Part shown: piece after piece, positions 1 through 36,881 of the stretch | How the letters are laid out: each line of letters starts with the position of its first letter | Position numbering within the stretch: position 1 is the stretch's first letter | From: Candidatus Kaiserbacteria bacterium RIFCSPLOWO2_01_FULL_54_20 | Lineage (GTDB): Bacteria; Patescibacteriota; Minisyncoccia; Phycocordibacterales; UBA2100 | Assembly: GCA_001783355.1 (NCBI GenBank) | Contig: MFMA01000027.1 | Coordinates: 12,000-48,880 of the forward strand | Direction: 5' to 3' | Length of the DNA stretch: 36,881 bases | The notes under the pieces: model-generated | The model's database searches: none | The model's input: only the letters and a program-made list of their open reading frames with translations | What the model was told of the DNA's origin: nothing | Position numbers and translations under genes: made by a program

Positions 1-85
1 CGCAAGCGTTCATTTCGCTCGGTCTGGCGACTGTCATTTTCTTCATAAACAAAAAATATATCTTCAGGCAGCGGGAGATACCGGC

Positions 86-1738
86 TTAGTTTATTTTGCG
101 CACGACGTACGAATTGCCGAGCTGCTCGGAAGAGAGGAATTCCGGCAGGGCGTTTATATCCTGCGGCGCGATCTCGCACGCCTCGAGGTGAAGTTCAAAG
201 CACGAACCTGCACCGATCTCTGCTGTGGTGCACAGGTTGTCGCAGCGTCGGCTGACCATCCATATTGAATGCGTGTCAGAAAGTCGTTCGATATACGCTT
301 GTTCCTCTTCCTTCGTGTAGGCGATGAAGGCGAGCGGCATGAAGTCGGGCTCTTTCGATAGGAGCCCTCTGTTTTCGAGCAAAAAACGGAAGCGTCCCAT
401 GTCGAGCCGGGTCTCACCTTGAAGCGGGAGGGACTCGTAGTTCACTGGCAGCGTAAGGCGTTTCGCCGACCAGTCGGTGAGAAATACATTGTCGGCCGAG
501 TTGTATTTCTCCATGATAATTTTTTGCAGGTCGACTTCAGAGGATTGGCGGGAGTAGAGTTGAATGGCGTGAGTATTGATGACCGCGAAGAGCGCAACGC
601 TGAAAAAAAGCGCCGTAAGCATCGCCTTTCTGCCCAGCTCGCCGAAGAGGATTGCAGCCGAAAAAGACGCAGCCATGGTAAAGAAGATTGCATACCTCGG
701 CCCTATGTCGAATCCGATACCAACGTGGAAGATGAGAAATACGAGGACCGGATGCATTGCGGCGATCATGAACCACATCCGTTTGCGCGGATCGGCAAGG
801 AGCGCGCGATTTCTATAAACCGTTCCCCCAATGACGAGCAGAGCTCCCGGGTAGAGAACGATCAAAGGGTGCGAGGATATGGCAAAAGAGAGGGGGCTGA
901 GGATATTAGTATTCGCCGTAATCTCCTCAAAAATCTCCCGGATCGAGTAGAGGCGCCAGAGAAAACCGATCTGTGTCGCTGCAAATAGGCCGAAGAGCCA
1001 CCAGTATTTCAGAAAGTAGTTCCAAAGATCGCGAAAACTGAAGTGTCGAAGAAGGAGCGCGTAGAGAACGAGGAGCGCGATAGAGAAGGCACCGACCCAG
1101 CTTTGGAAGAAAGTGAGAACGCCACTCCACATGAAGAGCGCGACGTACCGGTTTTTGGATATGAACGGTTCGCTCTGATGCGCGAGATAGTATTCTTGCG
1201 CAATAAAAAGCGCGCTCATTGCGGCGACGAAGATGATGTAGAACACCCACATTTTTGCTGTGTGGAGGAATTCGATGACCAAGACGTTGCTTAAGAGCAA
1301 AAAGAGAAAGAGCGTGAGGGTGAGCGCTAGTGGACGCGGAATATCCCTCTTCTTGAAGTAGAAGAAAAAGAAGAGGATCGTTCCGAGAGCGGCGATGCCG
1401 CCCACGAGCCGAAGTATATGCAGAAGTTCTCCGGTGTTGATGGCGACCCATATCTTTGCCGCCATGACGGAAAAGTCGGAAGCTGCGACCACTACTCCGA
1501 GCACCGGCACGAGTACGAGCGCATCTATATAAGTCTGTGGGCCGCCGTAGTAGGCCCCCGAGGGTGAGAATTCCCAGCCCGGCAGTGTCATTTTCTCTAT
1601 CGAGAAGAGTGCGGTCGACAGAAAATAACTCTCATCACCCACGATATCCGGGTTGTTGCCGTAGGGATTGGGAAACAGGACCCCTGCGGCGAGAAAGAGG
1701 AATAGGCCGACCAGTAGTAGGTTTTTCACTATCGGCAT
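86..1738 (-). CDS. Polytopic integral membrane protein. Candidate GT-C-fold (ArnT/PMT-like) glycosyltransferase with a ~150-aa soluble C-terminal domain.
   Basis: 550-aa ORF with at least 10 hydrophobic segments. Acidic GDESYF motif in the first loop after TM1, as in GT-C enzymes. Non-hydrophobic C-terminal tail with 4 Cys. No family-specific motif recognised beyond this. Confidence 0.55.
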   Translation of the reverse strand: MPIVKNLLLVGLFLFLAAGVLFPNPYGNNPDIVGDESYFLSTALFSIEKMTLPGWEFSPSGAYYGGPQTYIDALVLVPVLGVVVAASDFSVMAAKIWVAINTGELLHILRLVGGIAALGTILFFFFYFKKRDIPRPLALTLTLFLFLLLSNVLVIEFLHTAKMWVFYIIFVAAMSALFIAQEYYLAHQSEPFISKNRYVALFMWSGVLTFFQSWVGAFSIALLVLYALLLRHFSFRDLWNYFLKYWWLFGLFAATQIGFLWRLYSIREIFEEITANTNILSPLSFAISSHPLIVLYPGALLVIGGTVYRNRALLADPRKRMWFMIAAMHPVLVFLIFHVGIGFDIGPRYAIFFTMAASFSAAILFGELGRKAMLTALFFSVALFAVINTHAIQLYSRQSSEVDLQKIIMEKYNSADNVFLTDWSAKRLTLPVNYESLPLQGETRLDMGRFRFLLENRGLLSKEPDFMPLAFIAYTKEEEQAYIERLSDTHSIWMVSRRCDNLCTTAEIGAGSCFELHLEACEIAPQDINALPEFLSSEQLGNSYVVRKIN

Positions 1739-1744
1739 TGTGCC

Positions 1745-1750
1745 AGTATA
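1745..1750 (-). promoter_or_regulatory. -10-like hexamer TATACT placed 6 nt upstream of the ATG at 1738 (leaderless geometry)
   Basis: The minus strand reads TATACT-GGCACA-ATG. The site lies in the 31-bp divergent spacer 1739-1769. The same AT-rich box read on the + strand gives TATAGT (1747-1752), 17 nt upstream of the ATG at 1770. Confidence 0.35.
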
Positions 1751-1769
1751 GTATGTTTACGGCATCACT

Positions 1770-2420
1770 ATGAATATCTCAATAAGAAGCGCAGTTTCCG
1801 GCGCGCTTGCGGGCAAGACCATCGGGCGGGTGTATTTTAACGATGCGGTGCGCGTATATGCAAAGGAACTCTCGGGACGCGTGCTCGATCTCGCCGGCGG
1901 CGCCTCGCCGAGCTACCTGCCTCTTCTTCCCGCGGGGATCGACCTCGTCCGCACCGACCTCGTCGCGTCGCCGGGCGTCGAGGCGGTCGACATCAATGCA
2001 CCGCTCCCTTTTCCCGACTCATCATTTGATTCCGTACTGCTTTTTAATGCGCTCTATGCCGTTGAAGAGCCGGACGCGCTCGCGCGCGAGATATGCCGGG
2101 TGCTGAAAAAAGGAGGAACGTGGTATCTCGCCTCGCCATTCATTGCGAACGAGATGCCGGAGCCGCACGATTACGTGAGATATACCGCCGAAGGTTTGGA
2201 GCGCTTAATAAAAAAGGCGGGGTTCTCGTCGATAGCAGTAGAGCGGCTCGGAGAGCGGGCGAGCGCGGCGGTGCAGATAAAACACCCGTTCTATCTATTC
2301 AACTTCGTTCGCGCGTTCATCTTTCCGCTCGCGCTCCTCGCCGACCGTCTGATCCCAAAATCTGCGCGCGCCGCTCACCCGACGCCGCTCGGGTATTTCG
2401 TTCGAAGTGTAAAATCATGA
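1770..2420 (+). CDS. Class I SAM-dependent methyltransferase (Methyltransf_11-like)
   Basis: 216 aa. Motif I-like VLDLAGG, and LKKGGTWYL post-motif typical of type 11 methyltransferases. Its stop overlaps the next start (ATGA at 2417-2420). Confidence 0.75.
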   Translation: MNISIRSAVSGALAGKTIGRVYFNDAVRVYAKELSGRVLDLAGGASPSYLPLLPAGIDLVRTDLVASPGVEAVDINAPLPFPDSSFDSVLLFNALYAVEEPDALAREICRVLKKGGTWYLASPFIANEMPEPHDYVRYTAEGLERLIKKAGFSSIAVERLGERASAAVQIKHPFYLFNFVRAFIFPLALLADRLIPKSARAAHPTPLGYFVRSVKS

Positions 2421-3535
2421 AAAAGATCAAGATCGTCATCTGCATCAATGACTTTTTGGTCGGCGGGGCACAGCGGATGCTTGCCGACATGATGCGTCGC
2501 TTGGACACGGAGCGATACGAGCCTATCCTCGTCACACTTTTTTTCTGGGAGGGCAGGGAATACTTTTATGAGCTCGTGCCGCCTAGTGTGCCGGTGTACC
2601 GCCTTTCGTTCGGGGGTTTTTGGGATATTGGCAGCTGGCTCAAGCTGTATTCCTTGTTGCGAGCGCTCGACCCGGACATCGTGCTCTCGAACCTTTTTTT
2701 CTCAAATACCGTCTTACGTCTCCTCAAGCCGCTGTTCAGATACAAGGTGGTCATCGTAGAACACAACACCTATGTCAAAAAGACAAAGTTGCACCAGGGA
2801 GTAGACAGACTCCTCGCGCGTCTCACGGCGTGTATCGTCGCCGTATCGAATACCGTCGCGAGGTTCACCTCGAAGCAGGAGGGGATACCGATGGAAAAAT
2901 TTCGCGTGATACAGAACGGTGTAGATATCGCGGCTCTGCAGGCGGAATGCGACCGATATGACCCCGCCGAGGTAAAAGAAGAGCTTGGCATCGGGAGAGA
3001 TGCGCATGTGCTGTTGAACATTGCGCGGCTCACGACGCAAAAAAATCCGCGATTGCTCATCGACGGGTTCGCGCTCTTTGCGAGTTCGCATCCCAATTAT
3101 GTGCTCGTCATCGTGGGAGGAGGCCCGAAATGGGACGCGCTTCTTAAGGCGCAGGCGAAGGAGCTCGGCATCGAGAGCCAGGTATTTCTCATGGGTACTA
3201 GAAAAGACGTTGCGCGATTTTATGCCATCGCCGACGTATTTGTTTCTACATCAACGATAGAGGGTTTCGGCATCGCGCATGCTGAAGCGCTTGCCTGCGG
3301 CGTGCCGGTCCTTACGACCAAGACCGCCGGCCCGGACGAAATGATAGAAGAGGGGATAAACGGGTTCTTTATCAGTGAGTCTACTCCGCAAGCAGTGCAG
3401 GAAGGGTTGGAGCGAATGGTTGCCGCGGACCTTCCGGCGATGCGCTTGAACGCGAAAGAAAGCGCGAAAAAATATGGTATTGATAGCACAACGACAGCCT
3501 ACGAAGAACTTTTCCGCGACGTATTGAATGTATGA
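2417..3535 (+). CDS. GT4-family (Glycos_transf_1) glycosyltransferase
   Basis: The track ORF 2093..3535 was trimmed to the ATG at 2417 (MKKIKIVICINDF...), which overlaps the upstream stop as ATGA. C-terminal EGFGIAHAEALACGVPV (E-x7-E) motif. The 5' extension is Arg-rich and overlaps the methyltransferase. Confidence 0.85.
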   Translation: MKKIKIVICINDFLVGGAQRMLADMMRRLDTERYEPILVTLFFWEGREYFYELVPPSVPVYRLSFGGFWDIGSWLKLYSLLRALDPDIVLSNLFFSNTVLRLLKPLFRYKVVIVEHNTYVKKTKLHQGVDRLLARLTACIVAVSNTVARFTSKQEGIPMEKFRVIQNGVDIAALQAECDRYDPAEVKEELGIGRDAHVLLNIARLTTQKNPRLLIDGFALFASSHPNYVLVIVGGGPKWDALLKAQAKELGIESQVFLMGTRKDVARFYAIADVFVSTSTIEGFGIAHAEALACGVPVLTTKTAGPDEMIEEGINGFFISESTPQAVQEGLERMVAADLPAMRLNAKESAKKYGIDSTTTAYEELFRDVLNV

Positions 3536-4683
3536 AGAACGGACGCATCAAAGTAGCGCTCATGTCGCATCCGATGGACAACCGCGCCGGCAAAGGCACG
3601 GCTCTTTACACTCGAAAACTCATCGAAGAGCTGCTCAAGAATGAGCGGTTGGAAATTACTCTCGTACACTACGACGCCGTACCCGATAAGCTCTACAAGA
3701 AAGCTCGTGAAATAGTTATTCCGCAGATACCTCACCTCCCCTTCGGCACGAGGTTCGTACGAACATTGCTTTTTTTCTGGAAATATCGCAAAGAGAAGTT
3801 TGACATCATCCACTGGTTCCAGCCGCGCCTCTACCCGTTCTTTTGGCTTGCTCCCGCGCGTTTCTCGGTCGTGACGGCGCACGGTGGGGCTGACGTAACC
3901 GCGCCCGGGCAGTTTCCGCTTTCTCGGCACATCTACAATTTCATTATGCGATATTTTCATCCGTGGATTGCCGGTGTCATCGGAGATTCCGAATTCGGGC
4001 GAAACGAAATAATAGAAGCGTATGGAATACCGCCTGAAAAAGTCCACACTATATACCTCGGTGGCAGCGAGGATTTCAAGGCTCTCGATAAAACAGTAGC
4101 TCAAAGGATTATTTTTGAACGGTACAAGATTCGAGCGCCGTTTATTCTCGACGTCTCACGCCTCGAGCCGCACAAAAATGTCGATACACTCATTCGCGCC
4201 TATGAATCTCTGCGGCGCGAGAGTTCTATTACGCCCGCGCTTATCATCGTTGGAGCCAAGCGATTTGGTGCGGAAAAGACGCTTGCCCTAGCAACAGCGT
4301 CGTTATATGCGAAAGACATCATATTTCTACATTTCGTAGAGCAACAAGATCTCAACGCGCTGTATTCGGCAGCAGATGTATTCGTTTTTCCTTCGCTTAA
4401 TGAGGGGTTCGGATTGCCCATCGTGGAGGCGTTCGCTTCCGGAACTCCCGTCGTCACATCGAATGTAACTGCGATGCCAGAGATAGCAGGAGACGCGGCG
4501 ATAACGGTCTATCCGACGGATACAAAAGCGCTTGCGGGCGCTATGGCTCGTGTCCTTTCCGACGCGTCGCTAAGGGAAACACTCATACAAAAAGGCCTGA
4601 ATCGTGCCAAGACTTTCACATGGGCCGAGACGGCAAACAAAACCCTGGAACTCTACCAAGCTATTTTATCGCGCAAAGATTGA
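3532..4683 (+). CDS. GT4-family glycosyltransferase
   Basis: 383 aa. NEGFGLPIVEAFASGTPVVTS E-x7-E motif. ATGA overlap with the upstream GT4 gene. Confidence 0.85.
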   Translation: MKNGRIKVALMSHPMDNRAGKGTALYTRKLIEELLKNERLEITLVHYDAVPDKLYKKAREIVIPQIPHLPFGTRFVRTLLFFWKYRKEKFDIIHWFQPRLYPFFWLAPARFSVVTAHGGADVTAPGQFPLSRHIYNFIMRYFHPWIAGVIGDSEFGRNEIIEAYGIPPEKVHTIYLGGSEDFKALDKTVAQRIIFERYKIRAPFILDVSRLEPHKNVDTLIRAYESLRRESSITPALIIVGAKRFGAEKTLALATASLYAKDIIFLHFVEQQDLNALYSAADVFVFPSLNEGFGLPIVEAFASGTPVVTSNVTAMPEIAGDAAITVYPTDTKALAGAMARVLSDASLRETLIQKGLNRAKTFTWAETANKTLELYQAILSRKD

Positions 4684-4731
4684 CTTCTTATTGAATCAGA
4701 GCAGAGCGTGTTTGGCAGTCATTGAGTGTTC

Positions 4732-4761
4732 TTGACACGTGCAATGTGAACGGCGTATAAC
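4732..4761 (+). promoter_or_regulatory. Sigma70-like promoter candidate for the LamG gene
   Basis: TTGACA (4732-4737), 18-nt spacer, TATAAC (4756-4761), in the 110-bp spacer 4684-4793. An alternative -10, TATTAT, lies at 4771-4776. Confidence 0.35.
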
Positions 4762-4793
4762 TGCGAACAGTATTATCTGCTCATATATTTTTT

Positions 4794-6242
4794 ATGCATA
4801 ACGCTCGCAAGGGATTTACCCGTTCAGAGTATCTGGCGCTTACGATCGCCGCTATCGGCGCTCTGTGTATTACGTCTATCGCACTTGCGGATATTGTCTC
4901 CGGCTCGTTCACCACCAACACCTCCACCAACATCTCCATCACCAACCTTACCCTCTCCAAACCAGCCAGTGTCGTCGCGGGTGATTTCATGCTCGCCAAC
5001 GTTACTCTCAAAGGCGGCTCCGCAGAGAATGTTACGGCTCCAGCGGGGTGGACGCAGATCCGCCGGACGGACAATGGCACGAACGTAAGCATTGTGTCGT
5101 ATTGGAAAGTCGCGGGCGACTCCGAACCCGCCGCCTACACATGGACCATCACTCCGCAGACTAGGGCCGTCGGAGGCATTACGCGATACACGGGTGTAGA
5201 TGCCACAAATCCAATTGATACCTCTTCGGGCAACACTGGTCGCAGTAATGTCGCAACGGCCCCGTCTATCACCACGGCCTCGTCGAATGAAGAGCTCGTC
5301 ACGCTTTTTGCTGCTGATGCCCGCGTTCAGTTCTCAGCGCCGACAGGCATGGTAGAAAAATATGACACAAGCAATGGGTCTAGTCCGTCGACCGCCGAGG
5401 ACGACTCGCTTCAAGCCGCCGCCGGAGCTACGGGACCCAAAACTGCCACGATCAGTTCCAGTAGGCGAAACTGGGCCGCTCAGCTCGTTGCTCTACATCC
5501 CGCAAATATTTTTCCTCCATTTCCAGTCGCGTACTGGAAGTTCGATGAGTCTGGCGGAAATGCTCCCGACACGACCTCAAACAACAATATCCTCACCAAT
5601 AATAATGGTGCAACGTATCAGGCAGGAAAGATGAATAACGGCGCCCTTTTAGTTCCGGCATCGAATCAGTATTTCTCCATTGATGATGCTCTGCAAAGAG
5701 GACTTGATCTCACCAGTGATTTCTCGGCATCCTTCTGGGTCAAGCTCAATTCATTGCCTGGGGCCAGTGCAGAATATCGAGTTTTCTCGAAGCAAGATGG
5801 TAGTAGTAGCAACAATTCGTACAATGTCATGATCGGAAGTGGTGCGATTGGGGACAATCAAATATACGTATTTTGGAGTGATGATGGATCGGTCGGTCAG
5901 ACTGGCCAATCTCACCTCGGCGAGTACGATGGGCCTGCCGACTACTTTATAAGCGGGGATGTTGGAAACTGGGTCCACATCGCAATTGTTGCAGATGTGG
6001 CGAATCAGTCAGTGACTGTATATAAAAACAATATCCCCACTACTCTAACAAAAAGAGGAGGTAGCAATGCCTCGAGCATCTTCAATGGCACATCGCCACT
6101 GACAATCGGGAGCGTCAATATTGATTCAACCCCAGTACGAATTCTGGACGGAGAGATTGATGAGCTGGGTATATGGAATCGCAAGCTTACTTCGGGTGAA
6201 GTGAGTACCTTGTACAACGGCGGAAATGGCATATCTTTATAA
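4794..6242 (+). CDS. Secreted or anchored protein with three parts: a prepilin-like N-terminus, a Ser/Thr/Asn-rich beta-rich middle region, and a C-terminal LamG (Laminin_G_3 / concanavalin-A-like lectin) domain
   Basis: The N-terminus is MHNARKG|FTRSE followed by a hydrophobic helix (G at -1, F at +1, E at +5). From aa ~245 (nt ~5526) the LamG_3 hallmarks appear: YWKFDESGGN...FSASFWVKLNSL...VHIAIVAD...LTIGS...LDGEIDELGIWNRKLTSGEV. Confidence 0.75.
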   Translation: MHNARKGFTRSEYLALTIAAIGALCITSIALADIVSGSFTTNTSTNISITNLTLSKPASVVAGDFMLANVTLKGGSAENVTAPAGWTQIRRTDNGTNVSIVSYWKVAGDSEPAAYTWTITPQTRAVGGITRYTGVDATNPIDTSSGNTGRSNVATAPSITTASSNEELVTLFAADARVQFSAPTGMVEKYDTSNGSSPSTAEDDSLQAAAGATGPKTATISSSRRNWAAQLVALHPANIFPPFPVAYWKFDESGGNAPDTTSNNNILTNNNGATYQAGKMNNGALLVPASNQYFSIDDALQRGLDLTSDFSASFWVKLNSLPGASAEYRVFSKQDGSSSNNSYNVMIGSGAIGDNQIYVFWSDDGSVGQTGQSHLGEYDGPADYFISGDVGNWVHIAIVADVANQSVTVYKNNIPTTLTKRGGSNASSIFNGTSPLTIGSVNIDSTPVRILDGEIDELGIWNRKLTSGEVSTLYNGGNGISL

Positions 6243-6251
6243 ACTTATCCT

Positions 6252-7388
6252 TCAGGCGAACGGAGTGTTTTTCTTGGTGCTTGAAGCAAGGGTTTTGAGC
6301 ATCTCGACGTATTGAGAAGCAACCACATCCGCGTCGAAGAAATGTGCGCGGGCGAGCGCTTTTTTCGAGTATTCCGAACATGCGGCGGGATTGTTGTAGA
6401 AAAATAGAATGTGTTTTCGGAGTTCGTCCACATCGTCCTTTTTGAACGTTACGCCTGCTTCTCCCGCCGCCCACGCCGCGCCGGTATCTTCCGTCGCAAC
6501 GATAGGCAACCCGGCCCGGAGCGCCTCTACGACCACAAGCCCGAACGGCTCGGGCCATCGACATGGATGTATGAAGAGGCTCGCGTGTCGAAAGAAAGCC
6601 AGCAGTTCCTCACGGGGTTTCCATCCATGGAGGTGGACCTGTGTTGCTAGTTTGTTTTCTTCGATGAGTTTTCGCAGCAAAGACTCCTCTCCTCCAGAGC
6701 CGATCACGTGCATATGGATGTCCTGCGGTAATCCTATGGCTGCTTTCACGAATAGGTCGGGGCCCTTATCCCTCACCAGTCGCGCTGCGAATAGCACATG
6801 GAACAATGCCGGGTCGTTAGGATAAGGCGAGGGTAGTGTGCTGGAAGAAGCAATGTCTGCCGGAGAAGAGAGAATGACGCTCCTTTTGAAGCGGTAGCCG
6901 AAGTGTTCGTACTCCTTTTGCACGACTGGAGATTCGAGTATCGCGAGGTCGATAGGGCGCGCGTACCGGACACCGAGCAATTTCTCCCACACATACCACT
7001 TATATCGATGTAGTAGGGAAGTATTCCTCTGTAATCCCATGCCGGGCGTGTAATTATTCAGATTCACGACGACAGGAACTGCGCCGTGCTTCCTGTACAT
7101 TCCTCCGCCCCACATGAGCGTCGGTCCGGCGACCACGTGTACGTCGGCGTCTTGGTTCTCTCGCATCGTGGCCGCAACGCGACGTTGGAGTGCGATAAAG
7201 CCTCCATGAAAGCGTTCCTCGCGCATTTCGCACGGCTTTTCTTTGTAGCTGTTATCGTCCGAAAAAAACGTGGTGAGGACAGGCGTGTGGCCTGCCTTCG
7301 CAACGGCCCGTATGTAGGTTGCGAGCGCGTGATGCGAGCCGCCGCCGGAAGCGGGATTATAGCGGAGGGTATAAAGATAGATTTTCAT
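6252..7388 (-). CDS. GT4-family glycosyltransferase
   Basis: 378 aa. WPEPFGLVVVEALRAGLPIVAT E-x7-E motif. ATGA overlap with the upstream FkbM gene. Confidence 0.85.
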   Translation of the reverse strand: MKIYLYTLRYNPASGGGSHHALATYIRAVAKAGHTPVLTTFFSDDNSYKEKPCEMREERFHGGFIALQRRVAATMRENQDADVHVVAGPTLMWGGGMYRKHGAVPVVVNLNNYTPGMGLQRNTSLLHRYKWYVWEKLLGVRYARPIDLAILESPVVQKEYEHFGYRFKRSVILSSPADIASSSTLPSPYPNDPALFHVLFAARLVRDKGPDLFVKAAIGLPQDIHMHVIGSGGEESLLRKLIEENKLATQVHLHGWKPREELLAFFRHASLFIHPCRWPEPFGLVVVEALRAGLPIVATEDTGAAWAAGEAGVTFKKDDVDELRKHILFFYNNPAACSEYSKKALARAHFFDADVVASQYVEMLKTLASSTKKNTPFA

Positions 7389-8164
7389 CTTTCGAATAGC
7401 ACGTTCGCATAATCGGTCTTTCCTTCGTACAACTGCAGGCCCGTGATGTCGGTAATGGGGGCGCTCTTCACTCCGCCGCGGAGTATACCGTAGGCCTCGA
7501 ATCCTTTTTGCTTCAAAGATGCGATCACGGCAGCCGAGGACGTCCCAGCGCGGGCGAGCGCGTCTGGCTGCAGTTCCATGACGATGCGAAGCGGGCGCTC
7601 GCTCGAGAGTATGCGCTCCATACCGAGCAGCGCACGCGGCTCGCCACCCTCGATGTCCATCTTTATCACATCGACCTCTCCGCGCTCTTTCATGAAAGAA
7701 TCTAACATTAACGCGTTCACGGAAAGTTTTCGTGCCGGGGCATTCGTCGGCACGGTGGTATGGCAGCCGGTTGAATCTTCTATCTCATAAAAATCAATCG
7801 TCCCTTCCGTGTCGGAGACCGCCGTATTGACGATGCGGGTGTTCGAGAATCCCTCGGTATTTTTTTTGAGCAACGAGAAATTATACGGATCCGGCTCAAA
7901 AGCGTACACGTGGCCGCTGGGGCCAACGAGCCGTGAGAATAGCCGCGTGAAATATCCGATGTGGCCTCCGACGTCGAGCACCGTCATGCCCGGCTTGATG
8001 ATCTTCTTAAAAAGGTCGGTCGTATCCTTTTCGTAGCGGTCTCGCAGCATTTCCACTTTCCACTGCCACGGATATTTTGACGGGAATGAGAATTCCGCGA
8101 ACTGCGCCCACGTGTTCACAACAAACACGACTGCTGCCTTGACTACCGCCTTAATGGAGTTCAT
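7385..8164 (-). CDS. FkbM-family SAM-dependent methyltransferase
   Basis: The track ORF 7385..8302 was trimmed to the ATG at 8164 (MNSIKAVV...). VLDVGGHIGYFT and AFEPDPYNF motifs match the FkbM/Methyltransf_21 family. The longer version would overlap the divergent ABC gene. Confidence 0.8.
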   Translation of the reverse strand: MNSIKAVVKAAVVFVVNTWAQFAEFSFPSKYPWQWKVEMLRDRYEKDTTDLFKKIIKPGMTVLDVGGHIGYFTRLFSRLVGPSGHVYAFEPDPYNFSLLKKNTEGFSNTRIVNTAVSDTEGTIDFYEIEDSTGCHTTVPTNAPARKLSVNALMLDSFMKERGEVDVIKMDIEGGEPRALLGMERILSSERPLRIVMELQPDALARAGTSSAAVIASLKQKGFEAYGILRGGVKSAPITDITGLQLYEGKTDYANVLFER

Positions 8165-8167
8165 GGC

Positions 8168-8196
8168 TTGATTATAGGGGAAAATGACCGTAGTAT
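8168..8196 (+). promoter_or_regulatory. Sigma70-like promoter candidate for the ABC exporter operon
   Basis: TTGATT (8168-8173), 17-nt spacer, TAGTAT (8191-8196). The ATG at 8228 lies ~25 nt downstream of the predicted start site. Confidence 0.35.
8171..8176 (-). promoter_or_regulatory. Consensus -10 hexamer TATAAT 6 nt upstream of the ATG at 8164 (leaderless geometry)
   Basis: The minus strand reads TATAAT-CAAGCC-ATG. Confidence 0.45.
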
Positions 8197-8227
8197 CACG
8201 TCGTACCTCTCTTAGGTAGCTTCTCCC

Positions 8228-9976
8228 ATGACACTTCTTCCCGAGCGGCTTTTGAATGTAGCACGGCTCCTGCAAGCGGCATTCGGTGCGTATGCGCTTC
8301 ATATCACACTCATTGCGGTCTTGGGTTTTTTCGCCTCACTTTTAGAGGCGCTCGGTATCAGTGCGGTCATTCCCATTTTCTCATTTGTTACAGGAGGAAG
8401 TGGAGCTGCGGCCGACACGATAACGCACATAATCTCTGGAGTTTTCGCGTATCTGCATATCCCATACACCTTTCGTTTCCTACTTCTTTTCGTGGGAACT
8501 CTTTTTGTTGTCCGTACACTCGCACTCTTCGCCATACAGAACGTCACCGCGCGCATTGTGTTTGGATATGAACGCGACATGCGCAAGAACATGTTCCGGG
8601 TCACATTAATGGCGGACTGGCCGTTCCTTTCTCTGCAGAAGGCAGGACATCTAGATCAGCTTCTTTTAACGAACACAACGAATACGGCGCTTTTTTTTGG
8701 GTTTTTCTCAACGATGGTACTTATTATCACAAAGACCATCGCATATTTGGTGATCGCTATAAACATCTCTCTTCCGGTGGCGCTCCTTTCGCTTCTGGCC
8801 GGCGTTCTTCTTTTTTTTGTTCTCAAGCCGCTTTTCCGCTGGAATAAAGTATTTTCGACGGAAGCCGAAGGCCTCAACCGCTCCGTTGCCCACTACGTTT
8901 CCCAGCACTTAAGTGGTGTGAAGACAGTGAAAGCTCTTGCTGTGGAAGGGCCCGTAGCTCGCACCGCGTCTCGTTATTTCGAAGGGATCCGAAACGTTCA
9001 TGTACGCATCACGACCTTGCGCGGATTTCTTGAAATGGGCGTGCAGTTCGCAGGCCTGGCATTTGTAGCCGGTGTTTTTGCGTACATGTACCGCTCCGGG
9101 AGTTTTAACTTTGCGTCATTTGCTATCATCGTGTACGCCGTGAATCAGATATTTGCACAAGTACAGAGCGCTCAAGTGCAGCTGCATTCGCTGACCTCGA
9201 TGATACCGTATCTTCAGAGCGCGATATCGCACATACGGAGCGCGCGGGAGAGCGGTGAGAGAGAGCATGGCAGCATACAATTCTCGTTCGAGCGTGATAT
9301 AGAGTTTCGGGACGTTTCGTTCTCATATCCGAAACGCACGGGAACACTGGATAACATCTCGTTCCGTGTTCCGCATGGAAAGATCGTTGCCATAGTCGGC
9401 CCGTCCGGCGCGGGCAAGTCCACGATCGCAGACCTTCTTCTACATCTGATCGAACCGTCCAGCGGCAATATCCTGATTGACGGCAGGGACTTGAAAGAAG
9501 TTTCTCTGCATCACTGGCGCAAAGTCGTTGGTTATGTGCCGCAGGAGCCGTTTCTTCTCAACGACACTATCCGGAACAACATCGCATTTTACGACGTCAT
9601 ATCGGACGACGATATGCGTAAATTTGCGGAGCGTGCGAACATACACGATTTCATTGAGACACTGTCGGAAAAGTACGACACTCACATCGGGGACCGCGGC
9701 GTATTTCTCTCTGGTGGTCAGCGTCAGCGTATCGTACTGACGCGGCTTCTCGCGCGGAAGCCGAAACTCCTGGTTCTAGACGAGGCCACAAGCGCGCTCG
9801 ATCCGGAGTCGCAAACCGCTATTCGCAAATCGATCGAAAAACTGCGCGGAGAGGTAACGGTCATAATTATTGCGCACAGTGGCGAAATGCGCGATGCCGC
9901 CGATATCACGATCACTCTCGAGGATGGAAAAGTGCAGAATATTGAGCACCGTTCGCCGAAAGGTGTGGTGATATGA
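8228..9976 (+). CDS. Fused TMD-NBD ABC exporter (MsbA/PglK-like). Candidate flippase or exporter for lipid-linked glycan.
   Basis: 582 aa. N-terminal six-helix-type hydrophobic half. Walker A GPSGAGKST, signature LSGGQRQRI, Walker B LLVLDEATSALD. Confidence 0.9.
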   Translation: MTLLPERLLNVARLLQAAFGAYALHITLIAVLGFFASLLEALGISAVIPIFSFVTGGSGAAADTITHIISGVFAYLHIPYTFRFLLLFVGTLFVVRTLALFAIQNVTARIVFGYERDMRKNMFRVTLMADWPFLSLQKAGHLDQLLLTNTTNTALFFGFFSTMVLIITKTIAYLVIAINISLPVALLSLLAGVLLFFVLKPLFRWNKVFSTEAEGLNRSVAHYVSQHLSGVKTVKALAVEGPVARTASRYFEGIRNVHVRITTLRGFLEMGVQFAGLAFVAGVFAYMYRSGSFNFASFAIIVYAVNQIFAQVQSAQVQLHSLTSMIPYLQSAISHIRSARESGEREHGSIQFSFERDIEFRDVSFSYPKRTGTLDNISFRVPHGKIVAIVGPSGAGKSTIADLLLHLIEPSSGNILIDGRDLKEVSLHHWRKVVGYVPQEPFLLNDTIRNNIAFYDVISDDDMRKFAERANIHDFIETLSEKYDTHIGDRGVFLSGGQRQRIVLTRLLARKPKLLVLDEATSALDPESQTAIRKSIEKLRGEVTVIIIAHSGEMRDAADITITLEDGKVQNIEHRSPKGVVI

Positions 9977-11403
9977 AGGTCTTCCTCATTGGGATCGGGA
10001 GCTTGTTTACCGAGCATATACGCGCGGCAGAGCGGTTAGCGAAAGACCACCAGGTCCTCTATTGGGTACGCCTCGAGGATGTCGTTCCCATGGACACCGC
10101 AAAGTTCCCGGGCACGGTCTTTCACGATTATCGGAATGCGCTTAAAAACATTCCGCCCAAAGAGATGCGAGCGTCCGATTTCGCTCCATGGGGCGCAAAG
10201 GAGATCGCACAGTATTTCGAGACCGAGTCGGAGCTCATGAGCATGATGGACAAATGGTATCCGGATTGGCCGGTCTTGAAGCGAAAAGATTTTTTCTACG
10301 ACCTCTTAAGTTACTGGGGAAGCGTGTTGGATACATATTCTCCGGACGCTATTATCTTTCACGCGCCACCGCACGAGATGTTTAGTTACGTGCTCTACGC
10401 AATAGCTCAGGCAAGAGGCATACGGACACCCATGTTCGACTGTATCCTCGGGCATGACCGCGTGATCTTATATGCCGACTATAAGAAGGGAAATAACACA
10501 CTAGCACGAAAGGCTAAAGCAGAGTTTAAAGACGGATCGGGGTCTCTAAATGACCTTGCGCTTGACTTGCGAGAGTACTACCGGAAAGTCTCCGCATCTC
10601 CAGACCCAACTCCTCCATATGTCGAAGAGTGGAAACTTCAGGCACTCGGATGGGGGAAACTCCGCCGCCGCGCAAAAGCGCTTTTGCCGTTCATTAAAGA
10701 TGGAACGATATTCGAGAGGGCAGCCATGCGATTTTTCAAGTTGCTGAAACCGGGTATTCTTGATGAACAAAAGAAATACGAAAAGTCCGCCGACCTATCG
10801 AAACCGTATGTCTACGCGCCGCTTCATTACCAGCCCGAATGCACGACGAGTCCGCAGGGAGGCATCTTCGTCGACCAGATCCTGATGATAAAGATGCTCG
10901 CGGCGGCCTTGCCGCAGGGCTGGGAGCTGTATGTCAAAGAACATCCGGCTCAACAGCAGGCTCACGGCAACGAATTCACTCCGTATCGGTATCGCGGCTT
11001 CTTCCGTAGCATTGCGGAGCTTCCGAACGTGCGTCTCGTGCCTTCTAGCACGAACACGTTCGAGCTCACCAGATCGTCCAGGGCCGTCGCGACCATCACC
11101 GGCACGGCCGCATGGGAAGCTATTTTGCGCGGCAAGCCGGCGCTCGTCTTCGGGTACCCATGGTTCATGCATGCGCCGGGAATTCTGCGCGTTTCAAGCG
11201 TGAAAGAATGCAAGGAAGCATTCAAGAATATAGAGGGCGGATTTGTGCCCGACGCGAAAATACTTATCAACTACCTTTCCGTCGTCGAGGAAGCGAGTTT
11301 TCGCGGATACACGAGCGGGTACGGCAAGAAGATCGCCGCACTCGATGAAGAGACGGCTATACATGAAATGCACCGCGCACTCGAGGCAGCGCTCGCACAG
11401 TGA
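9973..11403 (+). CDS. KpsS/KpsC-like (Capsule_synth-type) protein. Candidate CMP-ulosonic-acid-dependent glycosyltransferase.
   Basis: 476 aa. PLHYQPE...VKEHP...ITGTAAWEAILRGKPALVFG motifs resemble the capsule polysaccharide biosynthesis family (PLQ-x3-D/E, K-x-HP, GKPV). Clear paralog of 28017..29534. ATGA overlap with the ABC gene. Confidence 0.5.
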   Translation: MKVFLIGIGSLFTEHIRAAERLAKDHQVLYWVRLEDVVPMDTAKFPGTVFHDYRNALKNIPPKEMRASDFAPWGAKEIAQYFETESELMSMMDKWYPDWPVLKRKDFFYDLLSYWGSVLDTYSPDAIIFHAPPHEMFSYVLYAIAQARGIRTPMFDCILGHDRVILYADYKKGNNTLARKAKAEFKDGSGSLNDLALDLREYYRKVSASPDPTPPYVEEWKLQALGWGKLRRRAKALLPFIKDGTIFERAAMRFFKLLKPGILDEQKKYEKSADLSKPYVYAPLHYQPECTTSPQGGIFVDQILMIKMLAAALPQGWELYVKEHPAQQQAHGNEFTPYRYRGFFRSIAELPNVRLVPSSTNTFELTRSSRAVATITGTAAWEAILRGKPALVFGYPWFMHAPGILRVSSVKECKEAFKNIEGGFVPDAKILINYLSVVEEASFRGYTSGYGKKIAALDEETAIHEMHRALEAALAQ

Positions 11404-11426
11404 TCAAAGTTAGAAAAGGTTTCAAC

Positions 11427-12713
11427 ATGAACAGGATGCTAAAAATACTGAACGACCTTACACCCCTGAACAGGGTTTTTTGTTCAAGTGATTATGATAA
11501 GGCTATCGAATACCTTAAAGACATACTGCCATTTAAGGTCATTAGTTATAACGCGGCAGACGAACTTAATGGCTGGGTAATTCCACCAAAATGGGATATT
11601 AAGGAAGCAAAAATCTTAAAGAACGGCAAAGTGCTCTATGACGGTCTTGCACATCCACTTCGTGTAATTTCATTATCAAAGAGCTTTGAGGGCGAAGTCG
11701 ATTCAGAAGAACTCAAACAACATCTTCACTACGATAGCAGAGATAGCAACTCGATTCCCTACCACTTTAGGCAACAATATAGGAGTTGGGATAGGGATTG
11801 GGGTTTTTGTGTCACGAAGAATTTCTTCGATACACTTGAACATGGAAAATATAAAGTGATCATAGAAACAGAAGAATCAGACGGAATCCTTAAAGTTTTA
11901 GATTACACCCATACAGGTTTATTGGAAGAAACGTTTGCATTTGTTGCCCACCTTGACCATCCCGGGATGGCAAATGATGATTTGGCAGGGTGCGCGGTCG
12001 GGGTGGAGCTTTTAAAAAGGCTTTCTAAAAAAAGAACCAAATATTCATATAAACTGCTGTTGGTACAGGAGATAATAGGTTCGGAACACTATTGGGGGAG
12101 GACAAATGCTGGAAATAAGGAAAAAATACTCGAATCCGTTTTCCTCGAAATGTTGGGAACAAAAACGCAATTAGCCTTGCAAGAATCTCTGGGCGCTACA
12201 TCAAACGTAGAACAAGCAATATCAAAAGCAATGGATGTTTCCGGAATATCGTACCGTAGAGGCCCATTCAATAGCATTATTGGTAACGACGAATATATTT
12301 GGGAGGCATATGGGGTACCTATGGCGAGTTTGTCAAGATTCCCCTATCCAGAGTATCACTCAGATCGTGATAATTTTTCTATAATGTCCGAGACAGCTCT
12401 CAATGAAGCGGTGAATGTATTATTGAAAGCTATTGAATACCTCGAATCGTCCACGCTCATTTTTAAGAAATTTCAGGGAAACATATGTTTATCTAATCCC
12501 AAATATGATCTTTATATTGATACGGAACAACCTGCATTTGGGAATATGGCATCTGAGAACGTACAAAAAATGAGGTTACTAGCGGATTTGATCCCAACAT
12601 TGCACCAGCCAACGACTGTCAAAGTTCTTTCTGGCAGAGTGGGGTTACCAGAGATCGATGTTATGACATATTTACAAAAGTGGGTTGAAAAAGGATTAAT
12701 TGAACTTAAATAG
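11427..12713 (+). CDS. COG4310-type aminopeptidase-like domain protein (DUF2172/DUF4910 plus C-terminal winged helix)
   Basis: About 428 aa from the ATG at 11427 (MNRMLKILNDL), which has AAAAGG 9 nt upstream. An alternative GTG at 11400 overlaps the upstream stop. HLDHPGMANDDLAG metal-site-like motif and a C-terminal wHTH-like tail. Markedly lower GC than its neighbours. Confidence 0.55.
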   Translation: MNRMLKILNDLTPLNRVFCSSDYDKAIEYLKDILPFKVISYNAADELNGWVIPPKWDIKEAKILKNGKVLYDGLAHPLRVISLSKSFEGEVDSEELKQHLHYDSRDSNSIPYHFRQQYRSWDRDWGFCVTKNFFDTLEHGKYKVIIETEESDGILKVLDYTHTGLLEETFAFVAHLDHPGMANDDLAGCAVGVELLKRLSKKRTKYSYKLLLVQEIIGSEHYWGRTNAGNKEKILESVFLEMLGTKTQLALQESLGATSNVEQAISKAMDVSGISYRRGPFNSIIGNDEYIWEAYGVPMASLSRFPYPEYHSDRDNFSIMSETALNEAVNVLLKAIEYLESSTLIFKKFQGNICLSNPKYDLYIDTEQPAFGNMASENVQKMRLLADLIPTLHQPTTVKVLSGRVGLPEIDVMTYLQKWVEKGLIELK

Positions 12714-12805
12714 AATAGGAAAATCATTTTCTCCAATGGGGGTAAAGCTTGCTGTCGCACTGGATGGCTGCGCGTCGCAGGCAGGCGTATTCTGATGAAA
12801 TATTG

Positions 12806-12811
12806 TAGAAT
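12806..12811 (+). promoter_or_regulatory. -10-like hexamer TAGAAT 6 nt upstream of the ATG at 12818 (leaderless geometry)
   Basis: The + strand reads TAGAAT-ACGGCC-ATG. Confidence 0.4.
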
Positions 12812-12817
12812 ACGGCC

Positions 12818-13363
12818 ATGGAAATAAAACCGTTCATTGAGGGGAACCTTATTGACCTTCGACCTCTTTCGGAGGAAGACGTGAACCAGAATTATGTTGA
12901 CTGGCTGAATGACGCCGAGGTGTGCAGGTACAATTCGCATCACGTTTTCCCCTATACGTTAGAGCTTGCGAAGAGATATGTTGCCGAAATGCAGACAAGC
13001 AAATCGGATGTCGCTCTGGCGATAGTTGCCAAAGACAGCGGAAGGCACATCGGCAACATTGCTCTTGAGAATATTAATCCGATAAGCCGATGGGCGGAGA
13101 TCGCAATTATCATTGGTGAGAAGAAGGCCTGGGGGAAAGGGTATGGAACCGAGGCAATGCGACTCATGCTGCGACACGGATTCATGGAGCTAAATTTACA
13201 TCGCATTTGGATGGGAACCTTGTCGGATAACATCGGCATGCAGAAAATAGCAATTGCCCTTGGGTTCACCGAAGAGGGGCGCTCGCGCAAAGAAGAGTTC
13301 AAAGATGGTACATTCCATGACGTGATCCGTTATGGAATCTTGCGCGATGAATTTGTGTCTTAG
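12818..13363 (+). CDS. GNAT N-acetyltransferase (RimL/Acetyltransf_3-like). Candidate PseH-type sugar N-acetyltransferase.
   Basis: 181 aa with a GNAT core (IGNIALENI...KAWGKGYGTEAM). Sits immediately upstream of pseB. The PseH assignment rests on context only. Confidence 0.65.
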   Translation: MEIKPFIEGNLIDLRPLSEEDVNQNYVDWLNDAEVCRYNSHHVFPYTLELAKRYVAEMQTSKSDVALAIVAKDSGRHIGNIALENINPISRWAEIAIIIGEKKAWGKGYGTEAMRLMLRHGFMELNLHRIWMGTLSDNIGMQKIAIALGFTEEGRSRKEEFKDGTFHDVIRYGILRDEFVS

Positions 13364-13420
13364 AGGAGGTCACGTTTTTCTTTGAATAAGTCGAGCTTTT
13401 GTGCTATACCGAACGGCAAT

Positions 13421-14428
13421 ATGGCTCGTCGCTCGCCCAGTAAAAGCCTCACCGTGGGGACCTTTCTGAAAGGGAAAACGATCCTTATTACGGGTGGTAC
13501 AGGTACCTTCGGGCATGCTCTCGTCGCTCGCTTGCTCATAGAGAAGGCAGTCAGGAAAATCATCATTCTAAGCAGGGATGAACTCAAACAAAGTCAGCTA
13601 CAGCATCTGTATCCAAACGAGTCGCGTCTGCGATACTTCTTGGGAGATGTGCGCGATAAGGAGCGCCTGATGCGTGCGTTTCGAGGTGTTGATATAGTCG
13701 TTCACGCGGCGGCGCTCAAGCAAGTGCCTGCGACAGAGTACAATCCGTTTGAAGCCGTTAAGACGAATATAGTTGGAACGCAAAATGTCATAGATGCAGC
13801 CATTGACCAGAAAGTACTAAAGGTTCTATTAGTGTCTTCGGATAAAGCGGTGGAACCTATCAATCTCTATGGCGCGACAAAGATGTGCGCGGAAAAGCTC
13901 TGTGTGGCGGCGAATGTGTACGGAGCAGGGTCTACCGCGCTCAGCGTCATTCGCTATGGCAATGTGATAGGCAGTCGCGGCAGCCTCGTTGAACTTATTG
14001 AAAAGCAGCGCGCGGGCGGGGTTATTACTATCACTGATGGCCGAATGACGCGATTTTGGATAAATATTCATCAGGTTATGGACATTGTTCTCGAGTGCCT
14101 TGATGTCATGAAAGGAGGCGAGATTTTTGTTCCAAAGATGAAAAGTGCCCCGGTGCGGGACGTCATGGAGCTTATCGCTCCCGACTGCAAGATAAAAACA
14201 ATCGGCATCAGGCCGGGAGAGAAGATACACGAAATGCTTATTACGCAATATGAGTGCGGGCGTACGCATGAGCTCGCGCATATGTATGTTATCCGTCCGG
14301 AATTCGGCGCGTATGACCCAGCATGGCTTGCACGAACGCCGGCCATTCCAAAGGATTTCTCGTATGGAAGCGGGAACAAAGATTTCAAGCTGACTGAGGC
14401 AGAAGCGAAGACACTTTTTAAGAGATAG
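13421..14428 (+). CDS. pseB: UDP-N-acetylglucosamine 4,6-dehydratase (inverting), PseB/FlaA1 type
   Basis: Trimmed to the ATG at 13421 (the track start at 13382 is TTG). 335 aa. GKTILITGGTGTFG Rossmann motif and YGATKMCAEK (Y-x3-K). Short CapD-like size typical of PseB. Confidence 0.8.
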   Translation: MARRSPSKSLTVGTFLKGKTILITGGTGTFGHALVARLLIEKAVRKIIILSRDELKQSQLQHLYPNESRLRYFLGDVRDKERLMRAFRGVDIVVHAAALKQVPATEYNPFEAVKTNIVGTQNVIDAAIDQKVLKVLLVSSDKAVEPINLYGATKMCAEKLCVAANVYGAGSTALSVIRYGNVIGSRGSLVELIEKQRAGGVITITDGRMTRFWINIHQVMDIVLECLDVMKGGEIFVPKMKSAPVRDVMELIAPDCKIKTIGIRPGEKIHEMLITQYECGRTHELAHMYVIRPEFGAYDPAWLARTPAIPKDFSYGSGNKDFKLTEAEAKTLFKR

Positions 14429-14431
14429 GCT

Positions 14432-15463
14432 ATGGCGCGGCGGTCTCTACCGGGGAAGAAATCGAAATATGGCGTTGCGATAGTCGGTTGCGGGAAGATA
14501 GGGGCTCTTTTTGAAACGGATGCCCGTCGGGAGAAGCCGGCCAGTCATGCCGGTGCCGTCGCCAAGAATCCTAAGACCGAACTCGCGGCGCTCGTGGACA
14601 CAAACCCCAGGAATCTTGCAACCGCGGGAAAAATGTTCCCGCGCGCGGCGCGCTACGTGTCCCTTACTGCGTGCCTCGCGGGTGAGCGACCGGACATTGT
14701 CGTCATTGCCACGCCGCCTTTGGGGCGCGTCTCCATCGCGGCGGCGTGCGTGAAGGCCAAGGTGAACATGATCGTATGCGAAAAGCCGCTTGCGGCGAAC
14801 GTGCGGGAAGGGCGCATGATCGCGCACCTGCTCGCAGGTTCGCACACGACGTTCGTACTCAACTACCAGCGGCGCTTCTCGCCCCTTTTCAAGCGTGTGC
14901 GGGCGGATATCAAGCGGGGCGCGATCGGCCATCTCGAGCAGGTAACCTGCTTCTACTCCAACGGGCTCTTCAACAACGGCGGACACATCGTTGATGCGCT
15001 CCGGTACCTGATCGCGGACAAGATCGTTGCCGTTCAGGCGCTCCGCAATGCAAAGAACACAACGCATCCCGTCGGCGACATGAACGTCGACGCGCTCCTC
15101 ACGACGACAGGCGGTGTTACGATCGCACTTCAAAGCTTCGATCAACATGCGTATGCGATACATGACATCCATATCATGGGAAAGAAAGGCGCGATCACGC
15201 TCACGGATTTCGGCCAGCGCGGCATGTGGCGGTCCGTCGGCCACTCGAAATTCGCCGGTATACGCGCATTGTCTGTACGACGGGGGAGAGAGCGGAGGGT
15301 GCCTTTGAGCGCGACGCGTGATGCACTTCTGCACGTCATCCGGTGTTTCGAGCGCAACGTTCGGCCGGAGAGTGGGGTCGAAAGCGGCATCGCCGTCTTG
15401 CGCGTGCTCGAAGCCCTGAAGAAAAGCGCGAACGCGGGCGGAAAAAAAATCCGGGTACAATAA
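14432..15463 (+). CDS. Gfo/Idh/MocA-family NAD(P)-dependent oxidoreductase
   Basis: 343 aa. N-terminal VAIVGCGKIG Rossmann motif and CEKPLA motif typical of the family. Confidence 0.8.
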   Translation: MARRSLPGKKSKYGVAIVGCGKIGALFETDARREKPASHAGAVAKNPKTELAALVDTNPRNLATAGKMFPRAARYVSLTACLAGERPDIVVIATPPLGRVSIAAACVKAKVNMIVCEKPLAANVREGRMIAHLLAGSHTTFVLNYQRRFSPLFKRVRADIKRGAIGHLEQVTCFYSNGLFNNGGHIVDALRYLIADKIVAVQALRNAKNTTHPVGDMNVDALLTTTGGVTIALQSFDQHAYAIHDIHIMGKKGAITLTDFGQRGMWRSVGHSKFAGIRALSVRRGRERRVPLSATRDALLHVIRCFERNVRPESGVESGIAVLRVLEALKKSANAGGKKIRVQ

Positions 15464-15467
15464 CGGT

Positions 15468-16769
15468 ATGAAGAGAAAAAAGGCGCACACCTCGGAGTCG
15501 AAGCTTGCGCTCCGCGGGGGTACGCCGGTCCTCAAGCAGCCGTATCCACCCGTCTACACGGTAGGGAAGCGGGAGATCGTAGAGGCCATTAAGGTTCTGA
15601 AGGAGGGGCCGCTCTCCGATTTCCTCGGTGTTGCAGGAGAATATTTTTTGGGGGGGAAACGCGTGCGTTCGCTGGAACATGCGTTCACGAAAAAATTCAA
15701 GGTGAAGCACGCAGTCTCATTCAACTCCGCGACGACGGCGCTCCACGGCGCGATAGTCACGCTCGGCATCGGGCCGGGGGACGAAGTCATTCTGCCTCCG
15801 TACACGATGTCGGCGTCGGCAATGGCGGTCCTCATGAACGGGGCCGTGCCTGTCTTTGCGGACATTGACGAGATGACCTTCTGCATCGATGTCGAGTCTG
15901 CTCGTACACGCATCACCAAACATACGAAAGCTATTATGGCGGTGAACTTGTTCGGCCAAGCGGCCGACTTTGAACCGCTCCTTGCGCTCGCGAGAGAGCA
16001 CAACATCAAGATCATCGAGGACAACGCGCAGGCACCCGCCGCGAAATGGCGCGGAAGGTACACGGGAACCATCGGGGATATCGGCGTATTTAGTTTCAAT
16101 TTTCACAAGACTATGCAATCGGGCGAGGGTGGAGTGCTTGTAACGAACAACGACGGCTACGCCCTTCGCGCACAACTGTGCCGCAATCATGGGGAGTCGG
16201 TCGTCGACGGCATGTCCGCGTACGACGGCGGGCCCGTTTTCGGAAGTAATTACCGGATGACGGAACTGACTGCCGCGATAGCGGAAGTACAGCTGTCCCG
16301 TCTTGATTTTCTCAATGCAAAGAATCAGGCGCTCGTGCGGTATCTATCAAAACAACTCTCCGCAATTCCGGGACTCACACTTCCGTATGTGGCATCCGGA
16401 AACAAGCACGTCTATTTTGCGTACGTCATAAAAGTGGATGAAAAGAAGCTGGGCATTTCGCGCGACCGTCTCGTAGAGGCGATGCGGGCGGAAGGATTTC
16501 CGATGTCGCGCGGCTATCAGAAGCCGCTCTATCTGTACAAGCTGTTTCAGGAGCAGCAGGCATTCAACAATACGCATTTTCCTTTCAAGAGCGAGGGGTA
16601 CGACGGCGCTCCGGATTACTCAAAAGGCATCTGTCCCGTTGCCGAGCGACTGTATGAAAAAGAATTAACAATGACGCAGATCTGTCAACATCCGCGGACG
16701 AAGAAACACATCGATCTCTTTGTGCAGGCGCTTAAAAAAGTGCTCGCGCATAAAAACGAACTGCAATGA
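15468..16769 (+). CDS. DegT/DnrJ/EryC1/StrS-family PLP aminotransferase (second copy, not the PseC type)
   Basis: 433 aa. FNSATTALH and FSFNFHKTMQSGEGGVLVTNN (PLP Lys) motifs. Confidence 0.85.
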   Translation: MKRKKAHTSESKLALRGGTPVLKQPYPPVYTVGKREIVEAIKVLKEGPLSDFLGVAGEYFLGGKRVRSLEHAFTKKFKVKHAVSFNSATTALHGAIVTLGIGPGDEVILPPYTMSASAMAVLMNGAVPVFADIDEMTFCIDVESARTRITKHTKAIMAVNLFGQAADFEPLLALAREHNIKIIEDNAQAPAAKWRGRYTGTIGDIGVFSFNFHKTMQSGEGGVLVTNNDGYALRAQLCRNHGESVVDGMSAYDGGPVFGSNYRMTELTAAIAEVQLSRLDFLNAKNQALVRYLSKQLSAIPGLTLPYVASGNKHVYFAYVIKVDEKKLGISRDRLVEAMRAEGFPMSRGYQKPLYLYKLFQEQQAFNNTHFPFKSEGYDGAPDYSKGICPVAERLYEKELTMTQICQHPRTKKHIDLFVQALKKVLAHKNELQ

Positions 16770-16830
16770 ATCCCGCTCGTTCAGTCCGGTCGGTATGCAT
16801 CGCTGCTATTACCAACGTAAAAAGGGCGGG

Positions 16831-17823
16831 ATGAAAGTCCTTTTCAGTGCCAACGATGCGGGCGGCGCGAATGCAATTGCGCCCGTTATTGCCTCTCTCG
16901 CTGGAAAAGGCGCAGAGCTCCACGGAGCGCTGAGCGGTCCGGCGCAAGATATTTTTGCCGCATCCGGCATACCGTTTACCGCCGGATTCTCCGCTTCGCC
17001 AGAGATATTTGTCGCCGGAACGAGCGCGGGGGACACGCCCGATAAGCGCATCATGCGCGAGCTTACGGGGACGCCGAGCCTGTACGTGCTTGATTTCTGG
17101 CTTAATTACTGGCAGAGATTTTCAACAACAGGAAAAAAAGATTTTGCGTACCTTCCGACACGCATCTGTGTGATGGATGAGATTGCAAAAGGGGAAATGA
17201 TTGCTGAAGGGTTCCCACCAGAGCGGCTCATTGTTACAGGCAATCCGCATTTCGATCACTTTGCCGATGCAATCGAGCGCGCAGACGAAGAGGCCGGGCG
17301 AATATTGTTCATTTCACAGCCGCTCCGCGATATCGCTCGCATGCAGGGGTATTCGGGCGCCGCGTACGATGAGTACGCGTCGCTCAGTGACGTCGTGCAA
17401 GCGCTCGAATCAGTGCCGGAACAATTCTACGTATCGATACGTTTGCATCCGAAAGAGTCGGACGAAAAGTACGCAGCATACATAGGGTCGCGCGTGCGCT
17501 GGGCTCCGGAATCCACCATTGAGGGGGCCATTTCGAGATCGGGACTCGTCGTCGGCATGTCGTCTCCGGTATTGATGCAGGCCGCGGCGGCCGGCAAACG
17601 CGTAGTAAGTTACGAGCCGGGGCTTGCGGGTGCCGACAGCTTGGTGAGCAACCGTTGCGGCGTGACGCGGCGATTGGACACTCCCGCCGGGCTTGCGGCG
17701 GAATTCAGCGACTATGCCGCCGGCAAGCCGTCGCCCACCACGGAAGACTTCAGGAAATTCTGGCCGCAGGGAGCTACGGAGCGCGTAGTTGCCGAAGTGT
17801 ATGCACTTGCGGTGAAAAAGTGA
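16831..17823 (+). CDS. Rossmann/GT-B-like protein of unknown function. It occupies the slot where a PseG-type nucleotide-sugar hydrolase would be expected.
   Basis: Trimmed to the ATG at 16831 (MKVLFSANDAGGAN...) with AAAGGG upstream. VTGNPHFD and RLHPKE motifs are reminiscent of the epimerase_2/GT-B folds. No confident family call. Confidence 0.35.
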   Translation: MKVLFSANDAGGANAIAPVIASLAGKGAELHGALSGPAQDIFAASGIPFTAGFSASPEIFVAGTSAGDTPDKRIMRELTGTPSLYVLDFWLNYWQRFSTTGKKDFAYLPTRICVMDEIAKGEMIAEGFPPERLIVTGNPHFDHFADAIERADEEAGRILFISQPLRDIARMQGYSGAAYDEYASLSDVVQALESVPEQFYVSIRLHPKESDEKYAAYIGSRVRWAPESTIEGAISRSGLVVGMSSPVLMQAAAAGKRVVSYEPGLAGADSLVSNRCGVTRRLDTPAGLAAEFSDYAAGKPSPTTEDFRKFWPQGATERVVAEVYALAVKK

Positions 17824-17836
17824 TACAAGTTACCCT

Positions 17837-18982
17837 ATGAAGACGATTCCTTATTCAACACAAGACATCAATGAGGCCGACATCAGGGCGGTGACGCGCG
17901 TTCTGCGTTCGCGCTGGCTCACTCAGGGACCCGCAGTTGAACGCTTCGAGAATGCGGTCGCGAAGAAAGTCGGTGCGAAGTTTGCGGTCGCGTTTAATTC
18001 CGGAACCGCGGCGCTTCACGCAGCCTACTTTGCTGCAGGGGTAAAGCAGGGAAATGAGGTAATCGTACCCGCTCTCACGTTTGCGGCCACGGCAAATGCC
18101 GCGCTCTATCTTGGCGCCACTCCCGTCTTCGCGGACTCTGATATGCATACGGGGAATATGAGCGTCGCCGACGCGTGCAAAAAGATAACCAACAGAACAA
18201 AAGCGATTGTGCCGGTGGATTACGGCGGCAGGCCGGCAGATTTGCGCGAGTTCCGTGCGCTTGCAAAGAAGCACAAGCTGGTCCTTATTGAAGATGCCGC
18301 GCAGGCGCTCGGCGCCACGTACCGGGGAAAGCCAGTCGGTACGCAGGCCGACATGACCATGTTCAGTTTCCATCCGGTGAAATCAATTACTACCGGAGAG
18401 GGCGGTGCCATCGTGACCGATAACAAGAAGTACAAAGATCTACTGAAGCTGTTTCGCAGCCATGGAATCAGCAAGGATGCGGGCACGTTCATCGTAAAGA
18501 GGGGACGCGGTGCGTGGTATCAGGAGATGCAGGTGCTTGGATTCAATTACCGCATGCAGGAAATGTCCGCCGCTCTCGGGGAAAGTCAGTTGAAGCGCCT
18601 AGATTCTTTTATAGCCAAGCGTTGCATTGCGGCACAGCGCTACGGAAAATTACTCAAGGATATTCCCGGACTTGTCCTGCCTCCTGACGAGCGACCTCAA
18701 GAGCAGTCGGCGTGGCACCTGTATCCGTTACGGCTCATACCCGCCATGGTGCATCGCCGCGACGAAATTCTTGCCAAGCTCCGCACAGCGGGCATCGGCG
18801 CGCAGGTTCATCATGTGCCGGTCCACCTGCATCTGTTTTACGAAAACTTGGGTTATAAAAAGGGACTCTGCCCCGACGCGGAAGCTTTTGTGAATTCAGA
18901 AATATCAATCCCGCTGTTTCCCGCCATAACTGCAAAACAGCAGGTATATATAGCTGAAGCCTTGCGGAAAATAATCGGTTAA
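17837..18982 (+). CDS. pseC: UDP-4-amino-4,6-dideoxy-N-acetyl-beta-L-altrosamine transaminase (PseC-type DegT aminotransferase)
   Basis: 381 aa. N-terminal IPYSTQDINEADIRAVTRVLRSRWLTQGPAVERFE and FSFHPVKSITTGEGGAIVTDN motifs are typical of PseC. Confidence 0.8.
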   Translation: MKTIPYSTQDINEADIRAVTRVLRSRWLTQGPAVERFENAVAKKVGAKFAVAFNSGTAALHAAYFAAGVKQGNEVIVPALTFAATANAALYLGATPVFADSDMHTGNMSVADACKKITNRTKAIVPVDYGGRPADLREFRALAKKHKLVLIEDAAQALGATYRGKPVGTQADMTMFSFHPVKSITTGEGGAIVTDNKKYKDLLKLFRSHGISKDAGTFIVKRGRGAWYQEMQVLGFNYRMQEMSAALGESQLKRLDSFIAKRCIAAQRYGKLLKDIPGLVLPPDERPQEQSAWHLYPLRLIPAMVHRRDEILAKLRTAGIGAQVHHVPVHLHLFYENLGYKKGLCPDAEAFVNSEISIPLFPAITAKQQVYIAEALRKIIG

Positions 18983-18989
18983 GAACAGT

Positions 18990-19601
18990 ATGAAAGCCCC
19001 GGATGCAATCGTCGTACTCTCAGGCGGCATTAAGCAAATCGCTGGCCGCTGGGTGAGTACTGACTTTACCGACCATGATGATAGGCAGGGGGCTCCTGGC
19101 GCTTCACTGAGGGTTGCGGCTGCCACGATACTCAGCAAGCGATATCCTTCGGCTCGGATCATAGCGAGCGGAGGCGCGGGCTATGATGTACCGGAAGACG
19201 CTCCAAAAAATCGTCCGCTCTTGTGCGAAATATTGAAAGCGGAGCTTGTCGCTGCAGACGTCCCCGAGGAACGTATTGAGCTTGAGAACGCATCCAACAC
19301 AACGTATCAACAGCTGCAACAGCTGGAGATTCTTATCCGACACAGATCATTTCGCAGCGTTGCCATTATTTCAAGCCGCTGGCACCTGCCGCGGATCGAG
19401 ACCATGCTCAATGTAAAATTCTCGGCATTACGAGCGAGCGTCGGGCTTGTGTCCGCCGAGGAGATATTGATTGAGGCGGACCCGGCGCGTTGGGGGCCCA
19501 TGATCGCGAAAGCATACGCCAGCGCATTTATGGCAGAAAGAATGGCCAACGAGAATCGGGGCATTTCGCAGATAAAAAATGGCACATATCAATTTCGATA
19601 A
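18990..19601 (+). CDS. DUF218 / YdcF-family protein
   Basis: 203 aa. AIVVLSGG start, SNTTYQQL and ISSRWHLPR motifs are characteristic of DUF218. Confidence 0.65.
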   Translation: MKAPDAIVVLSGGIKQIAGRWVSTDFTDHDDRQGAPGASLRVAAATILSKRYPSARIIASGGAGYDVPEDAPKNRPLLCEILKAELVAADVPEERIELENASNTTYQQLQQLEILIRHRSFRSVAIISSRWHLPRIETMLNVKFSALRASVGLVSAEEILIEADPARWGPMIAKAYASAFMAERMANENRGISQIKNGTYQFR

Positions 19602-19622
19602 ATCTCAATTACACTTGACTCC

Positions 19623-20279
19623 ATGAGGAAACTGAAGATAAGCATTCTTAACGACAGCCCGCGCAGCTGGTTTGTACCTTACGGGCAGGAGCTCGTTCTG
19701 AAGCTGAGAGAGCGCGGTCACGAAGTGGCCAGGATAGAAAATACGCAGGAATTACCACGCGGCGACATCGCTTTTTTCCTCAGTTGCGAACAAATCATCG
19801 GCAAAGACGTGCGGGACCGTAACACGAACAATATCGTTATTCACGCGAGCGCCCTGCCGCAAGGAAAGGGATGGTCCCCGCTTGCCTGGCAGATCCTGGA
19901 GGGAAAAAATGAGATTACGCTTACGATGTTTGAAGCGGCAGACGACGTTGACGCAGGAGACGTATTCGCGACAGAAACGATTACATTTGATGGTCATGAA
20001 CTGATTGACGAAATGCGGCAAAAGGAAGGAGAAGCAATCATCAGTCTCGCGCTCCGATTCGTTGACGCATATCCGAATGTCACCAGTCGTCCGCAGGAGG
20101 GGAAAGAGAGTATATACCCCAAACGCGCACCGAAAGACAGCGAGCTTGACCCAAAAAAGCCGCTTACCGAACTGTTCAACCAGTTGCGAGTCGCCGATAA
20201 TGAACGGTATCCGGCGTTCTTTACCCATCGCGGGCACACCTATGTGCTGAAGATATTCAAGAAAGACAATGAAAAATAA
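19623..20279 (+). CDS. Formyltransferase-fold protein (Formyl_trans_N-like) with a non-canonical active-site motif
   Basis: 218 aa. VIHASALPQGKG...DDVDAGDV matches the H-x-S-L-L-P-x-x-R/K-G and Asp motifs. The Asn of the canonical N-x-H is replaced by Val (NNIVIH; His codon at 19842-19844). Confidence 0.6.
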   Translation: MRKLKISILNDSPRSWFVPYGQELVLKLRERGHEVARIENTQELPRGDIAFFLSCEQIIGKDVRDRNTNNIVIHASALPQGKGWSPLAWQILEGKNEITLTMFEAADDVDAGDVFATETITFDGHELIDEMRQKEGEAIISLALRFVDAYPNVTSRPQEGKESIYPKRAPKDSELDPKKPLTELFNQLRVADNERYPAFFTHRGHTYVLKIFKKDNEK

Positions 20280-21318
20280 AAGTATGAAAGTAAGCGGGCG
20301 CGCCGTAGGAGCGGGTCATCCGGCCCTCATCGTCGCCGAGCTCTCCGGCAACCACAACCATGATATAAAACGTGCCATAAAGATAATAGATGCCGCGGCC
20401 GAAGCGGGTGCCGATGCGATAAAACTTCAGACGTATACGCCGGATACACTCACTATTAAGTCCGCCACCAAGCCTTTTCGCGTAACGTGGAAAGGGAAGC
20501 GCCGCACCCTGTACGATTTATACGAGGAAGCCTACACACCGTGGGAGTGGCACAAGGAACTATTTGCGCACGCAAAAAAACGCGGCCTTATCTGTTTTTC
20601 CACCCCGTTTGATAATTCTGCCGTGGATTTTCTGGAGAAACTCGGACAACCGATATACAAAGTTGCCTCATTTGAGATCATCGATATCCCGCTCCTTGAG
20701 CGCATCGGCAAAACAAAAAAGCCGGTCATACTGTCGCGGGGCATGGCATCAGTAGAAGAAATTCGTTTAGCTCTGAAGACGTTGCGAAAGTTCGGAACCA
20801 AAGATATTGTCCTTCTGCACTGCATAAGTGCGTATCCTGCGCGCCCGAAAGACATGCACCTTTCCACCATTCCCGACATGCGCACGCGCTTCGGCGTTAG
20901 TGTCGGGCTTTCCGACCACACGCTCGGAATAGATGTCGCTATTGCCGCCGTTGCTCTCGGCGCCGTCATTATTGAAAAGCATCTCACGCTCCGACGCAAA
21001 GATGGCGGGCCTGATTCGAGTTTCTCCCTGGAACCGAACGAATTTGCAGAAATGGTGCGCGGGGTGCGAACGGTTGAGGATGCGCTCGGGCGACCCTCAT
21101 ATTCCGAGAGCACGTACGAAAAAAAGAATATTGTTTTTCGCAAATCTCTTTTCGTCGTGCGTGACATGAAGAAAGGGGAAACGTTCACGCCGGATAACGT
21201 ACGCTCCATTAGGCCCGGGAACGGACTCGCGCCCAAGTTCTACCGTTCAGTCGTAGGGAAACGTGCCGCTCGCGATATCTCCCGCGCGACCCCTTTGCAC
21301 AATGGTTTGATAGCGTAG
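20269..21318 (+). CDS. pseI: Pseudaminic acid synthase (NeuB family with C-terminal SAF domain)
   Basis: 349 aa. LIVAELSGNHNHD, ADAIKLQTYT and SDHTLG motifs, followed by a C-terminal SAF-like segment. An alternative ATG at 20284 avoids the 11-nt overlap with the upstream gene. Confidence 0.8.
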   Translation: MKNKSMKVSGRAVGAGHPALIVAELSGNHNHDIKRAIKIIDAAAEAGADAIKLQTYTPDTLTIKSATKPFRVTWKGKRRTLYDLYEEAYTPWEWHKELFAHAKKRGLICFSTPFDNSAVDFLEKLGQPIYKVASFEIIDIPLLERIGKTKKPVILSRGMASVEEIRLALKTLRKFGTKDIVLLHCISAYPARPKDMHLSTIPDMRTRFGVSVGLSDHTLGIDVAIAAVALGAVIIEKHLTLRRKDGGPDSSFSLEPNEFAEMVRGVRTVEDALGRPSYSESTYEKKNIVFRKSLFVVRDMKKGETFTPDNVRSIRPGNGLAPKFYRSVVGKRAARDISRATPLHNGLIA

Positions 21319-21331
21319 TATTGAAAATATC

Positions 21332-22021
21332 ATGAGCGATCATTCTGTACTCGTAGTTATTCCGGCCAAGGCGCGCTCTACGCGCATTCCGGGAAAGAAT
21401 CTGAAAGACTTGTGCGGCAAGCCGATGATGGCCTACATCATAGAAACGGCCAAAGGAGCGAAAGGTGTGGACCGCGTTGTTGTGACGACAGAATCCGAGG
21501 AGATTAAGAAGGTTGCCGAACGGTACGGTGCGGAAGTTCCGTTTCTCCGTCCGCCGGAACTCACCTCGGACACGGCGACTTCCCAAGAAGTGGTCTCGCA
21601 CGCGCTTTCCGCACTCAAAGCGCACGATGGGTACGACCCAGAGTACGTACTCTTGCTCTACCCAACATCGCCCCTACTCTCGCGCGAGCGGGTTGAGCAG
21701 GCCATCGCTCTCGCGATCGAGAAAGATGCTGATTCGGTGGTGAGCGGCTACTACGATAAGGGGCATTATTGGATAGAAGATAAAGGTGCGTGGAAAAGAC
21801 TGTACCCGGTGCACCCGGTCAATAGCCAGTACCAGGACCCGCTCTTCAAAGAGAACGGCGCGATATACATGACGCGCGCTTTGGCACTGCAGAAGCAAAA
21901 GCAATTGCTCGCCGATCGTGTAGAGGTGCTTCTGATGAATCCTGACGAGAATATTGACGTTGATTATCCGGAGGATTTCGCACGCGTTGAAGCTACCCTT
22001 CGCGATAGGCGCGGAACATAA
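21332..22021 (+). CDS. pseF: CMP-pseudaminic acid synthetase / acylneuraminate cytidylyltransferase family
   Basis: 229 aa. VIPAKARSTRIPGKNLKDLCGKPMMAY N-terminal motif of the CTP_transf_3 family. Directly follows pseI. Confidence 0.8.
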   Translation: MSDHSVLVVIPAKARSTRIPGKNLKDLCGKPMMAYIIETAKGAKGVDRVVVTTESEEIKKVAERYGAEVPFLRPPELTSDTATSQEVVSHALSALKAHDGYDPEYVLLLYPTSPLLSRERVEQAIALAIEKDADSVVSGYYDKGHYWIEDKGAWKRLYPVHPVNSQYQDPLFKENGAIYMTRALALQKQKQLLADRVEVLLMNPDENIDVDYPEDFARVEATLRDRRGT

Positions 22022-22148
22022 CGGCAGGAAAGGCTGTATCGGTAAAAAATGGACTTTTCTGCGGCAGATGTCGTCGCATTTCTAAAAAGACGCCCCGATC
22101 TTGTTGCGATCAATCCAGGAGCGCGACAGAACATCCCGCCGGGTTGAT

Positions 22149-24062
22149 CTAGAAGCGCGGATCTATCGTTTTAAGCGCTTTCATTCCAGCTGCGAAGCCC
22201 TCACCGCCGAATTTATGTCCCTGCCAGATCTCCGGGAGTATCCAGTGTTTTGTACGAACGAGATACGCAAGAAGCATTTTAAAATCGATCGCACCATCGC
22301 CGATACGCAGCCCCTCGCCTCCCCAATTAGCGGCATCAGAAACGTGAATATACTTTGTAACGGGCAAGATCGTTTTGACGAAATCCTCGAACTTTTTGCC
22401 ATACCGATTGCAGTAAAGCGCGGCATGCGATGTGTCGAACACGATCCCGTACCCTGTCTTTTTTGAGAACTCAGCTATTTCTTCGGCGTCCATGAAATTG
22501 GCGTGATGCCACGTTCCGCCGAAATACCACGGACTTCCGGGCATATTCTCGACGAGAAGTTGAAGTCCCTCGTCATGGAGCTTCGACAGGGAATCAAGCA
22601 GGTTCGCATTTAGCTCCTTTTTGTGTTCTAGAAGCGGTCGTTCCATGTCCATTCCGCCAGGATGGATCACCACCTTGACTAAACCATCGCGATTCCGGAA
22701 ATTTTTCTTGAGGCGTCGTGCATGGTCGAGCGCCTTGTTAAAGAAAGCAACAGACCGCCTTCTTGTTTCCTTGTTCCTACTCGACAAGTCAAGCAGAAGG
22801 TCGCCGTCATACTCAGGCCCATGCACGACCAAGTCTCGATCATACGTGGTAGTACCGACACGATCGTGATGGATATCGCTATCACTGAGGTGGATCTCGA
22901 CAAAATCCGAATTTAGATGCAGGAGCGTGTCAATATCCGTCATCCGCCCCACGACGCCCCACTTGCGATTGAACGTGAGTTTCTCGATGTCTGACGGCGG
23001 CCTGGGGAGTCCTACGTCGGACTCGAGAATATAATCATCTTTCTTTATGTCGCGCGTGGTCACGGCGCTTCCAATGAAATAATCATACTTGATCGGTGTC
23101 GTGCCCTTACCGGGGCTTTTCACAGTGATATCTTTCGCACTCAAGATGCTGCCTTTTTTAATGGCCCGCGCAGCAACAAGAGATTTCGACAAATTTTCCC
23201 GGTTCAAAAACTCTCCACGAGAGGGATACCGTACAGGCTCTCCGATCCCTATCTCCGTAGCGCGTATTCCTCTGACAAGTTCTTTAAACTCATCAGGTTC
23301 TAGGCTGGCTTTGTGGTCAGGCCCCGGCAGTGTTCTATCGAGCGTTATGTGCTTTTCGATCACCCGGGCACCAAACGCAACCGCCGCGATAGAAATTGCG
23401 ATCCCGCTCTCGTGACCGGAGTATCCAACCGGACGTCCTCCGGATATCTCCTTGAGCCGCGGTAGGAATGCAAGATTAATGTCATAGTAGGGTGCCGGGT
23501 ACGTACTATTGCAGTGAAGGAACATGTAATTGGCTTTCTCTTTCTCAAGGAATTTAGCAACGTGCTCGATCTCCGAAACAAAAGACATGCCTGTCGATAT
23601 GAGCATTGGTTTTCTCATCCGGGCGACCTTTCTCAGAAGTGGAAGGTTGAACATGTCCGGAGAGCCGATCTTGAAGAACTGGACCCCAAGCTTGTTGAGA
23701 AAGCGCATACTCTTCTCATCCCAAGGCGTACATGCAAAACGTATGCCTTTCTTTTTTGCATACATCGCAAGCGACTTCATTTCGTTTTCGCTCAACTCGT
23801 TCTTTATGATGTGTTCAAGCAGATACTGCTGTGCATGTTCTTCACCCTGCGGGTTTCGGAGAACGTCACTTTTGTATACATCCTGCATTGAACGTTTCTG
23901 GAATTTTACGCAATCAGCGCCGGCATTCTTGGCCGCGTCGATAAGAGCACGCGCCATTTTTACATCACCTTGGTGAGCGAGACCCACCTCGGCAATAATG
24001 TAGGTCGGGTGCTTGTCGCCTATAAGGCGGCTACCAATACGAAATTCACGCACTTCACTCAT
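22149..24062 (-). CDS. Fusion protein: NeuB-like sialic-acid-type synthase plus SAF domain, fused to a xylose-isomerase-like TIM barrel (sugar phosphate isomerase/epimerase, AP_endonuc_2-like)
   Basis: ATG at 24062 (MSEVREFRIGS...). The track ORF starts at the GTG at 24077, overlapping the SDR stop by 7 nt. The N-terminal ~355 aa carry IIAEVGLAHQGD, CVKFQKR, SGHESG and a SAF segment. The C-terminal ~275 aa (nt ~22152-22976) have TIM-barrel isomerase-like motifs (VVIHPG, LLVENMPG, FDTSHA, HVSD). Confidence 0.8.
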   Translation of the reverse strand: MSEVREFRIGSRLIGDKHPTYIIAEVGLAHQGDVKMARALIDAAKNAGADCVKFQKRSMQDVYKSDVLRNPQGEEHAQQYLLEHIIKNELSENEMKSLAMYAKKKGIRFACTPWDEKSMRFLNKLGVQFFKIGSPDMFNLPLLRKVARMRKPMLISTGMSFVSEIEHVAKFLEKEKANYMFLHCNSTYPAPYYDINLAFLPRLKEISGGRPVGYSGHESGIAISIAAVAFGARVIEKHITLDRTLPGPDHKASLEPDEFKELVRGIRATEIGIGEPVRYPSRGEFLNRENLSKSLVAARAIKKGSILSAKDITVKSPGKGTTPIKYDYFIGSAVTTRDIKKDDYILESDVGLPRPPSDIEKLTFNRKWGVVGRMTDIDTLLHLNSDFVEIHLSDSDIHHDRVGTTTYDRDLVVHGPEYDGDLLLDLSSRNKETRRRSVAFFNKALDHARRLKKNFRNRDGLVKVVIHPGGMDMERPLLEHKKELNANLLDSLSKLHDEGLQLLVENMPGSPWYFGGTWHHANFMDAEEIAEFSKKTGYGIVFDTSHAALYCNRYGKKFEDFVKTILPVTKYIHVSDAANWGGEGLRIGDGAIDFKMLLAYLVRTKHWILPEIWQGHKFGGEGFAAGMKALKTIDPRF

Positions 24063-24070
24063 GCGCTTTT

Positions 24071-24853
24071 TTACCACGCCGTGAAGCCACCGTCAACGGT
24101 AACGATCGAACCAGTTGCGTAGGATGAGGCATCTGAAGCAAGAAAGATAACGATACCGGACGCCTCTTCAGGCTTTGCCATTCGTCCCAGGGGCGTCTTT
24201 TCGCTGTATCGTTTTACGAATTCGGGACTTTGGTCATTCTCAAAACCACCGAACACGATTGCGTTGACGCGGACCCCGTTCTTTCCCCAGAGCGTCGCCA
24301 GATATTTCGTGATGTTCAAGACGGCAGCCTTGCTCGCGCCGTACACGGCAGGCTTCTCGAAACCGGCGGGATATATGCGTTGGTCCGGCGCGACGACCCC
24401 GTAAATAGATGCAATATTGATGATAGATGCACCAGACCCCATAAGCGGATACAGAGTGCGACACACGAGCATGATGCCGGTTAGATTCACGCGGAGTTCC
24501 TTTTCCCACTTTTCAATCGGGTAGTTCTCGAACGTTATTCCATTGTTACCACCATCCTCCACCCGCGGGTTAAATGCCGCATTGTTGATAAGAACATCGA
24601 TCCCGGTGAACTTCTCCTTGATCTGATCCGCGGCCTCGTGTAATGCACTCTCGTCGGTAATGTCGCATTGAAAGTAAGTGGCATCGGCATTCGCTGCTGC
24701 GAGTCGGGCTTTCCCCTCTGTCGGCGAAAGGATGTCGAGTGCGATCACACTTGCTCCCTCGTTCACGAGTGCACGCGCGAGAGACAGCCCTAAAAAACCG
24801 CATGCTCCGGTGAGCGCAACCCTTTTTCCGCGTATGGAGATGGTCTGGTTCAT
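24071..24853 (-). CDS. Short-chain dehydrogenase/reductase (SDR)
   Basis: 260 aa. TGACGFLG (TGxxGxxG) and YGASKAAV (Y-x3-K) motifs. ATGA overlap with the upstream aminotransferase. Confidence 0.85.
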   Translation of the reverse strand: MNQTISIRGKRVALTGACGFLGLSLARALVNEGASVIALDILSPTEGKARLAAANADATYFQCDITDESALHEAADQIKEKFTGIDVLINNAAFNPRVEDGGNNGITFENYPIEKWEKELRVNLTGIMLVCRTLYPLMGSGASIINIASIYGVVAPDQRIYPAGFEKPAVYGASKAAVLNITKYLATLWGKNGVRVNAIVFGGFENDQSPEFVKRYSEKTPLGRMAKPEEASGIVIFLASDASSYATGSIVTVDGGFTAW

Positions 24854-26202
24854 GCAGGTTTCTTTTTAGCGATACCGGTCGATCGGTCGCCCACGTTCTT
24901 GAATATCTGCTCGAGAACACTGCCTCGAAGACGTTTCTTTAGATCGCCCGTGTTGAGCGCATCTGCAACGAGAGCGAACACCTCATCGTACACCTCAAGC
25001 GTATAGGTAGCGTGTTCTTCCGTGTGTGCGAAAGAGGGTAGGTGATACCCGATGAAGAGGATGCCGCGTGCGGCGCATTCCTGTTGCACGAATGTTTTTA
25101 TTTCTAGTGGTTTAATGCCGTTCGTCTCGGAAAAGCTTATTGCTGTTTTTTGAGGATACCCGAGTATCGACATGCTCTCCTCTAGCTTGTGCTTTGCAAT
25201 AAGCTCGTGTACGCCGTTTTTGAGCATTGTTCCTATTTTCCAAATGTGTTCGTACACAGGTTCCCGCCTCAACTTACCGATCGACGCTACTGTTGCGGCA
25301 AGAGAGAGCGCCTCTCCTGCATATGTGAACGAGAAGAAAACCTCCTCGAATTCTTCCATGATATCCCGCCTTCCAGTCACTGCAGCGATCGGCATGCCGT
25401 TTGCCATTGCTTTTCCGAAAGTCGCAAGGTCTGGCGTAACCTTGAAAAATTCCGATGCGCCTCCGAGTGCCCACCGAAAACCACAGAAGAGCTCATCGTA
25501 AATAAGAACGATTTTTTCTTTAGTAGCAAGTGCGCGCACGGCCTCAAGAAAACCCGGTTTTGGCTCAATTACATATACCGGTTCCATGATGATCGCCGCT
25601 ATATCACCCTTATTATCAGCGATGATCTTTTCGAATGAAGCAATGTCATTATATTGGGCCGGGAAGGAGAGTTTTTTATTGAATGCAGCGACGCCCTTAT
25701 CACGCTCGGTCGTCGCTATAAACCAGTCGTGCCAGCCGTGATAACCGCACGTGATGATCTTCTCTTTGCCGGTGTATGCGCGCGCAAGCTTCACCGCGCC
25801 AGTGGTCGCATCGCTGCCGTTCTTGCCGAACCGCACCATTTCTGCGCAGGGGATGACTTCCGTAATTAATTTTGCAACCTCTATCTCAAGGGGGTGTGGA
25901 AGCGTGAACATGGTCCCGTCCTTCAGCTGTGCTTGTATCGCAGTGTCGACGTCGGGGTCGCCGTATCCAAGGATAAATGGCCCGAGCCCCATGCCGTAGT
26001 CTATATATGTATTTCCATCGACGTCCGTTACCTCACACCCCTTGGCAGATCTCAGGAACAGCGGGGAGGCTCCAACGCTCCATTGCGTGTACCCTTTTGA
26101 AAGTGTCTGCGTAGCGCAAGGAATGAGTCTCTTAGCTTCTTCGAGAAGACGCAGCGATTCTTCAAGCCTCGGCGGTCCTCTCCTTTTGTAAGACGAATCC
26201 AT
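24850..26202 (-). CDS. Class III PLP aminotransferase (glutamate-1-semialdehyde 2,1-aminomutase-like)
   Basis: 450 aa. GSDATTGAVKLAR, IMEPV and DLATFGKAMANGMP (PLP Lys) motifs. Confidence 0.85.
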   Translation of the reverse strand: MDSSYKRRGPPRLEESLRLLEEAKRLIPCATQTLSKGYTQWSVGASPLFLRSAKGCEVTDVDGNTYIDYGMGLGPFILGYGDPDVDTAIQAQLKDGTMFTLPHPLEIEVAKLITEVIPCAEMVRFGKNGSDATTGAVKLARAYTGKEKIITCGYHGWHDWFIATTERDKGVAAFNKKLSFPAQYNDIASFEKIIADNKGDIAAIIMEPVYVIEPKPGFLEAVRALATKEKIVLIYDELFCGFRWALGGASEFFKVTPDLATFGKAMANGMPIAAVTGRRDIMEEFEEVFFSFTYAGEALSLAATVASIGKLRREPVYEHIWKIGTMLKNGVHELIAKHKLEESMSILGYPQKTAISFSETNGIKPLEIKTFVQQECAARGILFIGYHLPSFAHTEEHATYTLEVYDEVFALVADALNTGDLKKRLRGSVLEQIFKNVGDRSTGIAKKKPA

Positions 26203-26211
26203 AATATGGCC

Positions 26212-26220
26212 ATTCTAGCA
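26212..26220 (-). promoter_or_regulatory. Extended -10 promoter candidate TGcTAGAAT, 9 nt upstream of the ATG at 26202
   Basis: The minus strand reads TGCTAGAAT-GGCCATATT-ATG, in the 39-bp spacer between the cytidylyltransferase and the aminotransferase. This implies a 2-3 nt or absent leader. Confidence 0.4.
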
Positions 26221-26241
26221 ACTACGCAGGCCCGGTGCGAC

Positions 26242-27048
26242 CTATTTTGGCTCTTCTCTATACTGTGTATGGTCGACCGTTTTTAGTTCGGCGGCGCTTG
26301 ATCGATACCAATTAACCCCATTGTACCTCTCGTTGATCTTGGCGATCTCCGGTTTGTCCTTAAGCAATCGCAGGATATCATCTGTACCGAAATGTGGCTT
26401 ACCCTGAAGCTCTTCGTAAACACGCGAGATGAATTCCCAGTCTTCCGGATAATCGAGGGTCCACCGATGTGTCATGAACATATTGCCGCGTGGATTCTCG
26501 ACGTTGCCTATCCGAAACCGATTCGGTTGATCCCAGATGAAAGGGAACGTATGTTCACGTTCGTGCGGTTTTTTCGCTTCGCGCCACGCGACCTCCATAA
26601 CCCCGAATGTGCATCCTTCGACATCCAGTCCGTCTGGGAACGTCGGTGGATGGTAGTTGCTTACGTAATCGTATGTGTGCGGATCGTCGGTCCACAGGCC
26701 CAACACTTCATCGATGACCGCCGGGTCGGTCAGAGGACAGTCCGAGCCGATCTTAACGACAAAATCGGCCCCGAATATTTTCGCCGCCTGGTAGTGCCTG
26801 TCGAGAAGATCCAATTCGCTTCCTCGAAAGCATGGAACCGAATATTTCTTGCACAGCGTGTCGATCGCGTCATCTGTGGAACGTGTTGTCGTGATGACGA
26901 CGACGTTGTCGGGTAGCTTCGCCCGTTTGATGCGACCTATTTGGTGTACCAGGATCGGTTTATCCAGCACTTCTTTGAGTACTTTGCCTGGCAAGCGCGA
27001 TGAGCCTGTTCGCGCTTGAACGCATACCACGATAGCAGGCCTGTTCAT
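26242..27048 (-). CDS. SpsF-like cytidylyltransferase (CTP_transf_3 family)
   Basis: 268 aa. VCVQARTGSSRLPGKVLKEVLDKPIL N-terminal motif and the SpsF-type C-terminal extension (WTLDYPEDWEF). ATGA overlap with the upstream methyltransferase. Confidence 0.8.
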   Translation of the reverse strand: MNRPAIVVCVQARTGSSRLPGKVLKEVLDKPILVHQIGRIKRAKLPDNVVVITTTRSTDDAIDTLCKKYSVPCFRGSELDLLDRHYQAAKIFGADFVVKIGSDCPLTDPAVIDEVLGLWTDDPHTYDYVSNYHPPTFPDGLDVEGCTFGVMEVAWREAKKPHEREHTFPFIWDQPNRFRIGNVENPRGNMFMTHRWTLDYPEDWEFISRVYEELQGKPHFGTDDILRLLKDKPEIAKINERYNGVNWYRSSAAELKTVDHTQYREEPK

Positions 27049-28007
27049 GATCTCTTTTTTCCCACGAACACGAGGCTCTCACCGAGCCCGAGTTTTCCTA
27101 CCAGATCGCGATATTCGCGGTCAGTGCGTTCGATGAACGCATTCAATGCTTTTTCGGCCGATGTTTTCGCGTGGGGAACGAGCTGAGCGGTCATGCCTAG
27201 GTCAAAATTGCTCTGCGGCTTTTGCGCGGTTATCCAATGGATGTGGTTCATGAGCGTATAGCGCTGAACGGTTCGTATCTCACCTGCGAATCCGGCCTTA
27301 GACAATGCGCGTCGTAGCGTCGCTTTTGAGAAATATGAAAGATGAGGCTCACGGTAGTAGAAAGTTTCGTACCCTTTTGCGCCATACGCCACCAAAAGCA
27401 CGTCATCGATGTTCGGAAGCTCAAGATAAAGATGCCCGTTCGGTTTCAAGTGCTTTCCAAGATTTCGAAGAAACGTTATTGGGTCCTCAACATGTTCCAG
27501 GACTTGAAGTGCCGTAATGACGTCGAACGGTCCTTCCGGGATATGTAGAGTTTCAACGGGCTTGTCGTACACCGGAAAATCCAAGTTTTTTCGTACAAAC
27601 GCGACCTCCTCACTCGAAAGCTCAACTCCGACTCTTGTATTCACCCTGCCCTTGAGTGAGTGTAGGAAATGTCCGGTTGAACATCCGACATCTAGGATTT
27701 TTGTCCCGGACTTGAGCAGCGTGCCCATTGATTCGTGAATGAGGTGTTGATAGGGAAGATACATCTCGAATATCTCCTTTGGGGAACTTTTCTTAGCGAG
27801 GTTCGGCCCATGATGCTTCCTGTATTCTTTTCCCGCATAGAACTTCTTGCTGATGTGTGGTCGCTCGAGGTATACAAATCCGCAGTTGACGCACCTCAAA
27901 ACATTGCGTTTAATGTTGAAGCGGAGCCTGTCACGAACCAATATGGCGCGATTTCCGTGGCACACATAACACGTTGCTGCCAGCATCTTCTTTCTCATGA
28001 GACACAT
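27045..28007 (-). CDS. Class I SAM-dependent methyltransferase with an N-terminal Cys4 zinc-ribbon
   Basis: 320 aa. CYVCHG...CVNCGF ribbon, then ILDVGCSTGHFL motif I. The start at 28007 is favoured by CATAAT 6 nt upstream. Alternative ATGs lie at 27998 and 27986. Confidence 0.75.
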   Translation of the reverse strand: MCLMRKKMLAATCYVCHGNRAILVRDRLRFNIKRNVLRCVNCGFVYLERPHISKKFYAGKEYRKHHGPNLAKKSSPKEIFEMYLPYQHLIHESMGTLLKSGTKILDVGCSTGHFLHSLKGRVNTRVGVELSSEEVAFVRKNLDFPVYDKPVETLHIPEGPFDVITALQVLEHVEDPITFLRNLGKHLKPNGHLYLELPNIDDVLLVAYGAKGYETFYYREPHLSYFSKATLRRALSKAGFAGEIRTVQRYTLMNHIHWITAQKPQSNFDLGMTAQLVPHAKTSAEKALNAFIERTDREYRDLVGKLGLGESLVFVGKKRS

Positions 28008-28019
28008 ACTGTCATTATG
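28005..28019. promoter_or_regulatory. Back-to-back leaderless promoter/start module shared by two divergent genes
   Basis: The + strand reads CATACT-GTCATT-ATG (28017). The - strand reads CATAAT-GACAGT-ATG (28007). Each start codon lies inside the other gene's -10-like hexamer. The two ATGs are separated by 9 bp. Confidence 0.4.
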
Positions 28020-29534
28020 CGGTCAATTCTTCAAGGCATGAAAGGCTGTTTTATTTTGCAGCGCCGTTTCGCGTATGTTGGGCACGAAATCGTGCGGATA
28101 CTGAAAACCGAGCATGGTGTCAAAGAATTTTGCGCTTTCGTCACGACGAGGGTTAGTCTCAAGTATTTGTTGCAACAAAAAGATATTTCGTATTCCGCGC
28201 TTCTTCTCGACGAAGATGTACAGCGCAGATATCGGAACGAGGTTATCGATAGGGACTATCTCGCATGGCTGGAGAGCGAGTATGGGATCCCAAATCTCTG
28301 GCCATATATAAATGTCGATCGCGTGATCCGCTTCGGGCAACTCGTGCGCGAATACCCGCATGATGCCCCCAGCTACGATCATGAAGATATGTTAAAGATG
28401 CTTCAGTGCTACGCAAAAGCCATCATTGCTTTCTTAGACAGGGAAAAACCTGCGTTCCTTTTTTCGACCCCTCCCGGCGCAATGTGTACGGTCCTGCTTC
28501 ACCATATTGCAAAAAAGAGGGGAGTACAGACTCTGGTCATGGGTTTCCCCGGTATTCGCAATCGTGCCCTCGTTTCAGAGCGGTATGATCGATTCACGTT
28601 CGTTGAGTCATTAGTGAATAAACATCGTGAGCGGGCGATCAAAGACATCCCGCATTTTGAAGATGCAAGAAATTTTATCCGCGAGTTTCGAGAAAGGCCG
28701 CGTGTTTACTCAGAGATCCATGAGCCGGTACGCAGAAAATTCACGCGGCGTCAGTATTTCAATTTTCTATCCCCGATGAGGTTGGCTCGTATGTCTGGAT
28801 GGATCCTCGTGATGATCCATGAGTGGTGGGGAGATCCCGATGCTCGCGGAGATTATTCCACAATCCCTCCATGGAATTTTATTTTTGATGCGGTGAAACG
28901 AAAGATACGCAACCTGATCGGGTTCGACGATCTGTATGATGAATGGGATCCCTCTCTCCCATTCGTCTTCTATCCGCTACATTTGGAACCCGAATTAAAT
29001 CTTCTTCTTCTGGCTCGGTTCGATATCGAACAGCTCGGCGTTATCCGCCGCGTTGCGCAGTCCCTACCAGTCGGAATGAAGTTGGTCGTCAAGGAACATC
29101 CGCAGATGGTGTCACTTCGAACTCGTCGCTTTTATAAAGAGATAAAAAAAATTCCCAACACGGTTCTCATTCGTCCGGAGATATCAGGATTTGACGTGAT
29201 CGCGCGCGCCGCCCTTGTTGCGGTGATCTCGGGGACCGCAGGCTGGGAGGCGACGCTTTTTGGAAAGCCAGTCATAACGTTCGGCGAGATCTTCTATAAC
29301 GCATTGCCTTCGGTGACTCGTTCACGGATCCCGGAAGAGTTGCCGGCGCTCGTGAAGGACAGGCTAACACACGCTTCTTTTAATGAAGACGCACTTACCC
29401 GGTTCGTTGCCGCTATCTTTGAAGATTCTGTAGAAGCCGACATGCTCAATATCTGGGAACTGGGAGGAGGTCCAGACCGGAAAACACAAATATCCGCGTT
29501 CGCCTCACTTATTGCATCCAAAGTTTACGGCTGA
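28017..29534 (+). CDS. KpsS/KpsC-like (Capsule_synth-type) protein, paralog of 9973..11403
   Basis: The track ORF 27735..29534 was trimmed because its 5' part overlaps the divergent methyltransferase. The ATG at 28017 fits the hexamer-6-ATG geometry; an alternative ATG lies at 28038. Motifs: YPLHLEPE...VKEHPQM...ISGTAGWEATLFGKPVITFG. Confidence 0.5.
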   Translation: MRSILQGMKGCFILQRRFAYVGHEIVRILKTEHGVKEFCAFVTTRVSLKYLLQQKDISYSALLLDEDVQRRYRNEVIDRDYLAWLESEYGIPNLWPYINVDRVIRFGQLVREYPHDAPSYDHEDMLKMLQCYAKAIIAFLDREKPAFLFSTPPGAMCTVLLHHIAKKRGVQTLVMGFPGIRNRALVSERYDRFTFVESLVNKHRERAIKDIPHFEDARNFIREFRERPRVYSEIHEPVRRKFTRRQYFNFLSPMRLARMSGWILVMIHEWWGDPDARGDYSTIPPWNFIFDAVKRKIRNLIGFDDLYDEWDPSLPFVFYPLHLEPELNLLLLARFDIEQLGVIRRVAQSLPVGMKLVVKEHPQMVSLRTRRFYKEIKKIPNTVLIRPEISGFDVIARAALVAVISGTAGWEATLFGKPVITFGEIFYNALPSVTRSRIPEELPALVKDRLTHASFNEDALTRFVAAIFEDSVEADMLNIWELGGGPDRKTQISAFASLIASKVYG

Positions 29535-30569
29535 TCAAGAACGACGCCTGGTCGCTATCATTTCCAGATCTGCCCTTGTCATCATACGCACAAGTTCAGT
29601 GAAGGATAGTTCCGGTTTCCAGTTAAGCTCCTTTCGGGCCTTTGAGCTGTCTCCGCGAAGATCGTGGACCTCACGAGGCCGGTAGAATTTTTTGTCTATC
29701 TTTACAATGACATTCCCCGATCTATCCTTCCCAACCTCCTTCGTGCCCTTGCCACTCCACGACATCGTCATATCAAGTTCTGCCGCGGCAGCCTCAACAA
29801 AGTCTCGTACGGAGTGGGAAACCCCTGTCGCAATCACATAATCCCCCGGCTTTTTTTGCTGAAGCATCATGTGCATCGCTCGTACATAGTCACCCGCAAA
29901 TCCCCAATCTCGCCTCGCGTTGAGGTTTCCGAGTATGAGGCATTGCTGGAGACCCAATTTAATTTTGGCAAGTGAAATCGTTATTTTTCTCGTAACAAAA
30001 TGCTCGCCGCGCCTGGGGCTCTCATGATTGAAAAGGATTCCTGAGCAAATGAACATTCCGTACTTTTTTCTATAGCCCCTGACGTAATCTTCGTATGCCA
30101 TTAATTTTGCGACTCCATACGGCGATACAGGCGAGAATTTTGAGGTCTCATTTTGCGGTGGCCGCGTGTCCCCGAACATTTCCGACGTCGAAGCGTGGTA
30201 TATCTTTGCCTTGGGAACGATCGTCATCGCCTCGATCAGCAAGCGTCCGAGCCCGAAGTAGTTTACCTCCATGGTTTCCTCAGGGCATTTAAATGATATA
30301 CCAACGTCGGATTGCGCGGCGAGGTTATATATCTCATCTGGCTTAGACTCATTGAGCGCTCGCGCTATGGATGCGCTGTCGCGAAGATTCCCGTAGATCA
30401 ACCGGACATTGGGATGATGCGCTACGGTTTCGATACGCATCATGGGGTCAAGAGACGTCCGCCGGACAAGCCCGTATACTTCATAATTCTTCTTGAGCAG
30501 ATACTCTGCCAGGTAAGAACCGTCTTGGCCGGTTATGCCGGTGATCAGTGCGCGTTTCCTTTTTTTCAT
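29535..30569 (-). CDS. gmd: GDP-mannose 4,6-dehydratase
   Basis: 344 aa. ALITGITGQDGSYLAEYLL, STSEMFG, SPYGVAKL and LFNHESPRRG motifs are diagnostic. Its stop abuts the stop of the convergent gene (TGATCA at 29532-29537). Confidence 0.9.
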   Translation of the reverse strand: MKKRKRALITGITGQDGSYLAEYLLKKNYEVYGLVRRTSLDPMMRIETVAHHPNVRLIYGNLRDSASIARALNESKPDEIYNLAAQSDVGISFKCPEETMEVNYFGLGRLLIEAMTIVPKAKIYHASTSEMFGDTRPPQNETSKFSPVSPYGVAKLMAYEDYVRGYRKKYGMFICSGILFNHESPRRGEHFVTRKITISLAKIKLGLQQCLILGNLNARRDWGFAGDYVRAMHMMLQQKKPGDYVIATGVSHSVRDFVEAAAAELDMTMSWSGKGTKEVGKDRSGNVIVKIDKKFYRPREVHDLRGDSSKARKELNWKPELSFTELVRMMTRADLEMIATRRRS

Positions 30570-30626
30570 TCAGCCATCCTACAGCCTTAGCGGCGTTTTG
30601 CAATTTGCGCTCCTGTCGTTTTCCTG

Positions 30627-30632
30627 CATTAT
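30627..30632 (+). promoter_or_regulatory. -10-like hexamer CATTAT 6 nt upstream of the ATG at 30639 (leaderless geometry)
   Basis: The + strand reads CATTAT-GGCCAT-ATG. It contains the 10-mer ATGGCCATAT (30631-30640), also found at the 26202 start. On the other strand, TAGGAT (30576-30581) sits 6 nt upstream of the gmd ATG. Confidence 0.3.
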
Positions 30633-30638
30633 GGCCAT

Positions 30639-31436
30639 ATGACTCGCAAGAAAGCAGTATCAGTCGCAGTGTCGGGAGGGTTTGACCCGCTTCATATCGG
30701 GCATGTACGGATGTTCAGGGCCGCGCGAAAACTGGGCGATGCGCTTGTTGTCATCATGAACAACGACCACTGGCTCCGCGCGAAGAAAGGATTTATCTTC
30801 ATGCCGCAGAAGGAGCGCGCCGAGATAATCCGGCACCTGCCATTCGTTGATAAGGTCGTCTTCACCGACCACAAAAAAGGCGATACCGACAAAAGCGTCT
30901 CCCGCACGCTCGCGAAGGTACGACCTGATATTTTTGCGAATGGCGGTGACCGGTTCTCGAAGAATGTTCCTGAAGTCGCTGTGTGCAAAAAGCTCGGAAT
31001 AAAAATGGTCTTCAATGTGGGAAAGGGCGGCAAAGTGCAATCTTCTTCGTGGATGATCAATGCCTCGCGGAAGCCCGCATCGGAGACCGTGCGACCATGG
31101 GGTTCATACTTTGGATGGGACAGCGGGAAGGGATGGAATCTGAAAACGGTCTACGTAAAGCCTAGGAAACGATTAAGCCTCCAATATCATAAGGGGCGCA
31201 GCGAGCACTGGATATTGGTAGGGGGCGATGCGCTCGCAACGATCAAAAATCCTTCGGGTTTCATGGAAACGTACCCTCTGCGACTTGGCGAATCGTTCCA
31301 CATAGGGAAGGGAATGGTGCATCGCTTGGAGTCAAAAAAAGGTGGGGTCATTGTTGAGGTTGCACTAGGGCACTTTGACGAAAACGACATAGTCCGTTTG
31401 CAGGATGACTTTGGGCGCTCCGGAAAAAGGTCGTGA
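30639..31436 (+). CDS. Fusion of a HIGH-motif cytidylyl/adenylyltransferase-like domain (CTP_transf_like) with a type II phosphomannose-isomerase-like cupin domain
   Basis: 265 aa. N-terminal SGGFDPLHIGHVRMF (H-x-G-H). From aa ~150 (nt ~31086): RPWGSY...LSLQYHKGRSEHWILVGG...MVHRLE cupin motifs. Confidence 0.7.
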   Translation: MTRKKAVSVAVSGGFDPLHIGHVRMFRAARKLGDALVVIMNNDHWLRAKKGFIFMPQKERAEIIRHLPFVDKVVFTDHKKGDTDKSVSRTLAKVRPDIFANGGDRFSKNVPEVAVCKKLGIKMVFNVGKGGKVQSSSWMINASRKPASETVRPWGSYFGWDSGKGWNLKTVYVKPRKRLSLQYHKGRSEHWILVGGDALATIKNPSGFMETYPLRLGESFHIGKGMVHRLESKKGGVIVEVALGHFDENDIVRLQDDFGRSGKRS

Positions 31437-31451
31437 TATGATATTCGGAAT

Positions 31452-33656
31452 ATGGCTATAGAAAAAACCCTGCGTTTTATTGTCCTGGGCGGTATTTTCG
31501 CACTTCCGTTTATCGTCTTTCTCGTCGCGCAATCGCTCTTCTTCCCGTTCATCACCGGAAAGAACTTCACGTTTCGCATCGTCGTCGAGATCATCACCGG
31601 CGCGTATCTTGCGCTCGCGCTCGTGAACCCAAGCTTTAGGCCAAAGCGCTCGTGGCTCCTCGGCCTCTTCGCGCTCTTCGTGCTTGTGGTGGCGATGGCC
31701 GATGCTCTCGGAGTAGCGCCGTTCAAGAGCTTCTGGTCGAACTACGAGCGTATGGACGGGTGGGTGACGCTGGTGCACCTATTCTTCTACTTCCTCGTTG
31801 CCTCAAGCGTCTTGAACACGGAGAGGCTATGGCGCGCCTTTTGGCACATTTCTCTATCCGTATCCGCGGTAGTGGGCGTGTACGGGTTTCTGCAACTTGC
31901 CGGCATCGCGAGCCTCAACCCGGGATTTTCCTCGCTGTCCCGCATCGACGCCACGTTCGGAAATCCGATATACCTCGCCGCGTACATGCTTTTCAATATC
32001 GGCATCGCGGCGATGCTTTGGGCGCGCGCGTGGCAGGAGACCACACGGGGCGAGCGTTTCTGGTTGTCGACATTCTATGGGGGCGTGATCGCGCTCGACG
32101 CGCTTATTTTGTTCATGACAGGAACAAGGGGCGCGATGCTGGGGCTCATCGGCGGAGCGCTGCTCGCGGCCCTTCTCATGGCGTTCTCTTCCCGAACGAT
32201 GCGCCGAACCGCGCTCGCCGGCGTCGTAGCCGTTCTAGTTCTTGCCGGCGGTTTCTGGTTGGTGCGCGGGGAGGCGTGGGTCCAAAAAGTCCCGTTCCTG
32301 CAGCGTCTCGCGACGATATCGCTTGAGGACAACACGACCAAGGCGCGCTTCATGAACTGGGGCATGGCGTGGCAAGGAGTAAAGGAGCGGCCCATTCTTG
32401 GGTGGGGACAGGAGAATTATGCGATCGTCTTCGACAAGTACTACGACCCGCGCATGTATGCGCAGGAGCAGTGGTTCGATCGCGTGCACAATATCGTCTT
32501 CGACTGGCTCGTTGCGGCAGGTTTCGTCGGTCTCTTCTCATACCTTTCGATCATAGGTGCGGCTCTCCTATTGCTGTGGCGCAAGAGAGAGGCGAATGCC
32601 TTCTCCGTGGCCGAGAGCAGTATCCTTACCGGTCTCCTTGCCGCGTATTTCTTCCATAATCTTTTTGTGTTCGACAACATAACAAGTTACGTGCTTTTTG
32701 TGTCGGTCCTTGCATACATCGCGTGGCGCGGGAGCACCGGTGCGGCAACTCTCCCGATGCCGAGCGTCTCGCAAAAGGCCGTCGTGGCCGTCGCGATAGC
32801 GGCCGCCGTCCTCGTTTGGGGAGTCGCATGGTTCGTGAATGCAAAAGCGCTTAGCGCGAATCGTGCCCTGCTTAACGGACTTGCGCAGCAAGAGGGCGGT
32901 TTGCAGAAGAATCTGGAGTACTTCAAAGAATCTATTTCGTACGGGAGCCTCGGCACACAGGAAGCCCGCGAGCAGCTTGCACAAGCGGCCGCGCAGATAG
33001 TCCGGAGCGGAAATGTTCCCGCCGAAGTGAAGCAAAGTTTTCTTATCACAGCCGCTGAAGAAATGGCCAAGATGTCGGCGGAATCGCCGCTCGACGCTCG
33101 TTTCCCGCTGTTCCTCGGGGCTCTCCTCGGAGCCTCCGGAAACTTCGACCAAGCGATACCGGTACTGAAAAGAGCGCACGAGCTTAGTCCGGGAAAACAA
33201 ACCATCCTTTTTGAGCTCGCTTCAAATATGTTCGCGAGCGGTGATGTTCGCGGAGCTCTGGCCGCATATAAGCAGGCCTACGAACTCGAGCCCGGTTTCA
33301 ACGATGCGCGCATCGGGTATGCGTCTGCCGCAATACGGGCAAAAGAAGACGCGCTGGCCGACGAACTTCTCGCGCCGCTCCTTGAAAAAGGAGGAGCGGC
33401 AGATCCGAGGATCGCCGCCGCCTACGTTTCTCGCAACCGATATGACAAGGTAGCCAAGATCTGGGAAGCGCATATCAAGCTGAACCCGAATGATGCTCAA
33501 GCATACTTCACGCTTGCGGCCGCGTACTATGGAATGGGCAGTTCGGCACAAGCCATCTCTACGTTGGAAAAGATCGCCACTATCGCGCCGGGGGCAAAAG
33601 AGCAAGCGGACGCGCTCATACAGCAGATACGGAGCGGGACGGCGAAGTTGCAGTAG
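31452..33656 (+). CDS. Wzy_C / O-antigen-ligase-like polytopic membrane protein with a C-terminal TPR domain
   Basis: 734 aa. The N-terminal ~470 aa hold at least 10 TM segments, with TGTRGAMLGLIGG and HNIVFDWLVAAGFVG motifs of the O-antigen ligase/polymerase family. The C-terminal ~250 aa (nt ~32889-33653) are TPR-like repeats. Confidence 0.8.
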   Translation: MAIEKTLRFIVLGGIFALPFIVFLVAQSLFFPFITGKNFTFRIVVEIITGAYLALALVNPSFRPKRSWLLGLFALFVLVVAMADALGVAPFKSFWSNYERMDGWVTLVHLFFYFLVASSVLNTERLWRAFWHISLSVSAVVGVYGFLQLAGIASLNPGFSSLSRIDATFGNPIYLAAYMLFNIGIAAMLWARAWQETTRGERFWLSTFYGGVIALDALILFMTGTRGAMLGLIGGALLAALLMAFSSRTMRRTALAGVVAVLVLAGGFWLVRGEAWVQKVPFLQRLATISLEDNTTKARFMNWGMAWQGVKERPILGWGQENYAIVFDKYYDPRMYAQEQWFDRVHNIVFDWLVAAGFVGLFSYLSIIGAALLLLWRKREANAFSVAESSILTGLLAAYFFHNLFVFDNITSYVLFVSVLAYIAWRGSTGAATLPMPSVSQKAVVAVAIAAAVLVWGVAWFVNAKALSANRALLNGLAQQEGGLQKNLEYFKESISYGSLGTQEAREQLAQAAAQIVRSGNVPAEVKQSFLITAAEEMAKMSAESPLDARFPLFLGALLGASGNFDQAIPVLKRAHELSPGKQTILFELASNMFASGDVRGALAAYKQAYELEPGFNDARIGYASAAIRAKEDALADELLAPLLEKGGAADPRIAAAYVSRNRYDKVAKIWEAHIKLNPNDAQAYFTLAAAYYGMGSSAQAISTLEKIATIAPGAKEQADALIQQIRSGTAKLQ

Positions 33657-33851
33657 GGAGGGGCGCTTAACGCTGTGTACACTTCTCGGGCACGAGTCCC
33701 GGCCTGCTGGCCGGGCTCTCCCGCTCGCGCCGACGCGCTCCGCAAGTCCCTCGAAGCGCACACAGCGTTTCGCTTGAGAAGTTGAGAAAAAGCGGAGACT
33801 CCAAAGCACTCACACCTGCTCGCTTGAGTATGAGAGAGGGTATATAATGCC

Positions 33852-33869
33852 CGCGTGAGTGCCATAATG
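33852..33869 (+). repeat. 18-nt box, copy A: CGCGTGAGTGCCATAATG (contains an extended -10-like TGcCATAAT)
   Basis: 16/18 identical to 34162-34179. A perfect TATAAT also lies at 33843-33848. Confidence 0.6.
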
Positions 33870-33895
33870 TGTGGCCTTTCAAGAAAGTCGCGTAG

Positions 33896-33925
33896 ATCCC
33901 GCCTTCGGCGGGATTTGCGTTTGTA
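33896..33925 (+). terminator. GC-rich hairpin followed by an interrupted T-tract (weak intrinsic terminator candidate)
   Basis: ATCCCGCC-ttc-GGCGGGAT (33896-33914), then TTGCGTTTGT. Confidence 0.3.
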
Positions 33926-33941
33926 TACCTGTCCCGAGCGT

Positions 33942-34000
33942 AGCTCGCACCCGCCCTCCGTAAAATAAAAAAGGCACACTGCGGAGGACGGGTGCGAGCT
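33942..34000. repeat. Long inverted repeat (19-nt arms, one C/A mismatch, 21-nt A-rich loop)
   Basis: AGCTCGCACCCGCCCTCCG (33942-33960) pairs with CGGAGGACGGGTGCGAGCT (33982-34000). The right arm can alternatively pair with 34030-34044. Confidence 0.7.
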
Positions 34001-34161
34001 CCAAAGTAGAAAGTCTAATGTGAGTGCCGCCGCCCTCCGCAGTGAGTCCTTCTATTTGGAATACTAACACAAGAATATCTGCTCGCTAATAATATTTTAT
34101 TTCTTGGTTTTACTTTCTCTAAAGTTATCCACACGTACAGTGCAAAAAACGTTTGTACTCA

Positions 34162-34179
34162 CGCATGAGTGCAATAATG
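34162..34179 (+). repeat. 18-nt box, copy B: CGCATGAGTGCAATAATG (contains an extended -10-like TGcAATAAT)
   Basis: 16/18 identical to 33852-33869. Located ~75 nt upstream of the poly-Lys micro-ORF and ~200 nt upstream of the terminator hairpin. Confidence 0.6.
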
Positions 34180-34359
34180 AAAAAGTAAACGCATCTTCGC
34201 GTGCATACGGCAGAAGTGCGGGTCGAAATTAGAACTCACTATTTATATAAACATATGGCAAAGAAAAAGAAGGCAAAAAAGAAGAAGCGCCTCTAGCGAC
34301 CAATTTTTCTTCACCGTACTCGGTGTTAGAAAAATGGGAGTGCCCGTGTGGTATCGCGC

Positions 34360-34377
34360 TTCTCTACTAGTAGAGAA
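34360..34377. promoter_or_regulatory. Perfect 18-bp palindrome TTCTCTACTAGTAGAGAA (candidate operator for a dimeric DNA-binding protein)
   Basis: Self-complementary over all 18 positions. It abuts the terminator hairpin and lies ~35-55 bp upstream of the putative secA -10. Confidence 0.35.
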
Positions 34378-34410
34378 AAACCATCCCTCCTCTTTGGAGG
34401 GATGGTTTTT
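34374..34410 (+). terminator. Rho-independent terminator
   Basis: Perfect 10-bp stem CCATCCCTCC / GGAGGGATGG (34381-34390 / 34396-34405) with a 5-nt loop. It is followed by TTTTT and preceded by AAAAA, so it could act in both directions. Confidence 0.7.
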
Positions 34411-34418
34411 GGTATATA
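34410..34418 (+). promoter_or_regulatory. Extended -10-like element TGgTATATA; candidate secA promoter
   Basis: Lies immediately downstream of the terminator and ~40 nt upstream of the secA ATG. The hexamer matches TATAAT at only 4/6 positions and lacks the final T. Confidence 0.25.
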
Positions 34419-34457
34419 GATGCTCGGCGGCGGCAATAGTGATAGGATGGCTGCTAC

Positions 34458-36881
34458 ATGTCATTCCTAGGGCGATTTTTCGGCGATGAGAACGCATCGG
34501 CGCTCCGACGCGCCGAGCCTATCGTTGCAAGCGTCAACGCGCTCGAAGAGGCGATGCGCAAGCTTTCTGATGAGGCGTTACGCGCGAAAACATCCGAGTT
34601 CAAGGAGAGATTAGAAAAAGGCGAGGCGCTGGACGACCTCGCGCCCGAAGCGTTTGCCGCAGTGAGAGAGGCATCGCGAAGGACGCTGAAACAGCGGCAT
34701 TTCGACGTACAGCTGATAGGAGGCATGATCCTGAACAACGGCGATATTGCGGAGATGCGCACCGGAGAAGGGAAGACGCTGGTCGCCACACTGCCTGCCT
34801 ATCTGAACGCGCTCTCCGGGAAGGGTGTGCACGTTGTGACGGTCAACGACTATCTATCCCGCCGCGATGCCGTTTGGATGGGGCAGATCTATCATTTCCT
34901 CGGACTTTCGGTCGGTGTTCTCAACCACGAAGCATCCTACCTCTACGACCCCTCGCACATGTCTTCCGAAGTTGCGGCGCAAGAGGACGCGATACGTGAC
35001 GACCTCGGCAGCTTCAAGGTCATGCACGATTTCCTGCGCCCGTGCACGCGACACGAAAGCTATGCGGCCGACATCACGTATGGCACGAACAACGAGTTCG
35101 GTTTCGACTACCTGCGCGACAATCTGGAATACGAGCGGCAAAATCTCCGTCAGCGCGGCTATCACTACGCCATCGTCGACGAGATAGACTCGATACTTAT
35201 CGACGAGGCGCGTACGCCGCTCATCATATCCGCTCCGGTTTCCGACGCGGAGTCCTTGTACGCCCGCTTTTCAGCGATAGCAGAAAGCCTTGTTCCGATC
35301 GAGGACTATGAAATAGACGAAAAACGCCGCCAGATCGCTCTGACCGATTCGGGGATAGAGAAGGCCGAAAAATCGCTCGGCGTGGAGAACATCTACACCG
35401 ATGCAGGCATCAAGTTCGTTCACCACCTCGAAACGGCTGTGCGCGCCAAGGCTCTATACGAGCGGGACAAAGAATACGTAGTTCGGGACGGGCAAGTCGT
35501 CATCGTCGATGAATTTACCGGGCGCATGCAGCCCGGCCGCAGGTGGTCGGAAGGCCTGCATCAGGCTATCGAGTCGAAAGAGGGGGTTGCTGTACAGCAA
35601 GAATCCCGGACGTTCGCCTCCATCACGTTCCAAAACTACTTCCGCCTGTATGAAAAACTTTCCGGAATGACAGGGACGGCAATTACATCTTCGGAAGAAT
35701 TTTACAAGGTCTACGGATTGAACACTGTCGCAGTGCCTACAAATCGCCCTTCCGCACGCGCCGACCATGACGACCTCATCTTTCAGACAGAAGAAGGCAA
35801 GTATCGCGCGATAGCGAAACACGTGCGCGAGATGCATGAGAAGGGCCAACCGGTCCTCGTCGGCACCGTTTCCGTCGAGAAGAACGAACTCTTGTCCGTT
35901 CATTTCAAACAGGCCGGTATCCCGCACGAAATACTGAATGCAAAGAATCACGAGCGCGAAGGAGAGATAATCGCGCAAGCGGGAAAGGCGGGCGGGGTGA
36001 CCATAGCGACCAACATGGCCGGACGCGGCGTAGACATCAAGCTCGGCGGCAATCCGGCGACTGACGAGGAGTGCCAAAAAGTGAAAGACGCGGGCGGTCT
36101 CTTCGTTCTCGGAACCGAGAGGCACGAAGCGCGACGTATCGATAATCAGCTGCGCGGACGTAGTGGGCGTCAGGGAGACCCTGGTGAGACGCAGTTCTTC
36201 GTTTCTCTTGAAGACAGCCTCATGCGCGTGTTCGCATCCGACGTCATCAAGCGCGTGATGGGAACTTTCAAGATACCCGAAGACGAGCCTATTTATAACG
36301 GTATGATAACGCGCTCTCTCGAGAAGGCGCAGAAAAGGATAGAGGAGCTGAATTTCGACGCGCGAAAGCACGTGCTTGCGTATGACGATGTCCTAAGCAT
36401 CCAGAGAACGAGCATTTATGGGCGTCGTCGTGAACTTCTTACCGGTAGTGACGAGGCGATAGATAAGGAACTCATGCGCATCGCCCCGTTAGAGGCTGCG
36501 CCTCTAACGGGGCACGCGGAGGGTGCCGGTGATTTTCTGCAGGTAGTTGCAAAGAAAAAAACCGAGCTCGGCACGGCGTACTATCCAACGGTGCGGCGAT
36601 TCCTTCTCCAGACGGTCGACTTTTTGTGGGTCGAGCACTTGGAGGCTATGGAGTACCTGCGTTCGAGCGTTAATCTTCGTGCCTACGGACAGCGCGACCC
36701 GCTCGTCGAGTACAAGAAAGAAGGGCTTAAACTATTCCAGGGATTGGAGGCCACTTATGCCGGGCACGTACTGCAGATACTCCCGAACCTCGGCTTGCCT
36801 GCCCAGGGAGGGCAAACTGGAGCCACGAGATCCGTGAATCGCGAAGCGGGAAGCGTCGAGCGCGCCGCACGTTTGATAACG
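34458..36881 (+). CDS. secA: Preprotein translocase ATPase SecA (3'-truncated by the window edge; 808 codons visible)
   Basis: Not in the ORF track because no stop occurs before the window end. I translated frame 3 by hand from the ATG at 34458: MSFLGRFFGD...MRTGEGKTLVATLPAYLNAL...VTVNDYLSRRD...ITYGTNNEFGFDYLRDN...VDEIDSILIDEARTPLIIS...TGMTGTA...TNMAGRGVDIKLGG...RIDNQLRGRSGRQGDPG. No in-frame stop through 36881. Confidence 0.95.
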   Translation, partial: MSFLGRFFGDENASALRRAEPIVASVNALEEAMRKLSDEALRAKTSEFKERLEKGEALDDLAPEAFAAVREASRRTLKQRHFDVQLIGGMILNNGDIAEMRTGEGKTLVATLPAYLNALSGKGVHVVTVNDYLSRRDAVWMGQIYHFLGLSVGVLNHEASYLYDPSHMSSEVAAQEDAIRDDLGSFKVMHDFLRPCTRHESYAADITYGTNNEFGFDYLRDNLEYERQNLRQRGYHYAIVDEIDSILIDEARTPLIISAPVSDAESLYARFSAIAESLVPIEDYEIDEKRRQIALTDSGIEKAEKSLGVENIYTDAGIKFVHHLETAVRAKALYERDKEYVVRDGQVVIVDEFTGRMQPGRRWSEGLHQAIESKEGVAVQQESRTFASITFQNYFRLYEKLSGMTGTAITSSEEFYKVYGLNTVAVPTNRPSARADHDDLIFQTEEGKYRAIAKHVREMHEKGQPVLVGTVSVEKNELLSVHFKQAGIPHEILNAKNHEREGEIIAQAGKAGGVTIATNMAGRGVDIKLGGNPATDEECQKVKDAGGLFVLGTERHEARRIDNQLRGRSGRQGDPGETQFFVSLEDSLMRVFASDVIKRVMGTFKIPEDEPIYNGMITRSLEKAQKRIEELNFDARKHVLAYDDVLSIQRTSIYGRRRELLTGSDEAIDKELMRIAPLEAAPLTGHAEGAGDFLQVVAKKKTELGTAYYPTVRRFLLQTVDFLWVEHLEAMEYLRSSVNLRAYGQRDPLVEYKKEGLKLFQGLEATYAGHVLQILPNLGLPAQGGQTGATRSVNREAGSVERAARLIT

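Follow-up and report, generated by a model that had tools for sequence, protein, structure and literature searches.

What is the function of two related genes that lie in a single gene island, each next to a set of genes for ulosonic-acid synthesis? The island is found in a 36,881-nucleotide stretch of DNA, which we refer to as the window, from Candidatus Kaiserbacteria bacterium RIFCSPLOWO2_01_FULL_54_20, an uncultured bacterium with a very small genome. A preliminary description of the window had proposed that the two genes, here called A and B, encode the transferases for two CMP-linked ulosonic acids, with one enzyme possibly serving each sugar. The genes that bear on this proposal are the following (domain names from Pfam, with NCBIfam also used for the Pse-type module).

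6252-7388, − strand: GT4 glycosyltransferase
7385-8302, − strand: FkbM-type methyltransferase
8228..9976, + strand: ABC exporter of 582 aa with fused membrane and ATPase domains (ABC_membrane, ABC_tran)
9973..11403, + strand: gene A, encoding a soluble, basic (pI 8.7), predicted GT-B protein of 476 aa with a PF05159-type C-terminal domain
11400..12713, + strand: DUF4910/M28 aminopeptidase-like gene, overlapping the stop of A (GTGA)
12818..22021, + strand: Pse-type module, in the order GNAT, PseB, GFO oxidoreductase, DegT, a 367-aa GT-B-like ORF, PseC, DUF218, formyltransferase-like, PseI and PseF
22149..28007, − strand: second module, with NeuB fused to an AP_endonuc_2 barrel, SDR, class-III aminotransferase, CMP-Kdo-synthetase-like cytidylyltransferase and methyltransferase
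28017..29534, + strand: gene B, encoding a soluble, basic (pI 9.2), predicted GT-B protein of 505 aa with a PF05159-type C-terminal domain
30639-31436: small cytidylyltransferase-like/cupin gene
31452..33656, + strand: Wzy_C (O-antigen-ligase/PglL-type) membrane protein with TPR repeats

One of the two genes does stand beside each ulosonic-acid region, as had been claimed. Gene A precedes the Pse genes by 1.4 kb on their strand, and it shares stop/start overlaps with both of its neighbors, its start being overlapped by the ABC exporter gene (ATGA). Gene B and the second NeuB module diverge, with 9 bp between the start codon of B and the start of the module (the public gene call places the start of B at 28038, which gives a protein of 498 aa). 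The Pse-type module is the probable donor supply for A and the second module that for B. In the former, PseC and PseI scored above the NCBIfam cut-offs, PseB fell just below (400.8 vs 407.75) and PseF matched in part. A canonical PseG was not recognized in the window with Pfam or NCBIfam; the 367-aa ORF (16720-17823), which matches Epimerase_2 and TIGR04396 weakly, is a possible substitute for it. The GT4 and FkbM genes are divergent from the ABC-A pair. The DUF4910/M28 gene recurs in four related loci.

The two reading frames and their collinear motifs are as previously described, and the kinship of the encoded proteins is evident at several levels. A and B are 25% identical over 384 residues (BLASTP, E 3e-20), and their family alignments match with probability 100 and E 1.7e-43 over 333 columns in a profile-profile comparison (hhalign). 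The likeness to the Capsule_synth family that had been noted was also upheld, in that A and B scored 32.3 and 33.6 bits against PF05159, above the curated gathering score of 20 bits, with matches limited to profile positions ~175-280 of 310, a third of the model. A and B are the only PF05159 matches in the whole 652-kb genome, and most homologs in both families carry a precomputed match to this profile. The sole sequence relative of A and B in the PDB is KpsC, which was matched with E ~1e-4 by the single sequences and with E 3.5e-7 (A) and 1.4e-10 (B) by the family profiles; the B profile matched WbbB (GT99) as well, with E 0.027. These results support the placement of A and B, on sequence grounds, in the Capsule_synth/KpsC-KpsS superfamily, where their group forms a divergent branch among the known ulosonic-acid transferases of the KpsS1/KpsC type, with GT107, GT99, GT118 and GT140 of CAZy as relatives. 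Named public records show the branch to be rich in bacteria of the candidate phyla radiation (CPR, Patescibacteria). A phylogeny of 55 family members puts A and B in separate clades (SH-aLRT support of 98-100), so that their paralogy reflects an old split and not a recent duplication. The N-terminal domains of A and B have almost nothing in common, and conservation between the clades is confined to residues of the C-terminal domain, as is expected of enzymes with a common donor type and differing acceptors.

A GT-B fold had been expected of both proteins, and the AlphaFold models (pLDDT 92.6 for A and 92.0 for B; pTM 0.90) are GT-B folds, each with a full six-strand N-terminal alpha/beta domain and a helical insertion of ~100 residues. 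No 19-residue segment of A reached transmembrane-level hydropathy in a hydropathy scan. Foldseek matched the models to GT-B proteins only. The highest target-normalized TM-scores of the A model, 0.36-0.42, were to KpsC and WbbB, whereas neither protein was among the top 50 structural matches of the B model, which were generic GT-B proteins. Identity to the solved relatives is 13-15%.

The conserved C-terminal domain of A and B carries the donor-side signature (H/Q)xxxE ... Q ... KEHP ... R ... GxxxWE ... KP ... FG, the elements of which map as follows (B in the 505-aa form).

10819..10839, + strand: PLHYQPE motif of A (residues 283-289), with E289 (10837-10839) as putative nucleophile
10933..10947, + strand: VKEHP motif of A (residues 321-325), with H324 as the HP histidine; aligned to VKVHP of KpsC
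11095..11139, + strand: ITGTAAWEAILRGKP block of A (residues 375-389), nucleotide-binding region; aligned to VTSQYGFEALLAGKP of KpsC
28974..28994, + strand: PLHLEPE motif of B (residues 320-326), with E326 (28992-28994) aligned with the nucleophile Asp165 of Thermosulfurimonas dismutans KpsC-C
29088..29102, + strand: VKEHP motif of B (residues 358-362), with H361 as the HP histidine
29226..29270, + strand: ISGTAGWEATLFGKP block of B (residues 404-418)

The last block is followed by FG in both proteins (residues 393-394 of A). Because the B profile ("fpLhlePE") was aligned by HMMER to the 6mgd sequence "VPGQVESD" with the B Glu on KpsC Asp165, and because PLHYQPE of A aligns with PLHLEPE of B in the A-B profile alignment, E289 of A and E326 of B are the putative counterparts of the Asp in the KpsC QxxxD motif (Asp165/Asp160). 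Asp165 of KpsC is the proven catalytic nucleophile (PMC10148158). The QxxxD motif with its defining Asp is absent from A and B, the aligned residue being Glu in 100% of 374 homologs (120 of A, 121 of B and 133 distant representatives), including the B family alignment, where the invariant residue is E319 in the 498-aa numbering. Four positions before this Glu, His is found in 63-69% and Gln in 14-28% of the sequences. Conservation of the HP histidine, which aligns with KpsC H194, is 100% among A homologs and 98% among B homologs, and that of E382 of A is 97-100% within each homolog group. The spacing between E289 and the HP histidine of A is 35 residues, compared with 34 in KpsC (PMC10148158). 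We found no acidic residue in the N-terminal domain that is common to the A and B clades, and identified no counterpart of the general base Glu66 of KpsC-N; each clade has its own invariant N-terminal Glu residues (E85 in A; E79 and E105 in B, 498-aa numbering).

In KpsC and WbbB, the HP histidine protonates the CMP leaving group. By analogy, the HP histidine of A and B would assist departure of CMP, and the invariant Glu would stand in for the nucleophile Asp of KpsC and WbbB. The retention of a carboxylate at this position suggests that the mechanism may have been kept, and with Glu in place of Asp, transfer would probably be a double displacement via a covalent enzyme-sugar intermediate, with retention of configuration. 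We put the chances of such a retaining mechanism with a Glu nucleophile at about even, since the family-defining Asp is replaced and no counterpart of the N-terminal general base was found.

Across relatives the family tracks NeuB-type pathways. Among 401 genomes of the same class, NeuB was present in 36 of the 37 that carry the family and in 80 of the 364 others, although the compared genomes are related to one another and such counts overstate independence. In 60 related loci that were fetched, nearly all A- or B-family genes had a NeuB, cytidylyltransferase or PseB/PseC gene within a few kb. Gene A is usually beside PseB-PseC: a PseB gene of 53-62% identity is directly downstream in seven loci and within 2 kb in three more. 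The neighbors of B in relatives are an FkbM methyltransferase gene, which adjoins it in 8 of 17 B loci, a GT4 gene, that of the window type lying within 3 kb in 10 of 17, and a CMP-sugar module. A nonulosonic-acid module thus accompanies these genes in the window, in the 60 related loci and beside the nearest B orthologs; for the two nearest A orthologs, this is less clear. Taken together, we consider it very probable that both A and B are CMP-ulosonic-acid transferases, and our main reading, to which we would give a probability of roughly 70%, is that they are anciently diverged members of a large uncharacterized branch of KpsS/KpsC-like (PF05159) ulosonic-acid glycosyltransferases. Most likely they would attach nine-carbon sialic-acid-like sugars to a surface glycan.

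The assignment of one transferase to each sugar is another matter. The orthologs nearest to B, two genes with 77% and 64% identity, each stand last in an unfused form of the second module (NeuB/AP_endonuc_2/aminotransferase/SDR/cytidylyltransferase/methyltransferase), and this, together with the local layout, makes a split plausible here. It is neither a rule among relatives nor established. The tightest partner of A is the ABC exporter and not a Pse gene: of 18 assessable loci, 15 have the exporter immediately upstream of A. The exporter takes the same position in L069 and L072, two loci in which a GT4←FkbM←B-type cluster faces ABC→A, so that the B-type gene is the immediate divergent neighbor of ABC-A. 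Downstream of the closest A orthologs stand GFO-DegT-GNAT genes and not PseB, and many A loci adjoin PseB/PseC-like genes of only 36-47% identity. We put use of the second-module sugar by B at slightly better than even, and use of a Pse-type sugar by A at slightly short of it. The broader claim of two pathways and two transferases is incomplete, because contig C16 carries a third NeuB module with a different candidate transferase, a TagF/BFO_1060-like protein of 630 aa.

One could envision that A and B are both nonulosonic-acid transferases without being divided between the sugars, and that they draw on the same or overlapping donors to modify one glycan at two positions or acceptors, with both modules feeding either enzyme. 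In three genomes, including G018, which is one complete contig, A and B are accompanied by only one NeuB match; the arrangement in the closest A loci points to a single assembly set made up of A, B, FkbM, GT4 and ABC; the two proteins have wholly different N-terminal (acceptor) domains but common donor-side residues; and three further genomes have tandem A-A duplicates. We nevertheless think that this is unlikely. At least two NeuB matches were found in 10 of the 13 genomes that have both A and B, compared with one in most genomes of a single type, and the two closest B orthologs are embedded in the second module. In addition, the Pse and Leg transferases of Tannerella are closely related and do not cross-complement (PMC5420450), which indicates that donor specificity is usual in such enzymes.

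Three other explanations depart further from our main reading of A and B as members of a KpsS/KpsC-like branch. The two proteins might act as KpsS and KpsC do, with a first ulosonic acid placed on a membrane lipid and then a poly-ulosonate linker that primes a capsule-like polymer for the ABC transporter. KpsS and KpsC are indeed both PF05159 proteins encoded with an ABC exporter (PMC12887879), and A and B occur together in 13 of the 37 family-positive genomes, usually in one island with an ABC gene. We regard this as improbable, since A without B (8-10 genomes) and B without A (5-7 genomes) rule out an obligate pair, the ABC exporter, a fused half-transporter, is of the ABCB/PglK type and not a KpsM/KpsT-type pair, general Pfam scans of the main ORFs of the window returned no KpsE/KpsD-type name, and a Wzy_C-type ligase is present. 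It is still less probable that one or both proteins are GT-B-fold nucleotide-sugar hydrolases or hydrolyzing 2-epimerases of the PseG, NeuC or LegG type that fill the PseG gap. This idea draws on the missing canonical PseG and on the lowest Foldseek E-values of both models, which were to UDP-GlcNAc 2-epimerases, but the TM-scores of those matches (0.2-0.3) reflect generic GT-B similarity, neither Pfam nor NCBIfam gave an Epimerase_2 (PF02350) or PseG match for A or B, and the sequence signal, including the HP motif, points to the CMP-dependent KpsC family. The 367-aa ORF of the Pse operon is, moreover, the better PseG substitute, and genomes with B only keep complete sugar modules of their own. 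Hardly credible, finally, is the view that A and B are TagF/TagB-like phosphotransferases for CDP-glycerol or another CDP-alditol that build a teichoic-acid-like polymer, even though TagF enzymes, too, are GT-B-like and have a cytidine nucleotide as donor, a TagB-like region is present in the nonulosonic-acid transferases of Tannerella (PMC5420450), and the small cytidylyltransferase-like/cupin gene is nearby. The preliminary description had named a TagF-like assignment as the outcome that would count against it. Neither A nor B was matched by PF04464 (Glyphos_transf) with E values of up to 1 allowed, contig C16 carries the one PF04464-like frame of the genome, TagF structures were absent from the top 50 fold matches, and the family tracks NeuB and not glycerol-phosphate genes.

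We envisage that A and B would work at the cytoplasmic face of the membrane, where the GT4 enzymes of the island would build a lipid-linked oligosaccharide. A would add the pseudaminic-acid-type residue made by the downstream operon, and B the sugar that the second, divergently transcribed NeuB module makes. The glycan would be flipped by the PglK-like ABC exporter, which is translationally coupled to A, and passed by the Wzy_C-TPR protein to a surface acceptor, either a protein or a wall polymer. From its context, the exporter is a likely flippase for lipid-linked glycan; its best match among solved bacterial half-transporters is PglK (5c73; E 5e-55, full length). The Wzy_C-TPR protein, whose gene recurs in eight related islands, is a candidate for the enzyme that delivers the completed glycan to the final acceptor. 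In this genome, which is 72% complete, a search for Maf genes gave no match, in agreement with the earlier remark that a Maf-type gene is lacking.

The closest functional analog of the role proposed for A and B, in moving a sugar from a CMP donor to a growing glycan unit, is KpsS1 of Acinetobacter baumannii (GT118). The proposed precedent of a KpsS-like Pse transferase has since become firm, as KpsS1 is a proven retaining Pse transferase according to Walklett et al. 2024, as cited in PMC12887879. Where PF05159 proteins are encoded next to nonulosonic-acid modules, the sugar that they transfer is Pse, Aci or 8eLeg (PMC4487303), and KpsS1, KpsS2 and Gtr59, all PF05159 proteins, resemble A and B in being encoded next to such a module. 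KpsS1, however, belongs to Wzy-dependent capsule loci of Proteobacteria, whereas A and B are found in Gram-positive-like CPR bacteria, and A, unlike KpsS1, is coupled to a PglK-like ABC exporter. PglK, the lipid-linked oligosaccharide flippase of Campylobacter jejuni, aligns with the 582-aa ABC protein (residues 29-570 to 20-561), and both are encoded inside a glycan assembly locus, although, taken half by half, multidrug-type ABCB proteins give equally good scores.

KpsC and KpsS of Escherichia coli group 2 capsules (GT107) and WbbB of Raoultella terrigena (GT99) are retaining β-Kdo transferases, and KpsC and WbbB provide the only solved structures with sequence similarity to A and B. A and B have in common with them the HP motif, the GxEA...GKP...FG block, a carboxylate at the position of the QxxxD nucleophile and, by their models, a GT-B-derived fold. 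A and B differ from them in having Glu for the nucleophile Asp and mostly His for Gln, and the genomic context, with PseI and NeuB modules, makes nine-carbon sugars the likely donors in place of Kdo. The N-terminal domain, reduced in GT99 and GT107 (PMC12887879), is complete in the A and B models. For their biological role, a good model is offered by the Pse- and Leg-derivative transferases of Tannerella forsythia protein O-glycosylation (Tanf_01245/TFUB4_00887; NF046086, BFO_1060 family), which are genetically proven, cap the protein-linked O-glycan, carry an HP motif and are encoded just downstream of the CMP-sugar locus (PMC5420450). Membership of A and B in NF046086 was rejected, as their scores (17.8 bits for A, 21.4 bits for B) fall short of the 200-bit cut-off; the 630-aa C16 protein matches better at 34.6 bits, itself far below the cut-off. 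The finding of A and B is therefore useful rather than surprising, in that they represent a known type of enzyme in a large, unstudied branch.

Genes A and B, two candidate CMP-nonulosonic-acid transferases, lie in a glycan island of 36.9 kb on contig C27 of a genome of 652 kb (57 contigs, 72% complete). Scans with Pfam and NCBIfam gave the following gene map of the window.

First genes of the map: GT4, GT4, LamG/pilin-like protein (4794-6242)
6252-8302, minus strand: GT4 and FkbM methyltransferase
8228-9976, plus strand: ABC exporter
9973-11403, plus strand: gene A, intact ORF of 476 aa
11400-12713, plus strand: DUF4910/M28 aminopeptidase-like gene (the ABC exporter, A and this gene are joined by stop/start overlaps, ATGA and GTGA)
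12818-22021, plus strand: Pse module; besides the Pse genes proper, it holds GNAT, GFO oxidoreductase, second DegT, DUF218 and formyltransferase-like genes
22149-28007, minus strand: module 2, the second NeuB module, with NeuB fused to AP_endonuc_2, SDR, class-III aminotransferase, cytidylyltransferase and methyltransferase
28017-29534, plus strand: gene B, intact ORF of 505 aa (public gene call from 28038, 498 aa), starting 9 bp from the start codon of module 2
After B: Gmd, cytidylyltransferase-like/cupin fusion, Wzy_C-TPR membrane protein, SecA

By the NCBIfam equivalog cut-offs, PseC and PseI of the Pse module scored above, PseB just under, and PseF was partial. The ABC protein gave a full-length match (E 5e-55) to PglK, the Campylobacter lipid-linked oligosaccharide flippase, and no other bacterial half-transporter appears in its list of 60 matches. 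The DUF4910/M28 gene, which overlaps the stop codon of A, lies in the lowest-GC stretch of the window (41% at 12001-13000) and is found again in the related islands G180, G187, G339 and L072.

That A and B are paralogs, as the preliminary description had proposed, is borne out by a homology well past chance: the proteins are 25% identical over 384 residues (BLASTP, E 3e-20), and their family alignments (54 and 52 sequences) match each other with a probability of 100 and E 1.7e-43 (hhalign). Every one of the collinear motifs claimed for the pair was found in both proteins. They are the only PF05159 matches in the genome, and the HMM check placed each of them past the gathering score of that family, with a match confined to the model's C-terminal third. 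Both are basic (pI 8.7 for A and 9.2 for B), and a membrane-spanning hydrophobic segment is absent from both. The only solved structures with sequence similarity to A and B are KpsC modules (E about 1e-4 for the single sequences, 3.5e-7 and 1.4e-10 for the A and B family profiles), and the B family profile also matched WbbB (GT99) at E 0.027. In NCBIfam, the matches (to BFO_1060, a transferase family of Tannerella, and to TIGR04396) were all far below threshold. Clustered at 50% identity, the family numbers 7,859 clusters with an E limit of 1e-3 and 1,202 with one of 1e-30. Its carriers in named public records are mostly uncultured CPR bacteria; the named homologs of A and B belong almost all to the Patescibacteria/CPR (Kaiserbacteria, Magasanikbacteria, Niyogibacteria, Giovannonibacteria) and are annotated as hypothetical in all cases.

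AlphaFold models built on the family alignments (pLDDT 92.6 for A and 92.0 for B, pTM 0.90) consist of two alpha/beta domains and a helical insertion of about 100 residues. The Foldseek matches of both models in the PDB were GT-B proteins, as the preliminary description had expected of the predicted structures. For A, the best target-normalised TM-scores were those to KpsC and WbbB (0.36-0.42), and the lowest E-values were those to UDP-GlcNAc 2-epimerases (TM 0.2-0.3); for B, the best 50 matches were generic GT-B proteins. Judged from these models, the structural tie of A and B to KpsC and WbbB in particular is modest.

In KpsC and WbbB, the nucleophile that becomes covalently linked to Kdo is the Asp of an invariant QxxxD, the departing CMP is protonated by the HP-motif His, and the general base is an N-terminal Glu (PMC10148158; PMC12887879). 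H324 of A and H361 of B (B numbered on the 505-aa form) align unambiguously with the KpsC HP histidine. The segment fpLhlePE of the B-family profile was aligned to VPGQVESD of Thermosulfurimonas dismutans KpsC-C (6mgd), which places the family Glu (E289 of A, E326 of B) on the nucleophile Asp165 and the family His on the Gln; PLHYQPE of A is aligned with PLHLEPE of B. The spacing from Glu to His is 35 residues in A and B and 34 in KpsC-N. When the A profile was compared with the KpsC-N fragment 148-262, which was pieced together, partly from a quoted peptide, only the HP-to-FG block aligned. Conservation was determined in an alignment of 427 sequences (A homologs, B homologs, 133 distant representatives and the class sample). 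The Glu is present in 100% of the A homologs, the B homologs and the distant representatives, and the HP His in 100%, 98% and 72%, respectively; Q302, K322, E323, R339 and E382 are conserved as well. Position −4 from the Glu is occupied by His in 63-69% and by Gln in 14-28%. Because the Glu is invariant and His or Gln stands at −4, the signature of the family is (H/Q)xxxE instead of QxxxD, with a carboxylate retained, though as Glu. From its place in these alignments, the conserved Glu of A and B may act as the nucleophile. The conservation comparison found no residues common to the A and B clades in the N-terminal domain, and the combination of shared C-terminal with unlike N-terminal domains fits a common donor chemistry and different acceptors.

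Three other readings of the two proteins were weighed. A TagF-like assignment, which had been named beforehand as an example of one that would overturn the transferase reading, is rejected: the TagF profile, PF04464, gave no match to A or B in the Pfam scan at E up to 1, and there was no TagF structure among the best fold matches. A PseG/NeuC-like hydrolase would share a fold likeness with A and B, but the likeness is generic, no profile matches, Epimerase_2 included, and a better PseG candidate exists at 16720-17823, so we judge this reading unlikely. The 367-aa ORF at that position (plus strand), inside the Pse operon, has weak matches to Epimerase_2 (E 0.003) and TIGR04396 (E 1e-3), and is the most probable substitute at the PseG step, for which no gene was recognised; its homologs recur in related Pse clusters (G008, L069 and L072). 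An obligate pair of the KpsS/KpsC type is rejected in view of the often solitary occurrence of A and B and of the PglK/ABCB type of the ABC protein.

As candidate nonulosonic-acid transferases, A and B can be set against NeuB in a sample of 401 genomes of the same class. The A/B family occurs in 37 of these genomes and NeuB in 116 (about 29%), often in 2-4 copies. NeuB is present in 36 of the 37 family-positive genomes and in 80 of the 364 remaining ones, an association that is a strong tendency and not a statistic, because the sampled genomes are related to one another. The 80 NeuB genomes that lack any A/B-type gene must be served by other transferases. In a maximum-likelihood tree of 55 members, the A clade (SH-aLRT 100) and the B clade (98) are separate, and three more clades are closer to B than to A. 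A third clade (G010, G031, G146, G180, G289 and G339; for example, G180:C3:24139-25626) is about 25% identical to A and B; its genes adjoin PseI-type NeuB/DUF218 or PseC and sometimes lie beside an ABC exporter, in A's place. Two small additional clades come from G274/G326/G224 and G047/G282.

The window proteins were mapped onto 60 regions around family matches. An ABC exporter lies directly upstream of the A-type gene at 15 of the 18 assessable loci, and a true PseB (53-62% identity) directly downstream at 7 loci and within 2 kb at 3 others. For B-type genes, an FkbM methyltransferase adjoins at 8 of 17 loci, a homolog of the window's minus-strand GT4 lies less than 3 kb away at 10 of 17, and a PseF-like cytidylyltransferase is found 1.4-4.5 kb upstream at 12 of 17, divergent save at one locus, followed further out by a NeuB of another type than PseI. 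The two orthologs nearest to B (77% and 64% identity; loci L067 and L071) are the last gene of an unfused version of module 2, directly after the SDR; since this order is unlike that of the window, yet the linkage is kept, these loci are the best evidence that B serves module 2. In the modules of these loci (L067:2738-9960 and L071:1336-9921), which include an aldo-keto reductase, two genes, one for NeuB (319 aa) and one for the AP_endonuc_2 barrel (272-281 aa), stand several kb apart; in the window (22149-24077), unlike in its nearest relatives, they are fused into one 642-aa protein. In the island of the closest relative, an AbiEii toxin-family gene (L067:13117-13860) follows two ORFs further than the B ortholog, about 1.6 kb downstream.

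The two orthologs nearest to A (75% and 63%; L069 and L072) stand in the order GT4←FkbM←B-type facing ABC→A→GFO→DegT→GNAT, so that FkbM and ABC flank the B-type gene (L069:4804-11431, L072:4614-11434). The window (6252-11403) retains GT4←FkbM facing ABC→A with no B between, and B lies 20 kb off beside module 2. This displacement suggests that the island was rearranged.

The preliminary description had further proposed that each paralog serves one sugar. The local layout, the B orthologs and the NeuB counts favour this proposal: of 13 genomes in which both A and B occur, 10 show two or more NeuB matches, and most single-type genomes have one. The relatives, however, provide exceptions. A and B occur with a single NeuB in G018 (a complete single contig), G271 and G323; it is the exporter, rather than a sugar gene, that accompanies A most constantly; A neighbours a B-type gene in its closest loci; and a strict count gives no 1:1 rule of transferases to NeuB genes. 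The organism's own genome shows three modules and three candidate transferases, which suits the idea behind the proposal but not its number of two. The third NeuB module lies outside the window, on a single strand of another contig (C16:92-9760), and encodes, in order, a 630-aa TagF/BFO_1060-like protein, a GFO oxidoreductase, DegT, a 342-aa ORF, CTP_transf_3, GT2, NeuB and an ABC exporter. This NeuB is broken only by a 22-N run (2582-2603), the exporter is a paralog of that of the window, and the 342-aa ORF has an 'RLHPKD' motif and no family match. The 630-aa protein, which is weakly similar to TagF (20 bits) and BFO_1060 (34.6 bits), is a candidate for the third transferase. A search of the genome, as far as it is complete (72%), found no Maf gene, which upholds the earlier statement; the sialyltransferase families GT42, GT52 and GT80 gave no match, a result that is uninformative because control genomes were equally silent. 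Overall, the original observation is confirmed and its interpretation is supported in part, and the likeliest sugar would be that of the Pse type for A and that of module 2 for B.

From the observed family, fold, conserved residues and synteny we infer, along with this sugar assignment, a mechanism. A and B would be cytoplasmic, membrane-peripheral CMP-nonulosonic-acid transferases. Their catalysis would depend on the HP His and the conserved Glu and would probably be retaining, and the nonulosonic residues would go onto a lipid-linked glycan that the GT4 enzymes assemble. The PglK-like exporter would then flip the finished lipid-linked glycan, and the Wzy_C-TPR protein would pass it onward. 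On the boldest reading, to which we give a probability of roughly one in four, the A and B clades would be new GT families for nine-carbon sialic-acid-like sugars, with Glu instead of Asp as the nucleophile, and would belong, alongside a PglK-like flippase of their own and a Wzy_C-TPR ligase, to a surface (protein) glycosylation system that is widespread in the CPR/Patescibacteria and decorates the cells with nonulosonic acids. If this is true, the nonulosonic-acid coat could matter for the attachment of episymbionts to their hosts or for evasion of them. As the missing transferases, A and B would explain how minimal cells spend about 5% of the genome on a sugar coat. For Pse, Leg and the other sialic-acid-like sugars of bacteria, few transferases are known; they are wanted as tools for glycan synthesis and as markers from which a genome's surface structures can be predicted. 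An A/B-type assignment would yield concrete targets for expression, and with Glu in place of Asp, nature would provide a test of the covalent intermediate that has been proposed for KpsC and WbbB.

No paper was found in the literature on nonulosonic-acid transferases in CPR bacteria, nor anything relevant on Patescibacteria or Saccharibacteria with pseudaminic, sialic or nonulosonic acid. PF05159 proteins have been reported with nonulosonic-acid modules in Acinetobacter (KpsS1, KpsS2 and Gtr59) and in other bacteria (PMC4487303). The enzyme type and its link to nonulosonic-acid loci are already in the literature, and the advance over it is incremental. KpsS1 is a retaining Pse transferase and the founder of GT118, as described in PMC12887879, and KrkA, the founder of GT140, is a similarly divergent Kdo transferase (PMC12887879); the Pse and Leg transferases of Tannerella cap a protein O-glycan (PMC5420450). 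A and B differ from GT99 and GT107 in lacking the QxxxD motif as it is written for those families, and they fall far below the cut-off for BFO_1060 of Tannerella. In their manner of working, they may resemble the KpsS1-type, KrkA and Tannerella transferases, and we would class them as new sister families of large size with 7,859 representative clusters at E up to 1e-3, KpsS1 (GT118) being compared by its description.

Follow-up and report, generated by a model that had tools for sequence, protein, structure and literature searches.

A five-gene operon of Candidatus Kaiserbacteria may encode a self-contained route to a CMP-activated, tailored ulosonic acid of the Kdn type, built on the phosphorylated logic of Bacteroides and animals, with a TIM barrel fused to the synthase as the phosphatase. 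We favour this reading from sequence comparisons but hold it tentatively. The operon lies on the minus strand at 22149-28007 of the window (the whole 36,881-nt stretch of DNA that was analysed) and consists of tightly packed co-directional genes for a Zn-ribbon methyltransferase, an SpsF-type cytidylyltransferase, a class III aminotransferase, a classical SDR and a NeuB-SAF-TIM fusion (Table 1). The first three junctions are a 4-nt overlap, a 39-nt gap and a 4-nt overlap; the fourth depends on the start codon of the fusion, with a 7-nt overlap for GTG and an 8-nt gap for the ATG at 24062, which gives the 637-aa protein as it stands in public databases (P0001, 100% identity). The arrangement is not due to chance, since its synteny is conserved in unrelated genomes. 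An earlier note on this DNA had described the packed minus-strand run, assigned domains to its products and credited it with a synthase and a CTP-dependent activating enzyme of its own; the reading frames and junctions agree with the first point, and Pfam and NCBIfam domain searches with all five assignments and with both enzymes.

Table 1. Coordinates and best domain matches of the operon, the parts of its fusion protein and the neighbouring genes
Feature	Size	Position	Strand	Match
Methyltransferase	320 aa	27045..28007	-	Methyltransf_23 E 8e-27
SpsF-type cytidylyltransferase	268 aa	26242..27048	-	CTP_transf_3 E 1.6e-22
Class III GSA-aminomutase-like PLP enzyme	450 aa	24850..26202	-	Aminotran_3 E 4.6e-52
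Classical SDR	260 aa	24071..24853	-	adh_short_C2 E 7.7e-54
NeuB-SAF-TIM fusion	642/637 aa	24077/24062-22149	-	NeuB E 3e-81, SAF E 2.3e-13, AP_endonuc_2 E 1e-23
NeuB + SAF part of fusion	residues 1-350 of 637-aa protein	23013..24062	-	NeuB, SAF
TIM barrel of fusion	residues 365-637 + stop codon	22149..22970	-	AP_endonuc_2
PF05159 (KpsS/KpsC-like 'Capsule_synth') protein	~505 aa	28017..29534	+, divergent	Capsule_synth E 3.7e-08
GDP-mannose 4,6-dehydratase (Gmd)		29535-30569	-	TIGR01472 428 bits vs cutoff 415
Nucleotidyltransferase + mannose-6-P-isomerase C-terminal domain protein		30639-31436	+	CTP_transf_like + MannoseP_isomer

The NeuB-SAF half of the fusion matches human NANS at 41% identity and 256 bits (the NANS sequence used was confirmed exact), an identity that alone is not proof of a phosphorylated substrate, and the two are reciprocal best matches within the comparison set. 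The corresponding values are 34% and 189 bits for N. meningitidis NeuB, and 35% and 171 bits for the window's own PseI. Across the fusion family (77 sequences) the catalytic residues E25, K53, Q55, H217 and H238 are invariant, as are R57, N287 and K293, and R288 differs in one sequence only. Bacterial NeuB enzymes with a SAF domain conserve an essential residue, Arg314, through which the N-acetyl group of free ManNAc is bound; mammalian 9-phosphate synthases lack this residue (PMC11339185, PMC8208679). Its equivalent is Ser, Gly or Thr in every one of the 77 fusions, and the adjoining PseI retains Arg. These features point to a NANS-like, PEP-condensing ulosonate synthase, probably with a sugar 6-phosphate as substrate.

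Consistent with the earlier note, the module lacks the hallmark steps of the Pse, Leg and bacterial Neu5Ac routes: domain and NCBIfam searches detected in it no PseB/LegB-type dehydratase, DegT aminotransferase, LegC or LegH, nor any NeuC-, LegG- or PseG-type NDP-sugar hydrolase. The note had also called the product of similar gene combinations biochemically undefined and the operon a candidate for an undescribed pathway. Searches found no characterised orthologue of the five proteins (all stay under the NCBIfam equivalog cutoffs and PDB matches are all distant), and a literature search returned nothing on the NeuB-SAF-TIM fusion, which is a widespread but unstudied family; to this extent both statements stand. 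A wholly new route does not follow, because the missing dehydratase, DegT enzyme and NeuC are explained more simply by a NANS-like synthase that probably takes a sugar 6-phosphate.

A profile search of the PDB with the TIM domain gave MJ1311 (3wqo) as the sole significant match (E 2e-16), followed by endonuclease IV (0.004-0.013), and hhalign probabilities were 87% for E. coli Nfo, 49% for UlaE and 22% for YcjR. MJ1311, a 'D-tagatose 3-epimerase-like protein' of unknown function, is the closest solved relative by both sequence and structure (Foldseek E 8e-11), and the TIM domain has the motifs HxP, HPG, ENxP, DxxHA and HxxD in common with it and with Nfo. Residues H391, H414, E417, H467, E505, D543, H546, H573, D576, E583, E611 and H616 are each invariant or have one exception among 77 sequences. 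Each equivalent of the endonuclease IV ligands H109, E145, D179, H182 and H216 is conserved in at least 76 of the 77 sequences, and H414 and E611 likely correspond to its H69 and E261. The zinc-3 ligands D229 and H231 are missing, the site reading DEH in MJ1311, DRH in Nfo and GEG in the fusion. Unlike MJ1311 and Nfo, the domain occurs in every case in linkage with a NeuB-type synthase, with no sign of a DNA-related role; where it forms a separate gene (the split pair at L092) it lies beside NeuB-SAF. These comparisons make the barrel a metalloenzyme with conserved ligands, a relative of MJ1311 and endonuclease IV, and not a generic isomerase appendage. The call of a NeuB-SAF-TIM fusion was correct.

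To place the operon in context we compared 84 related loci, 77 of which contain a full-length fusion. No gene is a universal partner across the 84 loci, and the question posed in the earlier note, whether the five genes travel as a unit, is answered in the negative. The commonest partner of the fusion is a cytidylyltransferase, found within 4 kb in 46 of the 77 loci as the NeuA type and in a further nine as the SpsF type, and the next is an SDR of the same cluster as the window's (44 of 77, again within 4 kb). The core of the system is the fused synthase with a cytidylyltransferase, and the SDR and a PF05159 transferase are its usual companions. The latter adjoins the operon here and, like Gmd beyond it, had been left out of the earlier description. 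Synteny in relatives makes it part of the system: the gene lies beside the module at L087, at L085 and on the P0125 contig, and at 25 loci of Chloroflexota it directly follows the fusion on its downstream side. It is a candidate CMP-sugar transferase. Minimal clusters of cytidylyltransferase and fusion, which lack the SDR and retain the TIM domain, occur in Orenia and Nitrospirae and therefore imply a central metabolite as substrate. In Orenia the fused synthase sits in a flagellin glycosylation island, as the suggested recurrence in such loci would have it. The window-type class III aminotransferase adjoins the module in only a few Patescibacteria, is not beside it in L087 (the closest relative with gene calls), and gives way to a DegT enzyme in others. 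It is tied to the SpsF-type cytidylyltransferase, and its slot in relatives holds a DegT enzyme or is empty; an aminated product would therefore be lineage-specific.

The TIM domain may be a ulosonate-9-phosphate phosphatase or, alternatively, a sugar epimerase or isomerase. In Lewinellaceae (L088) an SDR and a cytidylyltransferase-aminotransferase fusion accompany a HAD protein and a SAF-less, NANS-like NeuB, with no TIM domain; L009 and the P0125 contig have the same fusion and an SDR with NeuB-SAF-TIM and no HAD. We count this apparent non-orthologous displacement toward the phosphatase role, and in Chloroflexota SAF-less NANS-like NeuB genes directly adjoin a HAD gene. To our knowledge, no AP_endonuc_2 protein acts as a sugar-phosphate phosphatase. 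A possible but doubtful alternative is that the product is still a CMP-ulosonic acid and the TIM domain acts as an epimerase or isomerase, which either makes the aldose or aldose phosphate for the synthase (for example by converting Fru-6-P to Man-6-P, or by C2 epimerisation) or epimerises the carbon beside an SDR-made keto group before reduction or transamination, as YcjR does with YcjS. Foldseek with the TIM model favours this, the top matches being mostly ketose 3-epimerases at TM ~0.6 and including UlaE and YcjR, and the AP_endonuc_2 family consists mostly of sugar isomerases and epimerases, databases labelling the domain 'sugar phosphate isomerase/epimerase'. The ligand set E505/D543/H573/E611 (E-D-H-E) is common to the domain and the ketose 3-epimerase metal site, and the frequency of the SDR suits a dehydrogenase-epimerase pair. 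Additional HAD and kinase genes beside the fusion in some Uhrbacteria loci could provide the phosphatase step, and some Chloroflexota loci have HAD and NeuB genes as well as the fusion, so that a TIM phosphatase is not obviously needed at either set of loci. However, MJ1311 and endonuclease IV outrank every epimerase in sequence-profile searches, and the invariant or near-invariant H391, H414, H467 and H616 lie outside what we take to be the mononuclear epimerase site. The clusters without an SDR keep the TIM domain, and at L088 a HAD protein is present exactly where the domain is missing.

The SpsF-type enzyme reaches neither the KdsB nor the PseF equivalog cutoff, its best PDB match being 6oew ('Cytidylyltransferase', E 3.5e-38), and we infer that it is a CMP-ulosonate synthetase. 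Its homologues occur fused to a class III aminotransferase or to NeuB-SAF-TIM itself (P0091), and cytidylyltransferase-aminotransferase fusions of roughly 705 aa make up about 70% of the aminotransferase's 120 best homologues. The aminotransferase best matches the GSA-aminomutase-like PRK06209 (370 bits against a cutoff of 486); an identity as HemL was rejected (TIGR00713, 269 bits against 527). Its PDB neighbours are GSAM (E 7e-61), the sugar C-6' aminotransferases 7lm0 and 7lld (E 1e-41 to 1e-42) and 6cbk, and 7lm0 and 6cbk are class III enzymes that aminate sugar aldehydes. By this resemblance it would act on a sugar carbonyl made by the SDR, which has the motifs TGxxxGxG and S...YxxxK and would oxidise a hydroxyl to a carbonyl for transamination or, in relatives without an aminotransferase, for epimerisation. 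The methyltransferase, encoded by the operon's first gene, has an N-terminal zinc ribbon (C13-x2-C16 and C39-x2-C42) and the SAM motif I ILDVGCSTG; orthologues 53-66% identical adjoin the module in L005, L009, L013 and L087. Its probable role is O- or N-methylation of the sugar.

Another way to view the operon is as an accessory branch fed by neighbouring nucleotide-sugar routes, which we consider unlikely. PEP would then be joined to a 6-deoxy or amino hexose, from a GDP-sugar (the Gmd product) or a Pse intermediate, to give a 9-deoxy nonulosonic acid, or else pseudaminic acid would be the sugar that the aminotransferase, SDR and methyltransferase modify. A complete-looking Pse cluster, convergent to the operon, ends at 22021, Gmd lies close to the module at many loci of Patescibacteria (PMI-type genes recur there as well), and several loci have a DegT enzyme in the aminotransferase slot. 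Legionaminic acid in C. jejuni is made from GDP-linked precursors. A class III aminotransferase and SpsF-type cytidylyltransferase pair also lies within the Pse cluster of L087 and L005, but that aminotransferase is only 38% identical and hence a paralogue. Against a branch of this kind, the 2-acetamido-binding Arg of NeuB and PseI is missing throughout the fusions, the synthase is nearer NANS than either, the module lacks an NDP-sugar hydrolase, and the gene-neighbourhood comparison found no Gmd in the Chloroflexota, Nitrospirae or Orenia clusters. The Gmd and PMI-domain genes (29535..31436) may supply precursors, and their membership of the system is uncertain. A third reading, that the operon makes a known sialic acid and the fusion is simply a synthase for Neu5Ac or legionaminic acid whose extra domain is incidental, is highly improbable: NeuB_NnaB is its top NCBIfam match and databases name it N-acetylneuraminate synthase, but the score of 338 bits is under the equivalog cutoff of 399.65, Arg314 is replaced, NeuC, LegB, LegC, LegH and LegG are absent from the module, and the TIM domain, found fused as well as in a neighbouring gene of its own, is strongly conserved.

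Under the phosphorylated Kdn-type reading that we prefer, the NANS-like domain would condense a hexose 6-phosphate with PEP to a ulosonate 9-phosphate, Man-6-P being the most economical guess because mannose-phosphate genes lie next door. The fused metal-dependent TIM domain would then remove the phosphate in place of the HAD phosphatase of known pathways. The SDR would oxidise a hydroxyl, and the class III PLP enzyme would convert the carbonyl to an amine; Kdo8N and aminoglycoside C-6' amination suggest, as analogies only, that this hydroxyl may be the freed terminal CH2OH. The cytidylyltransferase would form the CMP-sugar, the methyltransferase would add a methyl group, and the divergent PF05159 enzyme would transfer the sugar to a cell-surface glycan. 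The operon would thus follow a variation on the known phosphorylated pathway to sialic acids, its probable product being an acidic sugar resembling Kdn that is aminated, methylated and activated with CMP.

The phosphorylated Kdn route of synthase, HAD phosphatase and CMP-Kdn synthetase is biochemically established (PMC6200933). It is represented by B. thetaiotaomicron BT1714 (Kdn-9-P synthase), BT1713 (HAD phosphatase) and BT1715 (CMP-Kdn synthetase), and the Kdn/Neu5Ac route also by the haptophyte Prymnesium parvum and by human NANS, NANP and CMAS. The window resembles it in its NANS-type synthase, which lacks the Arg314 of free-sugar NeuB, and in the adjoining cytidylyltransferase, and related loci (L088, Chloroflexota) have the classical pair of HAD and SAF-less synthase. 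It differs in having the fused TIM domain and no HAD phosphatase in the module, in the SpsF type of its cytidylyltransferase (BT1713-15 being compared by description), and in the added SDR, aminotransferase and methyltransferase, which is why we predict an aminated, methylated derivative and not plain Kdn. With NeuB, PseI and LegI (N. meningitidis NeuB 1xuu, C. jejuni PseI 8h2c, B. subtilis SpsE 1vli) the fusion shares the fold, catalytic residues, PEP and metal ligands and SAF domain. However, it is only 30-35% identical to them, falls below the NeuB_NnaB and PseI equivalog cutoffs, has Arg314 replaced and a TIM domain at its C-terminus, and comes without dehydratase, DegT, acetyltransferase or hydrolysing-epimerase partners. 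The proposed oxidation and transamination of a finished sugar follows the logic of Shewanella Kdo8N (KdnB oxidase and KdnA aminotransferase) and of aminoglycoside C-6' amination by the class III enzymes GenB and NeoN, and class III C-6' aminotransferases appear among the PDB matches of the window's enzyme. The enzyme families differ, KdnB being an alcohol dehydrogenase of the iron type and KdnA resembling DegT, and the likeness is one of analogy only.

Profile searches against Pfam and NCBIfam uphold the five-gene reading of the earlier note, in that all five minus-strand open reading frames are present and each protein carries the domains that had been named for it (see the table). The first two genes overlap by 4 nt, 39 nt separate the second from the third, the next pair again overlaps by 4 nt, and the last junction is either an 8-nt gap or a 7-nt overlap. 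The database entry of the last protein, the NeuB-SAF-TIM fusion, begins at an ATG, and its GTG-start form had no exact database match. The fusion matches a protein of Candidatus Kaiserbacteria bacterium RIFCSPLOWO2_01_FULL_54_20 at 100% identity, which places the window in a CPR (Patescibacteria) genome. The start of the methyltransferase gene lies only 9 bp from the likely start of a divergent gene for a PF05159 (KpsS/C-like) protein, and therefore both promoters must sit within coding sequence; the mechanically called form of the PF05159 frame, from 27735, would run ~270 nt into the methyltransferase and is probably an overlong call. A scan of 21800-30800 for promoters and terminators gave nothing beyond shuffled expectation.

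The module and other features of the window, with profile matches
Feature	Position	Strand	Matches and remarks
Five-gene module	22149-28007	-	the next five proteins, in order
Methyltransferase	start 28007	-	Methyltransf_23 E 8e-27; N-terminal CxxC...CxxC
Cytidylyltransferase		-	CTP_transf_3 (PF02348) E 1.6e-22
Class III PLP enzyme		-	Aminotran_3 E 4.6e-52; nearest NCBIfam model GSA-aminomutase-like PRK06209, under cutoff
Classical SDR		-	E 7.7e-54
NeuB-SAF-TIM fusion, 637/642 aa	database start ATG 24062	-	NeuB (PF03102) E 3e-81; SAF (PF08666) E 2.3e-13; AP_endonuc_2 E 1e-23
PF05159 protein	28017-29534	+	likely start ATG 28017
Pse cluster	13382-22021	+
PseI of the Pse cluster	20269-21318		473 bits (NCBIfam)
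Nucleotidyltransferase-isomerase protein	30639-31436	+	265 aa; cytidylyltransferase-like nucleotidyltransferase domain (PF01467) and C-terminal mannose-6-phosphate isomerase domain; divergent from Gmd
DUF4910/DUF2172/Peptidase_M28 protein	11400-12713	+	between PF05159/ABC-exporter genes and Pse cluster
Long ORF, edge of glycan locus	86-1738	-	550 aa; no Pfam match
Long ORF, edge of glycan locus	35454-36371	-	305 aa; no Pfam match

The most economical reading of the module is a seven-step phosphorylated route, in which we infer the functional roles past domain identity. The synthase domain, which resembles human NANS (Neu5Ac-9-P/Kdn-9-P synthase), would condense PEP with a hexose 6-phosphate to give an ulosonate 9-phosphate, and the fused, His-rich metal barrel would take off the phosphate. 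The SDR would then oxidise a hydroxyl, the class III enzyme would aminate the resulting carbonyl, and the cytidylyltransferase would form the CMP-sugar, which the methyltransferase would modify before transfer by the divergent PF05159 protein. Man-6-P is the obvious candidate substrate, since a PMI-like gene and the GDP-mannose 4,6-dehydratase gene (gmd) are adjacent, and the existence of two-gene minimal clusters implies a substrate from central metabolism.

The second step depends on the TIM domain, whose family is small and dedicated: an exhaustive homologue search at E <= 1e-3 gave 536 clusters at 50% identity. The majority of the 150 best homologues sit C-terminal to NeuB-SAF, some of them with an extra N-terminal CBS pair (~750 aa), and roughly 20 are stand-alone proteins of 260-320 aa. 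One such stand-alone gene directly follows a NeuB-SAF gene and is itself followed by genes for a methyltransferase, an SDR, an aldo-keto reductase and a cytidylyltransferase. The CBS-bearing fusions (L082:9650-11896, P0299, P0304, P0367; for example in the cyanobacterium Trichormus) form a third architecture and suggest ligand-regulated versions of the enzyme.

AlphaFold modelled the full-length fusion with a pLDDT of 93. A fold search with this model returned NeuB, DAHPS and KDO8PS matches and none to the TIM domain, which was therefore modelled alone (pLDDT 88). The main rival to a phosphatase is that this domain is an epimerase or isomerase, either forming the substrate or paired with the SDR as YcjR is with YcjS. 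The SDR is indeed a frequent partner, and the structural neighbours fit such a role: Foldseek placed MJ1311 first (3wqo, 23% identity), then ketose 3-epimerases, UlaE and YcjR (E 1e-8 to 1e-10), with endonuclease IV (Endo IV) at rank 9 and a TM of ~0.6 throughout. Sequence profiles, however, point the other way. Against the PDB the sole significant match was MJ1311 (E 2e-16), with Endo IV next (0.004 and 0.013) before any isomerase, and hhalign against E. coli proteins gave 87% for Nfo, the E. coli Endo IV (E 4e-6), 49% for UlaE and 22% for YcjR. Residues H391, H414, E417, H467, E505, D543, H546, H573, D576, E583, E611 and H616 have at most one exception each among 77 fusions; the epimerase-type Glu-Asp-His-Glu set is present (E505/D543/H573/E611), but the additional invariant or near-invariant histidines argue against such a role.

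Nfo is a TIM barrel with a trinuclear zinc site and nine metal ligands, H69, H109, E145, D179, H182, H216, D229, H231 and E261, and seven of these have equivalents in the TIM domain. Five are aligned (fusion/Nfo pairs VIH467PGG/NFH109PGS, LVE505NMPG/VIE145NTAG, FD543TSH546A/ID179TCH182A and IH573VSD/MH216LND), and H69 and E261 likely correspond to H414 and E611. The remaining pair, D229/H231, falls in a gap of the hhalign alignment and reads GEG in the fusion and DEH in MJ1311, which presumably conserves the Endo IV zinc ligands. With seven of nine ligands, the domain is thus not a canonical Endo IV member. A phosphatase role for it has indirect support from these Endo-IV-like ligands, from the exchange of a HAD for the TIM protein between loci L088 and L009, from the HAD genes that adjoin genes for SAF-less NANS-like synthases in Chloroflexota loci, and from the minimal clusters.

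The synthase part belongs to the NeuB family with SAF domain, with its PEP, metal and catalytic residues conserved (E25, K53, Q55, K131, Y188, H217, H238 and D249 are invariant across the 77 fusions), and is 30-35% identical to solved bacterial NeuB-type enzymes. It was rejected as a PseI (TIGR03586, 220.6 bits vs a cutoff of 340.25) and as a bacterial NeuB/NnaB (TIGR03569, 338.4 bits vs 399.65), the latter also for its missing Arg314 (N. meningitidis NeuB numbering). Arg314 is essential and contacts the acetyl carbonyl of ManNAc; it is the one conserved catalytic residue that the SAF domain supplies in bacterial enzymes and is missing in mammalian Neu5Ac-9-P synthases (PMC11339185, PMC8208679). 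Alignment places a Ser at this position in the window's fusion (VKSPGKG vs VKRPGNG in N. meningitidis NeuB), and the 77 fusions have Ser (37), Gly (36) or Thr (4) and never Arg, which the window's own PseI retains (IRPGNG). Compared with human NANS, the sequence of which we confirmed by exact look-up, the synthase is 41% identical (256 bits), against 34% (189 bits) for N. meningitidis NeuB and 35% (171 bits) for PseI, and the best matches of NANS within the comparison set are the fusions. By sequence, then, the synthase is of the NANS type, nearer to NANS than to NeuB or PseI, and is predicted to use a sugar 6-phosphate. NANS-type enzymes take Man-6-P or ManNAc-6-P as substrates.

The same evidence bears on a second alternative, in which the module would draw on Gmd or Pse intermediates and yield a 9-deoxy sugar. 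This is disfavoured by the loss of Arg314, by the affinity of the synthase to NANS and by the absence of an NDP-sugar hydrolase. The fusion is unlikely to be an ordinary Neu5Ac or Leg synthase. The KpsS/C-like transferase had also raised the idea of a Kdo-like eight-carbon product, which we dropped because nothing supports it and the haptophyte NANS-type enzyme is specific for Man-6-P and does not accept Ara-5-P (PMC6200933).

To follow the fusion beyond the window, we scanned a single genome for each GTDB species with a sequence pattern and found at least 589 stretches encoding its relatives. Both synthase and TIM domain are covered in all of the best 80, which come from Patescibacteria, Chloroflexota, Nitrospirota, Planctomycetota, Actinomycetota, Verrucomicrobiota, Bdellovibrionota, Elusimicrobiota, Cyanobacteria and a Nanoarchaeia MAG; Orenia marismortui also has a homologue. 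Neighbourhoods were compared by searching 84 loci with the window's proteins (tblastn) and by unbiased clustering of adjacent ORFs, with partners counted among 77 loci. The fusion has no universal partner in these 77, the commonest being a CTP_transf_3 cytidylyltransferase: one of NeuA/PseF-like type lies within 4 kb in 46 loci and one of SpsF-like type in 9, and an SDR does so in 44. A PF05159 gene is directly downstream of the fusion in 25 Chloroflexota loci and, in the Patescibacteria loci that have gene calls, adjoins the module. A class III aminotransferase of the window's type (44-68% identity) stands beside the module only in some cases (L009, L011/L085, L013 and several metagenome contigs); a DegT enzyme takes its slot in L006, L007, L012, L017, L018, L036 and L086, and the closest relative obtained with gene calls (L087, fusion 82% identical) reads methyltransferase, cytidylyltransferase, SDR and fusion, without an aminotransferase. 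Thus, of the five genes in the earlier note, synthase-TIM and cytidylyltransferase do recur together, often accompanied by an SDR and a PF05159 transferase, whereas the genes for amination and methylation have been added to this core in particular lineages.

Several loci show further arrangements. A Paceibacterota MAG encodes a 902-aa triple fusion, cytidylyltransferase-NeuB-SAF-TIM (P0091, L003/L004:10001-12709), with a divergent upstream 571-aa radical SAM protein and several methyltransferases around it. In Chloroflexia and Anaerolineales, L029 (~10031-10873) and L032 (~8757-9605) have a SAF-less NANS-like NeuB directly upstream of, and possibly fused to, NeuB-SAF-TIM (tblastn match of ~2.75 kb), with a further HAD and NeuB pair a few kb off, so that a single locus can hold as many as three NANS-like synthases. 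In 17 Chloroflexota loci the fusion has a bifunctional ATP-sulfurylase/APS-kinase within 4 kb, and in the flagellin glycosylation island of Orenia it is followed by a protein with weak likeness to sulfotransferases and by two members of the sulfatase/phosphodiesterase family. Sulfation genes beside the module in two phyla (L041:6449-8239, L001:11915-15653 and other Chloroflexota loci) may reflect sulfated ulosonic acids.

The cytidylyltransferase falls far under the cutoffs of the CMP-ulosonate synthetase equivalogs KdsB, PseF and NeuA (for example 27 bits vs 205.7 for PseF); it has their fold, and its fusions and its adjacency to NeuB-type synthases make it a putative CMP-ulosonate synthetase. 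Among the best 120 homologues of the window's aminotransferase, approximately 70% unite an N-terminal SpsF-type cytidylyltransferase and a C-terminal class III domain in one protein of ~705 aa. On one contig such a fusion is followed by an SDR, NeuB-SAF-TIM, three methyltransferases, an ABC exporter and PF05159. In a Lewinellaceae locus (Bacteroidota, L088) the fused cytidylyltransferase-aminotransferase, 58% identical to that of L009, has a HAD phosphatase and a SAF-less NeuB as its neighbours; an SDR lies close by, and the TIM protein is absent. The aminotransferase scores 369.8 bits against PRK06209 (cutoff 486), and its PDB neighbours include class III enzymes that aminate sugar aldehydes. 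Assignment as HemL was rejected, given its score (TIGR00713, 268.9 bits vs a cutoff of 527.3) and its glycan-gene partners.

Glycan genes fill almost the entire 36-kb window, with GT4 glycosyltransferases, an ABC exporter, two PF05159 'Capsule_synth' proteins, Gmd, the PMI-like gene and an O-antigen-ligase/TPR protein. The nucleotidyltransferase-isomerase architecture recurs in the related locus L086 at 16896-17807. The lowest GC in the window, 0.41 at 12001-13000, coincides with the DUF4910/DUF2172/Peptidase_M28 gene region, a segment that may have been separately acquired. The Pse cluster had been called canonical, and PseB, PseC and PseI are there, but its additional gene content is unusual. 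PseB is narrowly under its cutoff (400.8 vs 407.75 bits), and the PseF-like cytidylyltransferase reaches 150 bits against 205.7. The extra genes encode a GFO/IDH/MocA oxidoreductase, a second DegT aminotransferase, a DUF218 protein and a formyltransferase-like protein, which suggests that the product is a Pse derivative with an N-formyl or some other modification; a 367-aa protein has just a faint Epimerase_2 match. In the closest Kaiserbacteria relatives, the Pse cluster contains, between PseC and PseI, a paralogous class III aminotransferase (38% identity) with an SpsF-type cytidylyltransferase (L087:13725-15879 and L005 ~15940-17330) and no visible PseG-like gene; this pair may have a different, Pse-related role.

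Sialic-acid-like sugars influence how cell surfaces, flagella and phage receptors are recognised, and the known bacterial routes to Neu5Ac, Leg and Pse begin at nucleotide sugars. The fusion appears to represent a large, taxonomically broad enzyme family that follows the phosphorylated logic of animals and Bacteroides with a different, fused second enzyme, and some lineages couple this synthase family to an amination and methylation branch. The family offers genes with which to test for new CMP-sugars and for an activity that may be new to the endonuclease IV/MJ1311 fold, and bears on surface display in genome-reduced CPR bacteria. A bolder reading, which we hold only tentatively and think rather doubtful, is that NeuB-SAF-TIM marks a major unrecognised environmental Kdn-type route in hundreds of species (Patescibacteria, Chloroflexota, Nitrospirota, Cyanobacteria, Halanaerobiales and DPANN archaea), that its Endo-IV-derived barrel is a new class of sugar-phosphate phosphatase, and that the window's branch converts the product into an undescribed CMP-amino-deoxy-(methyl)-ulosonic acid, which would decorate the CPR surface.

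None of the module's proteins reached the equivalog cutoffs for NeuB, PseI, HemL, KdsB or PseF. Searches of the PDB, NCBIfam and the literature found no solved structure, curated NCBIfam model or paper for either the fusion or the cytidylyltransferase-aminotransferase fusion, and literature searches found no paper on the whole module. The earlier suggestion of an undescribed pathway holds for the tailoring branch and for the fused second enzyme, but the backbone chemistry most likely follows known logic. We take Kdo8N biosynthesis as an analogy. A link to the NulO cluster trio of Leptospira (PMC3438082) proved a weak lead, the SAF-less NeuB of L088 being not especially near the Leptospira structure 6ncs. 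Work on Bacteroides thetaiotaomicron and Prymnesium parvum has demonstrated the route that leads from Kdn-9-P synthase through a phosphatase to CMP-Kdn synthetase (PMC6200933). In the Bacteroides-type CMP-Kdn pathway (BT1713-BT1715) the Kdn-9-P phosphatase is a synthase-adjacent, KdsC-like HAD, which the window's module lacks, unlike L088 and the Chloroflexota loci. The module resembles the phosphorylated Kdn/Neu5Ac route in its logic, but stands outside the Bacteroides-type pathway, of which the HAD phosphatase is a defining part.

Follow-up and report, generated by a model that had tools for sequence, protein, structure and literature searches.

A NeuB-SAF synthase fused to a xylose-isomerase-like TIM barrel: a candidate nonulosonate-9-phosphate synthase/phosphatase with a NANS-like synthase half

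The fused gene, its operon and its relatives

The window, which is the whole stretch of 36,881 nucleotides analysed here from a Candidatus Kaiserbacteria genome, contains a gene in which a NeuB-SAF synthase continues in frame into a TIM barrel, together with operon partners coding for a dehydrogenase, an aminotransferase, a cytidylyltransferase and a methyltransferase (Table 1). The fused gene is a single unbroken open reading frame of 642 codons when counted from a GTG at 24,077 that overlaps the stop codon of the SDR gene upstream. An ATG at codon 6 (24,062) yields the 637-residue product of the public gene calls and is the more likely start.

Table 1. Coordinates of the fused gene, its domains and the surrounding genes in the window
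Feature	Position (nt)	Strand	Remark
Whole fused gene, NeuB-SAF-TIM	22149..24077	-	stop codon 22149-22151
NeuB (PEP-aldose condensing) domain	23238..23945	-	aa 45-280; Pfam
SAF / antifreeze-like domain	23013..23183	-	aa 299-355; Pfam
Variable inter-domain linker, ~16 aa	22962..23012	-	aa 356-372
Xylose-isomerase-like TIM barrel	22152..22961	-	aa 373-642
SDR dehydrogenase, classical, 260 aa, upstream of fused gene	24071..24853	-	best partial matches are sugar-acid dehydrogenases
Class-III (GSA-aminomutase-like) aminotransferase, 450 aa, operon partner	24850..26202	-	
CTP_transf_3 cytidylyltransferase, 268 aa, operon partner	26242..27048	-	presumed CMP-ulosonate synthetase
SAM-dependent methyltransferase, operon partner	27045..27764	-	239 aa in public gene calls; mechanical ORF to 28007
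Capsule_synth (KpsS/KpsC-like) protein, 574 aa, divergent	27810..29534	+	
PseI-like paralogue, 349 aa, ends after SAF	20269..21318		

All three Pfam domains of the fused protein pass their gathering thresholds: NeuB (PF03102; E 3e-81, 272.9 bits, cut-off 22.1), SAF (PF08666; E 2e-13, 50.9 bits, cut-off 21) and AP_endonuc_2 (PF01261; residues 413–637, E 1e-23, 84.8 bits, cut-off 31.1). The AlphaFold model of the full-length protein (pLDDT 90.6) contains a complete eight-stranded barrel from about residue 373, and the TIM half in itself is modelled with a pLDDT of 94.9. These results bear out an earlier note, made from the sequence alone, that had described an in-frame fusion of 637–642 residues with a TIM barrel as its second half and a junction around nt 22,974–23,015, close to the linker as computed here. 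Its remark that the pseI of the same window ends after the SAF domain likewise agrees with the PseI-like paralogue in Table 1.

The NeuB-SAF-TIM fusion was found in at least 560 species-level genomes of bacteria and archaea, with members in pathogens (Leptospira, Aeromonas), cyanobacteria, SAR11, Patescibacteria and archaea. More than 120 database clusters, at identities down to 44%, show the same architecture. The window protein carries both TIM motifs of the fused family, ENMPxxPW and PEIWQGH. The NeuB-SAF half and the TIM half are under equal constraint, the mean identity within the family being 58%, 56% and 57% in the three domains versus 20% in the linker.

An assembly or frameshift artefact, or the decaying read-through of two genes, would be in keeping with the split versions that occur among the 80 sampled genomes (two adjacent ORFs in L047, an in-frame stop in L082 and a frameshift in L054) and with the approximately 16% of TIM-domain representatives that look stand-alone. 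Such an origin has next to no probability, however, given the equal conservation of the domains and the confident full-length model, and given two further observations on which we rejected an assembly or frameshift artefact, raw reads aside: 14 contigs from at least four independent samples code for the identical 637-residue protein, and both halves lie in one frame in 75 of the 80 genomes. The fusion is a genuine single gene, and an artefact is very unlikely. In the rare split versions the two genes are still adjacent and in unchanged order, which argues that the two halves are functionally coupled.

A cytidylyltransferase is the constant neighbour of the fused family. A CTP_transf_3 gene lies in the flanks of 63 of 80 loci (within 500 nt in 32 of them) and in one member, P0091, is itself fused in frame. 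A NeuC-type hydrolysing epimerase was found within 3 kb at only one of 56 loci, and no HAD phosphatase family is among the Pfam domains listed for the fused protein and its neighbours in nine annotated contexts. ManC (PMI/GMP) is encoded immediately upstream of the module in Ensifer, and ManC together with PMM upstream of it in Aeromonas; ManC/PMI was rejected as a family-wide neighbour since it is nearby at only 7 of 80 loci. Among the plasmids of a plasmid collection, the sole match to the family was an Ensifer megaplasmid.

In the window operon, none of the accessory enzymes reaches an NCBIfam equivalog cut-off. The divergently encoded KpsS/KpsC-like protein is a candidate transferase for a CMP-ulosonic acid. 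No promoter or terminator was found on scanning the 127-nt convergent gap that follows the fused gene.

The synthase half and its likeness to NANS

The synthase half shares the NeuB-SAF fold of the bacterial NeuB, PseI and LegI enzymes (N. meningitidis NeuB, PDB: 1XUZ; C. jejuni PseI, PDB: 8H2C) and matches the N. meningitidis structure with a TM score of 0.88. The residues that we take to bind metal and PEP in N. meningitidis NeuB (E25, K53, Q55, K129, S132, S154, Y186, S213, H215, H236 and D247) are all present in the window protein and invariant in 39 family members, and its metal ligands H222 and H243 are invariant in the family. The window protein differs from these bacterial enzymes in its additional TIM domain and at two positions. 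Asp141 occupies the place of N. meningitidis Glu134 and is Asp in all 39 members, and Ser321 (nt 23,115–23,117) replaces Arg314, which is catalytically essential in N. meningitidis NeuB. Across the family the latter position is Ser in 35 members, Gly in three and Cys in one, and never Arg. Human NANS likewise has no Arg at this position and has Asp at that of Glu134; the PseI paralogue of the window retains both the Glu and the Arg.

In pairwise comparison, the synthase half is 41% identical to human N-acetylneuraminate-9-phosphate synthase (NANS; reference sequence verified as NP_061819.2) with 256 bits, versus 34% and 190 bits for N. meningitidis NeuB. NANS outscores N. meningitidis NeuB in each of 79 fused-family members; it does not do so in four of five genuine stand-alone paralogues. 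A neighbour-joining tree, built from a small taxon sampling, separates NANS and the fused family from N. meningitidis NeuB and the PseI/LegI-type paralogues in 100 of 100 bootstraps, with the fused family monophyletic in 91 of 100. The protein stays below the cut-offs of both the NeuB equivalog TIGR03569 (338.4 bits against 399.65) and the PseI profile TIGR03586 (220.6 bits against 340.25). Assignment to the ordinary bacterial NeuB, PseI or LegI enzymes was rejected because of these sub-threshold scores, the missing Arg314 and the lack of association with NeuC or PseG. Judged by sequence, the synthase half and the animal Neu5Ac-9-phosphate synthase are sister groups, and this relatedness to NANS suggests that the synthase half may act on 6-phosphate sugars.

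The TIM barrel and its metal site

The TIM half belongs to a narrow family, matched by 542 of 1.84 billion representatives. More than 30 of its residues are invariant, including the full strand-end set of His, Asp and Glu residues; the invariant strand-end positions are R378, D381, E394, H396, H419, H472, E510, D548, H551, D581, E588, E616 and H621, and H578 is nearly invariant. At E ≤ 0.001, Foldseek returned 175 PDB matches, of which the best 50 all fall in the xylose-isomerase-like fold class. Among proteins of solved structure, the TIM half is most closely related to MJ1311 of Methanocaldococcus jannaschii (PDB: 3WQO, ‘D-tagatose 3-epimerase-like protein’; profile E 9e-17; Foldseek E 7e-13, TM 0.63–0.67, 23% identity), which has the motifs HaP, HPG, ENMP, FDxxHA and H.xD in common with the TIM half. 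In contrast to the fused proteins, MJ1311 is a stand-alone protein and keeps a D-x-H pair where the fusion family has G-E-G. Its structure paper is said to describe all nine ligands of endonuclease IV (Endo IV) as conserved.

E. coli Endo IV (Nfo; sequence verified against PDB: 1QTW for the profile alignment) shares the fold of the TIM half. A weak hhalign match over only a part of the domain (probability 34%, E 4e-4) places H109, E145, D179, H182 and H216, five of the nine metal ligands of Endo IV, on the invariant or nearly invariant H472, E510, D548, H551 and H578, all of which lie at barrel strand ends. H419 and E616 are plausible by their order as two further ligands of this type. D229 and H231 of the third metal site correspond to G587 and G589 in the invariant G-E-G, and the nine-ligand set of Endo IV (H69, H109, E145, D179, H182, H216, D229, H231 and E261) is thus incompletely retained. 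The TIM half appears to keep most of the Endo IV-type ligands in a His-rich metal site, and this His/Asp/Glu site probably binds two metals. The earlier note had left it to be seen whether metal-binding residues survive in both domains; ligands are kept in the NeuB half and in the TIM half. There is no DNA-repair context, and the TIM half is certainly not a DNA endonuclease.

The fold alone favours no hydrolase, because Endo IV (Foldseek TM 0.59–0.62) is equalled or outscored by ketose 3-epimerases and UlaE (0.60–0.68). The domain could be read as a sugar or sugar-phosphate isomerase/epimerase that acts before the synthase, for example by converting fructose 6-phosphate or glucose 6-phosphate to mannose 6-phosphate that is channelled to the NeuB site, with dephosphorylation left to an unlinked phosphatase. 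With such a supply step the two-gene module would need only a central metabolite to start from, and the reading agrees with the match to Pfam AP_endonuc_2 and COG1082 (‘sugar phosphate isomerase/epimerase’), with the presence of ketose 3-epimerases among the top Foldseek matches (the L-xylulose-5-phosphate 3-epimerase UlaE being highest, TM 0.68) and with positional counterparts of the epimerase E-D-H-E metal pattern in E510, D548, H578 and E616. However, the identity to characterised isomerases and epimerases is only 11–16%, a sequence-level match to epimerases was not found in the PDB, and the invariant H396, H419, H472, H551 and H621 fall outside the epimerase ligand set, H472 and H551 being aligned to Endo IV ligands. 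3-Epimerases interconvert ketoses, and such chemistry gives no aldose of the kind that a NeuB-type enzyme needs. A mannose-6-phosphate-forming isomerase would also be redundant in Ensifer and Aeromonas, where ManC with a PMI domain adjoins the module, and, with a synthase like NANS, the pathway would lack a phosphatase. We regard an isomerase or epimerase role as unlikely. The earlier note had proposed that such a step supplies the aldose to the aldolase by channelling; the functional coupling that this implied agrees with the split genes, which stay adjacent and in order, whereas the aldose-making step finds no specific support beyond the Pfam and COG family names.

Several other roles were considered together. 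The TIM domain might be a phosphodiesterase that sets the sugar free from an NDP-sugar (for example GDP-mannose, by analogy with the hydrolysis carried out by NeuC and LegG), a sugar-modifying multinuclear-iron oxidase like MbnB/DUF692, or a non-catalytic scaffold or regulator. The domain is homologous to Endo IV, which cleaves phosphodiesters; two contexts have an adjacent ManC, an enzyme that makes GDP-mannose; and MbnB occurs among both the sequence and the structure matches. These MbnB matches are nevertheless weak and partial (sequence E 0.004–0.015; Foldseek 2e-9), the more than 30 invariant residues with their strand-end His, Asp and Glu speak against a non-catalytic part, and the NANS affinity of the synthase half points to 6-phosphates and not to free sugars. 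In addition, the product made with a comparable fusion in Serratia is plain KDN, for which no oxidative or epimerising modification is needed. Taken together, these other roles appear doubtful.

Proposed function and comparison with known systems

We propose that the fused gene codes for a bifunctional nonulosonate-9-phosphate synthase/phosphatase, a reading to which we give an even chance. A phosphatase step after the condensation is favoured by the MJ1311/Endo IV-type ligands in combination with the NANS-sister synthase and the absence of another phosphatase from the module. The NANS-type NeuB-SAF module would join PEP to a hexose 6-phosphate, most likely mannose 6-phosphate and perhaps ManNAc 6-phosphate, forming a nonulosonate 9-phosphate, for example KDN-9-phosphate, as its homology suggests. 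The TIM barrel might then remove the 9-phosphate at a metal site like that of Endo IV and MJ1311, a task that falls to HAD-type phosphatases in animals (NANP) and in Bacteroides (the KDN-9-phosphate phosphatase BT1713); this is the weakest link in the scheme. To our knowledge, sugar-phosphate monoesterase activity is without precedent on the xylose-isomerase-like TIM fold, and housekeeping phosphatases could dephosphorylate the product instead, with the TIM domain then free for another role. The neighbouring CTP_transf_3 enzyme, as the gene context indicates, would convert the product to a CMP-sugar. In the window operon, the SDR and the class-III aminotransferase would turn a hydroxyl into an amino group, the methyltransferase would add a methyl group, and the KpsS/C-like transferase would place the sugar on a surface glycan. 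The family product is probably a KDN-like sugar acid made by an animal-like, phosphate-dependent route.

Our tentative wider reading, which we hold at somewhat less than even, is that the TIM domain represents an unrecognised type of sugar-phosphate phosphatase on the Endo IV/MJ1311 metal barrel that replaces the HAD enzyme in an animal-like sialic-acid route of prokaryotes, that the family is the closest prokaryotic sister of NANS, that with one cytidylyltransferase it provides a two-gene route from mannose 6-phosphate to CMP-KDN in bacteria and archaea alike, and that the window operon leads to an undescribed KDN derivative with an amino group, a methyl group or both. If the TIM domain is the missing phosphatase, it would constitute a new phosphatase type on a barrel fold, explain how CMP-KDN arises from a two-gene cassette and have a bearing on how the sialic-acid pathway of animals arose.

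The order of steps proposed for the window family, namely condensation, dephosphorylation and CMP activation, is that of animal NANS and NANP. Animals, however, have their phosphatase as a protein of its own with the HAD fold, whereas the candidate in the fused family is a metal-binding TIM barrel of unrelated fold that is joined to the synthase. Bacteroides thetaiotaomicron reportedly makes KDN from mannose 6-phosphate and PEP with a KDN-9-phosphate synthase and a separate HAD-type KDN-9-phosphate phosphatase (work ascribed to Wang and colleagues, 2008); by description, this route is phosphate-dependent, as proposed for the window family.

The novelty that the earlier note implied for the fusion is overstated, since comparable fusions were described in Leptospira in 2012 and in Serratia in 2022. 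The window gene adds a further member to a fusion family known in Leptospira and, by described architecture, in Serratia. The present analysis adds the scale of this family (at least 560 species-level genomes), the probable sister relationship of its synthase half to NANS and the narrow, Endo IV/MJ1311-like character of its barrel. A literature search on NeuB with AP_endonuc_2, on nonulosonic sugars of Patescibacteria and on MJ1311 returned nothing useful.

In Leptospira interrogans, a phosphatase was inferred for the C-terminal domain of a nonulosonate synthase (YP_002104 / NP_711794) by Ricaldi et al. (2012; PMC3438082). The L. borgpetersenii member (L063), which stands in for it here, falls in the clade of the window protein and has the same architecture, with Ser at the Arg314 position. 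The Leptospira form differs in having an extra N-terminal pair of CBS domains (approximately 750 residues in all), and it is accompanied by a DegT aminotransferase and an Fe-ADH, in contrast to the class-III aminotransferase and the SDR of the window. PDB entry 6NCS, an L. borgpetersenii ‘sialic acid synthetase’, was rejected as a fragment of the fusion; its score against the fused protein of Leptospira is only 140 bits, which makes it a different paralogue.

In the capsule locus of S. marcescens, the sole sialic-acid genes are neuA and a neuB that carries an additional COG1082 domain (Anderson et al. 2022; PMC9000132). Deletion of neuB lowered sialic acid approximately 4-fold and was complemented by neuB alone, and the capsule contained KDN with approximately 5% Neu5Ac, a dual specificity that the authors note also for human NANS (PMC9000132). 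The Serratia NeuB combines pfam03102 with a sugar phosphate isomerase/epimerase domain and is accompanied by a cytidylyltransferase, like the window protein, a likeness drawn from the described architecture only; Serratia was not among the best 120 matches when a gammaproteobacterial member served as the query. The Serratia locus consists of neuA and neuB only. The operon in the window goes further, with a dehydrogenase, an aminotransferase and a methyltransferase, and because of these additional enzymes the final sugar of the window is probably a modified derivative.

The fused gene and its distribution

The fused gene is a single uninterrupted ORF when counted from a GTG that overlaps the SDR stop codon upstream; starting instead from the ATG of codon 6 gives the 637-aa product found in public gene calls. 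Its NeuB, SAF and AP_endonuc_2 domains were delineated with Pfam (see the table; residues are numbered from the GTG). The full-length AlphaFold model, built from an alignment of 39 sequences, is confident (pLDDT 90.6, pTM 0.77) and places the onset of the C-terminal barrel at about residue 373, after a short linker; the C-terminal domain modelled by itself reached pLDDT 94.9. The ORF, the Pfam matches and the model agree with the coordinates, domain limits and junction proposed in the earlier note, which was also right that the PseI-like paralogue of the window terminates after SAF. No solved structure spans both halves, and the top PDB matches to the full model are limited to the NeuB-SAF half.

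An assembly or frameshift artefact is effectively excluded as the source of the fusion. The identical 637-aa protein, with the same neighbours, is present in 14 contigs from at least 4 independent samples, and NeuB and the TIM barrel share a single frame in 75 of the 80 loci retained for locus analysis from a scan of species-representative genomes. Two further loci are truncated by contig ends, and three are rare, apparently split versions, with NeuB directly upstream of the TIM barrel in each; these may be genuine splits, pseudogenes or sequencing errors. More than 120 database clusters have the same architecture, at identities as low as 44%, and the TIM-only profile has matches in at least 560 species-representative genomes. 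Across 39 diverse members, mean identity to the query is 58% for NeuB, 56% for SAF and 57% for the TIM barrel (20% for the 16-residue linker), and the two halves are therefore under equal purifying selection.

Features of the window and of related loci
Feature	Sequence	Position	Strand	Description
NeuB-SAF-TIM gene	window	22149..24077	-	uninterrupted ORF, 642 aa from GTG
NeuB domain	fused protein	aa 45-280	-	Pfam, E 3e-81, above gathering threshold
SAF domain	fused protein	aa 299-355	-	Pfam, above gathering threshold
AP_endonuc_2 domain	fused protein	aa 413-637	-	xylose-isomerase-like TIM barrel; Pfam, E 1e-23, above gathering threshold
Second nonulosonic-acid cluster	window	13382-22021	+	PseB-like dehydratase, GFO/IDH/MocA oxidoreductase, two DegT aminotransferases, 367-aa ORF, DUF218, formyltransferase-like protein, canonical 349-aa PseI-like synthase, PseF-like cytidylyltransferase
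PseI-like paralogue	window	20269-21318		349 aa
Capsule_synth protein	window	9973-11403	+	KpsS/KpsC-like
Capsule_synth protein	window	27810-29534	+	KpsS/KpsC-like, divergent
Aminopeptidase-like protein	window	11400-12713	+	DUF4910/DUF2172/Peptidase_M28
GDP-mannose 4,6-dehydratase	window	29535-30569	-
Cupin fusion	window	30639-31436	+	265 aa; RfaE domain II-like cytidylyl/adenylyl-transferase + mannose-6-phosphate isomerase C-terminal cupin
Wzy_C-TPR protein	window	31452-33656	+	734 aa; Wzy_C / O-antigen-ligase domain + long C-terminal TPR array
P0091	L009, Paceibacterota MAG	10001-12709		CTP_transf_3-NeuB-SAF-TIM, 902 aa, cytidylyltransferase N-terminal
SDR fusion	L026, Nitrospirae MAG	1777-4689		NeuB-SAF-TIM + C-terminal 4,6-dehydratase-type (GDP-mannose-dehydratase-type) SDR
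Apparent split	L082, Saccharibacteria MAG	2526-4422		one in-frame stop between NeuB-SAF and TIM
Apparent split	L054, Rivularia	6568-8831		frameshift
Apparent split	L047, Woesearchaeota	6914-8960		two neighbouring ORFs
Four-gene block	L063, Leptospira borgpetersenii (spirochaete)	6591-11831		CBS-NeuB-SAF-TIM first
Four-gene block	L095, Sediminibacterium roseum (Bacteroidota)	7001-12155		identical to L063
Flagellin/Maf glycosylation island	L005, Orenia marismortui	6812-20275		fused synthase + cytidylyltransferase; three Maf-type (MptE-like), two sulfatase/phosphodiesterase-family and one DUF8042 protein

The TIM domain forms a narrow family, with 542 matches at E <= 1e-3 among 1.84 billion 50%-identity representatives; among the best 150 of these, the domain is accompanied by NeuB sequence in 95 and seems to be complete and on its own in 24. 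The closest named genome among the matches listed belongs to groundwater Candidatus Kaiserbacteria (a MAG, 79% for the TIM domain) and shares the accessory genes, which makes a patescibacterial origin of the window probable. The fusion family is very widespread, occurring in Nitrospirota, Planctomycetota, cyanobacteria, SAR11, Verrucomicrobia, Leptospira, Aeromonas, Rhizobium/Ensifer and Bacillota (Orenia, Thalassobacillus), as well as in a haloarchaeon and DPANN archaea, and the window gene is ordinary within it. Members of a second, longer class (about 750 aa) carry an additional N-terminal CBS pair. Two higher-order fusions, P0091 and the L026 protein (one 971-aa stop-to-stop frame), act as Rosetta-stone links that tie cytidylyltransferase, synthase and an extended SDR together.

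The window gene is a further member of an already known fusion family, not new in kind. For the Leptospira fusion, Ricaldi et al. inferred, without biochemistry, that the domain dephosphorylates a 9-phospho-NulO (nonulosonate) in an animal-like pathway (PMC3438082). The Serratia marcescens KL1/KL2 capsule loci start with neuA and neuB, the latter extended by a COG1082 domain ('sugar phosphate isomerase/epimerase'); deletion of neuB lowered sialic acid about 4-fold and abolished the capsule, neuB alone complemented, and the capsule sugar is KDN with about 5% Neu5Ac (Anderson et al. 2022, PMC9000132). Our literature search found no biochemical follow-up to either report.

Relationships of the synthase and TIM halves

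All metal and PEP ligands of Neisseria meningitidis NeuB (Nme NeuB, PDB: 1XUZ) are invariant across the family. Two active-site positions depart systematically: Asp always stands in for Nme Glu134, and at the position of the catalytically essential Arg314, 35 of 39 members have Ser and none has Arg. Both substitutions are common to the family and human NANS, the animal Neu5Ac-9-phosphate synthase; the PseI paralogue of the window retains both Glu and Arg. The fused protein scores below the NCBIfam equivalog cut-offs for both NeuB and PseI, and matches human NANS (reference sequence confirmed by exact look-up as NP_061819.2) at 41% identity and 256 bits, compared with 34% and 190 bits for Nme NeuB. 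NANS outscored Nme NeuB in all 79 fused-family NeuB domains compared (mean 210 vs 161 bits) and was not the higher scorer in four of five genuine stand-alone paralogues. In a neighbour-joining tree with small sampling, the fused and split synthases were monophyletic in 91/100 bootstraps, with animal NANS as sister, and this grouping stood apart from PseI/LegI-type paralogues and Nme NeuB in 100/100. These comparisons point to a NANS-like enzyme and putative phospho-sugar user, and the family connects prokaryotic and animal sialic-acid synthesis.

For the TIM half, the sole clear PDB relative by sequence is MJ1311 (PDB: 3WQO; single-sequence E 6e-5, profile E 9e-17); the matches that follow are weak, and are MbnB, Endo IV and a putative sugar isomerase. 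Foldseek ranked MJ1311 first for the TIM model, then ketose 3-epimerases, UlaE, MbnB and Endo IV, at TM scores of about 0.6-0.68 and identities of 11-23%. The modelled structure confirmed membership in the xylose-isomerase-like fold class, with no close characterised subfamily.

Each of the eight barrel strands carries invariant or, for H578, nearly invariant residues at its C-terminal end: R378/D381, E394/H396, H419, H472, E510, D548/H551, H578/D581 and E616/H621. Profile alignment equates H472, E510, D548, H551 and H578 with Endo IV H109, E145, D179, H182 and H216 (E. coli reference sequence checked against 1QTW), and H419 and E616 match H69 and E261 by order, whereas the D229/H231 pair of Endo IV is replaced by an invariant G-E-G in the fusion family. 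The metal site of ketose 3-epimerases has four ligands, E-D-H-E, and is exceeded by the His-rich set of the TIM half. By inference, this set suggests a binuclear, hydrolase-type metal centre. Other roles, with the barrel acting as an NDP-sugar phosphodiesterase, as an oxidase like MbnB, which recurs in both searches, or as a non-catalytic domain despite its invariant strand ends, are rather unlikely even taken together.

Gene context and proposed function

The constant partner of the fused gene is a CTP_transf_3 cytidylyltransferase, which lies in the flanks in 63/80 loci, within 500 nt in 32/80, and is fused in-frame in P0091. In Acaryochloris and Orenia, no adjacent ulosonic-acid biosynthesis genes are recognisable other than this one and the fused synthase. 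Canonical NeuB and LegI obtain their free sugars from NeuC-type hydrolysing 2-epimerases; only one of 56 well-flanked loci has such an enzyme within 3 kb of the fused gene. No HAD-type phosphatase domain is listed across nine annotated contexts. ManC (PMI/GMP) is encoded just upstream of the module in Ensifer and Aeromonas, together with PMM in Aeromonas, and a ManC/PMI neighbour occurs in only 7/80 loci overall.

We hypothesize, with roughly even confidence for and against, a bifunctional role for the fused protein, as both synthase and phosphatase of a nonulosonate 9-phosphate. Its NANS-like half would join PEP to a hexose 6-phosphate, most plausibly Man-6-P to give KDN-9-P, the metal-dependent TIM barrel would take off the phosphate, and the neighbouring cytidylyltransferase would activate the free sugar acid. 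Such a scheme would account for the NANS affinity, the absent HAD phosphatase, the sufficiency of the two-gene cassette, and the plain KDN with minor Neu5Ac of Serratia. The earlier note, right about the fusion and the barrel, suggested that the TIM half could act upstream of the synthase, as an isomerase/epimerase making the aldose for the aldolase. We consider this improbable: the fold matches suit it equally well, and an isomerase converting F6P to Man-6-P would likewise make the cassette self-sufficient, but it has no specific support, aldoses are not products of 3-epimerases, the step would be redundant wherever ManC/PMI adjoins, and the pathway would be left without a phosphatase.

The block common to Leptospira and Sediminibacterium comprises the fused synthase, a DegT aminotransferase, CTP_transf_3 and Fe-ADH. 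Its Fe-ADH and aminotransferase recall KdnB/KdnA, the pair that makes Kdo8N in Shewanella, and by this analogy suggest that the block product may be an amino-nonulosonate that arises when a free hydroxyl is oxidised and transaminated. In Orenia, the island context implies that the product sugar decorates flagellin.

Ulosonic-acid genes of the window

The window operon (methyltransferase, CTP_transf_3, class-III aminotransferase, SDR, fused synthase) is functionally analogous to the Leptospira/Sediminibacterium block, and the Kaiserbacteria MAG has the window's genes. None of its accessory enzymes attains an NCBIfam equivalog cut-off; the best partial matches of the SDR are sugar-acid dehydrogenases, e.g. 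gluconate 5-dehydrogenase and KduD. Judging from context, the SDR, aminotransferase and methyltransferase may convert the synthase/phosphatase product to an amino and/or methylated derivative, for which the divergent KpsS/C-like protein would be a candidate transferase.

The second nonulosonic-acid cluster is separate and runs towards the fused gene from the opposite strand, and the window is therefore predicted to encode two adjacent CMP-ulosonic-acid pathways; the 367-aa ORF of this cluster had no match in the Pfam search. One Capsule_synth protein is encoded next to each pathway, both being candidate ulosonic-acid transferases. The small cupin fusion, unusual in its architecture, adjoins the GDP-mannose 4,6-dehydratase gene and might supply Man-6-P. 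A Wzy_C-TPR protein of similar type to that of the window is also found in the Paceibacterota locus, and the aminopeptidase-like gene is embedded among the glycan genes, with a GNAT acetyltransferase gene downstream of it.
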